Of a stretch of 64,000 nt of DNA, positions 1 through 64,000 are shown one piece after another. This DNA comes from Eledone cirrhosa. Its lineage: Eukaryota. The DNA lies in NCBI GenBank assembly GCA_964016885.1, contig OZ024741.1:5084001-5148000 (forward strand). Reading direction: 5' to 3'. Each line of letters starts with the position of its first letter. Positions within the stretch are counted from its first letter, which is position 1. The notes under the pieces are model-generated. The model did not search any database. It saw only the letters and a program-made list of their open reading frames with translations, and was not told where the DNA came from. The position numbers were made by a program, and so were the translations under genes.

Positions 1-3000
1 TGTTTAGTGAATGTTAGAACTGTTTAGAAGGTGGGAGTATGTTGAAACTGGAGAGTTAGCCCTAAATGATAGTGTTTAGTGAATGTTAGAACTGTTTAGA
101 AGATGGGGTATGTTGAAACTGGAGAGTTAGCCCTAAATGATAGTGTTTAGTGAATGTTAGAACTGTTTAGAAGGTAGGTGGGGGGTATGTTGAAACTGGA
201 CAGTTAACCCTAAATTAGTGTTTAGTGAACGTTAGAACGGTTTAGAAAGTGGGGGTTATGTTGAAACTGGACAGTTAAGCCTAAATTATAGTGTTTAGTG
301 AATGTTAGAACGGTTTTGACAATGTGGGGGTTATGTTGAAACTGGACAGTTACCCCTAAATTATAGTGTTTAGTGAATGTTAGAACTGTTTAGAAGGTGG
401 GGGTATGTTGAAACTGGACAGTTAACCCTAAATTATAGTGTTTGGTGAATATTAAACTGTTTAGAAGGTGGGGTATGTTGAAACTGGACAGTTATCCTTA
501 AATTATAGTGTTTAGTGAATGTGAGACTGTTTAGAAGTTGGGTGGAGGGTATGTTGAAACTGGACAGTTAACCCTAAATTATAGTGTTTAGTGAATGTTA
601 GAACCGTTTAGAAGGTGCGGGGTATGCTGAATCTGGAGAGTTAGCCTTAAATTATAGTGTTTAGTGAATGTTAGAACTGTTTAGGTGGGGGTATGTTGAA
701 ACTGGAGAGTTAGCCCTAAATTATAGTGTTTAGTGAATGTTACAACTGTTTAGAAGGTGGGGTATGTTGAAACTGGAGAGTTAACCCTAAATTATAGTGT
801 TTAGTTAATTTTAGAACTGTTTAGAAGGTGGGGGTATGTTGAATCTGGAGTTAGCCCTAAATTATAGTGTTTAGTCAGGTTAGAACTGTTTAGAAGGTGG
901 AGGGTAGGTTGAAACTGGAGAGTTAGCCCTAAATTATAGTGTTTAGTGAATATTAAAACTGTTTAGGTGGGGGTATGTTGAGACTGGAGAGTTAGCCCTA
1001 AATTATAGTGTTTAGTGAATGTTAGAACTGTTTAGAAGGTGTGGGGTATGTTGAATCTGGAGAGTTAGCCCTAAATTATAGTGTTTAGTGAATGTTAGAA
1101 CTGTTTAGAAGGTGGAGGGTATATTGAAACTGGACAGTTAACCCTAAATTATAGTGTTTAGTGATTGTTAGAACCGTTTAGAAGGTGGGGGGGTATGTTG
1201 AAACTGGGCAGTTAACCCCAAATTATAGTGTTTAGTGAATGTTAGAACCGTTTAGAAGGTGGGGGGTATGTTGAAACTGGAGAGTTAGCCCTAAATGATA
1301 GTGTTTAATGAATGTTAGAACTGTTTAGAAGTGGGTGGGGGGTATGTTGAAACTGGACAGTTAACCCTAAATTATAGTGTTTAGTGAATGTTAGAACGGT
1401 TTAGAAAGTGGGGGTTATGTTGAAACTGGACAGTTAACCCTAAATTATAGTGTTTAGTGAATGTTAGAACTGTTTAGAAGGTGGAGGGTATGTTGAAACT
1501 GGAGAATTAGCCCTAAATTATAGTGTTTAGTGAATGTTAAAACTGTTTAGAAGGTGGGGTATGTTGAAACTGGAGAGTTAACCCTAAATTATAGTTTTTA
1601 GTGAATGTTAGAACTGTTTAGAAGGTGGGGGGTATGTTGAAACTGGACAGTTAACCCTAAATTAGTGTTTTTTGAATGTTAGAACTGTTTAGAAGTCGGG
1701 TGGAGGGTATGTTGAAACTGGACAGTTGACCCTAAATTATAGTGTTTAGTGAATGTTAGAACTGTTTAGAAGGTGGAGGGTATGTTGAAACTGGACAGTT
1801 AACCCTAAATTATAGTGTTTAGTGAATGTTAGAACTGTTTAGAATGTGGGGGGTATGTTGAAACTGAAGAGATAGCCCTAAATTATAGTTTAGTGAATGT
1901 TAGAACTGTTTAGAAGGTGGGGGGTATGTTGAATCTGGAGAGTTAGCCCTAAATTATAGTGTTTAGTGAATGTTAGAACTGTTTAGAAGGTGGAGGGTAT
2001 GTTGAAACTGGAGAGTTAGCCCTAAATGATAGTGTTTAGTGAATGTTAGAACTGTTTAGAAGGAGGGGTATGTTGAAACTGGAGAGTTAGCCCTAAATGA
2101 TAGTGTTTAGTGAATGTTAGAACTGTTTAGAAGGAGGGGTATGTTGAAACTGGAGAGTTAGCCCTAAATGATAGTGTTTAGTGAATGTTAGAACTGTTTA
2201 GAAGGTAGGTGGGGGGTATGTTGAAACTGGACAGTTAACCCTAAATTAGTGTTTAGTGAACGTTAGAACGGTTTAGAAAGTGGGGGTTATGTTGAAACTG
2301 GACAGTTAAGCCTAAATTATAGTGTTTAGTGAATGTTAGAACGGTTTTGACAATGTGGGGGTTATGTTGAAACTGGACAGTTACCCCTAAATTATAGTGT
2401 TTAGTGAATGTTAGAACTGTTTAGAAGGTGGGGGTATGTTGAAACTGGACAGTTAACCCTAAATTATAGTGTTTGGTGAATATTAAACTGTTTAGAAGGT
2501 GGGGGTATGTTGAAACTGGACAGTTATCCTTAAATTATAGTGTTTAGTGAATGTGAGACTGTTTAGAAGTTGGGTGGAGGGTATGTTGAAACTGGACAGT
2601 TAACCCTAAATTATAGTGTTTAGTGAATGTTAGAACCGTTTAGAAGGTGCGGGGTATGCTGAATCTGGAGAGTTAGCCCTAAATTATAGTGTTTAGTGAA
2701 TGTTAGAACTGTTTAGAAGGTGGAGGGTATATTGAAACTGGACAGTTAACCCTAAATTATAGTGTTTAGTGATTGTTAGAACCGTTTAGAAGGTGGGGGG
2801 GGGGGTATGTTGAAACTGGGCAGTTAACCCCAAATTATAGTGTTTAGTGAATGTTAGAACCGTTTAGAAGGTGGGGGGTATGTTGAAACTGGAGAGTTAG
2901 CCCTAAATGATAGTGTTTAATGAATGTTAGAACTGTTTAGAAGTGGGTGGGGGGTATTTTGAAACTGGACAGTTAACCCTAAATTATAGTGTTTAGTGAA

Positions 3001-6000
3001 TGTTAGAACGGTTTAGAAAGTGGGGGTTATGTTGAAACTGGACAGTTAACCCTAAATTATAGTGTTTAGTGAATGTTAGAACTGTTTAGAAGGTGGAGGG
3101 TATGTTGAAACTGGAGAATTAGCCCTAAATTATAGTGTTTAGTGAATGTTAAAACTGTTTAGAAGGTGGGGTATGTTGAAACTGGAGAGTTAACCCTAAA
3201 TTATAGTTTTTAGTGAATGTTAGAACTGTTTAGAAGGTGGGGGGTATGTTGAAACTGGACAGTTAACCCTAAATTAGTGTTTTTTGAATGTTAGAACTGT
3301 TTAGAAGTCGGGTGGAGGGTATGTTGAAACTGGACAGTTGACCCTAAATTATAGTGTTTAGTGAATGTTAGAACTGTTTAGAAGGTGGAGGGTATGTTGA
3401 AACTGGACAGTTAACCCTAAATTATAGTGTTTAGTGAATGTTAGAACTGTTTAGAAGGTGGGAGTATGTTGAAACTGGAGAGTTAGCCCTAAATGATAGT
3501 GTTTAGTGAATGTTAGAACTGTTTAGAAGATGGGTGGGGGGTATGTTGAAACTGGACAGTTAGCCCTAAATTATAGTGTTTAGTGAATGTTAGAACCGTT
3601 TAGAAGGTGGGGGGTATGTTGAATCTGGAGAGTTATCCCTAAATTATAGTGTTTAGTGAATGTTAGAACTGTTTAGAAGGTGGAGGGTATGTTGAAACTG
3701 GAGAGTTAGCCCTAAATGATAGTGTTTAGTGAATGTTAGAACTGTTTAGAAGGAGGGGTATGTTGAAACTGGAGAGTTAGCCCTAAATGATAGTGTTTAG
3801 TGAATGTTAGAACTGTTTAGAAGGTAGGTGGGGGGTATGTTGAAACTGGACAGTTAACCCTAAATTAGTGTTTAGTGAACGTTAGAACGGTTTAGAAAGT
3901 GGGGGTTATGTTGAAACTGGACAGTTAAGCCTAAATTATAGTGTTTAGTGAATGTTAGAACGGTTTTGACAATATGGGGGTTATGTTGAAACTGGACAGT
4001 TACCCCTAAATTATAGTGTTTAGTGAATGTTAGAACTGTTTAGAAGGTGGGGGTATGTTGAAACTGGACAGTTAACCCTAAATTATAGTGTTTGGTGAAT
4101 ATTAAAACTGTTTAGAAGGTGGGGGTATGTTGAAACTGGACAGTTATCCTTAAATTATAGTGTTTAGTGAATGTGAGACTGTTTAGAAGTTGGGTGGAGG
4201 GTATGTTGAAACTGGACAGTTAACCCTAAATTATAGTGTTTAGTGAATGTTAGAACCGTTTAGAAGGTGCGGGGTATGCTGAATCTGGAGAGTTAGCCTT
4301 AAATTATAGTGTTTAGTGAATGTTAGAACTGTTTAGGTGGGGGTATGTTGAAACTGGAGAGTTAGCCCTAAATTATAGTGTTTAGTGAATGTTACAACTG
4401 TTTAGAAGGTGGGGTATGTTGAAACTGGAGAGTTAACCCTAAATTATAGTGTTTAGTTAATTTTAGAACTGTTTAGAAGGTGGGGGTATGTTGAATCTGG
4501 AGTTAGCCCTAAATTATAGTGTTTAGTGAGGTTAGAACTGTTTAGAAGGTGGAGGGTAGGTTGAAACTGGAGAGTTAGCCCTAAATTATAGTGTTTAGTG
4601 AATATTAAAACTGTTTAGGTGGGGGTATGTTGAAACTGGAGAGTTAGCCCTAAATTATAGTGTTTAGTGAATGTTAGAACTGTTTAGAAGGTGGAGGTAT
4701 GTTGAAACTGGAGAGTTAGCCCTAAATTATAGTGTTTAGTGAATGTTAAAACTGTTTAGAACGTGGGGTATGTTGAAACTGGACAGTTAAGCCTAAATCA
4801 GTGTTTAGTGAATGTTAGAACTGTTTAGAAGGTGGGGGTATGTTGAAACTGCAGAGTTAGCCCTAAATTATAGTGTTTAGCGAATGTTAGAACTGTTTAG
4901 AAGGTGGGGGATATGCTGAATCTGGAGAGTTAGCCCTAAATGATAGTGTTTAGTGAATGTTAGAACTGTTTAGAAGGAGGGGTATGTTGAAACTGGAGAG
5001 TTAGCCCTAAATGATAGTGTTTAGTGAAAGTTAGAACTGTTTAGAAGGTGGAGGGTATATTGAAACTGGACAGTTAACCCTAAATTATAGTGTTTAGTGA
5101 TTGTTAGAACCGTTTAGAAGGTGGGGGGGTATGTTGAAACTGGGCAGTTACCCCTAAATTATAGTGTTTAGTGAATGTTAGAACCGTTTAGAAGGTGGGG
5201 GGTATGTTGAAACTGGAGAGTTAGCCCTAAATGGTAGTGTTTAATGAATGTTAGAACTGTTTAGAAGGTGGGTGGGGTGTATGTTGAAACTGGACAGTTA
5301 ACCCTAAATTAGTGTTTAGTGAACGTTAGAACGGTTTAGAAAGTGGGGGTTATGTTGAAACTGGACAGTTAACCCTAAATTATAGTGTTTAGTGAATGTT
5401 AGAACTGTTTAGAAGGTGGAGGGTATGTTGAAACTGGAGAATTAGCCCTAAATTATAGTGTTTAGTGAATGTTAAAACTGTTTAGAAGGTGGGGTATGTT
5501 GAAACTGGAGAGTTAACCCTAAATTATAGTTTTTAGTGAATGTTAGAACTGTTTAGAAGGTGGGGGGTATGTTGAAACTGGACAGTTAACCCTAAATTAA
5601 AGTGTTTTTTGAATGTTAGAACTGTTTAGAAGTCGGGTGGAGGGTATGTTGAAACTGGACAGTTGACCCTAAATTATAGTGTTTAGTGAATGTTAGAACT
5701 GTTTAGAAGGTGGAGGGTATGTTGAAACTGGACAGTTAACCCTAAATTATAGTGTTTAGTGAATGTTAGAACTGTTTAGAATGTGGGGGATATGTTGAAA
5801 CTGAAGAGATAGCCCTAAATTATAGTTTAGTGAATGTTAGAACTGTTTAGAAGGTGGGGGGTATGTTGAATCTGGAGAGTTAGCCCTAAATTATAGTGTT
5901 TAGTGAATGTTAGAACTGTTTAGAAGGTGGAGGGCAATGTTGAAACTGGAGAGTTAGCCCTAAATTATAGTGTTTAGTGAATGTTAGAACTGTTTAGAAG

Positions 6001-9000
6001 GTGGGAGTATGTTGAAACTGGAGAGTTAGCCCTAAATGATAGTGTTTAGTGAATGTTAGAACTGTTTAGAAGATGGGGTATGTTGAAACTGGAGAGTTAG
6101 CCCTAAATGATAGTGTTTAGTGAATGTTAGAACTGTTTAGAAGGTAGGTGGGGGGTATGTTGAAACTGGACAGTTAACCCTAAATTAGTGTTTAGTGAAC
6201 GTTAGAACGGTTTAGAAAGTGGGGGTTATGTTGAAACTGGACAGTTAAGCCTAAATTATAGTGTTTAGTGAATGTTAGAACGGTTTTGACAATGTGGGGG
6301 TTATGTTGAAACTGGACAGTTACCCCTAAATTATAGTGTTTAGTTAATGTTAGAACTGTTTAGAAGGTGGGGTATGTTGAAACTGGACAGTTAACCCTAA
6401 ATTATAGTGTTTGGTGAATATTAAACTGTTTAGAAGGTGGGGGTATGTTGAAACTGGACAGTTATCCTTAAATTATAGTGTTTAGTGAATGTGAGACTGT
6501 TTAGAAGTTGGGTGGAGGGTATGTTGAAACTGGACAGTTAACCCTAAATTATAGTGTTTAGTGAATGTTAGAACCGTTTAGAAGGTGCGGGGTATGCTGA
6601 ATCTGGAGAGTTAGCCTTAAATTATAGTGTTTAGTGAATGTTAGAACTGTTTAGGTGGGGGTATGTTGAAACTGGAGAGTTAGCCCTAAATTATAGTGTT
6701 TAGTGAATGTTACAACTGTTTAGAAGGTGGGGTATGTTGAAACTGGAGAGTTAGCCCTAAATGATAGTGTTTAGTGAATGTCAGAACTGTTTAGAAGGTG
6801 GGGGTATGTTGAATCTGGAGTTAGCCCTAAATTATAGTGTTTAGTGAGGTTAGAACTGTTTAGAAGGTGGAGGGTAGGTTGAAACTGGAGAGTTAGCCCT
6901 AAATTATAGTGTTTAGTGAATATTAAAACTGTTTAGGTGGGGGTATGTTGAAACTGGAGAGTTAGCCCTAAATTATAGTGTTTAGTGAATGTTAGAACTG
7001 TTTAGAAGGTGGGGGTATGTTGAAACTGGAGAGTTAGCCCTAAATTATAGTGTTTAGTGAATGTTAAAACTGTTTAGAACGTGGGGTATGTTGAAACTGG
7101 ACAGTTAAGCCTAAATCAGTGTTTAGTGAATGTTAGAACTGTTTAGAAGGTGGGGGTATGTTGAAACTGGAGAGTTAGCCCTAAATTATAGTGTTTAGTG
7201 AATGTTAGAACTGTTTAGAAGGTGGGGGATATGCCGAATCTGGAGAGTTAGCCCTAAATGATAGTGTTTAGTGAATGTCAGAACTGTTTAGAAGGAGGGG
7301 TATGTTGAAACTGGAGAGTTAGCCCTAAATGATAGTGTTTAGTGAATGTTAGAACTGTTTAGAAGGTGGAGGGTATATTGAAACTGGACAGTTACCCCTA
7401 AATTATAGTATTTAGTGATTGTTAGAACCGTTTAGAAGGTGGGGGGGTATGTTGAAACTGGGCAGTTAACCCTAAATTATAGTGTTTAGTGAATGTTAGA
7501 ACCGTTTAGAAGGTGGGGGTTATGTTGAAACTGGAGAGTTAGCCCTAAATGATAGTGTTTAATGAATGTTAGAACTGTTTAGAAGGTGGGTGGGGGGTAT
7601 GTTGAAACTGGACAGTTAACCCTAAATTAGTGTTTAGTGAACGTTAGAACGGTTTAGAAAGTGGGAGTTATGTTGAAACTGAACAGTTAAGCCTAAATTA
7701 CAGTGTTTAGTGAATGTTAGAACTGTTTAGAAGGTGGAGGGTATGTTGAAACTTGAGAGTTAGCCCTAAATTATAGTGTTTAGTGAATATTAACACTGTT
7801 TAGGTGGGGCGTATGTTGAATCTGGAAAGTTAATCCTAAATTAGTGGTTAGTGAATGGTAAAATTGTTTAGAAGGTGGGGTATGTTGAAACTGGAGAGTC
7901 AACCCTAAATTATGGTGTTTAGTGAATGTCTGAACTGTTTAGGTGGGGGTATGTTGAAACTGGAGAGTTAGCCCTAAATTATAGTGTTTAGTGAATGTTA
8001 GAACTGTTTAGAAGTTGGGTGGGGGGTATGTTGAAACTGGACAGTTAACCCTAAATTATAGTGTTTAGTGAATGTTAGAACTGTTTAGAATGTGGGGGTA
8101 TGTTGAAACTGGACAGTTAACCCTAAATTATAGTGTTTGGTGAATGTTAAACTGTTTAGAAGGTGGGGGTATGTTGAAACTGGACAGTTATCCTTAAATT
8201 ATAGTGTTTAGTGAATGTGAGACTGTTTAGAAGTTGGGTGGAGGGTATGTTGAAACTGGACAGTTAACCCTAAATTATAGTGTTTAGTGAATGTTAGAAC
8301 CGTTTAGAAGGTGCGGGGTATGCTGAATCTGGAGAGTTAGCCTTAAATTATAGTGTTTAGTGAATGTTAGAACTGTTTAGGTGGGGGTATGTTGAAACTG
8401 GAGAGTTAGCCCTAAATTATAGTGTTTAGTGAATGTTACAACTGTTTAGAAGGTGGGGTATGTTGAAACTGGAGAGTTAACCCTAAATTATAGTGTTTAG
8501 TTAATTTTAGAACTGTTTAGAAGGTGGGGGTATGTTGAATCTGGAGTTTGCCCTAAATTATAGTGTTTAGTGAGGTTAGAACTGTTTAGAAGGTGGAGGG
8601 TAGGTTGAAACTGGAGAGTTAGCCCTAAATGATAGTGTTTAGTGAATGTTAGAACTGTTTAGAAGGTGGGTGGGGGGTATGTTGAAACTGGGCAATCAAC
8701 CCTAAATTATAGTGTTTAGTGAATGTTAGAACCGTTTAGAAGGTGGGGGGTTATGTTGAAACTGGAGTTAGCCCTAAATGATAGTGTTTAGTGAATGTTA
8801 GAACTGTTTAGAAGGTGGGTGGGGGGTATGTTGAAACTGGACAGTTAACCCTAAATTATAGTGTTTAGTGAATGTTAGAACGGTTTAGAAAGTGGGGGTT
8901 ATGTTGAAACTGGACAGTTAACCCTAAATTATAGTGTTTAGTGAATGTTAGAACTGTTTAGAAGGTGGAGGGTATGTTGAAACTGGAGAGTTAGCCCTAA

Positions 9001-12000
9001 ATTATAGTGTTTAGTGAATGTTAAAACTGTTTAGAAGGTGGGGTATGTTGAAACTGGAGAGTTAACCCTAAATTATAGTTTTTAGTGAATGTTAGAACTG
9101 TTTAGAAGGTGGGGGGTATGTTGAAACTGGACAGTTAACCCTAAATTATAGTGTTTAGTGAATGTTAGAACGGTTTAGAAAGTGGGAGTTATGTTGGGAA
9201 CTAGAGAGTTAGCCCTAAATTATAGTGTTTAGTGAATGTTAAAACTGTTTAGAAGGTGGGGTATGTTGAAACTGGACAGTTAAGCCTAAATTATAGTGTT
9301 TAGTGAATGTTAGAACTGTTTAGGTGGGGGGTATGTTGAAACTGGAGAGTTAACCCTAAATTATAGTGTTTAGTGAATGTTAGAACTGTTTAGAAGTTGG
9401 GTGGGGGGTATGTTGAAACTGGACAGTTGTCCCTAAATTATAGTGTTTAGTGAATGTTAGAACTGTTTAGAAGGTGGGGGTATGTTGAAACTGGACAGTT
9501 AACCCTAAATTATAGTGTTTGGTGAATATTAAACTGTTTAGAAGGTGGGGGTATGTTGAAACTGGACAGTTATCCTTAAATTATAGTGTTTAGTGAATGT
9601 GAGACTGTTTAGAAGTTGGGTGGAGGGTATGTTGAAACTGGACAGTTAACCCTAAATTATAGTGTTTAGTGAATGTTAGAACCGTTTAGAAGGTGCGGGG
9701 TATGCTGAATCTGGAGAGTTAGCCTTAAATTATAGTGTTTAGTGAATGTTAGAACTGTTTAGGTGGGGGTATGTTGAAACTGGAGAGTTAGCCCTAAATT
9801 ATAGTGTTTAGTGAATGTTACAACTGTTTAGAAGGTGGGGTATGTTGAAACTGGAGAGTTAACCCTAAATTATAGTGTTTAGTGAATGTTAGAACTGTTT
9901 AGAAGGTGGGGGATATGTTGAATCTGGAGAGTTAGCCCTAAATTATAGTGTTTAGTGAATGTTAGAACTGTTTAGAAGGTGGGGGTATGTTGAATCTGGA
10001 GAGTTAGCCCTAAATTATAGTGTTTAGTGAATGTTAGAACTGTTTAGAAGGTGGAGGGTATGTTGAAACTGGAGAGTTAGCCCTAAATTATAGTGTTTAG
10101 TGAATGTTATGACTCTTTAGAAGGTGGGGGTATGTTGAAACTGGAGAGTTAGCCCTAAATGATAGTGTTTAGTGAATGTTAGAACTATTTAGAAGGTGGG
10201 TGGGGGGTATGTTGAAACTGGACAGTTAACCCTAAATTATAGTGTTTAGTGATTGTTAGAACCGTTTAGAAGGTGGGGGGGGGGGGGGTATGTTGTAACT
10301 GGGCAGTTAACCCAAAATTATAGTGTTTAGTGAATGTTAGAACCGTTTAGAAGGTGGGGGGGTATGTTAAAACTGGAGAGTTAGCCCTAAATGATAGTGT
10401 TTAATGAATGTTAGAACTGTTTAGAAGGTGGGTGGGGGGTATGTTGAAACTGGACAGTTAACCCTAAATTATAGTGTTTAGTGAATGTTAGAACGGTTTA
10501 GAAAGTGGGGGTTATGTTGAAACTGGACAGTTAACCCTAAATTATAGTGTTTAGTGAATGGTAGAACTGTTTAGAAGTCGGGTGGAGGGTATGTTGAAAC
10601 TGGACAGTTGACCCTAAATTATAGTGTTTAGTGAATGTTAGAACTGTTTAGAAGGTGGAGGGTATGTTGAAACTGGACAGTTAACCCTAAATTATAGTGT
10701 TTAGTGAATGTTAGAACTGTTTAGAATGTGGGGGGGATGTTGAAACTGAAGAGATAGCCCTAAATTATAGTGTTTAGTGAATGTTAGAACTGTTTAGAAG
10801 GTGGGAGTATGTTGAAACTGGAGAGTTAGCCCTAAATGATAGTGTTTAGTGAATGTTAGAACTGTTTAGAAGATGGGTGGGGGGTATGTTGAAACTGGAC
10901 AGTTAACCCTAAATTATAGTGTTTTTTGAATGTTAGAACTGTTTAGAAGTCGGGTGGAGGGTATGTTGAAACTGGACAGTTAACCCTAAATTATAGTGTT
11001 TGGTGAATGTTAAACTGTTTAGAACGTGGGGGTATGTTGAAACTGGACAGTTAACCCTAAATTATAGTGTTTAGTGAATGTTAGAACCGTTTAGAAGGTG
11101 GTGGGGTATGTTGAATCTGGAGAGTTATCCCTAAATTATAGTGTTTAGTGAATGTTAGAACTGTTTAGAAGGTGGAGGGTATGTTGAAACTGGAGAGTTA
11201 GCCCTAAATGATAGTGTTTAGTGAATGTTAGAACTGTTTAGATGGTGGGGTATGTTGAAACTGGAGAGTTAGCCCTAAATGATAGTGTTTAGTGAATGTT
11301 AGAACTGTTTAGAAGGTGGGGGGTATGTTGAAACTGGGCAGTTAACCCTAAATTAAAGTGTTTTTTGAATGTTAGAACTGTTTAGAAGTCGGGTGGAGGG
11401 TATGTTGAAACTGGACAGTTGACCCTAAATTAGTGTTTAGTGAACGTTAGAACGGTTTAGAAAGTGGGGGTTATGTTGAAACTGGACAGTTAAGCCTAAA
11501 TTATAGTGTTTAGTGAATGTTAGAACTGTTTAGAAGGTGGAGGGTATGTTGAAACTTGAGAGTTAGCCCTAAATTATAGTGTTTAGTGAATATTAACACT
11601 GTTTAGGTGGGGCGTATGTTGAAACTGGAGAGTTAGCCCTAAATGATAGTGTTTAGTGAATGTTAGAACTGTTTAGAAGGTGGGTGGGGTGTATGTTGAA
11701 ACTGGGCAGTTAACATTAATTTTATAGTGTTTAGTGAATGTTAGAACCGTTTAGAAGGTGGGGGGGTATGTTGAAACTGGAGTTAGCCCTAAATGATAGT
11801 GTTTAGTGAATGTTAGAACTGTTTAACAGGTGGGTGGGGGGTATGTTGAAACTGGACAGTTAACCCTAAATTATAGTGTTTAGTGAATGTTAGAACGGTT
11901 TAGAAAGTGGGGGTTATGTTGAAACTGGACAGTTAACCCTAAATTATAGTGTTTAGTGAATGTTAGAACTGTTTAGAAGGTGGAGGGTATGTTGAAACTG

Positions 12001-15000
12001 GAGAGTTAGCCCTAAATTATAGTGTTTAGTGAATGTTAAAACTGTTTAGAAGGTGGGGTATGTTGAAACTGGAGAGTTAACCCTAAATTATAGTTTTTAG
12101 TGAATGTTAGAACTGTTTAGAAGGTGGGGGTATGTTGAAACTGGAAAGTTAACCCTAAATTATAGTGTTTAGTGAATGTTAGAACGGTTTAGAAAGTGGG
12201 AGTTATGTTGAAACTAGAGAGTTAGCCCTAAATTATAGTGTTTAGTGAATGTTAAAACTGTTTAGAAGGTGGGGTATGTTGAAACTGGACAGTTAAGCCC
12301 AAATTATAGTGTTTAGTGAATGTTAGAACTGTTTAGGTGGGGGGTATGTTGAAACTGGAGAGTTAACCCTAAATTATAGTGTTTAGTGAATGTTAGAACT
12401 GTTTAGAAGTTGGGTGGGGGGTATGTTGAAACTGGACAGTTGTCCCTAAATTATAGTGTTTAGTGAATGTTAGAACGGTTTTGACAATGTGGGGGTTATG
12501 TTGAAACTGGACAGTTACCCCTAAATTATAGTGTTTAGTGAATGTTAGAACTGTTTAGAAGGTGGAGGGTATGTTGAAACTGGAGAGTTAGCCCTAAATT
12601 ATAGTGTTTAGTGAATATTATAACTGTTTAGGTGGGGGTATGTTGAAACTGGAGAGTTAGCCCTAAATTATAGTGTTTAGTGAATGTTAGAACTGTTTAG
12701 AAGGTGGGGGTATGTTGAAACTGGAGAGTTAGCCCTAAATTATAGTGTTTAGTGAATGTTAAAACTGTTTAGAAGGTGGGGTATGTTCAAACTGGACAGT
12801 TAAGCCTAAATCAGTGTTTAGTGAATGTTAGAACTGTTTAGAAGGTGGGGGTATGTTGAAACTGGAGAGTTAACCCTAAATTATAGTGTTTAGTGAATGT
12901 TAGAACTGTTTAGAAGGTGGGGGATATGTTGAATCTGGAGAGTTAGCCCTAAATTATAGTGATTAGTGAATGTTAGAACTGTTTAGAAGGTGGGGGATAT
13001 GTTGAATCTGGAGAGTTAGCCCTAAATTATAGTGATTAGTGAATGTTAGAACTGTTTAGAAGGTGGAGGGTATGTTGAAACTGGACAGTTAACCCTAAAT
13101 TATAGTGTTTAGTGAATGTTAGAACTGTTTAGAAGGTGGGAGTATGTTGAAACTGGAGAGTTAGCCCTAAATGATAGTGTTTAGTGAATGTTAGAACTGT
13201 TTAGAAGATGGGTGGGGGGTATGTTGAAACTGGACAGTTAACCCTAAATTATAGTGTTTTTTGAATGTTAGAACTGTTTAGAAGTCGGGTGGAGGGTATG
13301 TTGAAACTGGACAGTTAACCCTAAATTATAGTGTTTGGTGAATGTTAAACTGTTTAGAACGTGGGGGTATGTTGAAACTGGACAGTTAACCCTAAATTAT
13401 AGTGTTTAGTGAATGTTAGAACCGTTTAGAAGGTGGTGGGGTATGTTGAATCTGGAGAGTTATCCCTAAATTATAGTGTTTAGTGAATGTTAGAACTGTT
13501 TAGAAGGTGGAGGGTATGTTGAAACTGGAGAGTTAGCCCTAAATGATAGTGTTTAGTGAATGTTAGAACTGTTTAGATGGTGGGGTGTTGAAACTGGAGA
13601 GTTAGCCCTAAATGATAGTGTTTAGTGAATGTTAGAACTGTTTAGAAGGTGGGTGGGGGGTATGTTGAAACTGGACAGTTAACCCTAAATTAGTGTTTAG
13701 TGAACGTTAGAACGGTTTAGAAAGTGGGGGTTATGTTGAAACTGGACAGTTAAGCCTAAATTATAGTGTTTAGTGAATGTTAGAACTGTTTAGAAGGTGG
13801 AGGGTATGTTGAAACTTGAGAGTTAGCCCTAAATTATAGTGTTTAGTGAATATTAACACTGTTTAGGTGGGGCGTATGTTGAAACTGGAGAGTTAGCCCT
13901 AAATGATAGTGTTTAGTGAATGTTAGAACTGTTTAGAAGGTGGGTGGGGTGTATGTTGAAACTGGGCAGTTAACATTAATTTTATAGTGTTTAGTGAATG
14001 TTAGAACCGTTTAGAAGGTGGGGGGGTATGTTGAAACTGGAGTTAGCCCTAAATGATAGTGTTTAGTGAATGTTAGAACTGTTTAACAGGTGGGTGGGGG
14101 GTATGTTGAAACTGGACAGTTAACCCTAAATTATAGTGTTTAGTGAATGTTAGAACGGTTTAGAAAGTGGGGGTTATGTTGAAACTGGACAGTTAACCCT
14201 AAATTATAGTGTTTAGTGAATGTTAGAACTGTTTAGAAGGTGGAGGGTAGGTTGAAACTGGAGAGTTAGCCCTAAATTATAGTGTTTAGTGAATGTTAAA
14301 ACTGTTTAGAAGGTGGGGTATGTTGAAACTGGAGAGTTAACCCTAAATTATAGTTTTTAGTGAATGTTAGAACTGTTTAGAAGGTGGGGGGTATGTTGAA
14401 ACTGGACAGTTAACCCTAAATTATAGTGTTTAGTGAATGTTAGAACGGTTTAGAAAGTGGGAGTTATGTTGAAACTAGAGAGTTAGCCCTAAATTATAGT
14501 GTTTAGTGAATGTTAAAACTGTTTAGAAGGTGGGGTATGTTGAAACTGGACAGTTAAGCCCAAATTATAGTGTTTAGTGAATGTTAGAACTGTTTAGGTG
14601 GGGGGTATGTTGAAACTGGAGAGTTAACCCTAAATTATAGTGTTTAGTGAATGTTAGAACTGTTTAGAAGTTGGGTGGGGGGTATGTTGAAACTGGACAG
14701 TTGTCCCTAAATTATAGTGTTTAGTGAATGTTAGAACGGTTTTGACAATGTGGGGGTTATGTTGAAACTGGACAGTTACCCCTAAATTATAGTGTTTAGT
14801 GAATGTTAGAACTGTTTAGAAGGTGGAGGGTATGTTGAAACTGGAGAGTTAGCCCTAAATTATAGTGTTTAGTGAATATTATAACTGTTTAGGTGGGGGT
14901 ATGTTGAAACTGGAGAGTTAGCCCTAAATTATAGTGTTTAGTGAATGTTAGAACTGTTTAGAAGGTGGGGGTATGTTGAAACTGGAGAGTTAGCCCTAAA

Positions 15001-18000
15001 TTATAGTGTTTAGTGAATGTTAAAACTGTTTAGAAGGTGGGGTATGTTCAAACTGGACAGTTAAGCCTAAATCAGTGTTTAGTGAATGTTAGAACTGTTT
15101 AGAAGGTGGGGGTATGTTGAAACTGGAGAGTTAACCCTAAATTATAGTGTTTAGTGAATGTTAGAACTGTTTAGAAGGTGGGGGATATGTTGAATCTGGA
15201 GAGTTAGCCCTAAATTATAGTGATTAGTGAATGTTAGAACTGTTTAGAAGGTGGGGGGTATGTTGAATCTGGAGAGTTAGCCCTAAATTATAGAGTTTAG
15301 TGAATGTTAGAACTGTTTAGAAGGTGGAGGGTATGTTGAAACTGGACAGTTAACCCTAAATTATAGTGTTTTGTGAATGTTAGAACCGTTTAGAAGGTGG
15401 GGGGTATGTTGAAACTGGAGAGTTAGCCCCAAATGATAGTGTTTAGTGAATGTTAGAACTGTTTAGAATGTGGGTGGGGGGTATGTTGAAACTGGACAGT
15501 TAACCCTAAATTATAGCGTTTAGTGAATGTTAGAACGGTTTAGAAAGTGGGGGTTATGTTGAAACTGGACAGTTAAGCCTAAATTATAGTGTTTAGTGAA
15601 TGGTAAAATTGTTTAGAAGGTGGGGTATGTTGAAACTGGACAGTTAACCCTAAATTATAGTGTTTAGTGAATGGTAAAATTGTTTAGGTGGGGGTATGTT
15701 GAAACTGGAGAGTTAGCCCTAAATTATAGTGTTTAGTGAATGTTAGAACTGTTTAGAAGGTGGGTGGGGGGTATGTTGAAACTGGACAGTTAACCCTAAA
15801 TTATAGTGTTTAGTGAATGTTAAAACTGTTTAGATGGTGGGGGTATGTTGAAACTGGAGAATTAACCCTAAATTATAGTGTTTAGTGAATGTTAGAACTG
15901 TTTAGAAGGTGGGGGGTATGTTGAAACTGGACAGTTAAGCCTAAATTAGTGTTGAGTGAATGTTAAAACTGTTTAGGTGGCGGTATGTTGAAACTGGACA
16001 GTTAGCCCTAAATGATAGTGTTTAGTGAATATTAAAACTGTTTAGAAGGTGGGGGGGTATGTTGAATCTGGAAAGTTAACCCTATATTATAGTGTTTAGT
16101 GAATGGTAAGACTGTTTAGAAGGTGGGGTATGTTGAAACTGGACAGTTAACCCTAAATTATAGTGTTTAGTGAATGTTAGAACTGTTTAGGTGGGGGTAT
16201 GTTGAAACTGGAGAGTTAGCCCTAAATTATAGTGTTTAGTGAATGTTACAACTGTTTAGAAGGTGGGGTATGTTGAAACTGGAGAGTTAACCCTAAATTA
16301 TAGTGTTTAGTTAATTTTAGAACTGTTTAGAAGGTGGGGGTATGTTGAATCTGGAGTTAGCCCTAAATTATAGTGTTTAGTGAGGTTAGAACTGTTTAGA
16401 AGGTGGAGGGTAGGTTGAAACTGGAGAGTTAGCCCTAAATTATAGTGTTTAGTGAATATTAAAACTGTTTAGGTGGGGGTATGTTGAAACTGGAGAGTTA
16501 GCCCTAAATTATAGTGTTTAGTGAATGTTAGAACTGTTTAGAAGGTGGAGGTATGTTGAAACTGGAGAGTTAGCCCTAAATTATAGTGTTTAGTGAATGT
16601 TAAAACTGTTTAGAACGTGGGGTATGTTGAAACTGGACAGTTAAGCCTAAATCAGTGTTTAGTGAATGTTAGAACTGTTTAGAAGGTGGGGGTATGTTGA
16701 AACTGCAGAGTTAGCCCTAAATTATAGTGTTTAGCGAATGTTAGAACTGTTTAGAAGGTGGGGGATATGCTGAATCTGGAGAGTTAGCCCTAAATGATAG
16801 TGTTTAGTGAATGTTAGAACTGTTTAGAAGGAGGGGTATGTTGAAACTGGAGAGTTAGCCCTAAATGATAGTGTTTAGTGAAAGTTAGAACTGTTTAGAA
16901 GGTGGAGGGTATATTGAAACTGGACAGTTAACCCTAAATTATAGTGTTTAGTGATTGTTAGAACCGTTTAGAAGGTGGGGGGGTATGTTGAAACTGGGCA
17001 GTTACCCCTAAATTATAGTGTTTAGTGAATGTTAGAACCGTTTAGAAGGTGGGGGGTATGTTGAAACTGGAGAGTTAGCCCTAAATGGTAGTGTTTAATG
17101 AATGTTAGAACTGTTTAGAAGGTGGGTGGGGTGTATGTTGAAACTGGACAGTTAACCCTAAATTAGTGTTTAGTGAACGTTAGAACGGTTTAGAAAGTGG
17201 GGGTTATGTTGAAACTGGACAGTTAACCCTAAATTATAGTGTTTAGTGAATGTTAGAACTGTTTAGAAGGTGGAGGGTATGTTGAAACTGGAGAATTAGC
17301 CCTAAATTATAGTGTTTAGTGAATGTTAAAACTGTTTAGAAGGTGGGGTATGTTGAAACTGGAGAGTTAACCCTAAATTATAGTTTTTAGTGAATGTTAG
17401 AACTGTTTAGAAGGTGGGGGGTATGTTGAAACTGGACAGTTAACCCTAAATTAAAGTGTTTTTTGAATGTTAGAACTGTTTAGAAGTCGGGTGGAGGGTA
17501 TGTTGAAACTGGACAGTTGACCCTAAATTATAGTGTTTAGTGAATGTTAGAACTGTTTAGAAGGTGGAGGGTATGTTGAAACTGGACAGTTAACCCTAAA
17601 TTATAGTGTTTAGTGAATGTTAGAACTGTTTAGAATGTGGGGGATATGTTGAAACTGAAGAGATAGCCCTAAATTATAGTTTAGTGAATGTTAGAACTGT
17701 TTAGAAGGTGGGGGGTATGTTGAATCTGGAGAGTTAGCCCTAAATTATAGTGTTTAGTGAATGTTAGAACTGTTTAGAAGGTGGAGGGCAATGTTGAAAC
17801 TGGAGAGTTAGCCCTAAATTATAGTGTTTAGTGAATGTTAGAACTGTTTAGAAGGTGGGAGTATGTTGAAACTGGAGAGTTAGCCCTAAATGATAGTGTT
17901 TAGTGAATGTTAGAACTGTTTAGAAGATGGGGTATGTTGAAACTGGAGAGTTAGCCCTAAATGATAGTGTTTAGTGAATGTTAGAACTGTTTAGAAGGTA

Positions 18001-21000
18001 GGTGGGGGGTATGTTGAAACTGGACAGTTAACCCTAAATTAGTGTTTAGTGAACGTTAGAACGGTTTAGAAAGTGGGGGTTATGTTGAAACTGGACAGTT
18101 AAGCCTAAATTATAGTGTTTAGTGAATGTTAGAACGGTTTTGACAATGTGGGGGTTATGTTGAAACTGGACAGTTACCCCTAAATTATAGTGTTTAGTTA
18201 ATGTTAGAACTGTTTAGAAGGTGGGGTATGTTGAAACTGGACAGTTAACCCTAAATTATAGTGTTTGGTGAATATTAAACTGTTTAGAAGGTGGGGGTAT
18301 GTTGAAACTGGACAGTTATCCTTAAATTATAGTGTTTAGTGAATGTGAGACTGTTTAGAAGTTGGGTGGAGGGTATGTTGAAACTGGACAGTTAACCCTA
18401 AATTATAGTGTTTAGTGAATGTTAGAACCGTTTAGAAGGTGCGGGGTATGCTGAATCTGGAGAGTTAGCCTTAAATTATAGTGTTTAGTGAATGTTAGAA
18501 CTGTTTAGGTGGGGGTATGTTGAAACTGGAGAGTTAGCCCTAAATTATAGTGTTTAGTGAATGTTACAACTGTTTAGAAGGTGGGGTATGTTGAAACTGG
18601 AGAGTTAGCCCTAAATGATAGTGTTTAGTGAATGTCAGAACTGTTTAGAAGGTGGGGGTATGTTGAATCTGGAGTTAGCCCTAAATTATAGTGTTTAGTG
18701 AGGTTAGAACTGTTTAGAAGGTGGAGGGTAGGTTGAAACTGGAGAGTTAGCCCTAAATTATAGTGTTTAGTGAATATTAAAACTGTTTAGGTGGGGGTAT
18801 GTTGAAACTGGAGAGTTAGCCCTAAATTATAGTGTTTAGTGAATGTTAGAACTGTTTAGAAGGTGGGGGTATGTTGAAACTGGAGAGTTAGCCCTAAATT
18901 ATAGTGTTTAGTGAATGTTAAAACTGTTTAGAACGTGGGGTATGTTGAAACTGGACAGTTAAGCCTAAATCAGTGTTTAGTGAATGTTAGAACTGTTTAG
19001 AAGGTGGGGGTATGTTGAAACTGGAGAGTTAGCCCTAAATTATAGTGTTTAGTGAATGTTAGAACTGTTTAGAAGGTGGGGGATATGCCGAATCTGGAGA
19101 GTTAGCCCTAAATGATAGTGTTTAGTGAATGTCAGAACTGTTTAGAAGGAGGGGTATGTTGAAACTGGAGAGTTAGCCCTAAATGATAGTGTTTAGTGAA
19201 TGTTAGAACTGTTTAGAAGGTGGAGGGTATATTGAAACTGGACAGTTACCCCTAAATTATAGTATTTAGTGATTGTTAGAACCGTTTAGAAGGTGGGGGG
19301 GTATGTTGAAACTGGGCAGTTAACCCTAAATTATAGTGTTTAGTGAATGTTAGAACCGTTTAGAAGGTGGGGGTTATGTTGAAACTGGAGAGTTAGCCCT
19401 AAATGATAGTGTTTAATGAATGTTAGAACTGTTTAGAAGGTGGGTGGGGGGTATGTTGAAACTGGACAGTTAACCCTAAATTAGTGTTTAGTGAACGTTA
19501 GAACGGTTTAGAAAGTGGGAGTTATGTTGAAACTGAACAGTTAAGCCTAAATTACAGTGTTTAGTGAATGTTAGAACTGTTTAGAAGGTGGAGGGTATGT
19601 TGAAACTTGAGAGTTAGCCCTAAATTATAGTGTTTAGTGAATATTAACACTGTTTAGGTGGGGCGTATGTTGAATCTGGAAAGTTAATCCTAAATTAGTG
19701 GTTAGTGAATGGTAAAATTGTTTAGAAGGTGGGGTATGTTGAAACTGGAGAGTCAACCCTAAATTATGGTGTTTAGTGAATGTCTGAACTGTTTAGGTGG
19801 GGGTATGTTGAAACTGGAGAGTTAGCCCTAAATTATAGTGTTTAGTGAATGTTAGAACTGTTTAGAAGTTGGGTGGGGGGTATGTTGAAACTGGACAGTT
19901 AACCCTAAATTATAGTGTTTAGTGAATGTTAGAACTGTTTAGAATGTGGGGGTATGTTGAAACTGGACAGTTAACCCTAAATTATAGTGTTTGGTGAATG
20001 TTAAACTGTTTAGAAGGTGGGGGTATGTTGAAACTGGACAGTTATCCTTAAATTATAGTGTTTAGTGAATGTGAGACTGTTTAGAAGTTGGGTGGAGGGT
20101 ATGTTGAAACTGGACAGTTAACCCTAAATTATAGTGTTTAGTGAATGTTAGAACCGTTTAGAAGGTGCGGGGTATGCTGAATCTGGAGAGTTAGCCTTAA
20201 ATTATAGTGTTTAGTGAATGTTAGAACTGTTTAGGTGGGGGTATGTTGAAACTGGAGAGTTAGCCCTAAATTATAGTGTTTAGTGAATGTTACAACTGTT
20301 TAGAAGGTGGGGTATGTTGAAACTGGAGAGTTAACCCTAAATTATAGTGTTTAGTTAATTTTAGAACTGTTTAGAAGGTGGGGGTATGTTGAATCTGGAG
20401 TTTGCCCTAAATTATAGTGTTTAGTGAGGTTAGAACTGTTTAGAAGGTGGAGGGTAGGTTGAAACTGGAGAGTTAGCCCTAAATGATAGTGTTTAGTGAA
20501 TGTTAGAACTGTTTAGAAGGTGGGTGGGGGGTATGTTGAAACTGGGCAATCAACCCTAAATTATAGTGTTTAGTGAATGTTAGAACCGTTTAGAAGGTGG
20601 GGGGTTATGTTGAAACTGGAGTTAGCCCTAAATGATAGTGTTTAGTGAATGTTAGAACTGTTTAGAAGGTGGGTGGGGGGTATGTTGAAACTGGACAGTT
20701 AACCCTAAATTATAGTGTTTAGTGAATGTTAGAACGGTTTAGAAAGTGGGGGTTATGTTGAAACTGGACAGTTAACCCTAAATTATAGTGTTTAGTGAAT
20801 GTTAGAACTGTTTAGAAGGTGGAGGGTATGTTGAAACTGGAGAGTTAGCCCTAAATTATAGTGTTTAGTGAATGTTAAAACTGTTTAGAAGGTGGGGTAT
20901 GTTGAAACTGGAGAGTTAACCCTAAATTATAGTTTTTAGTGAATGTTAGAACTGTTTAGAAGGTGGGGGGTATGTTGAAACTGGACAGTTAACCCTAAAT

Positions 21001-24000
21001 TATAGTGTTTAGTGAATGTTAGAACGGTTTAGAAAGTGGGAGTTATGTTGGGAACTAGAGAGTTAGCCCTAAATTATAGTGTTTAGTGAATGTTAAAACT
21101 GTTTAGAAGGTGGGGTATGTTGAAACTGGACAGTTAAGCCTAAATTATAGTGTTTAGTGAATGTTAGAACTGTTTAGGTGGGGGGTATGTTGAAACTGGA
21201 GAGTTAACCCTAAATTATAGTGTTTAGTGAATGTTAGAACTGTTTAGAAGTTGGGTGGGGGGTATGTTGAAACTGGACAGTTGTCCCTAAATTATAGTGT
21301 TTAGTGAATGTTAGAACTGTTTAGAAGGTGGGGGTATGTTGAAACTGGACAGTTAACCCTAAATTATAGTGTTTGGTGAATATTAAACTGTTTAGAAGGT
21401 GGGGGTATGTTGAAACTGGACAGTTATCCTTAAATTATAGTGTTTAGTGAATGTGAGACTGTTTAGAAGTTGGGTGGAGGGTATGTTGAAACTGGACAGT
21501 TAACCCTAAATTATAGTGTTTAGTGAATGTTAGAACCGTTTAGAAGGTGCGGGGTATGCTGAATCTGGAGAGTTAGCCTTAAATTATAGTGTTTAGTGAA
21601 TGTTAGAACTGTTTAGGTGGGGGTATGTTGAAACTGGAGAGTTAGCCCTAAATTATAGTGTTTAGTGAATGTTACAACTGTTTAGAAGGTGGGGTATGTT
21701 GAAACTGGAGAGTTAACCCTAAATTATAGTGTTTAGTGAATGTTAGAACTGTTTAGAAGGTGGGGGATATGTTGAATCTGGAGAGTTAGCCCTAAATTAT
21801 AGTGTTTAGTGAATGTTAGAACTGTTTAGAAGGTGGGGGTATGTTGAATCTGGAGAGTTAGCCCTAAATTATAGTGTTTAGTGAATGTTAGAACTGTTTA
21901 GAAGGTGGAGGGTATGTTGAAACTGGAGAGTTAGCCCTAAATTATAGTGTTTAGTGAATGTTATGACTCTTTAGAAGGTGGGGGTATGTTGAAACTGGAG
22001 AGTTAGCCCTAAATGATAGTGTTTAGTGAATGTTAGAACTATTTAGAAGGTGGGTGGGGGGTATGTTGAAACTGGACAGTTAACCCTAAATTATAGTGTT
22101 TAGTGATTGTTAGAACCGTTTAGAAGGTGGGGGGGGGTATGTTGTAACTGGGCAGTTAACCCAAAATTATAGTGTTTAGTGAATGTTAGAACCGTTTAGA
22201 AGGTGGGGGGGTATGTTAAAACTGGAGAGTTAGCCCTAAATGATAGTGTTTAATGAATGTTAGAACTGTTTAGAAGGTGGGTGGGGGGTATGTTGAAACT
22301 GGACAGTTAACCCTAAATTATAGTGTTTAGTGAATGTTAGAACGGTTTAGAAAGTGGGGGTTATGTTGAAACTGGACAGTTAACCCTAAATTATAGTGTT
22401 TAGTGAATGGTAGAACTGTTTAGAAGTCGGGTGGAGGGTATGTTGAAACTGGAGAATTAGCCCTAAATTATAGTGTTTAGTGAATGTTAAAACTGTTTAG
22501 AAGGTGGGGTATGTTGAAACTGGAGAGTTAACTCTAAATTATAGTTTTTAGTGAATGTTAGAACTGTTTAGAAGGTGGGGGGTATGTTGAAACTGGGCAG
22601 TTAACCCTAAATTAAAGTGTTTTTTGAATGTTAGAACTGTTTAGAAGTCGGGTGGAGGGTATGTTGAAACTGGACAGTTGACCCTAAATTATAGTGTTTA
22701 GTGAATGTTAGAACTGTTTAGAAGGTGGAGGGTATGTTGAAACTGGACAGTTAACCCTAAATTATAGTGTTTAGTGAATGTTAGAACTGTTTAGAATGTG
22801 GGGGGGATGTTGAAACTGAAGAGATAGCCCTAAATTATAGTTTAGTGAATGTTAGAACTGTTTAGAAGGTGGGGGGTATGTTGAATCTGGAGAGTTAGCC
22901 CTAAATTATAGTGTTTAGTGAATGTTAGAACTGTTTAGAAGGTGGAGGGCAATGTTGAAACTGGAGAGTTAGCCCTAAATTATAGTGTTTAGTGAATGTT
23001 AGAACTGTTTAGAAGGTGGGAGTATGTTGAAACTGGAGAGTTAGCCCTAAATGATAGTGTTTAGTGAATGTTAGAACTGTTTAGAAGATGGGTGGGGGGT
23101 ATGTTGAAACTGGACAGTTAACCCTAAATTATAGTGTTTTTTGAATGTTAGAACTGTTTAGAAGTCGGGTGGAGGGTATGTTGAAACTGGACAGTTAACC
23201 CTAAATTATAGTGTTTGGTGAATGTTAAACTGTTTAGAACGTGGGGGTATGTTGAAACTGGACAGTTAACCCTAAATTATAGTGTTTAGTGAATGTTAGA
23301 ACCGTTTAGAAGGTGGTGGGGTATGTTGAATCTGGAGAGTTATCCCTAAATTATAGTGTTTAGTGAATGTTAGAACTGTTTAGAAGGTGGAGGGTATGTT
23401 GAAACTGGAGAGTTAGCCCTAAATGATAGTGTTTAGTGAATGTTAGAACTGTTTAGATGGTGGGGTATGTTGAAACTGGAGAGTTAGCCCTAAATGATAG
23501 TGTTTAGTGAATGTTAGAACTGTTTAGAAGGTGGGGGGTATGTTGAAACTGGGCAGTTAACCCTAAATTAAAGTGTTTTTTGAATGTTAGAACTGTTTAG
23601 AAGTCGGGTGGAGGGTATGTTGAAACTGGACAGTTGACCCTAAATTAGTGTTTAGTGAACGTTAGAACGGTTTAGAAAGTGGGGGTTATGTTGAAACTGG
23701 ACAGTTAAGCCTAAATTATAGTGTTTAGTGAATGTTAGAACTGTTTAGAAGGTGGAGGGTATGTTGAAACTTGAGAGTTAGCCCTAAATTATAGTGTTTA
23801 GTGAATATTAACACTGTTTAGGTGGGGCGTATGTTGAAACTGGAGAGTTAGCCCTAAATGATAGTGTTTAGTGAATGTTAGAACTGTTTAGAAGGTGGGT
23901 GGGGTGTATGTTGAAACTGGGCAGTTAACATTAATTTTATAGTGTTTAGTGAATGTTAGAACCGTTTAGAAGGTGGGGGGGTATGTTGAAACTGGAGTTA

Positions 24001-27000
24001 GCCCTAAATGATAGTGTTTAGTGAATGTTAGAACTGTTTAACAGGTGGGTGGGGGGTATGTTGAAACTGGACAGTTAACCCTAAATTATAGTGTTTAGTG
24101 AATGTTAGAACGGTTTAGAAAGTGGGGGTTATGTTGAAACTGGACAGTTAACCCTAAATTATAGTGTTTAGTGAATGTTAGAACTGTTTAGAAGGTGGAG
24201 GGTATGTTGAAACTGGAGAGTTAGCCCTAAATTATAGTGTTTAGTGAATGTTAAAACTGTTTAGAAGGTGGGGTATGTTGAAACTGGAGAGTTAACCCTA
24301 AATTATAGTTTTTAGTGAATGTTAGAACTGTTTAGAAGGTGGGGGTATGTTGAAACTGGAAAGTTAACCCTAAATTATAGTGTTTAGTGAATGTTAGAAC
24401 GGTTTAGAAAGTGGGAGTTATGTTGAAACTAGAGAGTTAGCCCTAAATTATAGTGTTTAGTGAATGTTAAAACTGTTTAGAAGGTGGGGTATGTTGAAAC
24501 TGGACAGTTAAGCCCAAATTATAGTGTTTAGTGAATGTTAGAACTGTTTAGGTGGGGGGTATGTTGAAACTGGAGAGTTAACCCTAAATTATAGTGTTTA
24601 GTGAATGTTAGAACTGTTTAGAAGTTGGGTGGGGGGTATGTTGAAACTGGACAGTTGTCCCTAAATTATAGTGTTTAGTGAATGTTAGAACGGTTTTGAC
24701 AATGTGGGGGTTATGTTGAAACTGGACAGTTACCCCTAAATTATAGTGTTTAGTGAATGTTAGAACTGTTTAGAAGGTGGAGGGTATGTTGAAACTGGAG
24801 AGTTAGCCCTAAATTATAGTGTTTAGTGAATATTATAACTGTTTAGGTGGGGGTATGTTGAAACTGGAGAGTTAGCCCTAAATTATAGTGTTTAGTGAAT
24901 GTTAGAACTGTTTAGAAGGTGGGGGTATGTTGAAACTGGAGAGTTAGCCCTAAATTATAGTGTTTAGTGAATGTTAAAACTGTTTAGAAGGTGGGGTATG
25001 TTCAAACTGGACAGTTAAGCCTAAATCAGTGTTTAGTGAATGTTAGAACTGTTTAGAAGGTGGGGGTATGTTGAAACTGGAGAGTTAACCCTAAATTATA
25101 GTGTTTAGTGAATGTTAGAACTGTTTAGAAGGTGGGGGATATGTTGAATCTGGAGAGTTAGCCCTAAATTATAGTGATTAGTGAATGTTAGAACTGTTTA
25201 GAAGGTGGGGGATATGTTGAATCTGGAGAGTTAGCCCTAAATTATAGTGATTAGTGAATGTTAGAACTGTTTAGAAGGTGGAGGGTATGTTGAAACTGGA
25301 CAGTTAACCCTAAATTATAGTGTTTAGTGAATGTTAGAACTGTTTAGAAGGTGGGAGTATGTTGAAACTGGAGAGTTAGCCCTAAATGATAGTGTTTAGT
25401 GAATGTTAGAACTGTTTAGAAGATGGGTGGGGGGTATGTTGAAACTGGACAGTTAACCCTAAATTATAGTGTTTTTTGAATGTTAGAACTGTTTAGAAGT
25501 CGGGTGGAGGGTATGTTGAAACTGGACAGTTAACCCTAAATTATAGTGTTTGGTGAATGTTAAACTGTTTAGAACGTGGGGGTATGTTGAAACTGGACAG
25601 TTAACCCTAAATTATAGTGTTTAGTGAATGTTAGAACCGTTTAGAAGGTGGTGGGGTATGTTGAATCTGGAGAGTTATCCCTAAATTATAGTGTTTAGTG
25701 AATGTTAGAACTGTTTAGAAGGTGGAGGGTATGTTGAAACTGGAGAGTTAGCCCTAAATGATAGTGTTTAGTGAATGTTAGAACTGTTTAGATGGTGGGG
25801 TGTTGAAACTGGAGAGTTAGCCCTAAATGATAGTGTTTAGTGAATGTTAGAACTGTTTAGAAGGTGGGTGGGGGGTATGTTGAAACTGGACAGTTAACCC
25901 TAAATTAGTGTTTAGTGAACGTTAGAACGGTTTAGAAAGTGGGGGTTATGTTGAAACTGGACAGTTAAGCCTAAATTATAGTGTTTAGTGAATGTTAGAA
26001 CTGTTTAGAAGGTGGAGGGTATGTTGAAACTTGAGAGTTAGCCCTAAATTATAGTGTTTAGTGAATATTAACACTGTTTAGGTGGGGCGTATGTTGAAAC
26101 TGGAGAGTTAGCCCTAAATGATAGTGTTTAGTGAATGTTAGAACTGTTTAGAAGGTGGGTGGGGTGTATGTTGAAACTGGGCAGTTAACATTAATTTTAT
26201 AGTGTTTAGTGAATGTTAGAACCGTTTAGAAGGTGGGGGGGTATGTTGAAACTGGAGTTAGCCCTAAATGATAGTGTTTAGTGAATGTTAGAACTGTTTA
26301 ACAGGTGGGTGGGGGGTATGTTGAAACTGGACAGTTAACCCTAAATTATAGTGTTTAGTGAATGTTAGAACGGTTTAGAAAGTGGGGGTTATGTTGAAAC
26401 TGGACAGTTAACCCTAAATTATAGTGTTTAGTGAATGTTAGAACTGTTTAGAAGGTGGAGGGTAGGTTGAAACTGGAGAGTTAGCCCTAAATTATAGTGT
26501 TTAGTGAATGTTAAAACTGTTTAGAAGGTGGGGTATGTTGAAACTGGAGAGTTAACCCTAAATTATAGTTTTTAGTGAATGTTAGAACTGTTTAGAAGGT
26601 GGGGGGTATGTTGAAACTGGACAGTTAACCCTAAATTATAGTGTTTAGTGAATGTTAGAACGGTTTAGAAAGTGGGAGTTATGTTGAAACTAGAGAGTTA
26701 GCCCTAAATTATAGTGTTTAGTGAATGTTAAAACTGTTTAGAAGGTGGGGTATGTTGAAACTGGACAGTTAAGCCCAAATTATAGTGTTTAGTGAATGTT
26801 AGAACTGTTTAGGTGGGGGGTATGTTGAAACTGGAGAGTTAACCCTAAATTATAGTGTTTAGTGAATGTTAGAACTGTTTAGAAGTTGGGTGGGGGGTAT
26901 GTTGAAACTGGACAGTTGTCCCTAAATTATAGTGTTTAGTGAATGTTAGAACGGTTTTGACAATGTGGGGGTTATGTTGAAACTGGACAGTTACCCCTAA

Positions 27001-30000
27001 ATTATAGTGTTTAGTGAATGTTAGAACTGTTTAGAAGGTGGAGGGTATGTTGAAACTGGAGAGTTAGCCCTAAATTATAGTGTTTAGTGAATATTATAAC
27101 TGTTTAGGTGGGGGTATGTTGAAACTGGAGAGTTAGCCCTAAATTATAGTGTTTAGTGAATGTTAGAACTGTTTAGAAGGTGGGGGTATGTTGAAACTGG
27201 AGAGTTAGCCCTAAATTATAGTGTTTAGTGAATGTTAAAACTGTTTAGAAGGTGGGGTATGTTGAAACTGGACAGTTAAGCCTAAATCAGTGTTTAGTGA
27301 ATGTTAGAACTGTTTAGAAGGTGGGGGTATGTTGAAACTGGAGAGTTAACCCTAAATTATAGTGTTTAGTGAATGTTAGAACTGTTTAGAAGGTGGGGGA
27401 TATGTTGAATCTGGAGAGTTAGCCCTAAATTATAGTGATTAGTGAATGTTAGAACTGTTTAGAAGGTGGGGGGTATGTTGAATCTGGAGAGTTAGCCCTA
27501 AATTATAGAGTTTAGTGAATGTTAGAACTGTTTAGAAGGTGGAGGGTATGTTGAAACTGGACAGTTAACCCTAAATTATAGTGTTTTGTGAATGTTAGAA
27601 CCGTTTAGAAGGTGGGGGGTATGTTGAAACTGGAGAGTTAGCCCCAAATGATAGTGTTTAGTGAATGTTAGAACTGTTTAGAATGTGGGTGGGGGGTATG
27701 TTGAAACTGGACAGTTAACCCTAAATTATAGCGTTTAGTGAATGTTAGAACGGTTTAGAAAGTGGGGGTTATGTTGAAACTGGACAGTTAAGCCTAAATT
27801 ATAGTGTTTAGTGAATGGTAAAATTGTTTAGAAGGTGGGGTATGTTGAAACTGGACAGTTAACCCTAAATTATAGTGTTTAGTGAATGGTAAAATTGTTT
27901 AGGTGGGGGTATGTTGAAACTGGAGAGTTAGCCCTAAATTATAGTGTTTAGTGAATGTTAGAACTGTTTAGAAGGTGGGTGGGGGGTATGTTGAAACTGG
28001 ACAGTTAACCCTAAATTATAGTGTTTAGTGAATGTTAAAACTGTTTAGATGGTGGGGGTATGTTGAAACTGGAGAATTAACCCTAAATTATAGTGTTTAG
28101 TGAATGTTAGAACTGTTTAGAAGGTGGGGGGTATGTTGAAACTGGACAGTTAAGCCTAAATTAGTGTTGAGTGAATGTTAAAACTGTTTAGGTGGCGGTA
28201 TGTTGAAACTGGACAGTTAGCCCTAAATGATAGTGTTTAGTGAATATTAAAACTGTTTAGAAGGTGGGGGGGTATGTTGAATCTGGAAAGTTAACCCTAT
28301 ATTATAGTGTTTAGTGAATGGTAAGACTGTTTAGAAGGTGGGGTATGTTGAAACTGGACAGTTAACCCTAAATTATAGTGTTTAGTGAATGTTAGAACTG
28401 TTTAGGTGGGGGTATGTTGAAACTGGAGAGTTAGCCCTATATTATAGTGTTTAGTGAATGTTAGAACTGTTTAGAAGGTGGGGTTTATGTTGAAACTGGA
28501 GAGTTAGCCCTAAATTATAGTGTTTAGAGAATGTTAGAACTGTTTAGAAGGTGGGGCTATGTTGAAACTGGAGAGTTAGCCCTAAATTATAGTGTTTAGT
28601 GAATGTTAGAACTGTTTAGAAGGTGGCGAGTATGTTGAAACTGGAGAGTTAGCCCTATATTATAGTGTTTAGTGAATGTTAAAACTGTTTAGAAGGTGGG
28701 GGTATGTTGAAACTGGAGAGTTAGCCCTATATTATAGTGTTTAGTGAATGTTAAAACTGTTTAGAAGGTGGGGCTATGTTGAAACTGGAGAGTTAGCCCT
28801 ATATTATAGTGTTTAGTGAATGTTAAAACTGTTTAGAAGGTGGGGGTATGTTGAAACTGGAGAGTTAGCCCTATATTATAGTGTTTAGTGAATGTTAAAA
28901 CTGTTTAGAAGGTGGGGGTATGTTGAAACTGGACAGTTAACCCTAAATTATAGTGTTTAGTGAATGTTAGAACTGTTTAGAAGGTGGGGGGTATGTTGAA
29001 TCTGGAGAGTTAGCCCTAAATTATAGTGTTTAGTGAATGTTAGAACTGTTTAGAAGGTGGAGGGTATGTTGAAACTGGACAGTTAAGCCTAAATCAGTGT
29101 TTAGTGAATGTTAGAACTGTTTAGAAGGTGGGGGTATGTTGAAACTGGAGAGTTAACCCTAAATTATAGTGTTTAGTGAATGTTAGAACTGTTTAGAAGG
29201 TGGGGGATATGTTGAATCTGGAGAGTTAGCCCTAAATTATAGTGTTTAGTGAATGTTAGAACTGTTTAGAAGGTGGGGGGTATGTTGAATCTGGAGAGTT
29301 AGGCCTAAATTATTGTGTTTAGTGAATGTTAGAACTGTTTAGAAGGTGGAGGGTATGTTGAAACTGGAGAGTTAGCCCTAAATGATAGTGTTTAGTGAAT
29401 GTTAGAACTGTTTAGAAGATGGGTGGGGGGTATGTTGAAACTGGACAGTTAACCCTAAATTATAGCGTTTAGTGAATGTTAGAACGGTTTAGAAAGTGGG
29501 GGTTATGTTGAAACTGGACAGTTAACCCTAAATTATAGTGTTTAGTGAATGGTAAAATTGTTTAGAAGGTGGGGTATGTTGAAACTGGACAGTTAACCCT
29601 AAATTATAGTGTTTAGTGAATGGTAAAATTGTTTAGAAGGTGGGGTATGTTGAAACTGGACAGTTAACCCTAAATTATAGTGTTTAGTGAATATTAAAAC
29701 TGTTTAGAAGGTGGGGGTATGTTGAAACTGGAGAGTTAGCCCTAAATTATAGTGTTTAGTGAATGTTAGAACTGTTTAGAAGGTGGGTGGGGGGTATGTT
29801 GAAACTGGACAGTTAACCCTAAATTATAGTGTTTAGTGAATGTTAAAACTGTTTAGATGGTGGGGGTATGTTGAAACTGGACAGTTAAGCCTAAATTATA
29901 GTGTTTAGTGAATGGTAAAATTGTTTAGAAGGTGGGGTATGTTGAAACTGGACAGTTAACCCTAAATTATAGTGTTTAGTGAATGGTAAAATTGTTTAGA

Positions 30001-33000
30001 AGGTGGGGTATGTTGAAACTGGAAAGTTAACCCTAAATTATAGTGTTTAGTGAATGGTAAAATTGTTTAGGTGGGGGTATGTTGAAACTGGAGAGTTAGC
30101 CCTAAATTATAGTGTTTAGTGAATGTTAGAACTGTTTAGAAGGTGGGTGGGGGGTATGTTGAAACTGGACAGTTAACCCTAAATTATAGTGTTTAGTGAA
30201 TCTTAAAACTGTTTAGATGGTGGGGGTATGTTGAAACTGGAGAATTAACCCTAAATTATAGTGTTTAGTGAATGTTAGAACTGTTTAGAAGGTGGGGGGT
30301 ATGTTGAAACTGGACAGTTAACCCTAAATTATAGTGTTGAGTGAATGTTAGAACTGTTTAGGTGGGGGTATGTTGAAACTGGACAGTTAGCCCTAAATTA
30401 TAGTGTTTAGTGAATATTAAAACTGTTTAGAAGGTGGGGGGGTATGTTGAATCTGGAAAGTTAACCCTAAATTATAGTGTTTAGTGAATGGTAAAACTGT
30501 TTAGAAGGTGGGGTATGTTGAAACTGGACAGTTAACCCTAAATTATAGTGTTGAGTGAATGTTAGAACTGTTTAGGTGGGGGTATGTTGAAACTGGACAG
30601 TTAGCCCTAAATTATAGTGTTTAGTGAATATTAAAACTGTTTAGAAGGTGGGGGGGTATGTTGAATCTGGAAAGTTAACCCTAAATTATAGTGTTTAGTG
30701 AATGGTAAAACTGTTTAGAAGGTGGGGTATGTTGAAACTGGACAGTTAACCCTAAATTATAGTGTTTAGTGAATGTTAGAACTGTTTAGAAGGTGGGGGG
30801 TATGTTGAAACTGGACAGTTAAGCCTAAATTAGTGTTGAGTGAATGTTAAAACTGTTTAGGTGGCGGTATGTTGAAACTGGACAGTTAGCCCTAAATTAT
30901 AGTGTTTAGTGAATATTAAAACTGTTTAGAAGGTGGGGGGGTATGTTGAATCTGGAAAGTTAACCCTAAATTATAGTGTTTAGTGAATGGTAAGACTGTT
31001 TAGAAGGTGGGGTATGTTGAAACTGGACAGTTAACCCTAAATTATAGTGTTTAGTGAATGTTAGAACTGTTTAGAAGGTGGAGTTTATGTTGAAACTGGA
31101 GAGTTAGCCCTAAATTATAGTGTTTAGAGAATGTTAGAACTGTTTAGAAGGTGGGGCTATGTTGAAACTGGAGAGTTAGCCCTAAATTATAGTGTTTAGT
31201 GAATGTTAGAACTGTTTAGAAGGTGGCAAGTATGTTGAAACTGGAGAGTTAGCCCTATATTATAGTGTTTAGTGAATGTTAAAACTGTTTAGAAGGTGGG
31301 GGTATGTTGAAACTGGAGAGTTAGCCCTATATTATAGTGTTTAGTGAATGTTAAAACTGTTTAGAAGGTGGGGCTATGTTGAAACTGGAGAGTTAGCCCT
31401 ATATTATAGTGTTTAGTGAATGTTAAAACTGTTTAGAAGGTGGGGGTATGTTGAAACTGGAGAGTTAGCCCTATATTATAGTGTTTAGTGAATGTTAAAA
31501 CTGTTTAGAAGGTGGGGGTATGTTGAAACTGGACAGTTAACCCTAAATTATAGTGTTTAGTGAATGTTAGAACTGTTTAGAAGGTGGGGGGTATGTTGAA
31601 TCTGGAGAGTTAGCCCTAAATTATAGTGTTTAGTGAATGTTAGAACTGTTTAGAAGGTGGAGGGTATGTTGAAACTGGACAGTTAAGCCTAAATCAGTGT
31701 TTAGTGAATGTTAGAACTGTTTAGAAGGTGGGGGTATGTTGAAACTGGAGAGTTAACCCTAAATTATAGTGTTTAGTGAATGTTAGAACTGTTTAGAAGG
31801 TGGGGGATATGTTGAATCTGGAGAGTTAGCCCTAAATTATAGTGTTTAGTGAATGTTAGAACTGTTTAGAAGGTGGGGGGTATGTTGAATCTGGAGAGTT
31901 AGGCCTAAATTATTGTGTTTAGTGAATGTTAGAACTGTTTAGAAGGTGGAGGGTATGTTGAAACTGGAGAGTTAGCCCTAAATGATAGTGTTTAGTGAAT
32001 GTTAGAACTGTTTAGAAGGTGGGTGGGGGGTATGTTGAAACTGGACAGTTAACCCTAAATTATAGCGTTTAGTGAATGTTAGAACGGTTTAGAAAGTGGG
32101 GGTTATGTTGAAACTGGACAGTTAACCCTAAATTATAGTGTTTAGTGAATGGTAAAATTGTTTAGAAGGTGGGGTATGTTGAAACTGGACAGTTAACCCT
32201 AAATTATAGTGTTTAGTGAATGGTAAAATTGTTTAGAAGGTGGGGTATGTTGAAACTGGACAGTTAACCCTAAATTATAGTGTTTAGTGAATATTAAAAC
32301 TGTTTAGAAGGTGGGGGTATGTTGAAACTGGAGAGTTAGCCCTAAATTATAGTGTTTAGTGAATGTTAGAACTGTTTAGAAGGTGGGTGGGGGGTATGTT
32401 GAAACTGGACAGTTAACCCTAAATTATAGTGTTTAGTGAATGTTAAAACTGTTTAGATGGTGGGGGTATGTTGAAACTGGACAGTTAAGCCTAAATTATA
32501 GTGTTTAGTGAATGGTAAAATTGTTTAGAAGGTGGGGTATGTTGAAACTGGACAGTTAACCCTAAATTATAGTGTTTAGTGAATGGTAAAATTGTTTAGA
32601 AGGTGGGGTATGTTGAAACTGGACAGTTAACCCTAAATTATAGTGTTTAGTGAATGGTAAAATTGTTTAGGTGGGGGTATGTTGAAACTGGAGAGTTAGC
32701 CCTAAATTATAGTGTTTAGTGAATGTTAGAACTGTTTAGAAGGTGGGTGGGGGGTATGTTGAAACTGGACAGTTAACCCTAAATTATAGTGTTTAGTGAA
32801 TGTTAAAACTGTTTAGATGGTGGGGGTATGTTGAAACTGGAGAATTAACCCTAAATTATAGTGTTTAGTGAATGTTAGAACTGTTTAGAAGGTGGGGGGT
32901 ATGTTGAAACTGGACAGTTAACCCTAAATTATAGTGTTGAGTGAATGTTAGAACTGTTTAGGTGGGGGTATGTTGAAACTGGACAGTTAGCCCTAAATTA

Positions 33001-34214
33001 TAGTGTTTAGTGAATATTAAAACTGTTTAGAAGGTGGGGGGGTATGTTGAATCTGGAAAGTTAACCCTAAATTATAGTGTTTAGTGAATGGTAAAACTGT
33101 TTAGAAGGTGGGGTATGTTGAAACTGGACAGTTAACCCTAAATTATAGTGTTGAGTGAATGTTAGAACTGTTTAGGTGGGGGTATGTTGAAACTGGACAG
33201 TTAGCCCTAAATTATAGTGTTTAGTGAATATTAAAACTGTTTAGAAGGTGGGGGGGTATGTTGAATCTGGAAAGTTAACCCTAAATTATAGTGTTTAGTG
33301 AATGGTAAAACTGTTTAGAAGGTGGGGTATGTTGAAACTGGACAGTTAACCCTAAATTATAGTGTTTAGTGAATGTTAGAACTGTTTAGGTGGGGGTATG
33401 TTGAAACTGGAGAGTTAGCCCTAAATTATAGTGTTTAGTGAATGTTAGAACTGTTTAGAAGGTGGGGGTTATGTTGAAACTGGAGAGTTAGCCCTAAATT
33501 ATAGTGTTTAGAGAATGTTAGAACTGTTTAGAAGGTGGGGCTATGTTGAAACTGGAGAGTTAGCCCTAAATTATAGTGTTTAGTGAATGTTAGAACTGTT
33601 TAGAAGGTGGCGAGTATGTTGAAACTGGAGAGTTAGCCCTATATTATAGTGTTTAGTGAATGTTAAAACTGTTTAGAAGGTGGGGGTATGCTGAAACTGG
33701 AGAGTTAGCCCTATATTATAGTGTTTAGTGAATGTTAAAACTGTTTAGAAGGTGGGGCTATGTTGAAACTGGAGAGTTAGCCCTATATTATAGTGTTTAG
33801 TGAATGTTAAAACTGTTTAGAAGGTGGGGGTATGTTGAAACTGGAGAGTTAGCCCTATATTATAGTGTTTAGTGAATGTTAAAACTGTTTAGAAGGTGGG
33901 GGTATGTTGAAACTGGACAGTTAACCCTAAATTATAGTGTTTAGTGAATGTTAGAACTGTTTAGAAGGTGGAGGGTATGTTGAAACTGGAGAGTTAGCCC
34001 TATATTATAGTGTTTAGTGAATGTTAAAACTGTTTAGAAGGTGGGGGTATGTTGAAACTGGAGAGTTAGCCCTATATTATAGTGTTTAGTGAATGTTAAA
34101 ACTGTTTAGAAGGTGGGGGTATGTTGAAACTGGACAGTTAACCCTAAATTATAGTGTTTAGTGAATGTTAGAACTGTTTAGAAGGTGGAGGGTATGTTGA
34201 AACTGGAGAGTTAG
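1..34214. repeat. Satellite DNA array, ~72-bp monomer (~475 copies), with nested higher-order repeats
   Basis: Uninterrupted head-to-tail copies of consensus TATAGTGTTTAGTGAATGTTAGAACTGTTTAGAAGGTGGGGGTATGTTGAAACTGGA(G/C)AGTTA(G/A)CCCTAAAT. Length varies mainly in the G-run. No ORF is reported in the track. The array runs off the left edge and ends abruptly at ...AACTGGAGAGTTAG (34214). Confidence 0.99.
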
Positions 34215-34239
34215 ATGGCTACCTGGATTGACAGATATA

Positions 34240-34330
34240 ACTGAGAGGACTGGAGCAATGTGAAATAAAGTGTATTGCTCAAAGACACATGCCGCCAGAT
34301 CTAGAACTCATTACAACCATGATAGTAATG
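34240..34330 (-). mobile_element. Degenerate CORE-type SINE fragment
   Basis: The minus strand reads GTGTCTTTGAGCAATACACTTTATTTCACATTGCTCCAGTCC, resembling the CORE-SINE motif GTGTCCTTGAGCAAGACACTT. It is preceded by a degenerate B-box-like GAGTTCTAGA. Confidence 0.55.
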
Positions 34331-34419
34331 TAGTTTGTACTATATACATAGAAACAGTCACACATACACACCCATACAACACACATACCTACAAGGGTTA
34401 ATGGCAAATGTAAATTGAT

Positions 34420-34515
34420 TTCTAATTGAGGCACAAGGCCAGTATTTTGAAGGGGGGGGGGGGGGGGCAAAGTTGATTAAATCAACCCCAGTACTTACCT
34501 ACTTATTTATTTTAT
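34420..34515 (-). mobile_element. 3' fragment of tRNA-derived SINE (Deu/Nin-domain-like family)
   Basis: AGGCACAAGGCCAG...GATTAAATCAACCCCAGTAC matches the reverse complement of the 3' part of the copy at 49547-49735. Confidence 0.6.
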
Positions 34516-34834
34516 CTAAACGTCTGTGTAGAGCTAGTAAGCAATGACAGACTAGGGGAAATATCGAGTACTTGATTGGTACTTTATTTAATTTAAACGT
34601 CCATGTAGAGCTAGTAAGCAATGACAGACTAGAAGAAGAATCTAGTACTTGATTGATATTATCGACCTCGGTGGGACGTTAAAAATACGGCAATGCCATA
34701 TTATCTGACGCTCTAACCGCCCCCCATGGTACATACAATATACCAGACTTTCATGTCAGTATATGTGGCAACATTACCCAACAAATGAACATATTTTCAA
34801 CTCTGTTTCTATAAAACCCTTCATTACAGTTATA

Positions 34835-34934
34835 CAGGCTGTCCCCAAAAATATATACGCACTTCAACAACATTCTAATAAATATTGCCTGTACGGGTAA
34901 TCAACGTGTGTATACATTTTTGGGGGGGACACTG
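34835..34934. mobile_element. Short Tc1/mariner-type MITE
   Basis: Imperfect TIRs CAGGCTGTCCCCAAAAATATATAC ... GTATACATTTTTGGGGGGGACACTG, flanked by TA on both sides. Confidence 0.7.
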
Positions 34935-34991
34935 TATATATGAAATATCTCCACAACATTCTGTATATATAAGCAATAAGTTATATAATAA

Positions 34992-35153
34992 TTGTTTCTA
35001 CTTTAGGCACAAGGCCAGCAAATACCCAGTGCATTACTGGTACTTTATTTTATCAACCCCGTAAGGATGAAAGGCAAAGTCAACCTCGGCGGGATTTGAA
35101 CTCAGACCGCAAAGGGACGTAACTATGCTGGAAAGCATGGCGTCCGACCCTCT
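34992..35153 (-). mobile_element. tRNA-derived SINE with 17-bp target-site duplication
   Basis: The minus strand carries B-box GAGTTCAAATCC followed by GCCTTTCATCCTTACGGGGTTGATAAAATAAAGTACCAG (Deu/Nin-like core). AATAAGTTATATAATAA is duplicated exactly at 34975-34991 and 35154-35170. Confidence 0.9.
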
Positions 35154-35373
35154 AATAAGTTATATAATAATACTGCGTTGTTTCTATCCAATATTTATAA
35201 ACAAAAGTTTTTAATGTAAACAGATGTTGAAAATTACAAGAGATATGTTTATTAACTAAATCTTATGACTAATAGCATTATTTTCAGGAAAACCTATTTC
35301 TAAACTCCCTGCTTACACATTATATAATACCAAATATATTCAAAATTAACCAGAACAGCTTACATTAAATACA

Positions 35374-35666
35374 CAGTGAAAACTCGGTTCACGAACTTGA
35401 TTCCTACTTGAAAGTCGTTCGTCATCCGAAACTATTTTTTTCACACGAAATGTTGGGAGATAAATACCGGACTGTGTGTGAAAGATATCACCATAGTAAC
35501 TAATTGCACAGCAAGTGACACTTTCTCGTCGATACTGCCAGCTTGTCGCCAACCGTTGTTGCCGGATTACGTGTTCGTTACTCGAGACACCATTCGTCAT
35601 CCGAGGCGTTTTATATTCGGAAAAATTGTTCGTGAACTGATTTATTCGTGACGCGAGGTTCCACTG
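35374..35666. mobile_element. pogo/Tigger-like MITE
   Basis: TIR-like ends CAGTGAAAACTCGGTTCACGAAC ... TTCGTGACGCGAGGTTCCACTG|TA, with sub-terminal GTTCGT repeats inside. Confidence 0.65.
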
Positions 35667-35670
35667 TATA

Positions 35671-35772
35671 TAATTGTTTCTACTTTTGGCAGAAGGCCAG
35701 CAATTACCCCAGTGCATTACTGGTACTTTATTTTATTGACCCCGTAAGGATAAAAGGCAAAGTTAACCTCGG
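35671..35772 (-). mobile_element. 5'-truncated SINE of the same family
   Basis: Near-identical to 34992-35090 (TTGTTTCTACT...CCCAGTGCATTACTGGTACTTTATTTTAT...AACCTCGGC). Confidence 0.85.
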
Positions 35773-36924
35773 CATACATCAATAGACGTGTGTGAACATT
35801 TCTTAAACATATTCCGATATAGTATTTAGTCAGCCCTGATTAAGAGAGGGAGAAGGGTTTAGTATGTTATGAGCAGAACCTCTAAGAGAAATGTTGCAAG
35901 GCGGTACAAGACCTCTTTGGGACTCGAAGAAGGCAAAGATTTTTCTCAAAATGGATATTGCATGGTTAATGGGCCTTCTTAGCTCTTGGGCCCAGGAACA
36001 AATTACCAGCTGGACCCCCACCTCTCATAGGCCGAGCTTATGATAATTTGGCAAACATTTACTCTGTACCAACGTATGTAAACAAATTATGTTCCACTTG
36101 GACAATATAGTAATTATAGAAAAGTGGAAATACGTAACAACATTGGGAAATGAGTAATTTAGCTGATTATGTGTCTAATTATTTATAATTATTATTTATA
36201 ATAGGAACAGCTATAGTTCATTTAGTAAAGGATTCGTAAATTTTATTATACAAAGCATATAAATAAATTTACAGTAGAAATATGTTTTAAATATATACAT
36301 AACATTACAAATGCTTAGATAATATAAATTGTTCGCGATTCTTTCAAAAGGATATATTCCTTTAATATTAAAGAAAATATAAAGGAAGAGGTGGTCAACG
36401 GAGCCAACACCAGAGCAAAAGACAGCAGCCAGGGGTACCAGGAAACCTCTCTAATGATTTAGCAAACGTCTACTAATCTCTGACTACATTGGTATTATCA
36501 ATAAACCAAGTTCCCGTTAACCAGTTGTTGGCGGTGACACTACATGTTTATTATAGTGTTTCAGTGAGACTTGGAAATGTTGGGAGGTGTGTGTACACAT
36601 ATATGCATACATACATATATGTATATATAGACAGGCGAAGTATATCGATGTAAAATGACATAGGAAAATCTGCTTCGTAGAATCAAGACGTATCTGAGGA
36701 CCTTGCGATTATCAGAGTCAGGTTCGATCATCACATCGATCGTGCCTCGAGCTGGTCGCCAGAGAAACGATTGTAATATGTCTAAGAAATTCCATTCGTC
36801 GCAACACTGATTCTCTTTTTTTCTGTGATATATATATATATATATCGACCACCCCACTCTCAAGAGAGTGAAACTAATAAACCTTTGTTCGTACTGCCTC
36901 TCTGTTTTATTCCCGTTCAATTTT

Positions 36925-36970
<46 letters not shown>

Positions 36971-37033
36971 AAAAAAGGGAAAGAATGACTTCACTTGTAG
37001 TTCTAAACAATTTTGAGCAAATATATATTAAAA

Positions 37034-37167
37034 TAGAGCAAATATATATTAAAATAACAGATTAAAGTTTAAGCAAAGAATCGCTGCTTTCACCCTTAAC
37101 GTCAAGGGTGAAAGCAGCGATTCTTTGCTTAAACTTTAATCTGTTATTTTAATATATATTTGCTCTA
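37034..37167. repeat. Near-perfect 134-bp palindrome
   Basis: TAGAGCAAATATATATT...GCTTTCACCCTT-AACGTC-AAGGGTGAAAGC...AATATATATTTGCTCTA. The arms are exactly complementary, with one mismatch near the centre. Confidence 0.95.
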
Positions 37168-37225
37168 CGGTTCTTATATATTTATCCTTATCGAGCCCTC
37201 TTTGGATTTTAGTCTTCACATTTAT

Positions 37226-37420
37226 TATGGTGGATTGGCAGTATCGGTAGAGGGTCGGACGCCATGCTTTCCAGCATAGTTACGTCCCTTTACGATCTGA
37301 GTTCAAATCCCGCCGAGGTTAACTTTGCCTTTCATCCTTACGGGGTCGATAAAATAAAGTACCAGTAATGCACTGGGTTATTGCTGGCCTTGTGCCTAAA
37401 GTAGAAACAATTATTATTAT
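37226..37420 (+). mobile_element. Full-length tRNA-derived SINE
   Basis: A-box-like TGGCAGTATCGG, B-box GAGTTCAAATCC, core GCCTTTCATCCTTACGGGGTCGATAAAATAAAGTACCAG, and end GTAGAAACA followed by an (ATT)n tail. Confidence 0.9.
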
Positions 37421-37421
37421 T

Positions 37422-37452
<31 letters not shown>

Positions 37453-38659
37453 ATAGATGAAGAATTAGAAATAGAAGCCAGGAATATACGTCATCAGTGG
37501 TCTACTAGTCATCATAGGTATTTCTTCGCATTACAGACCATATACCTCAAGCTAGAGCGATACAATAACTAAATTAAGTTATTGGGTGGAGAGAGAGAGA
37601 GAGAGGTAAACAAACACGAATGGTGAGGCAACGTAAAGAGAGGAAAAAATGAGAAAATCAAGTCAATAATTCATTTTGAACATAAGAACTTGCGAATATT
37701 GACGAGAAGGCAAGACATATCTTGGCCGTGCGAATGTGAGCGAGGAAAGAATTTCAGACGGTGTGGGACGATGTAGGAAGGGAGAGAGAGGGTGAGTAGC
37801 AGAGAGTGAGTGGGTGAAAGTGTGAGGAAGAGGCTAGCCGAGAGAGGGTGACTAGCAGAGGGGGTGAGTGAAAGTAAGAGGGAGGAGAGAGAAAGAGGAT
37901 AGCAGTAAGGGAAGAGAAAAAGACAGGTCACAGCGAAGGGGAAAGCATATATGAATGAAAAATGGCGAGCTGTGTTGTTGCAATAGGATATATATATAAT
38001 AAATGATATATATATATATATATTGTTATGCTTTGGAAGGGTCATGTTGCCAATAAAGAATAGGGGCCCGAACTCTTGCAGTTTCAACAAGTTCCAAACT
38101 GGAACTTGTTTCTTTTGGCAATGTTTTCATTAAATAAACATTTTTTAAAATTACTCTTTGGAGACTTAGTTTCTTTCATCAGAAATTTTGACTTTTATCT
38201 GCATACTGAATTCTGCTTTTTTTATATATTTTTTCCTAGTTTCTATCTGTTTGTTTGCCTTAAAAAGTATTTTAAAACGGCAAGAGCTCAACCGTCGGGT
38301 CTCGTCACTATAATATATATAAACATACATTGACGAGGCCATAGGGAACATTCGCCATAAACCCGTTTACCCATAATTATTTACTCAATGAGATACAGTC
38401 TGAACGTGCATCAAGCAAAACCTGTTTTCATCCATCCAATATATATAAACAATGAGTTATATATATATATTTCGTTGCTGAATTTGTTTAGCAAGATTCT
38501 TTATCTGAAAACGTGTGTTGAAACCGATATTGTTATACTTTGGGAGGGTCATGTTGCCAATAAGAAACACACGCACCAGTTGCTTCATTTCAATTTATTA
38601 TAAATTTCCGGTTGGTTGGTTGGTTGGTTGGTTCCACAACCGGACGGTTGTTCATATAT

Positions 38660-38704
38660 TGTCAAAGTTCTTTCGTCGCACATTCTGTGACCTCTTCAGT
38701 GACA
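38660..38704 (-). ncRNA. Minimal type-I hammerhead ribozyme-like motif (Penelope pLTR type)
   Basis: The minus strand reads UGUCA-CUGAAGA-G-GUCACAGAAUGUGCGAC-GAAA-G-AA-C-U-U-UGACA. It has both core boxes, stem I UGUCA/UGACA, a stem II hairpin GUC...GAC and a 2-bp stem III, as in PLE minimal hammerheads. Confidence 0.6.
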
Positions 38705-38964
38705 GGGGATTCTTTTCTTTGTTTTGTGCCTCTCCTTTGTTCTCTCCTACGCCATCTTGTTTAAGATGGCTGAAACAGTTCTAGTCCTGTAGAATCTCTT
38801 CTATATTAAAACTTTTATACTCTGCTATGTATTGAGTACCTTACTTACTGTGGTTACCTCCGATTCAACCCGAAATAACTTATATATATATATATATATA
38901 AACAATGAGTTTATATATATATATTTATTTAAACAATGAGTTATATATATATATATATATATAT

Positions 38965-39244
38965 ACAATATATTAATAAATGGAAACTATATTTATAAAA
39001 CCATATTTATTTTATTATATATATTTCAAGGGCGACTAAGGTACATTATGGTGCGCTTTCATCAGATAAAATACAGATTTGTTTTATAAACAAATATTGA
39101 CATACCCGGAAAAAAGACAACCTCAACGGTTGAAATTCAGTGGATAGTCAGAGTAAAGTGCACCATAATCTACCTTGGTCGCACTTGAAATATATATAAT
39201 AAATATGGTTTTATAAATATAGTTTCCATTTATTAATATATTGT
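38965..39244. repeat. Inverted repeat, ~92-bp arms with ~95-bp spacer (probable Penelope inverted pLTR remnant)
   Basis: 38965-39059 (ACAATATATTAATAAATGGAAAC...TGGTGCGCTTT) is the imperfect reverse complement of 39155-39244. CTGATGA lies on the minus strand next to the left arm, and TTGAGTGCTTTATATC follows the right arm. Confidence 0.75.
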
Positions 39245-39350
39245 GTATTTACTCCACTAGATGTTGAGTGCTTTATATCAGTTATAAAAATGTTTAAGCT
39301 TGTTGAATCCCAACAAATTAAATATAACCTCTGCATATATATAAACAATG

Positions 39351-39569
39351 CAAGGTGGTCGTGTAGGCGCCACGGAAAAAGCACCCAGCACTCACTGTAA
39401 ATGAGGTTGGTGTTAGGAAGGGCATCCAGCTGCAGAAATCAAGCCAAAATCAGTTCCTGTATGAGCAAGGCATGGTCAGCCGACCAGACACTGCCCACAA
39501 CAGGACAACCCGTCTAACCCATGCTAGCGTGGAAGAACGGACGTAAAACGGTGATGATGATGATGATGA
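39351..39569 (+). mobile_element. RTE-type LINE 3'-UTR fragment (or RTE-tailed SINE) with (GAT)n tail and TSD
   Basis: GGTGTTAGGAAGGGCATCCAG...CCCGTCTAACCCATGCTAGCGTGGAAG...(GAT)n. It is homologous to the 3' end of the RTE at 48551-48800 (-). ATATATAAACAATG occurs on both sides. Confidence 0.8.
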
Positions 39570-39702
39570 AATATATATATATATAAACAATGAGTTATAT
39601 ATATATATATATATATATAAAAATGAAAGGTATAGAAAATATTGTAGCAAAAAGCCAACAGTATTCCATAATATATAATATATCACGTATATAAACAATG
39701 AG

Positions 39703-39751
<49 letters not shown>

Positions 39752-40107
39752 CAGAAAGAGTAGTGAGGGTAAATTCCTGTGAGAAAAAAAAAAAAAAAAA
39801 AAAAAAAAAATAGAAAACTAGAAAAAAATACTAATTTCTTAGCGAACCCTAACAGGAATAAGTGGGAGAATGAGAAGAGGAGAACCCTAACTGGAGCTTT
39901 TCTATAAATTTATCAACGAAATCTCCTCTCAGATCTTCAATCTTTTCCAATCATTTATTTGTTAATAATTTATTTCCAACACCAACTTCTATCAGATTGT
40001 TTACAGTGGATTTCAGTTGCCCCATAAATTAACTCAGGTGAGAGTCAGATCAGGGTCACCTAAGAATCCCATAAAACTTAAGTTACATTATATTATCAGG
40101 TTTTATC

Positions 40108-40271
40108 GGTAGAGGGTCGGAAGCCATGCTTTCCAGCATAGTTACGTCCCTTTACGATCTGAGTTCAAATCCTGCCGAGGTTGACTTTGCCTTTCATCCT
40201 TACGGGGTCGATAAAATAAAGTACCAGTAATGCACTGGGTAATTGCTGGCCTTGTGCCTAAAGTAGAAACA
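40108..40271 (+). mobile_element. SINE with 21-bp target-site duplication
   Basis: Same family as 37226-37420. ATTATATTATCAGGTTTTATC is duplicated exactly at 40087-40107 and 40272-40292. Confidence 0.92.
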
Positions 40272-40551
40272 ATTATATTATCAGGTTTTATCTTTCACTT
40301 TACATCACTTTTCTTTTATTGTCTGTCATTGGATAATATATCTACACATCACTTCATCCGTCTTCAACTAGAAACTTTAAGTACTCTTGTCCCGCTAGAA
40401 ATAGCAGCTAATTTCCTCACAAATCGTCTCTTTTGTTGTTAGAAAGTGAGAAACATTGGATGATGTCTTCCTTAAATTACGATGTCTGTAAAATATTGGT
40501 TTGGGTCACATCTGAAACACTTGACGGGGTTTAATATAACAACTCTCCTAT

Positions 40552-40646
40552 ATCTCACCTTCGACATACTCGCAATCGACTTTTTTCCGAACCCCCAATT
40601 CCCTTTTCGGAAAAAAAGTCGATTGCGAGTATATCGGAGGTGAGAT
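40552..40646. repeat. Hairpin / MITE-like inverted repeat with ~40-bp arms
   Basis: ATCTCACCTTCGACATACTCGCAATCGACTTTTTTCCGAA ... TTCGGAAAAAAAGTCGATTGCGAGTATATCGGAGGTGAGAT. Confidence 0.85.
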
Positions 40647-41179
40647 TCGTTGAAAACTCACGAAAAAAGAAAAAATTTAAAATAATTTCTTAGCGAACCC
40701 CAGCAGGTGATTTTTTTTATAAATCTATCCTTTCATTATATATCTAAAGTGGAATTGTCCCAAGATGAAATGAAACGAAATTTAAAATAAATAAGATGAA
40801 ACATTACTGACCATTTGATGGAGCAAGAGGCGTGTGGAGGGTAAGTGGCGTAAATATAGAGAAGACCGATGGTAAATAATACTGTGATTCCAACAACAGA
40901 CAGACAGAAAAGACGACCACATAGAGATATACATCGTCTTTTCATATGGAAACTTCTTTTACTTCTAACACCAGTATTTAGTTTCTTGTATCCAGTCATA
41001 TTGATAACTTCTGTAATAATTATTTCTACTTTTTAACAATAGCTGCTATGTAAACAACTAAACAAAGAGAAATGACACAACTTTTACTTCGTCAAGAAAA
41101 GATAACTTTACAAACTTCCGGTTCTAACAACTAGCGACCTCTCTCGGTTGGGTTCCTCACTGCTTTAATGTGTATATAT

Positions 41180-41372
41180 GGTGTAGGATTGGTAGTATCG
41201 ATAGAGGGTCGGACGCCATGCTTTGCCGCAAAGAGTTACGGCCCTTTATGGTCTGAGTTCAAATCCCGCCGAGGTTAACTTTACCTTTCATACTTACGGG
41301 TCGATAAAATAAAGTACCAGTAATGTACTGGGTTATTGCTGGCCTTGTGCCAAAAAGTAGAAACAATTATTG
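41180..41372 (+). mobile_element. Full-length tRNA-derived SINE
   Basis: Same A-box, B-box and core as the other copies, ending GTAGAAACAATTATT. Confidence 0.88.
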
Positions 41373-41419
41373 TAAATGATTATTGGTGGTCATACATATT
41401 TACTTTTACTTACTTAAAT

Positions 41420-42295
41420 ATGGAATGTTACGCGATGCCCCCCCCCCCACAGCCCCGGCGGACAGGATGGAGAAGGCGTTTCCTCTGAGGACGGCAAGGG
41501 AGACGCGCTGGAAAAGCCACTCCAACTCACGGGGTTCACACCTGCGGCTGACCTGTTCAGCGCCTATGGTGGTGAGTAGGGAGGTAGCCCTAGGGCCGAG
41601 GACAGGGGTACAACTGCAAACCTGTCGGAGAGCGACGGGTATTTGAGGAGTTTGGCCCCCTCATCCCGACGTGCAGCAGAACCTGGGTTAGTCGCAGACT
41701 GCACCAGGTTGCGGCTGCAGAAAGTGTCGGTGCAAGTGGCATCCCAGACGAAGGGTTTGCCACCGCGGAACGGGAAGATGGTCATGCCATCTGGCCTTTT
41801 TCCGTCCCCTCGGTCCAGCCCGACCGGCTCGAGCTGGGAAGGGAAGCCCGCAGCGTCCAAGCCATGCTTTATGACCTCGTTGAGGGCAGCATGGCGGGGA
41901 AGGCGGCCGGCACTGTGGCGACAGGAAAGCGGGTGGAGGCCGAAAGAGTCTACGGTGGATCCGCAGCGACATTGGTGTGGCTCGCAGATCCGGAGGCCGA
42001 GCCTCAAGGAAACGCTGATGCGCAGGCTATGGTTGTCTAGCTGCGTGCCAGTGGAGAAGGAGGACAGGGCATGGAGCCAGGCACCACTGTGGGGTTTGGA
42101 GGCTGCACGAAAGCAGGTATGGCGGTGCTGGTCGAGCTGGCGCGTGAGCCTCTCTGAGGCCAGGCTGCACTGGATGGCATCCCAAGTGCTTTGGGGGGAC
42201 TTGACGTCAACAGGGGGAGAAGGAGGAGGGACGTCTACTGGGCTAAGTCCCAGTCGGTCCCACGTCTCACAGGCGGCCTCACGTTCTCTGAACAC
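41420..42295 (-). mobile_element. 5'-truncated CRE-clade non-LTR retrotransposon (C-terminal zinc knuckle and restriction-like endonuclease), frameshifted
   Basis: ORF 41564-42295 contains SGAWL, CRCGSTVDSFGLHPLSC (CxC..H..C), RH and GDGKRPDG..WDATCTDTF (PD..D RLE). After a small deletion near 41606, another frame continues VLGPRATSLL...WLFQRVSLAVLRGNAFSIL, the typical CRE C-terminus. Confidence 0.8.
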
Positions 42296-42613
42296 AGAGA
42301 GTTCTATTGTGTTTTGTTATCTAACCTTCAAGTCACCTTATTTACTTTTTTGCTGAATTACACATATGTTGTAACACATACATACACACACACACATGTG
42401 TGCATGTATATATATATTTAACAAAGGGTATTTTAGTTGTTAGATGAATGATTATAACAGAGTTGTTAGATGTAATAACAAGAATAAAGATTTAGTTTAT
42501 ATATGAAGGTTTACTTCACTTGAGTCAAAAAGAACAATAAACATATTACCACGACTTGCAAAGGTTGACAACGTTATTTTGTTGTTGGTTCATGAGGCTG
42601 GTGTAGTCTGCGA

Positions 42614-42616
<3 letters not shown>

Positions 42617-42690
<74 letters not shown>
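42617..42690. repeat. (GA)n microsatellite
   Basis: Directly visible. Other long simple repeats include (TA)n at 36929-36966, 39705-39748, 43224-43291 and 50205-50270, poly-A at 39784-39810, and a CA-rich tract at 49755-50010. Confidence 0.95.
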
Positions 42691-42692
<2 letters not shown>

Positions 42693-42960
42693 ATGGTCTG
42701 TAATTGACTGTAGACCTCTGGGGCCTGAAGGTAGCGGTGAATCTTTACGTAGCTTGTAATAGCGTACTGTTCCAATCTCTCTGTATTTAAGGTGGGAAAA
42801 TATAGGCTTTATATACCTGTCGCTTTCTGTCTCCTACCTTGAGGGGATAGCCCATGTATGAACCTGTTCACACCAAAAGGGTGGTGACCTACAGTTTGAC
42901 CTTTAGGTGTCACCCAAGGTTCAAGGCGTGGACAGATTTAGCCACACACGCACACACACA

Positions 42961-43040
<80 letters not shown>

Positions 43041-43126
43041 GAGAGAGATATCCGTATGTGGTTGACGGCTGGGCTGTGAGAAAGGAGTACTCAATACCGA
43101 AGTAGAGTTTTAATATTCATATTATC

Positions 43127-43220
43127 AAGGGTAAAAAGTGAGTCTTGTTACTCTGGAGTTTCGCCTGTTTATCCAAATAAACAGGCGAAACTCCAGAGGG
43201 AAAAGACTCACTTTTTACCC

Positions 43221-43222
<2 letters not shown>
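43127..43222. repeat. Palindrome with ~46-bp arms in a Penelope-like pLTR remnant
   Basis: AAGGGTAAAAAGTGAGTCTT...GAGTTTCGCCTGTTTAT-CCAA-ATAAACAGGCGAAACTC...AAGACTCACTTTTTACCCTT. It contains a hammerhead-like 3' half CGAAACTCCAGAG and is flanked by (TA)n/(GA)n. Confidence 0.75.
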
Positions 43223-43295
<73 letters not shown>

Positions 43296-43355
43296 AACAA
43301 GGAAAAGAATGACTTCACCTGTAGTTCTAAATAATTTGATTTAATTTTATAATAT

Positions 43356-43925
43356 TACTAGCAGTGGTACCCAGCGTTGCACGGGATAAGGTATTTTGGA
43401 ACGCGGGCCGCCAACAGACCTAATCGTGGAAAAACTGCATGCCTGGACATTATGTAAAGAAAATAAACCGAATACTCTGATGGCTGGATAATCTTTAAGA
43501 TTTTCTTCGATGCAGCAGGAAAATGCAGGTTTTCACCTAATGCGCGCCCTAGGCGATCAAGAAAATCAATTTTTTTTATGTGCATAATATGCCTTGAAAT
43601 TTTGGGAAAATCAGCTAGATGTAACGCTTCAAAAAACCCCTAAAAAGCTGAAAAAAAGCGCAGGGCCCTAGGGGATCAAAAAGTTGAATTTTATGAGCAT
43701 AACATTCCCTGAAAGATAAGTAATACACATGTAAAGTTTGAAAAAAGTCGGTTGAGTACTTCTCGAGTTTTAGGGATTCAAACTCACAGACACACACAGA
43801 CAGACAACCTCAGGGAAGTGACGTAATGCAGACAGCCAGACATACAGATATATATTATAAGGGCGTGACGTTATATGTATGTATCTATCTAAAAAGAGAA
43901 AGACTAAGAATTATATAGAGAGATC
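43356..43925 (+). mobile_element. Putative non-autonomous Helitron/Helentron (DINE-1/HINE-like) element
   Basis: It starts TACTAGCAGTGGTACCCAGCGTTGCACGGG, has an internal repeated block TGTAAAGTTTGAAAA..GTCGGTT (also at ~44013), an (ACAG)n-like tract near 43787-43850, and ends TTATATAGAGAGAT. Confidence 0.5.
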
Positions 43926-44416
43926 GCTAAATCGCCTAATGCGGTCCCTAGGGCATTGAAAATTTGAAATTTTTTTTGCTCAGAACACTCCCTGAAACAT
44001 AAGTATTATATGTGTAAAGTTTGAAAACAGTCGGTTATCTAGTAAGTTCTTTGTTAACTTCGGTGAGAAGAATTTTAAAGATTCCTGGTTAACTTTCCTG
44101 GAGAACTTTCTCTCATTCGTCGGTGGCGATTGTCAAACTGAGATCAGGTTGTGTTGTGATGTGTAACTCTATATATAAGAGAGATTTGGCCGTGTCTGGG
44201 GGATGGGGTGCGGTGTTAATGGGTGTGGGGGTGAAGGAGTGTTGATGAAGATTTAAAGGAATTAAAGCATACAGACACACAGACACACAGGCACAGTGAA
44301 CATGGTGAAGGTTGACAGCAAAATAAGAGTGTTTAAGAAGGGTGCTGTAACAGTCTCCTCCTGCTTGTTCCACTTCAATAAATGACCTTTGATGAATGTA
44401 ATATATATATATATAT

Positions 44417-44464
<48 letters not shown>

Positions 44465-45239
44465 TGGAAATTGGAAATACCACGGAAAATACATTTAAGG
44501 GTCTGTTTTTCTTTCTTTTCCTTTCTTTGATTCAAGTGACATTATTGAAAAAATGAGAGACAATTCTTTTAAAAAAAGAGTTTTATAAAGTATATAAAGT
44601 ATTACCGGTTTCGATATATTATCAAATGTTGAGTATTACAATTAAAAAGAATTAATAAGGATAAAAAATTAAAAATTAAAGATTTAAAATTAAGTGTTGA
44701 GGCAAGTTTTTTCATCTTCTTTGTTGAGAAGGAGACTGGAAAATGAACTCTTGTGTATAGAGAGGTGGTAGTAGTAGTAACAGTGTATAGAGAGGTGGTA
44801 GTAGTAGTAACAGTGTTGATAGTTGTGTTTCTACACATAGAGCAAACTTGTTTTTAGGGACAAAGGAAATATTCTGTAAAAGAAATTCTATTTTGGGGAT
44901 ATGGTTTTAGAGAGTATGAGTGTGTAGGTGTGAGAGTGTATATATAAAAAGATACACGTGTGAGTGGAGTGTGGTGTGTGTGAGCTTCAGTCTGTCACAG
45001 GTCCCTTTGTGGTGGGAAATTAAAAAAAGGAAAATATGTATATGAGCAATTTTTTCTCTCTTATTTCGGTGTGTGTGTGTGTGTGGCAGAGAGAGAGAGA
45101 ACCTAATGGGGTGATTACATATTTAATTTTGGTTTAAATTTGTTAATAAATAGTTTTTCTTTATTTATTCTTTGTTGTTGAGTGAAAGAATCGGAGCACT
45201 TATAAAGGGGGGGGGGGGGGGGAGATTTTAAAGTTGGGT

Positions 45240-45890
45240 AGGATCATTCCTGCACAATCTGGCTACTTAAGAGGATTTTTCTTGTATTTACGTCTCGGAT
45301 TTGTTGGCGATGGATGGTCATTCTTTTTCATAATGACAACCCCGTCTGTCCTATATAGCTATGTCGACAGCCACCACATATGATTACGTAGATCAGGTCC
45401 TCTGAGTTGCAAGTGAAGTTTTTCACTGTGAAAGTTTGGCCATCTTTAAATTGAATCTATGTCCTTCAATTAAGTATAAGCATGTGCCAGAGTTTGTTCT
45501 TCCGCATTTTGTTACCGTAAGGCTGGAGATTGGTTTGTGTATATTTGTCCCAGTGAGAATGTGTTTTAGTGATTTGGGGTGCCTTTTACTTTTACTGATC
45601 TTGTGTGTTTCTACAGTTTTTTGTTTTTTTTCATATTTTTCATCTTTAAATAGAATGGGAAGGTTTTTGTGTAGGAGGTCGAAATTTCGGTGTTTCTGGT
45701 GTTGAACGTGGATACATATGGTAAGGTATTGTTTGTGGTTCTGTGCTTTGGGTTGTTGGGTTGATGAAAATTTGCGTGTTTTGCTCTGTCTATTCCGTTA
45801 TTAGTTATGTCAAGTGGGAAAGCTCTTAAGGTAAGTTCCCGTTTAGCTGAGTTTGATACTATGGTGCATATACGTTTGGGAAATGGCAGT
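45240..45890 (-). pseudogene. Degenerate Penelope-like element: RT C-terminus, Cys-rich linker and GIY-YIG endonuclease
   Basis: Manual minus-strand translation across frameshifts and stops gives KRICTIVSNS..., YVSTFNTRNTEI, SKRHPKSLKHILT, TKCGRTNSGTC and NFTCNSEDLIYVIICGGCRHSYIGQTGLSL*KRMTIHRQQI. It is not in the ORF track. Confidence 0.8.
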
Positions 45891-46374
45891 TCGGGGACCT
45901 AGGATACCTGAAGTCTCGACAGGAAACGGCGTGAAAAGGAAGTGATCTGTCAAATTCCAGTATTTGGCAATTTTAAGGAAATAAATGTTAACATGGATTT
46001 TATAAAAAGGAAAAAAAAGTAGAGTAACTTCCCTTCAATACTGTGGCAAGGGAGAAAACTCTTCCTTGTAAAATTGTGTAAGTTATATCAACTGATCATG
46101 CTGTGAATAAGAGATTCAAAGTTAATCACTTGACAATCTAGGTATAGCAGTCAAATCTCCACCAAACCAACCACTACTGTCTTTAAAAATGGGATTTTTT
46201 TTTGCATACGTCATTTAAAAACATCGGTCATTAAACTTAGTTACAAAACATAAGAGAAGAGAGAGAGCTACAACAATAAGAGAGACAGAGAGAGGCAAAC
46301 ACGATTGGTTGGATGGTATATTTGAATTGTGATACACGAGGGAGAAAATGGCGAAATCATTGCCGTGGAAAACA

Positions 46375-47860
46375 ACCAGTGATACAATGCCCCCATTACA
46401 CTCTGTAAAGTGGTAATGTTGGTGCCACAATAAAATACACCCAGTTCCCTCTGTAAAGTGGTAGTGGTGGTGTCATGATATAATACACCCAGTACACTCT
46501 GTAAAGTGGTAATGTTGGTGCCACAATAAAATACACCCAGTTCCCTCTGTAAAGTGGTAGTGTTGGTGTCATGATATAATACACCCAGTTCCCTCTGTAA
46601 AGTGGTAGTGGTGGTGTCATGATATAATACACCCAGTTCCCTCTGTAAAGTGGTAGTGGTGGTGTCATGATATAATACACCCAGTACACTCTGTAAAGTG
46701 GTAGTGGTGGTGTCATGATAAAATATACCCAGTTCCCTCTGTAAAGTGGTAGTGTTGGTGTCATAATATAATACACCCAGTACACTCTGTAAAGTGGTAG
46801 TGGTGGTGTCATGATAAAATACACCCAGTACACTCTGTAAAGTGGTAGTGTTGTTGTCATGATACAATGCCCCCATTACACTCTGTAAAGTGGTAGTGTT
46901 GGTGTCATGATATAATACACCCAGTATGCTTTGTAACGTGGTAGTGGTGGTGTCATGATATAATACACCCAGTACACTCTGTAAAGTGGTAGTGTTGGTG
47001 TCATGATATAATACACCCAGTTCCCTCTGTAAAGTGGTAGTGGTGGTGTCATGATATAATACACCCAGTTCCCTCTGTAAAGTGGTAGTGGTGGTGTCAT
47101 GATATAATACACCCGGTACACTCTGTAAAGTGGTAGTGTTGGTGTCATGATATAATACACCCAGTTCCCTCTGTAAAGTGGTAGTGGTGGTGTCATGATA
47201 TAATACACCCAGTACACTCTGTAAAGTGGTAGTGGTGGTGTCATGATAAAATACACCCAGTACACTCTGTAAAGTGGTAGTGTTGTTGTCATGATACAAT
47301 GCCCCCATTACACTCTGTAAAGTGGTAGTGTTGGTGTCATGATATAATACACCCAGTATGCTTTGTAACGTGGTAGTGTTGGTGTCATGATATAATACAC
47401 CCAGTTCCCTCTGTAAAGTGGTAGTGGTGGTGTCATGATATAATACACCCAGTTCCCTCTGTAAAGTGGTAGTGGTGGTGTCATGATATAATACACCCGG
47501 TACACTCTGTAAAGTGGTAGTGTTGGTGTCATGATATAATACACCCAGTTCCCTCTGTAAAGTGGTAGTGGTGGTGTCATGATATAATACACCCAGTACA
47601 CTCTGTAAAGTGGTAGTGGTGGTGTCATGATAAAATACACCCAGTACACTCTGTAAAGTGGTAGTGTTGTTGTCATGATACAATGCCCCCATTACACTCT
47701 GTAAAGTGGTAGTGTTGGTGTCATGATATAATACACCCAGTACACTCTGTAAAGTGGTAGTGTTGGTGTCATGATATAATACACCCAGTATGCTTTGTAA
47801 CGTGGTAGTGGTGGTGACATGATATAATACACCTAGTACACTCTGTAAGCTGGTGGTGTG
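46375..47860. repeat. 48-bp minisatellite (~31 units), stop-free in one minus frame
   Basis: Unit ATACACCCAGTACACTCTGTAAAGTGGTAGTGGTGGTGTCATGATATA. It produces ORF 46268-47998 with 16-aa repeats (LGVLYHDTTTTTLQSV). Confidence 0.97.
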
Positions 47861-48251
47861 ATAAAATAGTATCATCATCTGGGGGGGGGGGGGGTTTATT
47901 GCACAGAATGCAATTCTCTCTAATCTGTTTGCTCTGCCATTACTTATAGTAGGTGATCTCGGGGGGGGGGGGGGGGGGGACTCAGAATCCTCGCACAATT
48001 GCTTTATCTACTCTCGGGTCCCAAATAATAGACGGTTGGATTAAGTGGAGTGGGTGTGGAATAAGGGCAGGGGTTTGGGGTTGGAACATTAATAAGTAGG
48101 TAGGGGACGATTATTTGAGACCTGAGAGTAGGTTTGATGTGGTCAGCCATATTTCTACCTCTGCTTCAGTTTCCAAACAAGAATGTCGCAAGGGATCTCA
48201 TCCTTTGCTTTCTCCAACAATGTTGTGATATATAGGTGGTAAATTACCTCG

Positions 48252-48538
48252 TAGATGTCCCTTTGTAGGGTCTCCAGATGTCCTTTTGTAGGGTCTCCAG
48301 ATGTCCTTTTGTAGGGTCACCAGATGTCCTTCTGTAGGGTCACCAGATGTCCTTCTGTAGGGTCACCAGATCTCCTTTTGTAGAGTCACCAGATGTCCTT
48401 CTGTAGGGTCACCAGATATCCTTCTGTAGAGTCACCAGATGTCCTTCTGTAGGGTCACCAGATGTCCTTCTGTAGGGTTACCAGATGCCCTTCTGTAGGG
48501 TCACCAGATGTCCCTTTGTCTCTGGACATCTGGAGACA
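48252..48538. repeat. 23-bp minisatellite (~12 units) ending in an inverted partial unit
   Basis: Unit GTAGGGTCACCAGATGTCCTTCT. GGACATCTGGAGAC at ~48525-48538 is the reverse complement of the GTCTCCAGATGTCC found in the first units. Confidence 0.93.
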
Positions 48539-48550
48539 ACATGAATAGAC

Positions 48551-49413
48551 ATCATCATCATCACCGTTTAATGTCCATCTTCCACGCTAGCATGGGTTAG
48601 ACGGGAGTTGTCCCACTTGAGGCAAGGTTGGTCGGGTGACCGTGTCTTACTCATATAGGACTATCTGGTAGGTTTTCTACGACTGGATGCCCTTCCTAAC
48701 ACCAACCACATTTACAGTGTGGAACTGGGAACTTTTTACCATGTTACCTACACGGCCACATTACAGCGTGGACTGTGTGTTTTTGTCGTGACACCTACAC
48801 GATCTCGATCTCATTAATTTGGACTGGATGTTGTGGTACCAACTTTACAGAGAAAGGGTGGTGTTGGTGGCAGGATGGAGTAGGGGTAGTGGGTTGGGGT
48901 GTATATTTGGTTAAGAGGTGCCTACTGACTGTAGGTTTCGCTTAGTTTATAGGCAAGGCAGGTCTTCTGTATTACTGTGTAGCGCCAAAGATCTCGGTCC
49001 AGTGACATTGTCTTAGAGATGTGTAAGTGTGCAAGATCGGAATTTATCAAATCATCCCAGGTTTTTCTGGGTCTGCCTACTTCGTAACTTCCATCAATTT
49101 TGATCGCCCTGCACTTTTTTATACAGCTGTCGTCTTTCATGTGCATCACGTGACCATACCAACGTAGCCTTCTCTCGAGTAAACAGCATCTGATCCCTCT
49201 TATTCCTAATTTCTCACTTAGTTCGTTTATGCTTTGCCGTTCGTGTATATTACTATTACACATCCAACGGAGCATGCATGCTTCGTTCCTCTCCAATCTG
49301 CGCAGATCCTCTGCACACAATGCCCATGTCTCGCTGCCATGTAGCATTGCTGTTCGTATGCAGGCATCATACAACCTGCCTTTCGTTTTTAGGGAGAAAC
49401 CTTTAGCGGCCAA
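48551..49413 (-). mobile_element. 5'-truncated RTE-clade LINE (ORF C-terminus, 3' UTR and (GAT)n tail)
   Basis: ORF 48922-49413 contains KGRLYDACIRTAMLHGSETW, MLRWMC, RRLRWYGHVMHM and GRPRKTW. The downstream 3' UTR matches 39351-39569 and ends in (GAT)n, seen as (ATC)n at 48551. Confidence 0.85.
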
Positions 49414-49546
49414 TAGTGGTATCAGCTCATCAGTAGACAGAATATAAAATATACAATAAAGACTAATTATATATATGAATGGAAGTGCCCCAGCATGGGC
49501 TCAGACTGTCGTGAGGAGCACCTAGCAAAGTATTATATGTATAAAA

Positions 49547-49735
49547 ATGGTGGTACCATCAGACACCATGCTTTGCGGCATAGAGTTATGGCCCTTTACA
49601 TGTTCACTTCAAAACTTGCCGAGGTTAATTTTGCCTTTCATCCTTACGGGGTCGATAGAATAAATACCAGTAATGTACTGGGTTCGATTTAATCGACTTT
49701 CCCCTCCCCCAAAATTGTTGGCCTTGTGCCTATAT
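49547..49735 (+). mobile_element. Diverged SINE copy
   Basis: GCCGAGGTTAATTTTGCCTTTCATCCTTACGGGGTCGATAG...GGCCTTGTGCC. Confidence 0.8.
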
Positions 49736-50202
49736 ATATAAATGGTGATGCCTCAGCACATACATACTCATGCACACACATACATACACATGTATGCACT
49801 CACATATACACACACACACACATACATACACACACATACACACACATACACACACGCACATATAGACACACACACATATACACACACACATATATAAACA
49901 TGCCCGCACTCACATATACATACATAAACATGCCCGCACTCACATATACACACACACACATACACACACATGCACACATGCACACATATACTTGCACACA
50001 CACACACATGAGAGTTCCCCACACGCAGAAAAAGGGATATTTAAGTCCCGAAATATTAGGACAGAAAAAGAAAATACAATAATTACAAATACCCGGTGAC
50101 AAACTTTATTGTTGCTTCATTTCATATTGTCTTAACCTTCTTAAACATATTATTTACATATGAATATAAATATATATATTGTCGTTTTAACGTTTGCTTT
50201 CC

Positions 50203-50274
<72 letters not shown>

Positions 50275-50275
<1 letters not shown>

Positions 50276-50890
50276 ACTCTCCCGTCAATATCTGACGTAT
50301 GAGTGTCCAACAAAAGTTCAGCTTTCTGGGTGGTGGTGTCTCATGTGACATTTCAATCCTACCAGTGATCCACAGACCCAGCCACATAGGTCACAAGAGC
50401 AAGAGTTTGTGGGGAGTCTTGCTTTGTCCCTGTTCGGTCAACATGCAATTTTTCTATGTGACTGGATTCAAAGCTTTTGATCGCACCATGGCACCTTTCT
50501 CTCCAGTCCTTTCTGTCAGCAGCAATTTGTTCACAATCATGGAAAGGGATTGCAAGAGCAGTGAGATTTGATTTCAACTTATCCTTATATCGTAGCCATG
50601 GTCTACCAAGATTCCTGATGCTGCTGCTAAGCTGACCATACATGAAAACTTTTGGAATTCTGTCGTCACTCATGCGGATGACATGGCCAGCCCAACGAAG
50701 CTGAGATTTCATAAGGAAAGTTTCAATTCCCCCAAATGATGCATTTGGTTAGGATGTCAGTATTGGAGATTTTATCTTCTCGCACATGACCATAGATGGA
50801 TCTCAAACATCCTTTGTGGAACACACCCAGCTGGTTTATGTGTGACCGGTATGGTTTCCAGGATTCTGATCCATAAAGCAAAGTCGGCAC
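50275..50890 (-). mobile_element. RTE (BovB-like) LINE C-terminal fragment, frameshifted
   Basis: PTLLYGSESW..HINQL..FH..CLRSI (ORF 50723-50950), then QLRWAGHVIRMSDDRIPK..YGQL..R..GRP.LRYKD.LK (ORF 50359-50712). Bounded by microsatellites. Confidence 0.82.
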
Positions 50891-50900
50891 ACACACACAT

Positions 50901-50941
<41 letters not shown>

Positions 50942-51204
50942 CACGTCCAAGAGTAACCAATATTAAAGAGAGAGATGGAGATAGGAGAGGAGAGATTGGT
51001 GAATTAGTTAGAAGCCAAAGCGTAAAGGCATGTGCTCAATGTGCAATATGCAGTAGAAAGCAGCTAGGTGGCTGGGTTCATGCAGAGGTTAGGTGCGCAG
51101 AGCTGGAAATATTCATTAGTTAAGCAAAACAAGGCCACAAATTTCACAAGGAAGACATTATTAAAAGATTGTCAACATATTTTAGTTTGATGTAAGGAGT
51201 GTAG

Positions 51205-51279
<75 letters not shown>
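51205..51279. repeat. (AAT)~25 microsatellite
   Basis: Perfect trinucleotide run immediately left of the retroelement array. Confidence 0.98.
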
Positions 51280-51964
51280 TATTGTTATAAGGCTCAAATA
51301 TTCAAATATTCAACTTTGTATTGTACATTGTATATTCAAAAAAGAAAATGGCTATAAATGGAAGAAGAAGAACCCCCCTCCTCTGTCTACACTATATAGA
51401 ATAGCCAAACAACACCAATCTCACCAACACCAGAAACTAGATACACCACCTACCCCATCACCTCTCTGTGTACACTAAACACAACAGCCAGATAACGGCC
51501 ACTGCCATCATTACTACCACTATCCCATCACCGCCGCCACCACTCCTCCTCCTTCATTGCTACCACCGCTACAACACCATCACTACAGTAATACGATCAC
51601 ATCACCACCACCACTGCCTCAGTATCGACATCACCACCACCACTGTCTCAGTATCGCTGCCACCACATTATAGAATTCCTACTAAAAAAGAGGAAGGCAT
51701 CAAAATATATAGATAGACTCAAAAGAAAAAAACAAACATTAAAACCAAAGCAGCACAGCAACAACATCAAAAAAAAAAAGAGAAAAACAAACAGAGAAAA
51801 ACAAAAACAAAAAAAACGTAAAGAAAATAAGAATGAAGAGAGAAACAAGCGGACGGACAGAGAAGAGAGGGGAAAAACTAAGTCAGACATTCGAACACTA
51901 CATTACAATGAAACTTATGCTTATTCATTTTTGGGGTTTTTTCTGCCTGTTTGTTTGTTTGTTT

Positions 51965-54900
51965 ATTTGTGTTCGCCTACAGCGTGGTGATAATGCCACA
52001 CAAGAGCCAAGTGGAGCGGCGCAACCACCGGAGACGGTGAATCCACAGATGATTATGTAACCATACATTCGCCAATCCTCGATAAGAGTGTTTAAATATC
52101 GAACCTAAACAGTTCGAATAACGGTGAAATGGAGACTAGAACGTCATGTGACAGACTCTCACCCAACAGGTGCTCCCTGGCTCAGCAGCAGGAACCTGGC
52201 TGTCAACCAAATACTGCTGGTGTCGGAGGAAGAAGAAGAAGGAAAGGGACCAGAACCAACTGGACGAAAGAATTGAATAGAACTGTTATGCAATGTTACC
52301 TGAAAAGTAACCCCAAGGAGAGGGGCTATAGGAGACGGATGCATAACATCTGGAACGAGATTGGTCTATTTAAATTAGATGAACAAAAATTGGCCGGGCA
52401 GGCTCGGGTAATAAGAACTAATAGGTGGATAAGCGAGCTGGAACTGGAGGAACTGAGCAGAGAGATTAGCTTGGAGATGGAGGGTGGAGTATGCCAGGCA
52501 AACGAGCCAGTGGGAAATGAAGGTGAAGAGGTCGAGAGAACGGAGGAACCACCCGAAGCAGACAATGATCTGAATACTGAGATAAATAATACCTGGAACA
52601 GAGATACGGCCACTGAGGAGATGAATGCTGACGGGCTAGGACAAGATTCGGTTGACATACTAAATTTAGTGGTAGATGAATTGAACAATGATAGTGGGAG
52701 ACCTATGAACCTAAGATTTGTAGACAGGAAAAAGTTAAAAGAAACAACAGCTAAGGTAAACAAAGTCATCCCATACCTTGAGGCGAGGAGCCTTCACCAG
52801 TGCAACAATATCCTCAAAGCAACAGCAAATACGGTGAGGAAACTACTTGGTATAAAAGCGAGAGGAAACAACAGACAAGAAAGAGCAGAGCCTTGGTGGA
52901 AGAAACGACTGAGTGGTCAAATCAGGGAAATGAGAAATGACATTGGAAAGCTTGAGTCACTACTGAATGGGACACTAAAAAACATAGGCACTAAAAATAG
53001 ACTGGAAATAAAGTACAAAACTAGGAGGAAAAAGCTAAATATTATCATAGAGGAACTGAAGCAACGCATTGGAGCAAAGAGTGCAAAAATCAGGCGATAC
53101 GAGAACAGAGTCAGTCAGTATAGACAGAACCGCATGTTCGACAACAACCAGAAGATGCTGTTTGGACAGCTTGAGGGGAAAGAAAGAGGCAACGACTTGA
53201 TCCCTGAGGCGGAACAAACTAAAACATTCTGGAGAGGAATATGGGAGCAGGATGTTAGACATAATGACCAGGCAGGGTGGATTGAGACAGTACAGAGGGA
53301 GATCGGTGAGCAGGCACACCAACAAACTGATTTGAGTATCACAGTTGAAACTCTTAAGGGGCAGGCCAAAAAGCTAACCAACTGGAAATCACCAGGCCCA
53401 GATGGTGTGCAGGGGTATTGGATTAAAAATCCCTCCACCCGAAACTGACAACCATGTTCAATGACTGCTTGATGTCAGGTGAGGTACCAGAGTGGTTGAC
53501 AAAAGGTACCACAGTTCTGATAATGAAAGACCGAATCAAGGGTAATGATGTTACCAACTATAGACCTATCACATGTCTGTCCGTAATGTGGAAACTGTTG
53601 ACGAGCATTGTGTCTGAGGAAATCTACCATCACCTCCACACAAACAACTTGCTACCGGACGAACAGAAAGGATGCCGAAAGAAGTCACGTGGTACAAAGG
53701 ACCAGTTACTTATTGATAAGATGGTAATGGGGAATTGCAGGAGGAGACACACTGATCTTGCCATGGGATGGATAGACTACAGAAAGGCATTTGACATGGT
53801 GCCTCATTCTTGGATCACCAAAAGCCTGGAGATCTTCAAGGTGGCAGATAACATCAGACAGTTGTTGGGCAAGAGTATGAGGTCCTGGGAAACAGAGTTG
53901 ACATCAACTGGAGAATCCTTGGGAAGCGTGAAGATCAAGAGAGGTATCTTCCAGGGAGATAGCCTGTCCCCTCTGTTGTTTGTCCTTGCCCTGATGCCCC
54001 TGACCAGTATACTGCGAAAAATGAGAGCAGGATACAGGTTGGGAAAGGGAGGGCTTACCATCAATCACCTCCTCTTCATGGACGATCTTAAGCTCTTCGG
54101 GAAGAGTGAGAAGGAGTTGGATGTGCTTGTTGACACTGTCCGTATTTTCAGCAATGATATATGTATGCAGTTTGGTATTAGTAAGTGTGGAGTCATTGTG
54201 ATGAGGAGGGGTAGGTTGAGCAGAAGTAACGGAATCCAGATACCAACAGGTGAGATGATAAAGGAAATTGACTCTGAGGAAGGATACAAGTATTTGGGCG
54301 TTCTGGAGGCTGATGGCATAAAGAACAAAAAAATGAAGGAATTGTTAAGAACTGAATACATTCGGAGAGTAAGGAGCGTATTGAAGTCACATCTGAACAG
54401 CAGAAATGCCATAAGCGCAGTAAATTCCCGAGCTGTGTCTATTATAAGGTACAGTGCGGGAATTCTGAGATGGAATGTTGCTGAACAAAAAGAAATGGAT
54501 AGGAAGACTAGGAAGCTATTGACTATCTACAACATGTTCCACAAAAGGAGTGATGTCGATAGACTCTACCTAAGGAGATCTGAGGGTGGAAGAGGTCTTA
54601 TCAGCATAGAGGACTGTGTTCAGATGGAGAAAAACAACCTACACAAATACGTGACTGATAGTAAGGAGCCAATGCTCAGAACTGTACTGAAGGAGGGGAC
54701 AATAGGCCAGGGGATGTCCAAGGAGGAAATAACATCAAGGAGAAAGAGCAGCCTTCAGGAAAAATCCCTTCATAGTACCTTCTTTGAGAAAACTGAATTT
54801 AGAGATCCACAGACATGGAACTGGTTAAGAAGAGGAGACCTTAAAAAGGCTACAGAAGGAATGTTAATGGCTGCGCAGGAGCAGGCCCTCAAAAAGAAGT

Positions 54901-55592
54901 GGTTGAAACACCATATTTACAAGGAGGAGGCTAGCCCACTGTGCAGGATCTGAGGAGAGAGAGAGAGAGGAGACTGTGGCTCACATTGTATCCGAGTGTA
55001 AACACCTAGCCCAGACCCACTATAAGGGCTGGAGACATGATGTGATGGGCAGGGTGATCCACTGGCACCTGTGCAAAGTAAACAATTTACCACATTCTGA
55101 GAAATGGTATGATCATAAGCCAGAGGCGGTGATGGAGAACGATCAGGTGAAGGTGCTGTGGGATTTTAGGATACAGACGGACAAGAAACTGGAACACAAT
55201 AGACCTGACCTGGTGGTTGTGGACAAAGAAAAAAGATCGTGTCTGATTGTGGATGTGGCCTGCCCATTCGACACGAGAGTGCAAGAGAAGGAGAGGGAGA
55301 AAATTAACCGATACCAGGACTTAAAGTGGGTGGTAAAAAGGATTTGGAACTGCCATGAAGTCAAAGTGATCCCGATTGTCATAGGCGCACTGGGGACTAT
55401 TTCCAAAAGTTTCCAGGGATGGTTAAAGAAAATCGGCCCCTTCACGCTTTTTGGAACGCTTCAAAAGGCATGCTTGCTGGGAACAGCAAGAACCCTCCGA
55501 TACGTCCTGAATATCTGAGGCTGCAGGTAGTGGCTTGATATTCATTCCAACGGACTTTCCAGTTAACTAACATCAATGACTGAGATTCAAGG
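51965..55592 (+). mobile_element. Near full-length R4/Dong-clade non-LTR retrotransposon (copy 1), inactivated
   Basis: One ORF broken into 52129-53448, 53454-54953 and 54976-55518, with a ~75-bp 3' UTR followed by (AAT)11. The 5' boundary is approximate. Confidence 0.9.
52129..55518 (+). pseudogene. R4/Dong-type polyprotein: N-terminal domain, reverse transcriptase, CCHC knuckle and restriction-like endonuclease
   Basis: N-terminal motifs are WTKELN..VM.CY..S..GYRRRMH.IW and PWWKKRL. RT motifs are WKSPGPDG, YRPITCL, QKG, WIDYRKAFD, RGIFQGDSLSPLLF, FMDD and YKYLG. The C-terminus has CRIC..HIVSEC, RHD and RPD..D..K. There is a frameshift near 53445 and TGT>TGA plus a GA expansion at 54951-54970. 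Confidence 0.9.
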
Positions 55593-55625
55593 AATAATAA
55601 CAATAATAATAATAATAATAATAAT

Positions 55626-58600
55626 GATTTCTTTATTAACCACAAGGGTTTACATAAAGTAGACATTAAGGACAGTGCAGGACAATACAGGACGGTGAAA
55701 ATGGGCATTTATGCGTGTAAAAAACAAAAACAGAGGATGTAACAAAAAATAACAATGAAAAATTCCCCAATAGGGGGGAGACTTCGGAGAGACATTTGTG
55801 GAGAAAGCCCAGTAAAAGGCCACAATGACCCTGACCACCAAGGCAAGTGCCCCCTCCCAGTTTTCCACCTTTAATTTACAGATATATACTCAGAGTAGGC
55901 CCATTCACTCGGGCCATTCTTGCTTCTCTCACCCATCTTTCAACAAAATGCTGGGAAGAGAGCACTTCCCTCTCTACTCTGATTTTCCTTTTCAAATGAA
56001 ATTTGAAAAAATCAATCAGAGTATCACCGAAGAGGTAAGTGCTCGTCTTCAGCCCTTTCAAACGTGTCCACCATACTATATCTTTCGCCATGGCCACCAG
56101 ACAGATAAAAACTGCCTGCCCTTCCCGGCTAAAGGAGGAGGGCGGGGCAATCCTCACGATGGACTCAGATGATAGCCGGATCCGTCCTAAACGCGACAGC
56201 AGGTGTTCGACATAAACCCACAAGTCAGCAATTTTCGGACACTGGACGAGTGCGTGCAGGACGGTTTCGTCGCCCTGCGCGCATCTCGGACATGCCCGGC
56301 TGACGGCACCTCCATGCCTGTAGAGTTTATCCCGAACTGGCAAGGCTCCTCGGTAGCACTGCCAGGCCAGAGATTTCTGGAAGTTGTCCATAGGCCCTGG
56401 CCCGAAAGTTCTTCCGAAGAGATTGGCGAGTTGATTTTCGTCGACGCCTAGAGTTTCCCCAAGTACGTCGTCGCTCTTCCCCTCCACTAATCCTCTATAG
56501 AACGCCGAGGTGGAGTTTCCACCGATCACATTGCCCGATTGGTCGAGGGCTGTGAGCGCCTGAAGACATTCCAGTCTCCAGGCGCTCCCTCTCGGTCTTC
56601 GCTTGACCCAGGACTGCAGCTCCGTCAAGGAAACGAGCTGGGGAAATACGTGTCTAGCAAACGGCGACCACACCTGATCACCGTCGAGGAAGAGGTGGAG
56701 ATGTCGTAGCCTGAGCGCGTGCCTGCGCATCATCAGCCACGGCATGCCCAGCCCTCCACGTAGCGGGTGTTGACAACAGATGGACCGCCTGACCATCGGA
56801 GCGCGTCCCTTCCACAAAAAGCGAAAGAGAAAACGCTCCAGCGCAGTCAGGCGAGGCTTAGGACAAGGTACGACGGTCAGGCGGTAGCAGATGACAGACG
56901 CGTTGTACGCGTTAGCCACCTCCGCTCGACCTTTCAGGGATAGCTTCCTCTCCGCCCATTTCTGGGTGAGAGAAGCCACCCTGCTCGTCACCTCGTCCCA
57001 GTTTTTGTCCGTCTGGAGGTCTGGACCGAACCAGACACCTAGCAATTTAACCGGTCCGTCCGTCCAGCGTCCGACGACGCTGTTGTACGGCATGGATCTG
57101 CCTCTTCAGGTGCCGAGCTGCAGGCCCACTGACTTTCCCTGGTTGATCATTGCTCCTGTCACCGCTTCGTATTCTCTTAGTGTAGTGCCGATCGCCTCGA
57201 TGTGTTTGGCGTTCGACACCACTACGGTGACATCGTCCGCATATGCTGACACGGATCTTCCGCATCCTCGTTCGCGCAGGACGCCCCTCAACGTCTCCAG
57301 TTTGTGCAGTAATGGTTCGAGAGTCAATACGTACAAGAGGGACGAGAGGGGACATCCTTGGCGGACCGAGCGCATGATGTTGAACGGTTCCGACAGGTGA
57401 CCGTTCACTCTCACCACAGAGCAGATGTCGCTGTGCATGACAGCGATCCAGCCTCTGAAGACGGGCCCAAAGCCAGCCGCCCTCAGGACTGCCGCTAGGT
57501 AACGATGGTCGACACTATCGAAAGCTTTCGACTGATCTAAATTGATCAAGAACCCACCCGTGCCAGGTTCCCTAGCTACACTCTCTACGATGTATCGCAT
57601 GAGGTGGAGGTTGTCGTGGATGGATCTGTCTGCGCCTCTCCCACCAGACCACCAACGACAAGCGCCAACCTCTTTGCTAGCACCTTGGCCAAAATCTTGA
57701 ACTCTGTGTTTAGCAGAGTTATGGGCCGGAAATTATTTATGTTATCCCCCTTGTTCGGATCCTTTCTCAGCAGTGCCACCGCTCCTCGGCTCACAGAACT
57801 GGGAATTCTCCCGTTCTGTTGCCAGTTGCAGTAGACGTCCGCTAAGAGGCCTCCGAACAAGTCTGGCATCTGTACGTAAAGTTCATAGGGCAGACCATCC
57901 AAACCAGGCGATTTACCCCTTGTGCAGCCAGTCATTGCCTCCCTTACTTCAGCGGCTGTTATCGTCTTTTCGCAACACTTCGCCTCAGTGGCCGAGAGCC
58001 GCGGCAGTCCGTCGAGGTAGACACCAAAGTCCATCCTTCGACCCGGCCCACCGCTGCCCCCGAACAGCTGAGCGAAGTGTCGCTGAAAAGCTTCACACAT
58101 TTGCTCGGGATCGAGTAGCATGCGCCCGTCGTGGTCCACCAAAGACCGGTTCGTGGCTTTGTTGCCATGACGCGCCTCCGCCACTCGGGCCCATTGAACG
58201 GCTTTCGTCCCCTCGTGTCTGAGAGCACGCACCATTGTTCTGACAACGCAACCTTCGTGCTTTGCTTTGAAGAATTGGTCAAGGGCCAATTTCGCCGCAA
58301 GCACGTCGGTCGCAATGCCTTTGCTAAGCGCCTCGTCTAATTTTCTAACTATTTCTCCCTCTGCTCTATTTTTCTCTATTGCTAAAGCCTTACTAAACCT
58401 AATGGATTCTATTCTAATCGCTCTTTTCAGAGCAAACCCCCACTTGTTGTTGACGATGGCCCCCGTCAACGCCCGCTTAACTAGTTCGCTAATCCGGTCT
58501 CTGTAGGCCTTGCGCGCTGGTAAGGACGCGTTTAGCTTCCAGTAGCCGGGTCCTCGTCTATGAAGCCTATCTAAGTCAAGCACACAGATCACGAATTTGT

Positions 58601-60106
58601 GGTCCGTGTAGCTGACTATCTTGAATTGTGGACAGCCTATGCTAGACCTATCTATTTCCCTACAAAATACTCTATCTAGATATGATCTGGATGAGCCTAT
58701 GCGATTTGTCCAAAGCCACATTGGCACATTCGGGAAATCCAATCGGTACCTGTCAGAAAGTTCAAAACGCCTGAGCAGGTTGGTGAGGCTCTTGCACCCT
58801 CCACCCCCATCCGCTAATCCCACACAGTCCCAGCGTGCATCTAAGATCCCGTTCCAGTCGCCCACTAACACTAAAGAGCGGGACGTTCCAAGAAAGGTCT
58901 CCAGACGCCGGAAGAAATCAGGCCGCCCTGCTCCTGTCGGGGCATAGACGGCCACTAGCCTGAAAGCTTGCCCGTCTCCGCTGGTCACGTCCAGCACCAC
59001 CAGCTTACCCTCTGGGTCCAGGAAGATGGCCCGTATGGCGAGATCCAAACCGCTCCGAAAAAGCACAGCAACTCCTCCCCCCGATCCAGGACGGCTGGGA
59101 GATGCGTACACATCGTAGCCGCCGAAGATCGGTGCGAAGGCCCGTGCTTCGGAGATTCTGGTCTCGCTGATGGCCACTACATCTATGTTTAGTGACCTGA
59201 GGTCGTTGAGCAGGTGACCCTGCTTCCATGACGACTCCAAGCCACGCGCATTTATGCTGCCTATTCTGAGTGAAGTCATGTTTAAAATAGAGTGGAAAAG
59301 ATGGGAAAGACCACTTACCGTACTTTTCGTAGAGGAGGGATGGTTTTTACATCCCTTTTCACTTGATCGTCTGTTGAAGGGACCGTTGAATCGTCCCTTC
59401 GGCTGGTCGTCGGCTCTTCTATGAGTATGTCTGAATATACTCTTCGATTGATAGTTCCTCCTAGGTCCCTGAAATCACCAACTGCGTTGGGAATTTCGTT
59501 TTAATGTTTGTGTATTGTTTCTGTGCTATTTTTAGCAGTCTTATGTTAGTTGGCATTTTGATTGGTGCTGGTATTATGTAGTCGTGTTGTGAAATGTCTG
59601 TGTGTTCAATTATGTAAGTCATTAGTTTCTTGTTGTGTGTATTTATTGCCGTGCATTTGTTTTTCTGGGGGTGGGGTGTGGTTCTGCTATTTTCTTGTCG
59701 TTTTTGCTGGGTGTGTGTGTTTTGTTGTTATGTTTGCGATGTTGGTGCTTGTTGTGGTGGTGTTGAAGGTGTTGTTGGCGGTGGAGTTGTCGCCGGTGGT
59801 GATGGTGGTGCTAGTGTGGGTGGTGATGGTGTTGGTGGTGTTTCTGCTGTGAGTCTCTTTGCAGTAGACCTTACCCTTTTCTCATTTCTTTCCTCCCTTT
59901 TCAAAGGCGACGATGCGCTGCTTCTGCGATTGTGCCTTCTTACGACCTTTTGCCATCCCTCTCCCACCTCACACTCCATGTCTGATTCTGTGAGGTCGGG
60001 GAGGGGTACCAGCTCCACTCTTTCACTTGTTGTTGTTGGTGATGTTTGCACTGGAGTCTGCCAGCTCCACTCTTTCACTTGTTGTTGTTGTTGGTGATGT
60101 TTGCAC
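55626..60106 (-). mobile_element. Tx1/L1-clade non-LTR retrotransposon (copy A), 5'-truncated within ORF1
   Basis: ORF1 remnant (about 59300-60106; Pro/Thr/Gln-rich, GWQKVVRR), ORF2 in three pieces, and a 3' UTR ending CCCTTGTGGTTAATAAAGAAATC directly into (ATT)n. Confidence 0.88.
55876..59279 (-). pseudogene. Tx1/L1 ORF2: APE endonuclease, reverse transcriptase and C-terminal zinc-binding domain
   Basis: APE motifs are SINARGL, ISET, VAVYAP, GDWN, SYLDR and YTDHK. RT motifs are GYWKLN, KSPGLDG, FRPITLLN, LDQSKAFD, VRQGCPLS and AYADD. The C-terminus has GGLG.P and CPRC..ETVLHALVQC. Frameshifts or deletions occur near 57630 and 57100 (ORFs 57585-59279, 57106-57600, 55876-57093). Confidence 0.9.
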
Positions 60107-60883
60107 CAGACATGGAACTGGTTGAAAAGAGGAGACCTTAAAAAGGCTACAGAAGGAATGTTAATGGCTGCGCAGGAGCAGGCCCTCAAAACGAAGTGGG
60201 TGAAACACCATATTTACAAGGCGGAGGCTAGCCCACTGTGCAGGATCTGTGGAGAGAGAGAGGAGACTGTGGCTCACATTGTATCCGAGTGTAAACACCT
60301 AGTCCAGACTCACTATAAGGGCTGGAGACATGATGTGATGGGCAGGGTTATCCACTGGCACCTATGCAAAGTAAACAATTTACCACATTCTAAGAAGTGG
60401 TATGAGCATAAGCCAGAGTCGGTGATAGAAAACGATCAGGTGAAGGTGCTGTGGGATTTTAGGATACAGACGGACAAGAAACTGGAACACAATAGACCTG
60501 ACCTGGTGGTTGTGGACAAAGAAAAAAGATCGTGTCTGATTGTGGATGTGGCCTGCCCATTCGACACGAGAGTGCAAGAGAAGGAGAGGGAGAAAATTAA
60601 CCGATACCAGGACTTAAAGTGGGAGGTAAAAAGGATTTGGAACTGCCATGAAGTCAAAGTGATTCCGATTGTCATAGGCGCACTAGGGACTATCTCAAAA
60701 AGTTTCCAGGGATGGTTAAAGAAAATTGGCCCCTTCACGCTTTTTGGAACGCTTCAAAAGGCATGCTTGTTGGGAACAGCAAGAACCCTCCGATACGTCC
60801 TGAATATCTGAGGCTGCAGGTAGTGGCTTGATATTCATTTCAACAAACTTTCCAGTTAACTAACATCAATGAGAGACTCAAAG
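60107..60883 (+). mobile_element. R4/Dong copy 2, heavily 5'-truncated (knuckle and RLE only)
   Basis: It starts CAGACATGGAACTGG (equivalent to copy 1 ~54810), is open to the stop at 60811, and has the same 3' UTR followed by (AAT)-like triplets at 60884-60916. Confidence 0.92.
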
Positions 60884-60914
60884 AGTAATAACAACAATAA
60901 TAATAATAATAATA

Positions 60915-62725
60915 ATGGGATGGATAGACTACAAACAGGCATTTGACATGGTGCCTCATTCTTGGATCACCAAAAGCCTGGAGATCTTCAACGTGGCAGA
61001 TAACATCAGACAGTTGTTGGGAAAAAGTATGAAGTCCTGGGAAACAGAGTTAACATTAGCTGGAGAATCCTTGGGAAGCGTGAAGATCAAGAGAGGTATC
61101 TTCCAGGGAGATAGTCTGTCCCCTCTGTTGTTTGTCCTTGCCCTGATGCCCCTGACCAGTATACTGCGAAAAATGAGAGCAGGATACAGGTTGGGAAAGA
61201 GAGGGCTTACCATCAATCACCTCTTTTTCATGGACGATCTTAAGCTCTTCGGGAAGAGTGAGAAGGAGTTGGATGTGCTTGTTGACACTGTCCGTATTTT
61301 CAGCAATGATATATGTATGCAATTTGGTATTAGTAAGTGTGGAGTCATTGCGATGAAGAGGGGTAAGTTGAGCAGAAGTAACGGAATCCAGGTACCAACG
61401 GGTGAGATGATAAAGGAAATTGACTCTGAAGAAGGATACAAGTATTTGGGTGTTCTGGAGGCTGATGACATCAAGAACAAAAAAATGAGAACTGAATACA
61501 TTCGGAGAGTAAGGAGCGTATTAAAGTCACATCTGAACAGTAGGAATGCCATAAGTGCAGTAAATTCCCGAGCTGTGTCTATTATTAGGTACAATGCGGG
61601 AATTCTGAGATGGAATGTTGCTGAACAAAAAGAAATGGATAGGAAGACTAGGAAGCTATTGACTATCTACAACATGTTCCACAAGAGGAGTGATGTCAAT
61701 AGACTCTACTTAAGGAGATCTGAAGGTGGAAGAGGTCTTATTAGCATAGAGGACTGTGTTCAGATGGAGAAAAACAACCTACACAAATACATGACTGATA
61801 GTAAGGAGCCAATGCTCAGAACTGTACTGAAGTAGAGGACAATAGACCAGGGGATGTCCAAGGAGGAAATAACATCAAGGAGAAAGAGCAGCCTTCAGGA
61901 AAAATCCCTTCATAGTACCTTCTTTGAGAAAACTGAATTCAGAGATCCACAGACATGGAACTGGTTGAAAAGAGGAGACCTTAAAAAGGCTACAGAAGGA
62001 ATGTTAATGGCTGCGCAGGAGCAGGCCCTCAAAACGAAGTGGTTGAAACACCATATTTACAAGGAGGAGACTAGCCCACTGTGCAGGATCTGTGGAGAGA
62101 GAGAGGAGACTGTGGCTCACATTGTATCCGAGTGTAAACACCTAGCCCAGACTCACTATAAGGGCTGGAGACATGATGTGATGGGCAGGGTGATCCACTG
62201 GCACCTATGCAAAGTAAACAATTTACCACATTCTGAGAAGTGGTATGAGCATAAGCCAGAGTCGGTGATAGAAAACGATCAGGCGAAGGTGCTGTGGGAT
62301 TTTAGGATACAGACGGACAAGAAACTGGAACACAATAGACCTGACCTGGTGGTTGTGGACAAAGAAAAAAGATCGTGTCTGATTGTGGATGTGGCCTGCC
62401 CATTCGACACGAGAGTGCAAGAGAAGGAGAGGGAGAAATTTAACCGATACCAGGACTTAAAGTGGGAGGTAAAAAGGATTTGGAACTGCCATGAAGTCAA
62501 AGTGGTCCCGATTGTCATAGGCGCACTAGGTACTATCTCAAAAAGCTTCCAGGGATGGTCAAAGAAAATTGGCCCCTTCACGCTTTTTGGAACGCTTCAA
62601 AAGGCATGCTTGTTGGGAACAGCAAGAACCCTCCGATACGTCCTGAATATCTGAGGCTGCAGGTAGTGGCTTGATATTCATTTCAACAAACTTTCCAGTT
62701 AACTAACATCAATGACAGACTCAAA

Positions 62726-62726
<1 letters not shown>
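60915..62726 (+). mobile_element. R4/Dong copy 3, 5'-truncated in the RT
   Basis: It starts ATGGGATGGATAGAC (equivalent to copy 1 ~53763) directly after the (AAT)n. It has a 12-bp deletion near 61490 and a premature TAG at 61833. ORFs are 60915-61835 and 61854-62654, with an (AAT)10 tail at 62727-62756. Confidence 0.92.
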
Positions 62727-62756
<30 letters not shown>

Positions 62757-62758
<2 letters not shown>

Positions 62759-64000
62759 TTTCTTTATTAACCACAAGGGTTTACATAAAGTAGACATTAA
62801 GGACAGTGCAGGACAATACAGGACGAGGCAAATGGGCATTTATGCGTGTAAAAAACAAAAACAGAGGATGTAACAAAAAATAACAATGAAAAATTCCCCA
62901 ATAGGGGGGAGACTTCGGAGGGACATTTGTGGAGAAAGCCCAGTAAAAGGCCACAATGACCCTGACCACCAAGGCAAGTGCCCTCTCCCAGTTTTCCACC
63001 TTTAATTTACAGATATATACTCAGAGTAGGCCCATTCACTCGGGCCATTCTTGCTTCTCTCACCCATCTTTCAACAAAATGCTGGGAAGAGAGCACTTCC
63101 CTCTCTACTCTGATTTTCCTTTTCAAATGAAATTTGAAAAAATCAATCAGAGCATCACCGAAGAGGTAAGTGCTCGTCTTCAGCCCTTTCAAACGTGTCC
63201 ACCATACTATCTCTTTCGCCATGGCCACCAGACAGATAAAAACTGCCTGCCCTTCCCGGCTAAAGGAGGAGGGCGGGGCAATCCTCACGATGGACTCAGA
63301 TGATAGCCGGATCCGTCCTAAACGCGACAGCAGGTGTTCGACATAAACCCACAAGTCAGCAATTTTCGGACACTGGACGAATGCGTGCAGGACGGTTTCG
63401 TCGCCCTGCGCGCATCTCGGACAAGCCCGGCTGACGGCACCTCCATGCCTGTAGAGTTTATCCCGAACTGACAAGGCTCCTCGGTAGCACTGCCAGGCCA
63501 GAGATTTCTGGAAGTTGTCCATAGGCCCTGGCCCGAAAGTTCTTCCGAAGAGATTGGCTAGTTGATTTTCGTCGACGCCTAGAGTTTCCCCAAGTACGTC
63601 GTCGCTCTTCCCCTCCACTAATCCTCTATAGAACGCCGAGGTGGAGTTTCCACCGATCACATTGCCCGATTGGTCGAGGGCTGTGAGCGCCTGAAGACAT
63701 TCCAGTCTCCAGGCGCTCCCTCTCGGTCTTCGCTTGACCCAGGACTGCAGCTCCGTCAAGGAAACGAGCTGGGGAAATACGTGTCTAGCAAACGGCGACC
63801 ACACCTGATCACCGTCGAGGAAGAGGTGGAGATGTCGTAGCCTGAGCGCGTGCCTGCGCATCATCAGCCACGGCATGCCCAGCCCTCCACGTAGCGGGTG
63901 TTGACAACAGATGGACCGCCTGACCATCGGAGCGCGTCCCTTCCACAAAAAGCGAAAGAGCAAACGCTCCAGCGCAGTCAGGCGAGGCTTAGGACAAGGT
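62757..64000 (-). mobile_element. Tx1/L1 copy B, 3' part (continues beyond the window)
   Basis: About 99% identical by eye to 55626-56870, with the same 3' terminus ...AATAAAGAAATC|(ATT)n. ORF 63007-63963 encodes the C-terminal domain. Confidence 0.92.

Follow-up and report, generated by a model that had tools for sequence, protein, structure and literature searches.

How does a single AAT microsatellite come to hold five retrotransposons of two kinds, packed end to end in opposite orientations? Such an array occupies the right-hand part of the window, the 64,000-nucleotide stretch of the Eledone cirrhosa genome that we analysed. It spans 17.6 kb, runs beyond the window end, and consists of three RLE-type LINE copies (Dong-like) and two APE-type LINE copies (L1/Tx1-like). 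The original prediction had described two families docked on AAT tracts with no host DNA between them; the window sequence bore out the order and orientations of the copies, with the corrections given below, and confirmed that the stack is gap-free.

From the left, an (AAT)24-25 tract (51205..51279, plus strand), the left remnant of the target, leads into Dong1 (51280..55592, plus), a near-full-length RLE-type LINE with a 5' UTR and one ORF, its 5' end short by only ~160 bp. The ORF is now in three frameshifted pieces (52096-53448, 53427-54953 and 54907-55518, plus) encoding RT, a CCHC finger and a PD..D..K nuclease. The ~0.7 kb previously listed as a separate part of the array is in fact the Dong 5' UTR: it lies upstream of the Dong ORF in 30/30 loci, being shorter in two truncated copies, which rules it out as an element of its own. 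An AAT tract (55593..55625, plus) separates the Dong1 tail from that of Tx1A (55626..60106, minus), an APE-type LINE that lacks its first ~1.5 kb and retains the 3' part of ORF1 followed by ORF2 (APE-RT-zinc finger) in three pieces. Tx1A then meets Dong2 (60107..60885, plus), the 3' 0.78 kb of an RLE-type LINE, head to head with zero AAT in between. A further AAT tract (60886..60916, plus) overlaps by 2 nt the 5' junction of Dong3 (60915..62726, plus), a 5'-truncated 1.8 kb copy of the same subfamily as Dong2, and (AAT)10 (62727..62756, plus) joins the Dong3 tail to that of Tx1B (62757..64000, minus). Only the 3' part of Tx1B lies within the window; in the sequence past the window end it extends to extended position 68771, which gives a complete element of 6,015 bp, and (AAT)7 comes next.

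The host of the whole stack is a palindromic, MITE-like repeat of ~0.9 kb that is present in many copies and contains AAT/ATT tracts; the stack lies within the AAT tract of one arm. The left arm of this repeat (50945..51204, plus strand) abuts the array, and the remainder lies outside the window at extended positions of about 68793-69390, with the inverted arm at 69263-69390. Other copies of this host repeat, of which the best 40 scored of 2,132 candidates match at 97-100%, have the same AAT tract empty. A look-alike locus on another contig (L131 on C28) was considered as a possible case of shared origin and ruled out; its Tx1 copy has no rare alleles in common with Tx1B and one with Tx1A, which makes it, on these alleles, a separate insertion event in a different copy of the host repeat.

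The Dong-like family has a single ORF with RT, then a CCHC finger and a PD..D..K restriction-like nuclease, and no APE. R2 proteins were the best matches in a protein search, and an intact relative (P0193) gave an RVT_1 match and a weak match to a restriction-fold family in Pfam; the 120 listed homologues are unnamed, one being labelled only 'hypothetical protein'. Members of the R4/Dong clade are not known to have an N-terminal zinc finger such as is found in R2 or NeSL, and none was seen by eye or by Pfam in the 450-aa N-terminal piece of Dong1, the start codon of which is not fixed. Neither did an Rfam search of four Dong loci return an HDV-like 5' ribozyme, nor did nested folding of the Dong 5' sequence exceed shuffles, although both methods handle divergent pseudoknots poorly. 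At least three AAT units lie downstream of the 3' end in 48/48 copies, and AAT-phase repeats lie upstream of the 5' end in 16/21 full-length and 24/34 truncated copies. The AAT thus stands on the sense side, a polarity opposite to that of the Tx1-like family. A search with the Dong 3' end in which common words were skipped gave seven matches, and no copy count is drawn from it.

The Tx1-like ORF2 has an N-terminal APE, RT and a C-terminal zinc finger (Pfam Exo_endo_phos, RVT_1 and zf-RVT); among solved structures human L1 ORF2 is closest (E=2e-50, against 1e-20 for R2). A separate ORF1 of 705 aa contains a CX2CX4HX4C motif, and a Pfam scan of it found no ORF1 family above threshold. A CCHC knuckle in ORF1 tells Tx1 from vertebrate L1. 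Among the close protein matches to the family, a single one has an informative name, an Argonauta hypothetical protein (74%), and no named Tx1 element appeared in these searches; relatives from Argonauta and other octopods are 74-77% identical. At one locus (L142) ORF1 and ORF2 are both intact and the APE catalytic residues are present. The names Tx1 and R4/Dong are consistent with domain architecture and target, which form the whole basis of these clade assignments.

Flanks of copies across the genome bear directly on the target of the Tx1-like family. Each search gave more than 1,000 candidates, of which the 30-40 with the best scores supply the loci, so that young copies are over-represented. 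ATT follows the 3' end in 30/30 copies, ATTA in 29 (background frequency of ATTA, 0.7%) and poly(A) in 0/30. Upstream, at least six ATT triplets fall within 30 nt in 39/39 full-length copies, whereas (ATT)5 precedes a random position with a frequency of 1.1e-4. These results, with neither the poly(A) ends nor the ATT-less full-length 5' flanks that would have told against it, uphold the earlier proposal that the family targets ATT on its own sense strand, opposite to Dong. The same proposal had made an (ATT)n microsatellite the target, and here only part of it stands: ATT-targeting is genome-wide, but a short ATTA(T) motif serves as the target, with restriction to true microsatellites seen in full-length copies only. 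Indeed, just 7/21 truncated copies reach five or more ATT triplets over the same 30 nt upstream (p=7e-9 against full-length copies), and an ATT tract on the 3' side is found in 13/21 truncated against 36/37 full-length copies (p=7e-4). Truncated copies have target duplications of 12-22 nt that begin ATTA, some of them outside microsatellites; duplications of at least 10 nt occur in 13/22, against 6.3 under shuffled pairing, while 6/22 have none. In long tracts a target duplication is indistinguishable from pre-existing repeat. Both Tx1 copies in the array do end at the same base (GAAATC, then ATT), as originally observed, but this is uninformative as evidence of targeting, because 30/30 copies anywhere end there and the two in the array lack independence. 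The L028 copy lies in ATT followed by (CTT)n, a Koshi-like context. The target evidence comes from this genome; a metagenome scan for relatives with flanks confirmed none.

Might the ATT instead be the element's own tail or head, with insertion otherwise random? The run 5' of full-length copies could in principle be copied from RNA, and the long upstream run is absent from 14/21 truncated copies. However, unique-sequence insertions with a target duplication (L013, L002, L258 and L008) speak to this point: at the first three, the bases after GAAATC are duplicated target, ATTA is present upstream too, and there are no extra repeats. Together with the rarity of ATTA in the background and the long tracts on both sides of full-length copies, this makes an origin of the ATT within the element highly improbable.

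Use of the tracts is not confined to two families, as first supposed: related Tx1 families, a second Dong-like family and a SINE occupy them as well. The SINE carries what we take, from a by-eye reading against the box consensus, to be tRNA-like A/B boxes; an Rfam scan of one SINE locus gave sub-threshold matches only. Duplications of at least 10 nt, mostly 15-22 nt long, flank 24/41 SINE copies, against 8.3 when shuffled, and outside long pure tracts 18/18 begin ATTA. Additionally, the SINE 3' end matches the Tx1-like 3' end at 14/20 positions in the same register, a short match equalled by 56/5,000 shuffles. Against two related Tx1 families, 9 and 272 of 5,000 shuffles were as good, and a Dong control scored 9 compared with 17-24. 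A further qualification of the match is that ATT is the terminal sequence of a CR1-like family too. Since the SINE has the ATTA duplication signature of Tx1 and a 3' end that resembles that of Tx1 over this short stretch, this abundant element is, on its sequence, likely to be moved by Tx1 machinery.

The shared target does not require that the Dong-like and Tx1-like families act as a pair. A coupled pair, in which Dong tails are the favoured site of Tx1 or a single break primes both elements, one from each strand, would account directly for the AAT-less fusion of Tx1A and Dong2, and another locus (L047) has its own head-to-head fusion of Tx1 and Dong without AAT, at different breakpoints. Dong also adjoins 11/39 full-length Tx1 5' tracts against 4/52 random tracts (p=0.011). 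This head-to-head excess fades, however, once tract length is matched (p=0.07 at >=5 units; 10/30 vs 2/15, p=0.28, at >=7 units). The tail-to-tail adjacency expected from the original prediction was not enriched over random tracts (11/63 vs 5/52, p=0.28; 7/44 vs 5/15 for long tracts). In both comparisons the random tracts number just 52, with 15 long ones among them, so that a modest coupling could escape notice. Specific Dong-Tx1 pairing is therefore unsupported. Moreover, a further fusion (L129) lacks both 3' ends and internal deletions are frequent among full-length Tx1-like copies, so that plain deletion explains the AAT-less junctions. We regard a coupled pair as improbable.

Nor is the array readily reduced to an assembly artefact or to a copying event. 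High-copy repeats compose it, and no record spans it among four runs, all of short reads or collapsed contigs that have no power to test the assembly. Against misassembly, all five copies have private alleles, the host-repeat arms close around the stack in the correct order, and similar stacks occur on other contigs, mixed stacks being present in 2/60 random 10-kb windows (L192 and L218); we consider misassembly very improbable. A closer contest concerns Tx1A and Tx1B, which differ by 1.0-1.5% and have 22 rare alleles in common, where either has at most two with any other copy; judged by these alleles, they are not clean independent events. A simple block duplication of Dong plus Tx1 is ruled out, because the Dong1/Dong3 divergence of 3.8% does not fit the 1.0-1.5% of the Tx1 copies, and the Dong halves come from different subfamilies (Dong1 has no rare alleles in common with Dong2/3). 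The second Dong-Tx1 unit might still derive from tandem duplication in place, in which a single Tx1 insertion was copied along with its tract; Dong copies would then have inserted later, and outside donors would have overwritten parts of one Tx1 copy. In its favour, Tx1A and Tx1B are mutually nearest (1.5% vs medians of 2.2-2.7%) and a 6.4 kb block matches at 96.9% (53763-60106 vs 60915-67246). In contrast, the common alleles form two tracts with 1,742 bp between them (p=0.0005 vs uniform placement), and in that interval each Tx1 copy has private alleles and no donor has more than two in common; private differences persist even inside the homogenised tract, a further point against misassembly. 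Local duplication with overwriting, which has the different Dong subfamilies against it too, seems to us unlikely, and it would bear on what happened at this locus, leaving the genome-wide targeting untouched.

Taken together, flank polarity, the ATTA duplications, the lack of an added tail, the empty tract elsewhere and the recurrence of mixed stacks argue that the array probably arose by serial insertions into one AAT microsatellite by opposite-strand APE and RLE LINEs that have a target in common without being coupled. The sense side carries ATT in the APE-type LINE and AAT in the RLE-type LINE; by the logic of target-primed reverse transcription, the APE enzyme would cut after TAAT on the AAT strand and the RLE enzyme would cut the ATT strand, the two thus nicking opposite strands. 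Each insertion would leave AAT on both sides, reusable by either family. Full-length Tx1 insertion would need a real (ATT)n run for the 5' junction, probably via pairing of the repeat at the RNA 5' end. On this serial-insertion model, the fusion of Tx1A and Dong2 may be a later or integration-linked deletion, and local gene conversion would have partly homogenised Tx1A and Tx1B.

The array is one of many such in the genome, and a shared target that renews itself would explain local LINE/SINE pile-ups. More broadly, and tentatively, we propose an undescribed ATTA/(ATT)n-specific Tx1 lineage that has expanded in octopods (~5% of sampled DNA including relatives) and acts as the LINE partner to a tRNA-type SINE that is very abundant; jointly with Dong, which uses the opposite strand, it may make AAT microsatellites into self-renewing landing pads, full-length insertion needing repeat pairing at the 5' junction. 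This would add ATT to the targets of microsatellite-specific APE retrotransposons and name a candidate partner LINE for the octopod SINE. Because L142 is intact, what sets APE specificity could be tested on it directly, with L1 and Koshi-type enzymes for comparison.

The surprise is limited in that microsatellite-specific Tx1, TAA-specific Dong and APE/RLE convergence are each already published. SART and TRAS are both R1-clade APE elements that lie in opposite orientation at telomeric TTAGG. The likeness lies in a single simple repeat occupied by two families that face opposite ways; unlike SART/TRAS, the Eledone array combines APE and RLE families, on dispersed microsatellites where several other families are also found. 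Table 1 of PMC13282606 already counts Dong-R4 and L1-Tx1 among the LINE groups active in octopus. Our literature search found no ATT/AAT-specific Tx1 family or Tx1 partner of an octopus SINE; Repbase, Kojima & Fujiwara 2004 and the target lists of PMC4494074 lay outside its scope. Dong belongs to the R4 lineage and is reported to have an HDV-like 5' ribozyme in Bombyx (PMC3774820), and inserts in TAA repeats in Bombyx, Anopheles and Biomphalaria (PMC3812793); with a single ORF of RT, CCHC and PD..D..K and AAT/TAA on both sides, the Eledone family showed nothing distinctive by comparison. Kibi (TC)n, Koshi (TTC)n and the crocodilian (TTCC)n/(TTTC)n Tx1 families are, like the Eledone family, APE-type LINEs with a microsatellite target and head-to-tail tandem insertion (PMC4494074, PMC3812793). 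Compared by target and architecture, the Eledone family differs in its ATT/ATTA target, its mollusc host and the acceptance of bare ATTA by truncated copies. Mobilisation of a SINE by Tx1 was likewise inferred from a common target for crocodilian SINEU and Tx1-Mar (PMC4494074); SINEU has snRNA heads and a Mariner-element target, whereas the Eledone SINE has tRNA-like boxes, an ATTA target and a resemblance to the Tx1 3' end. APE and RLE lineages also converge on one target class in the case of Keno (an APE element of the Tx1 clade) and Utopia (an RLE element), which are each specific for U2 snRNA (PMC4494074, PMC4640811). Their target is a gene, whereas that in Eledone is a microsatellite, split by each insertion yet still usable.

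The stack is a real feature of the assembled sequence, and its order agrees with the original prediction: from window position 51205 on, Dong1 on the plus strand is followed by Tx1A on the minus strand, Dong2 and Dong3 on the plus strand and Tx1B on the minus strand, with AAT tracts. The piece of about 0.7 kb behind the first AAT tract, listed separately in that prediction, is Dong 5' UTR. Tx1B has a full length of 6,015 bp, reaching extended position 68771 in the neighbouring DNA (window numbering continued), where (AAT)7 follows. The whole stack (17.6 kb) lies inside the AAT tract carried by one arm (left arm, 50945-51204) of a palindromic repeat that is present in many copies; elsewhere this tract is empty or has a SINE inside (SINEs at loci L174, L183, L185 and L191 of the same assembly). 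The palindromic repeat itself is located in TA runs.

Besides a reverse transcriptase (RT), the plus-strand element encodes a CCHC finger and a PD..D..K nuclease; R2 proteins are its nearest solved structures (the Dong-like, or RLE, family). The minus-strand element combines APE, RT and zinc finger domains and has human L1 ORF2 as its nearest match (the Tx1-like, or APE, family); its ORF2 shares 74% identity with a protein from Argonauta, which makes an octopod the likely host. Membership of the Tx1 and Dong clades rests on architecture and target rather than on a tree.

The first half of the window is occupied by a 73-bp satellite (1-34213; ~470 copies, 88% matches), and minisatellites of 48 bp (46380-47848; 30.6 copies, its minus strand giving an open frame of 579 aa) and 23 bp (48253-48513) are also present. 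Beyond the window (extended positions 69400-73154; L031:7400-10000 and L032), a 61-bp unit repeated in tandem over 3.4 kb follows without a break on the ORF2 C-terminus of a LINE family that we take to be CR1-like from its C-terminal motif. Since this unit codes for the final residues of the ORF, the satellite looks LINE-derived.

The core inference that the APE family targets ATT repeats holds genome-wide. From the 3.0 Gb assembly, 30 loci were fetched by the 3' end, of 40 listed from 1,116 candidates, two being the window's own copies. The 3' end ran into ATT in all 30 (ATTA in 29). In 30 loci fetched by the 5' end, one of them Tx1B, ATT runs lay upstream in 30/30. Two patterns named beforehand as contrary to such a target were looked for: poly(A) followed the 3' end in 0/30 fetched loci, and ATT was present on the 5' side of every full-length copy examined. 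In 10 kb around 39 further full-length 5' ends, at least six ATT triplets occurred within the upstream 30 nt in 39/39, and at least five downstream in 36 of the 37 copies whose 3' end was found, a few of these ends belonging to a related family (e.g. L150, L160); the (ATT)5 background is 1.1e-4 per position. On ATT tracts, the APE family also forms head-to-tail chains with related Tx1 families, two or more in number (70-80% DNA identity), whose 3' ends are similar (L132, L134, L141, L145, L146, L162).

Truncated copies had a different upstream context. Forty 3'-anchored partial alignments, 18 of them discarded as internal deletions, left 22 copies, with an ATTA start in 21. Target duplications reached at least 6 nt in 16/22 and at least 10 nt in 13/22, compared with 6.3 under shuffled pairing. 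Several of these insertions lie outside microsatellites, and there the duplicated target begins right after the element's last base, indicating that no tail was added. A long upstream ATT run was found in 7/21 truncated copies (omitting the interrupted copy L157) but in 39/39 full-length ones (p=7e-9). From this contrast we infer that the enzyme would recognise a short motif, and that joining of a full-length copy would need a real repeat.

For the RLE family, AAT followed the 3' end in 48/48 cases, and AAT-phase repeats lay ahead of the 5' end in 16/21 full-length and 24/34 truncated copies, although the latter set may include internal deletions. Set against the ATT at 30/30 APE-family ends, this means that the two families have opposite polarity on one repeat, in line with the claim that Tx1 uses the strand opposite to Dong. 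Target-primed reverse transcription is an established mechanism, under which families of opposite polarity would nick opposite strands. L002 and L070 have a repeated flank in common, which holds Tx1 at one locus and Dong, on the opposite strand, at the other. A second Dong-like family, ~42% identical in the C-terminal part, likewise has AAT at its end and lies tail-to-tail against Tx1, downstream of it (L136, L137, L148, L149, L005). For a number of Tx1 and Dong copies (L028, L120, L124, L128, L170), the neighbouring repeat is (CTT)n/(AAG)n in place of (ATT)n/(AAT)n, which suggests tolerance of a Koshi-like repeat.

The identical end base of Tx1A and Tx1B had been offered as evidence of targeting. 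The two copies share 22 rare alleles, and at most two with any other copy; the shared alleles form two tracts with a 1,742-bp gap between them (p=0.0005). This likeness fits best with local gene conversion between neighbouring insertions; duplication followed by overwriting is possible, and in either case the common base is uninformative about targeting. Dong1 differs from Dong2 and Dong3 at subfamily-level sites and has no rare alleles in common with them. The Tx1A|Dong2 junction lacks AAT, which could reflect deletion or joint priming. Deletion is preferred, because one similar fusion (L047) and one fusion without both tails (L129) were found and internal deletions are frequent among copies.

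Tail-to-tail adjacency of Dong and Tx1, proposed as a check against random tracts, was not enriched. In 60 random 10-kb stretches from eight large contigs, containing 52 tracts of at least four ATT units, a Dong tail lay behind 5/52 tracts, compared with 11/63 Tx1 3' tracts (p=0.28); restricted to long tracts, the figures were 5/15 and 7/44 (p=0.26). Dong lay head-to-head ahead of 11/39 Tx1 5' tracts and 4/52 random ones (p=0.011), an excess that with length matching gave p=0.07 and then p=0.28. The neighbour of a Tx1 3' end is also often the head of another Tx1 copy or of a SINE. Since mixed stacks occurred in 2/60 random stretches (L192, L218), and the Dong family, APE family and Tx1 relatives made up 1.5%, 1.3% and 3.6% of the sample, the window array is a large instance of an arrangement that is common in the genome.

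A SINE family bears the same insertion signature as Tx1. AATTAT continues 95/139 of its tails, duplications of 10 nt or more occur in 24/41 near-complete copies (8.3 when shuffled), and all 18 duplications outside long pure tracts start with ATTA, some of them still being ATT-rich. Dong has the opposite polarity. The last 20 nt of the SINE agree with the Tx1 end at 14/20 positions in register, a short match that, for three Tx1 families, was equalled by 56, 272 and 9 of 5,000 shuffles. The CR1-like family also ends in ATT, which makes it a rival to Tx1 as the candidate partner of the SINE. Several members of this SINE family are found ahead of the array, at window 34964-41374 and 49540-49720.

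Dong-R4 and L1-Tx1 elements are reported as abundant in octopus (PMC13282606, PMC8967140), the main text of PMC13282606 being without the word 'target', and the available text of PMC4824008 and PMC3747384 names no partner LINE for octopus SINEs. Dong is assigned to the R4 lineage and carries a ribozyme at the 5' end (PMC3774820), and U2 is targeted by both RLE and APE lineages (PMC4640811, PMC4494074). Described Tx1-family targets are TC, TTC, TTCC and TTTC, and that of Dong is TAA (PMC4494074, PMC3812793); an ATT-specific Tx1 was not found in the literature searched, a scope outside which Repbase and the 2004 screening paper lay. The APE family works in the same way as Koshi and Kibi, on a new repeat, and the RLE family alongside it is an ordinary Dong-like family.
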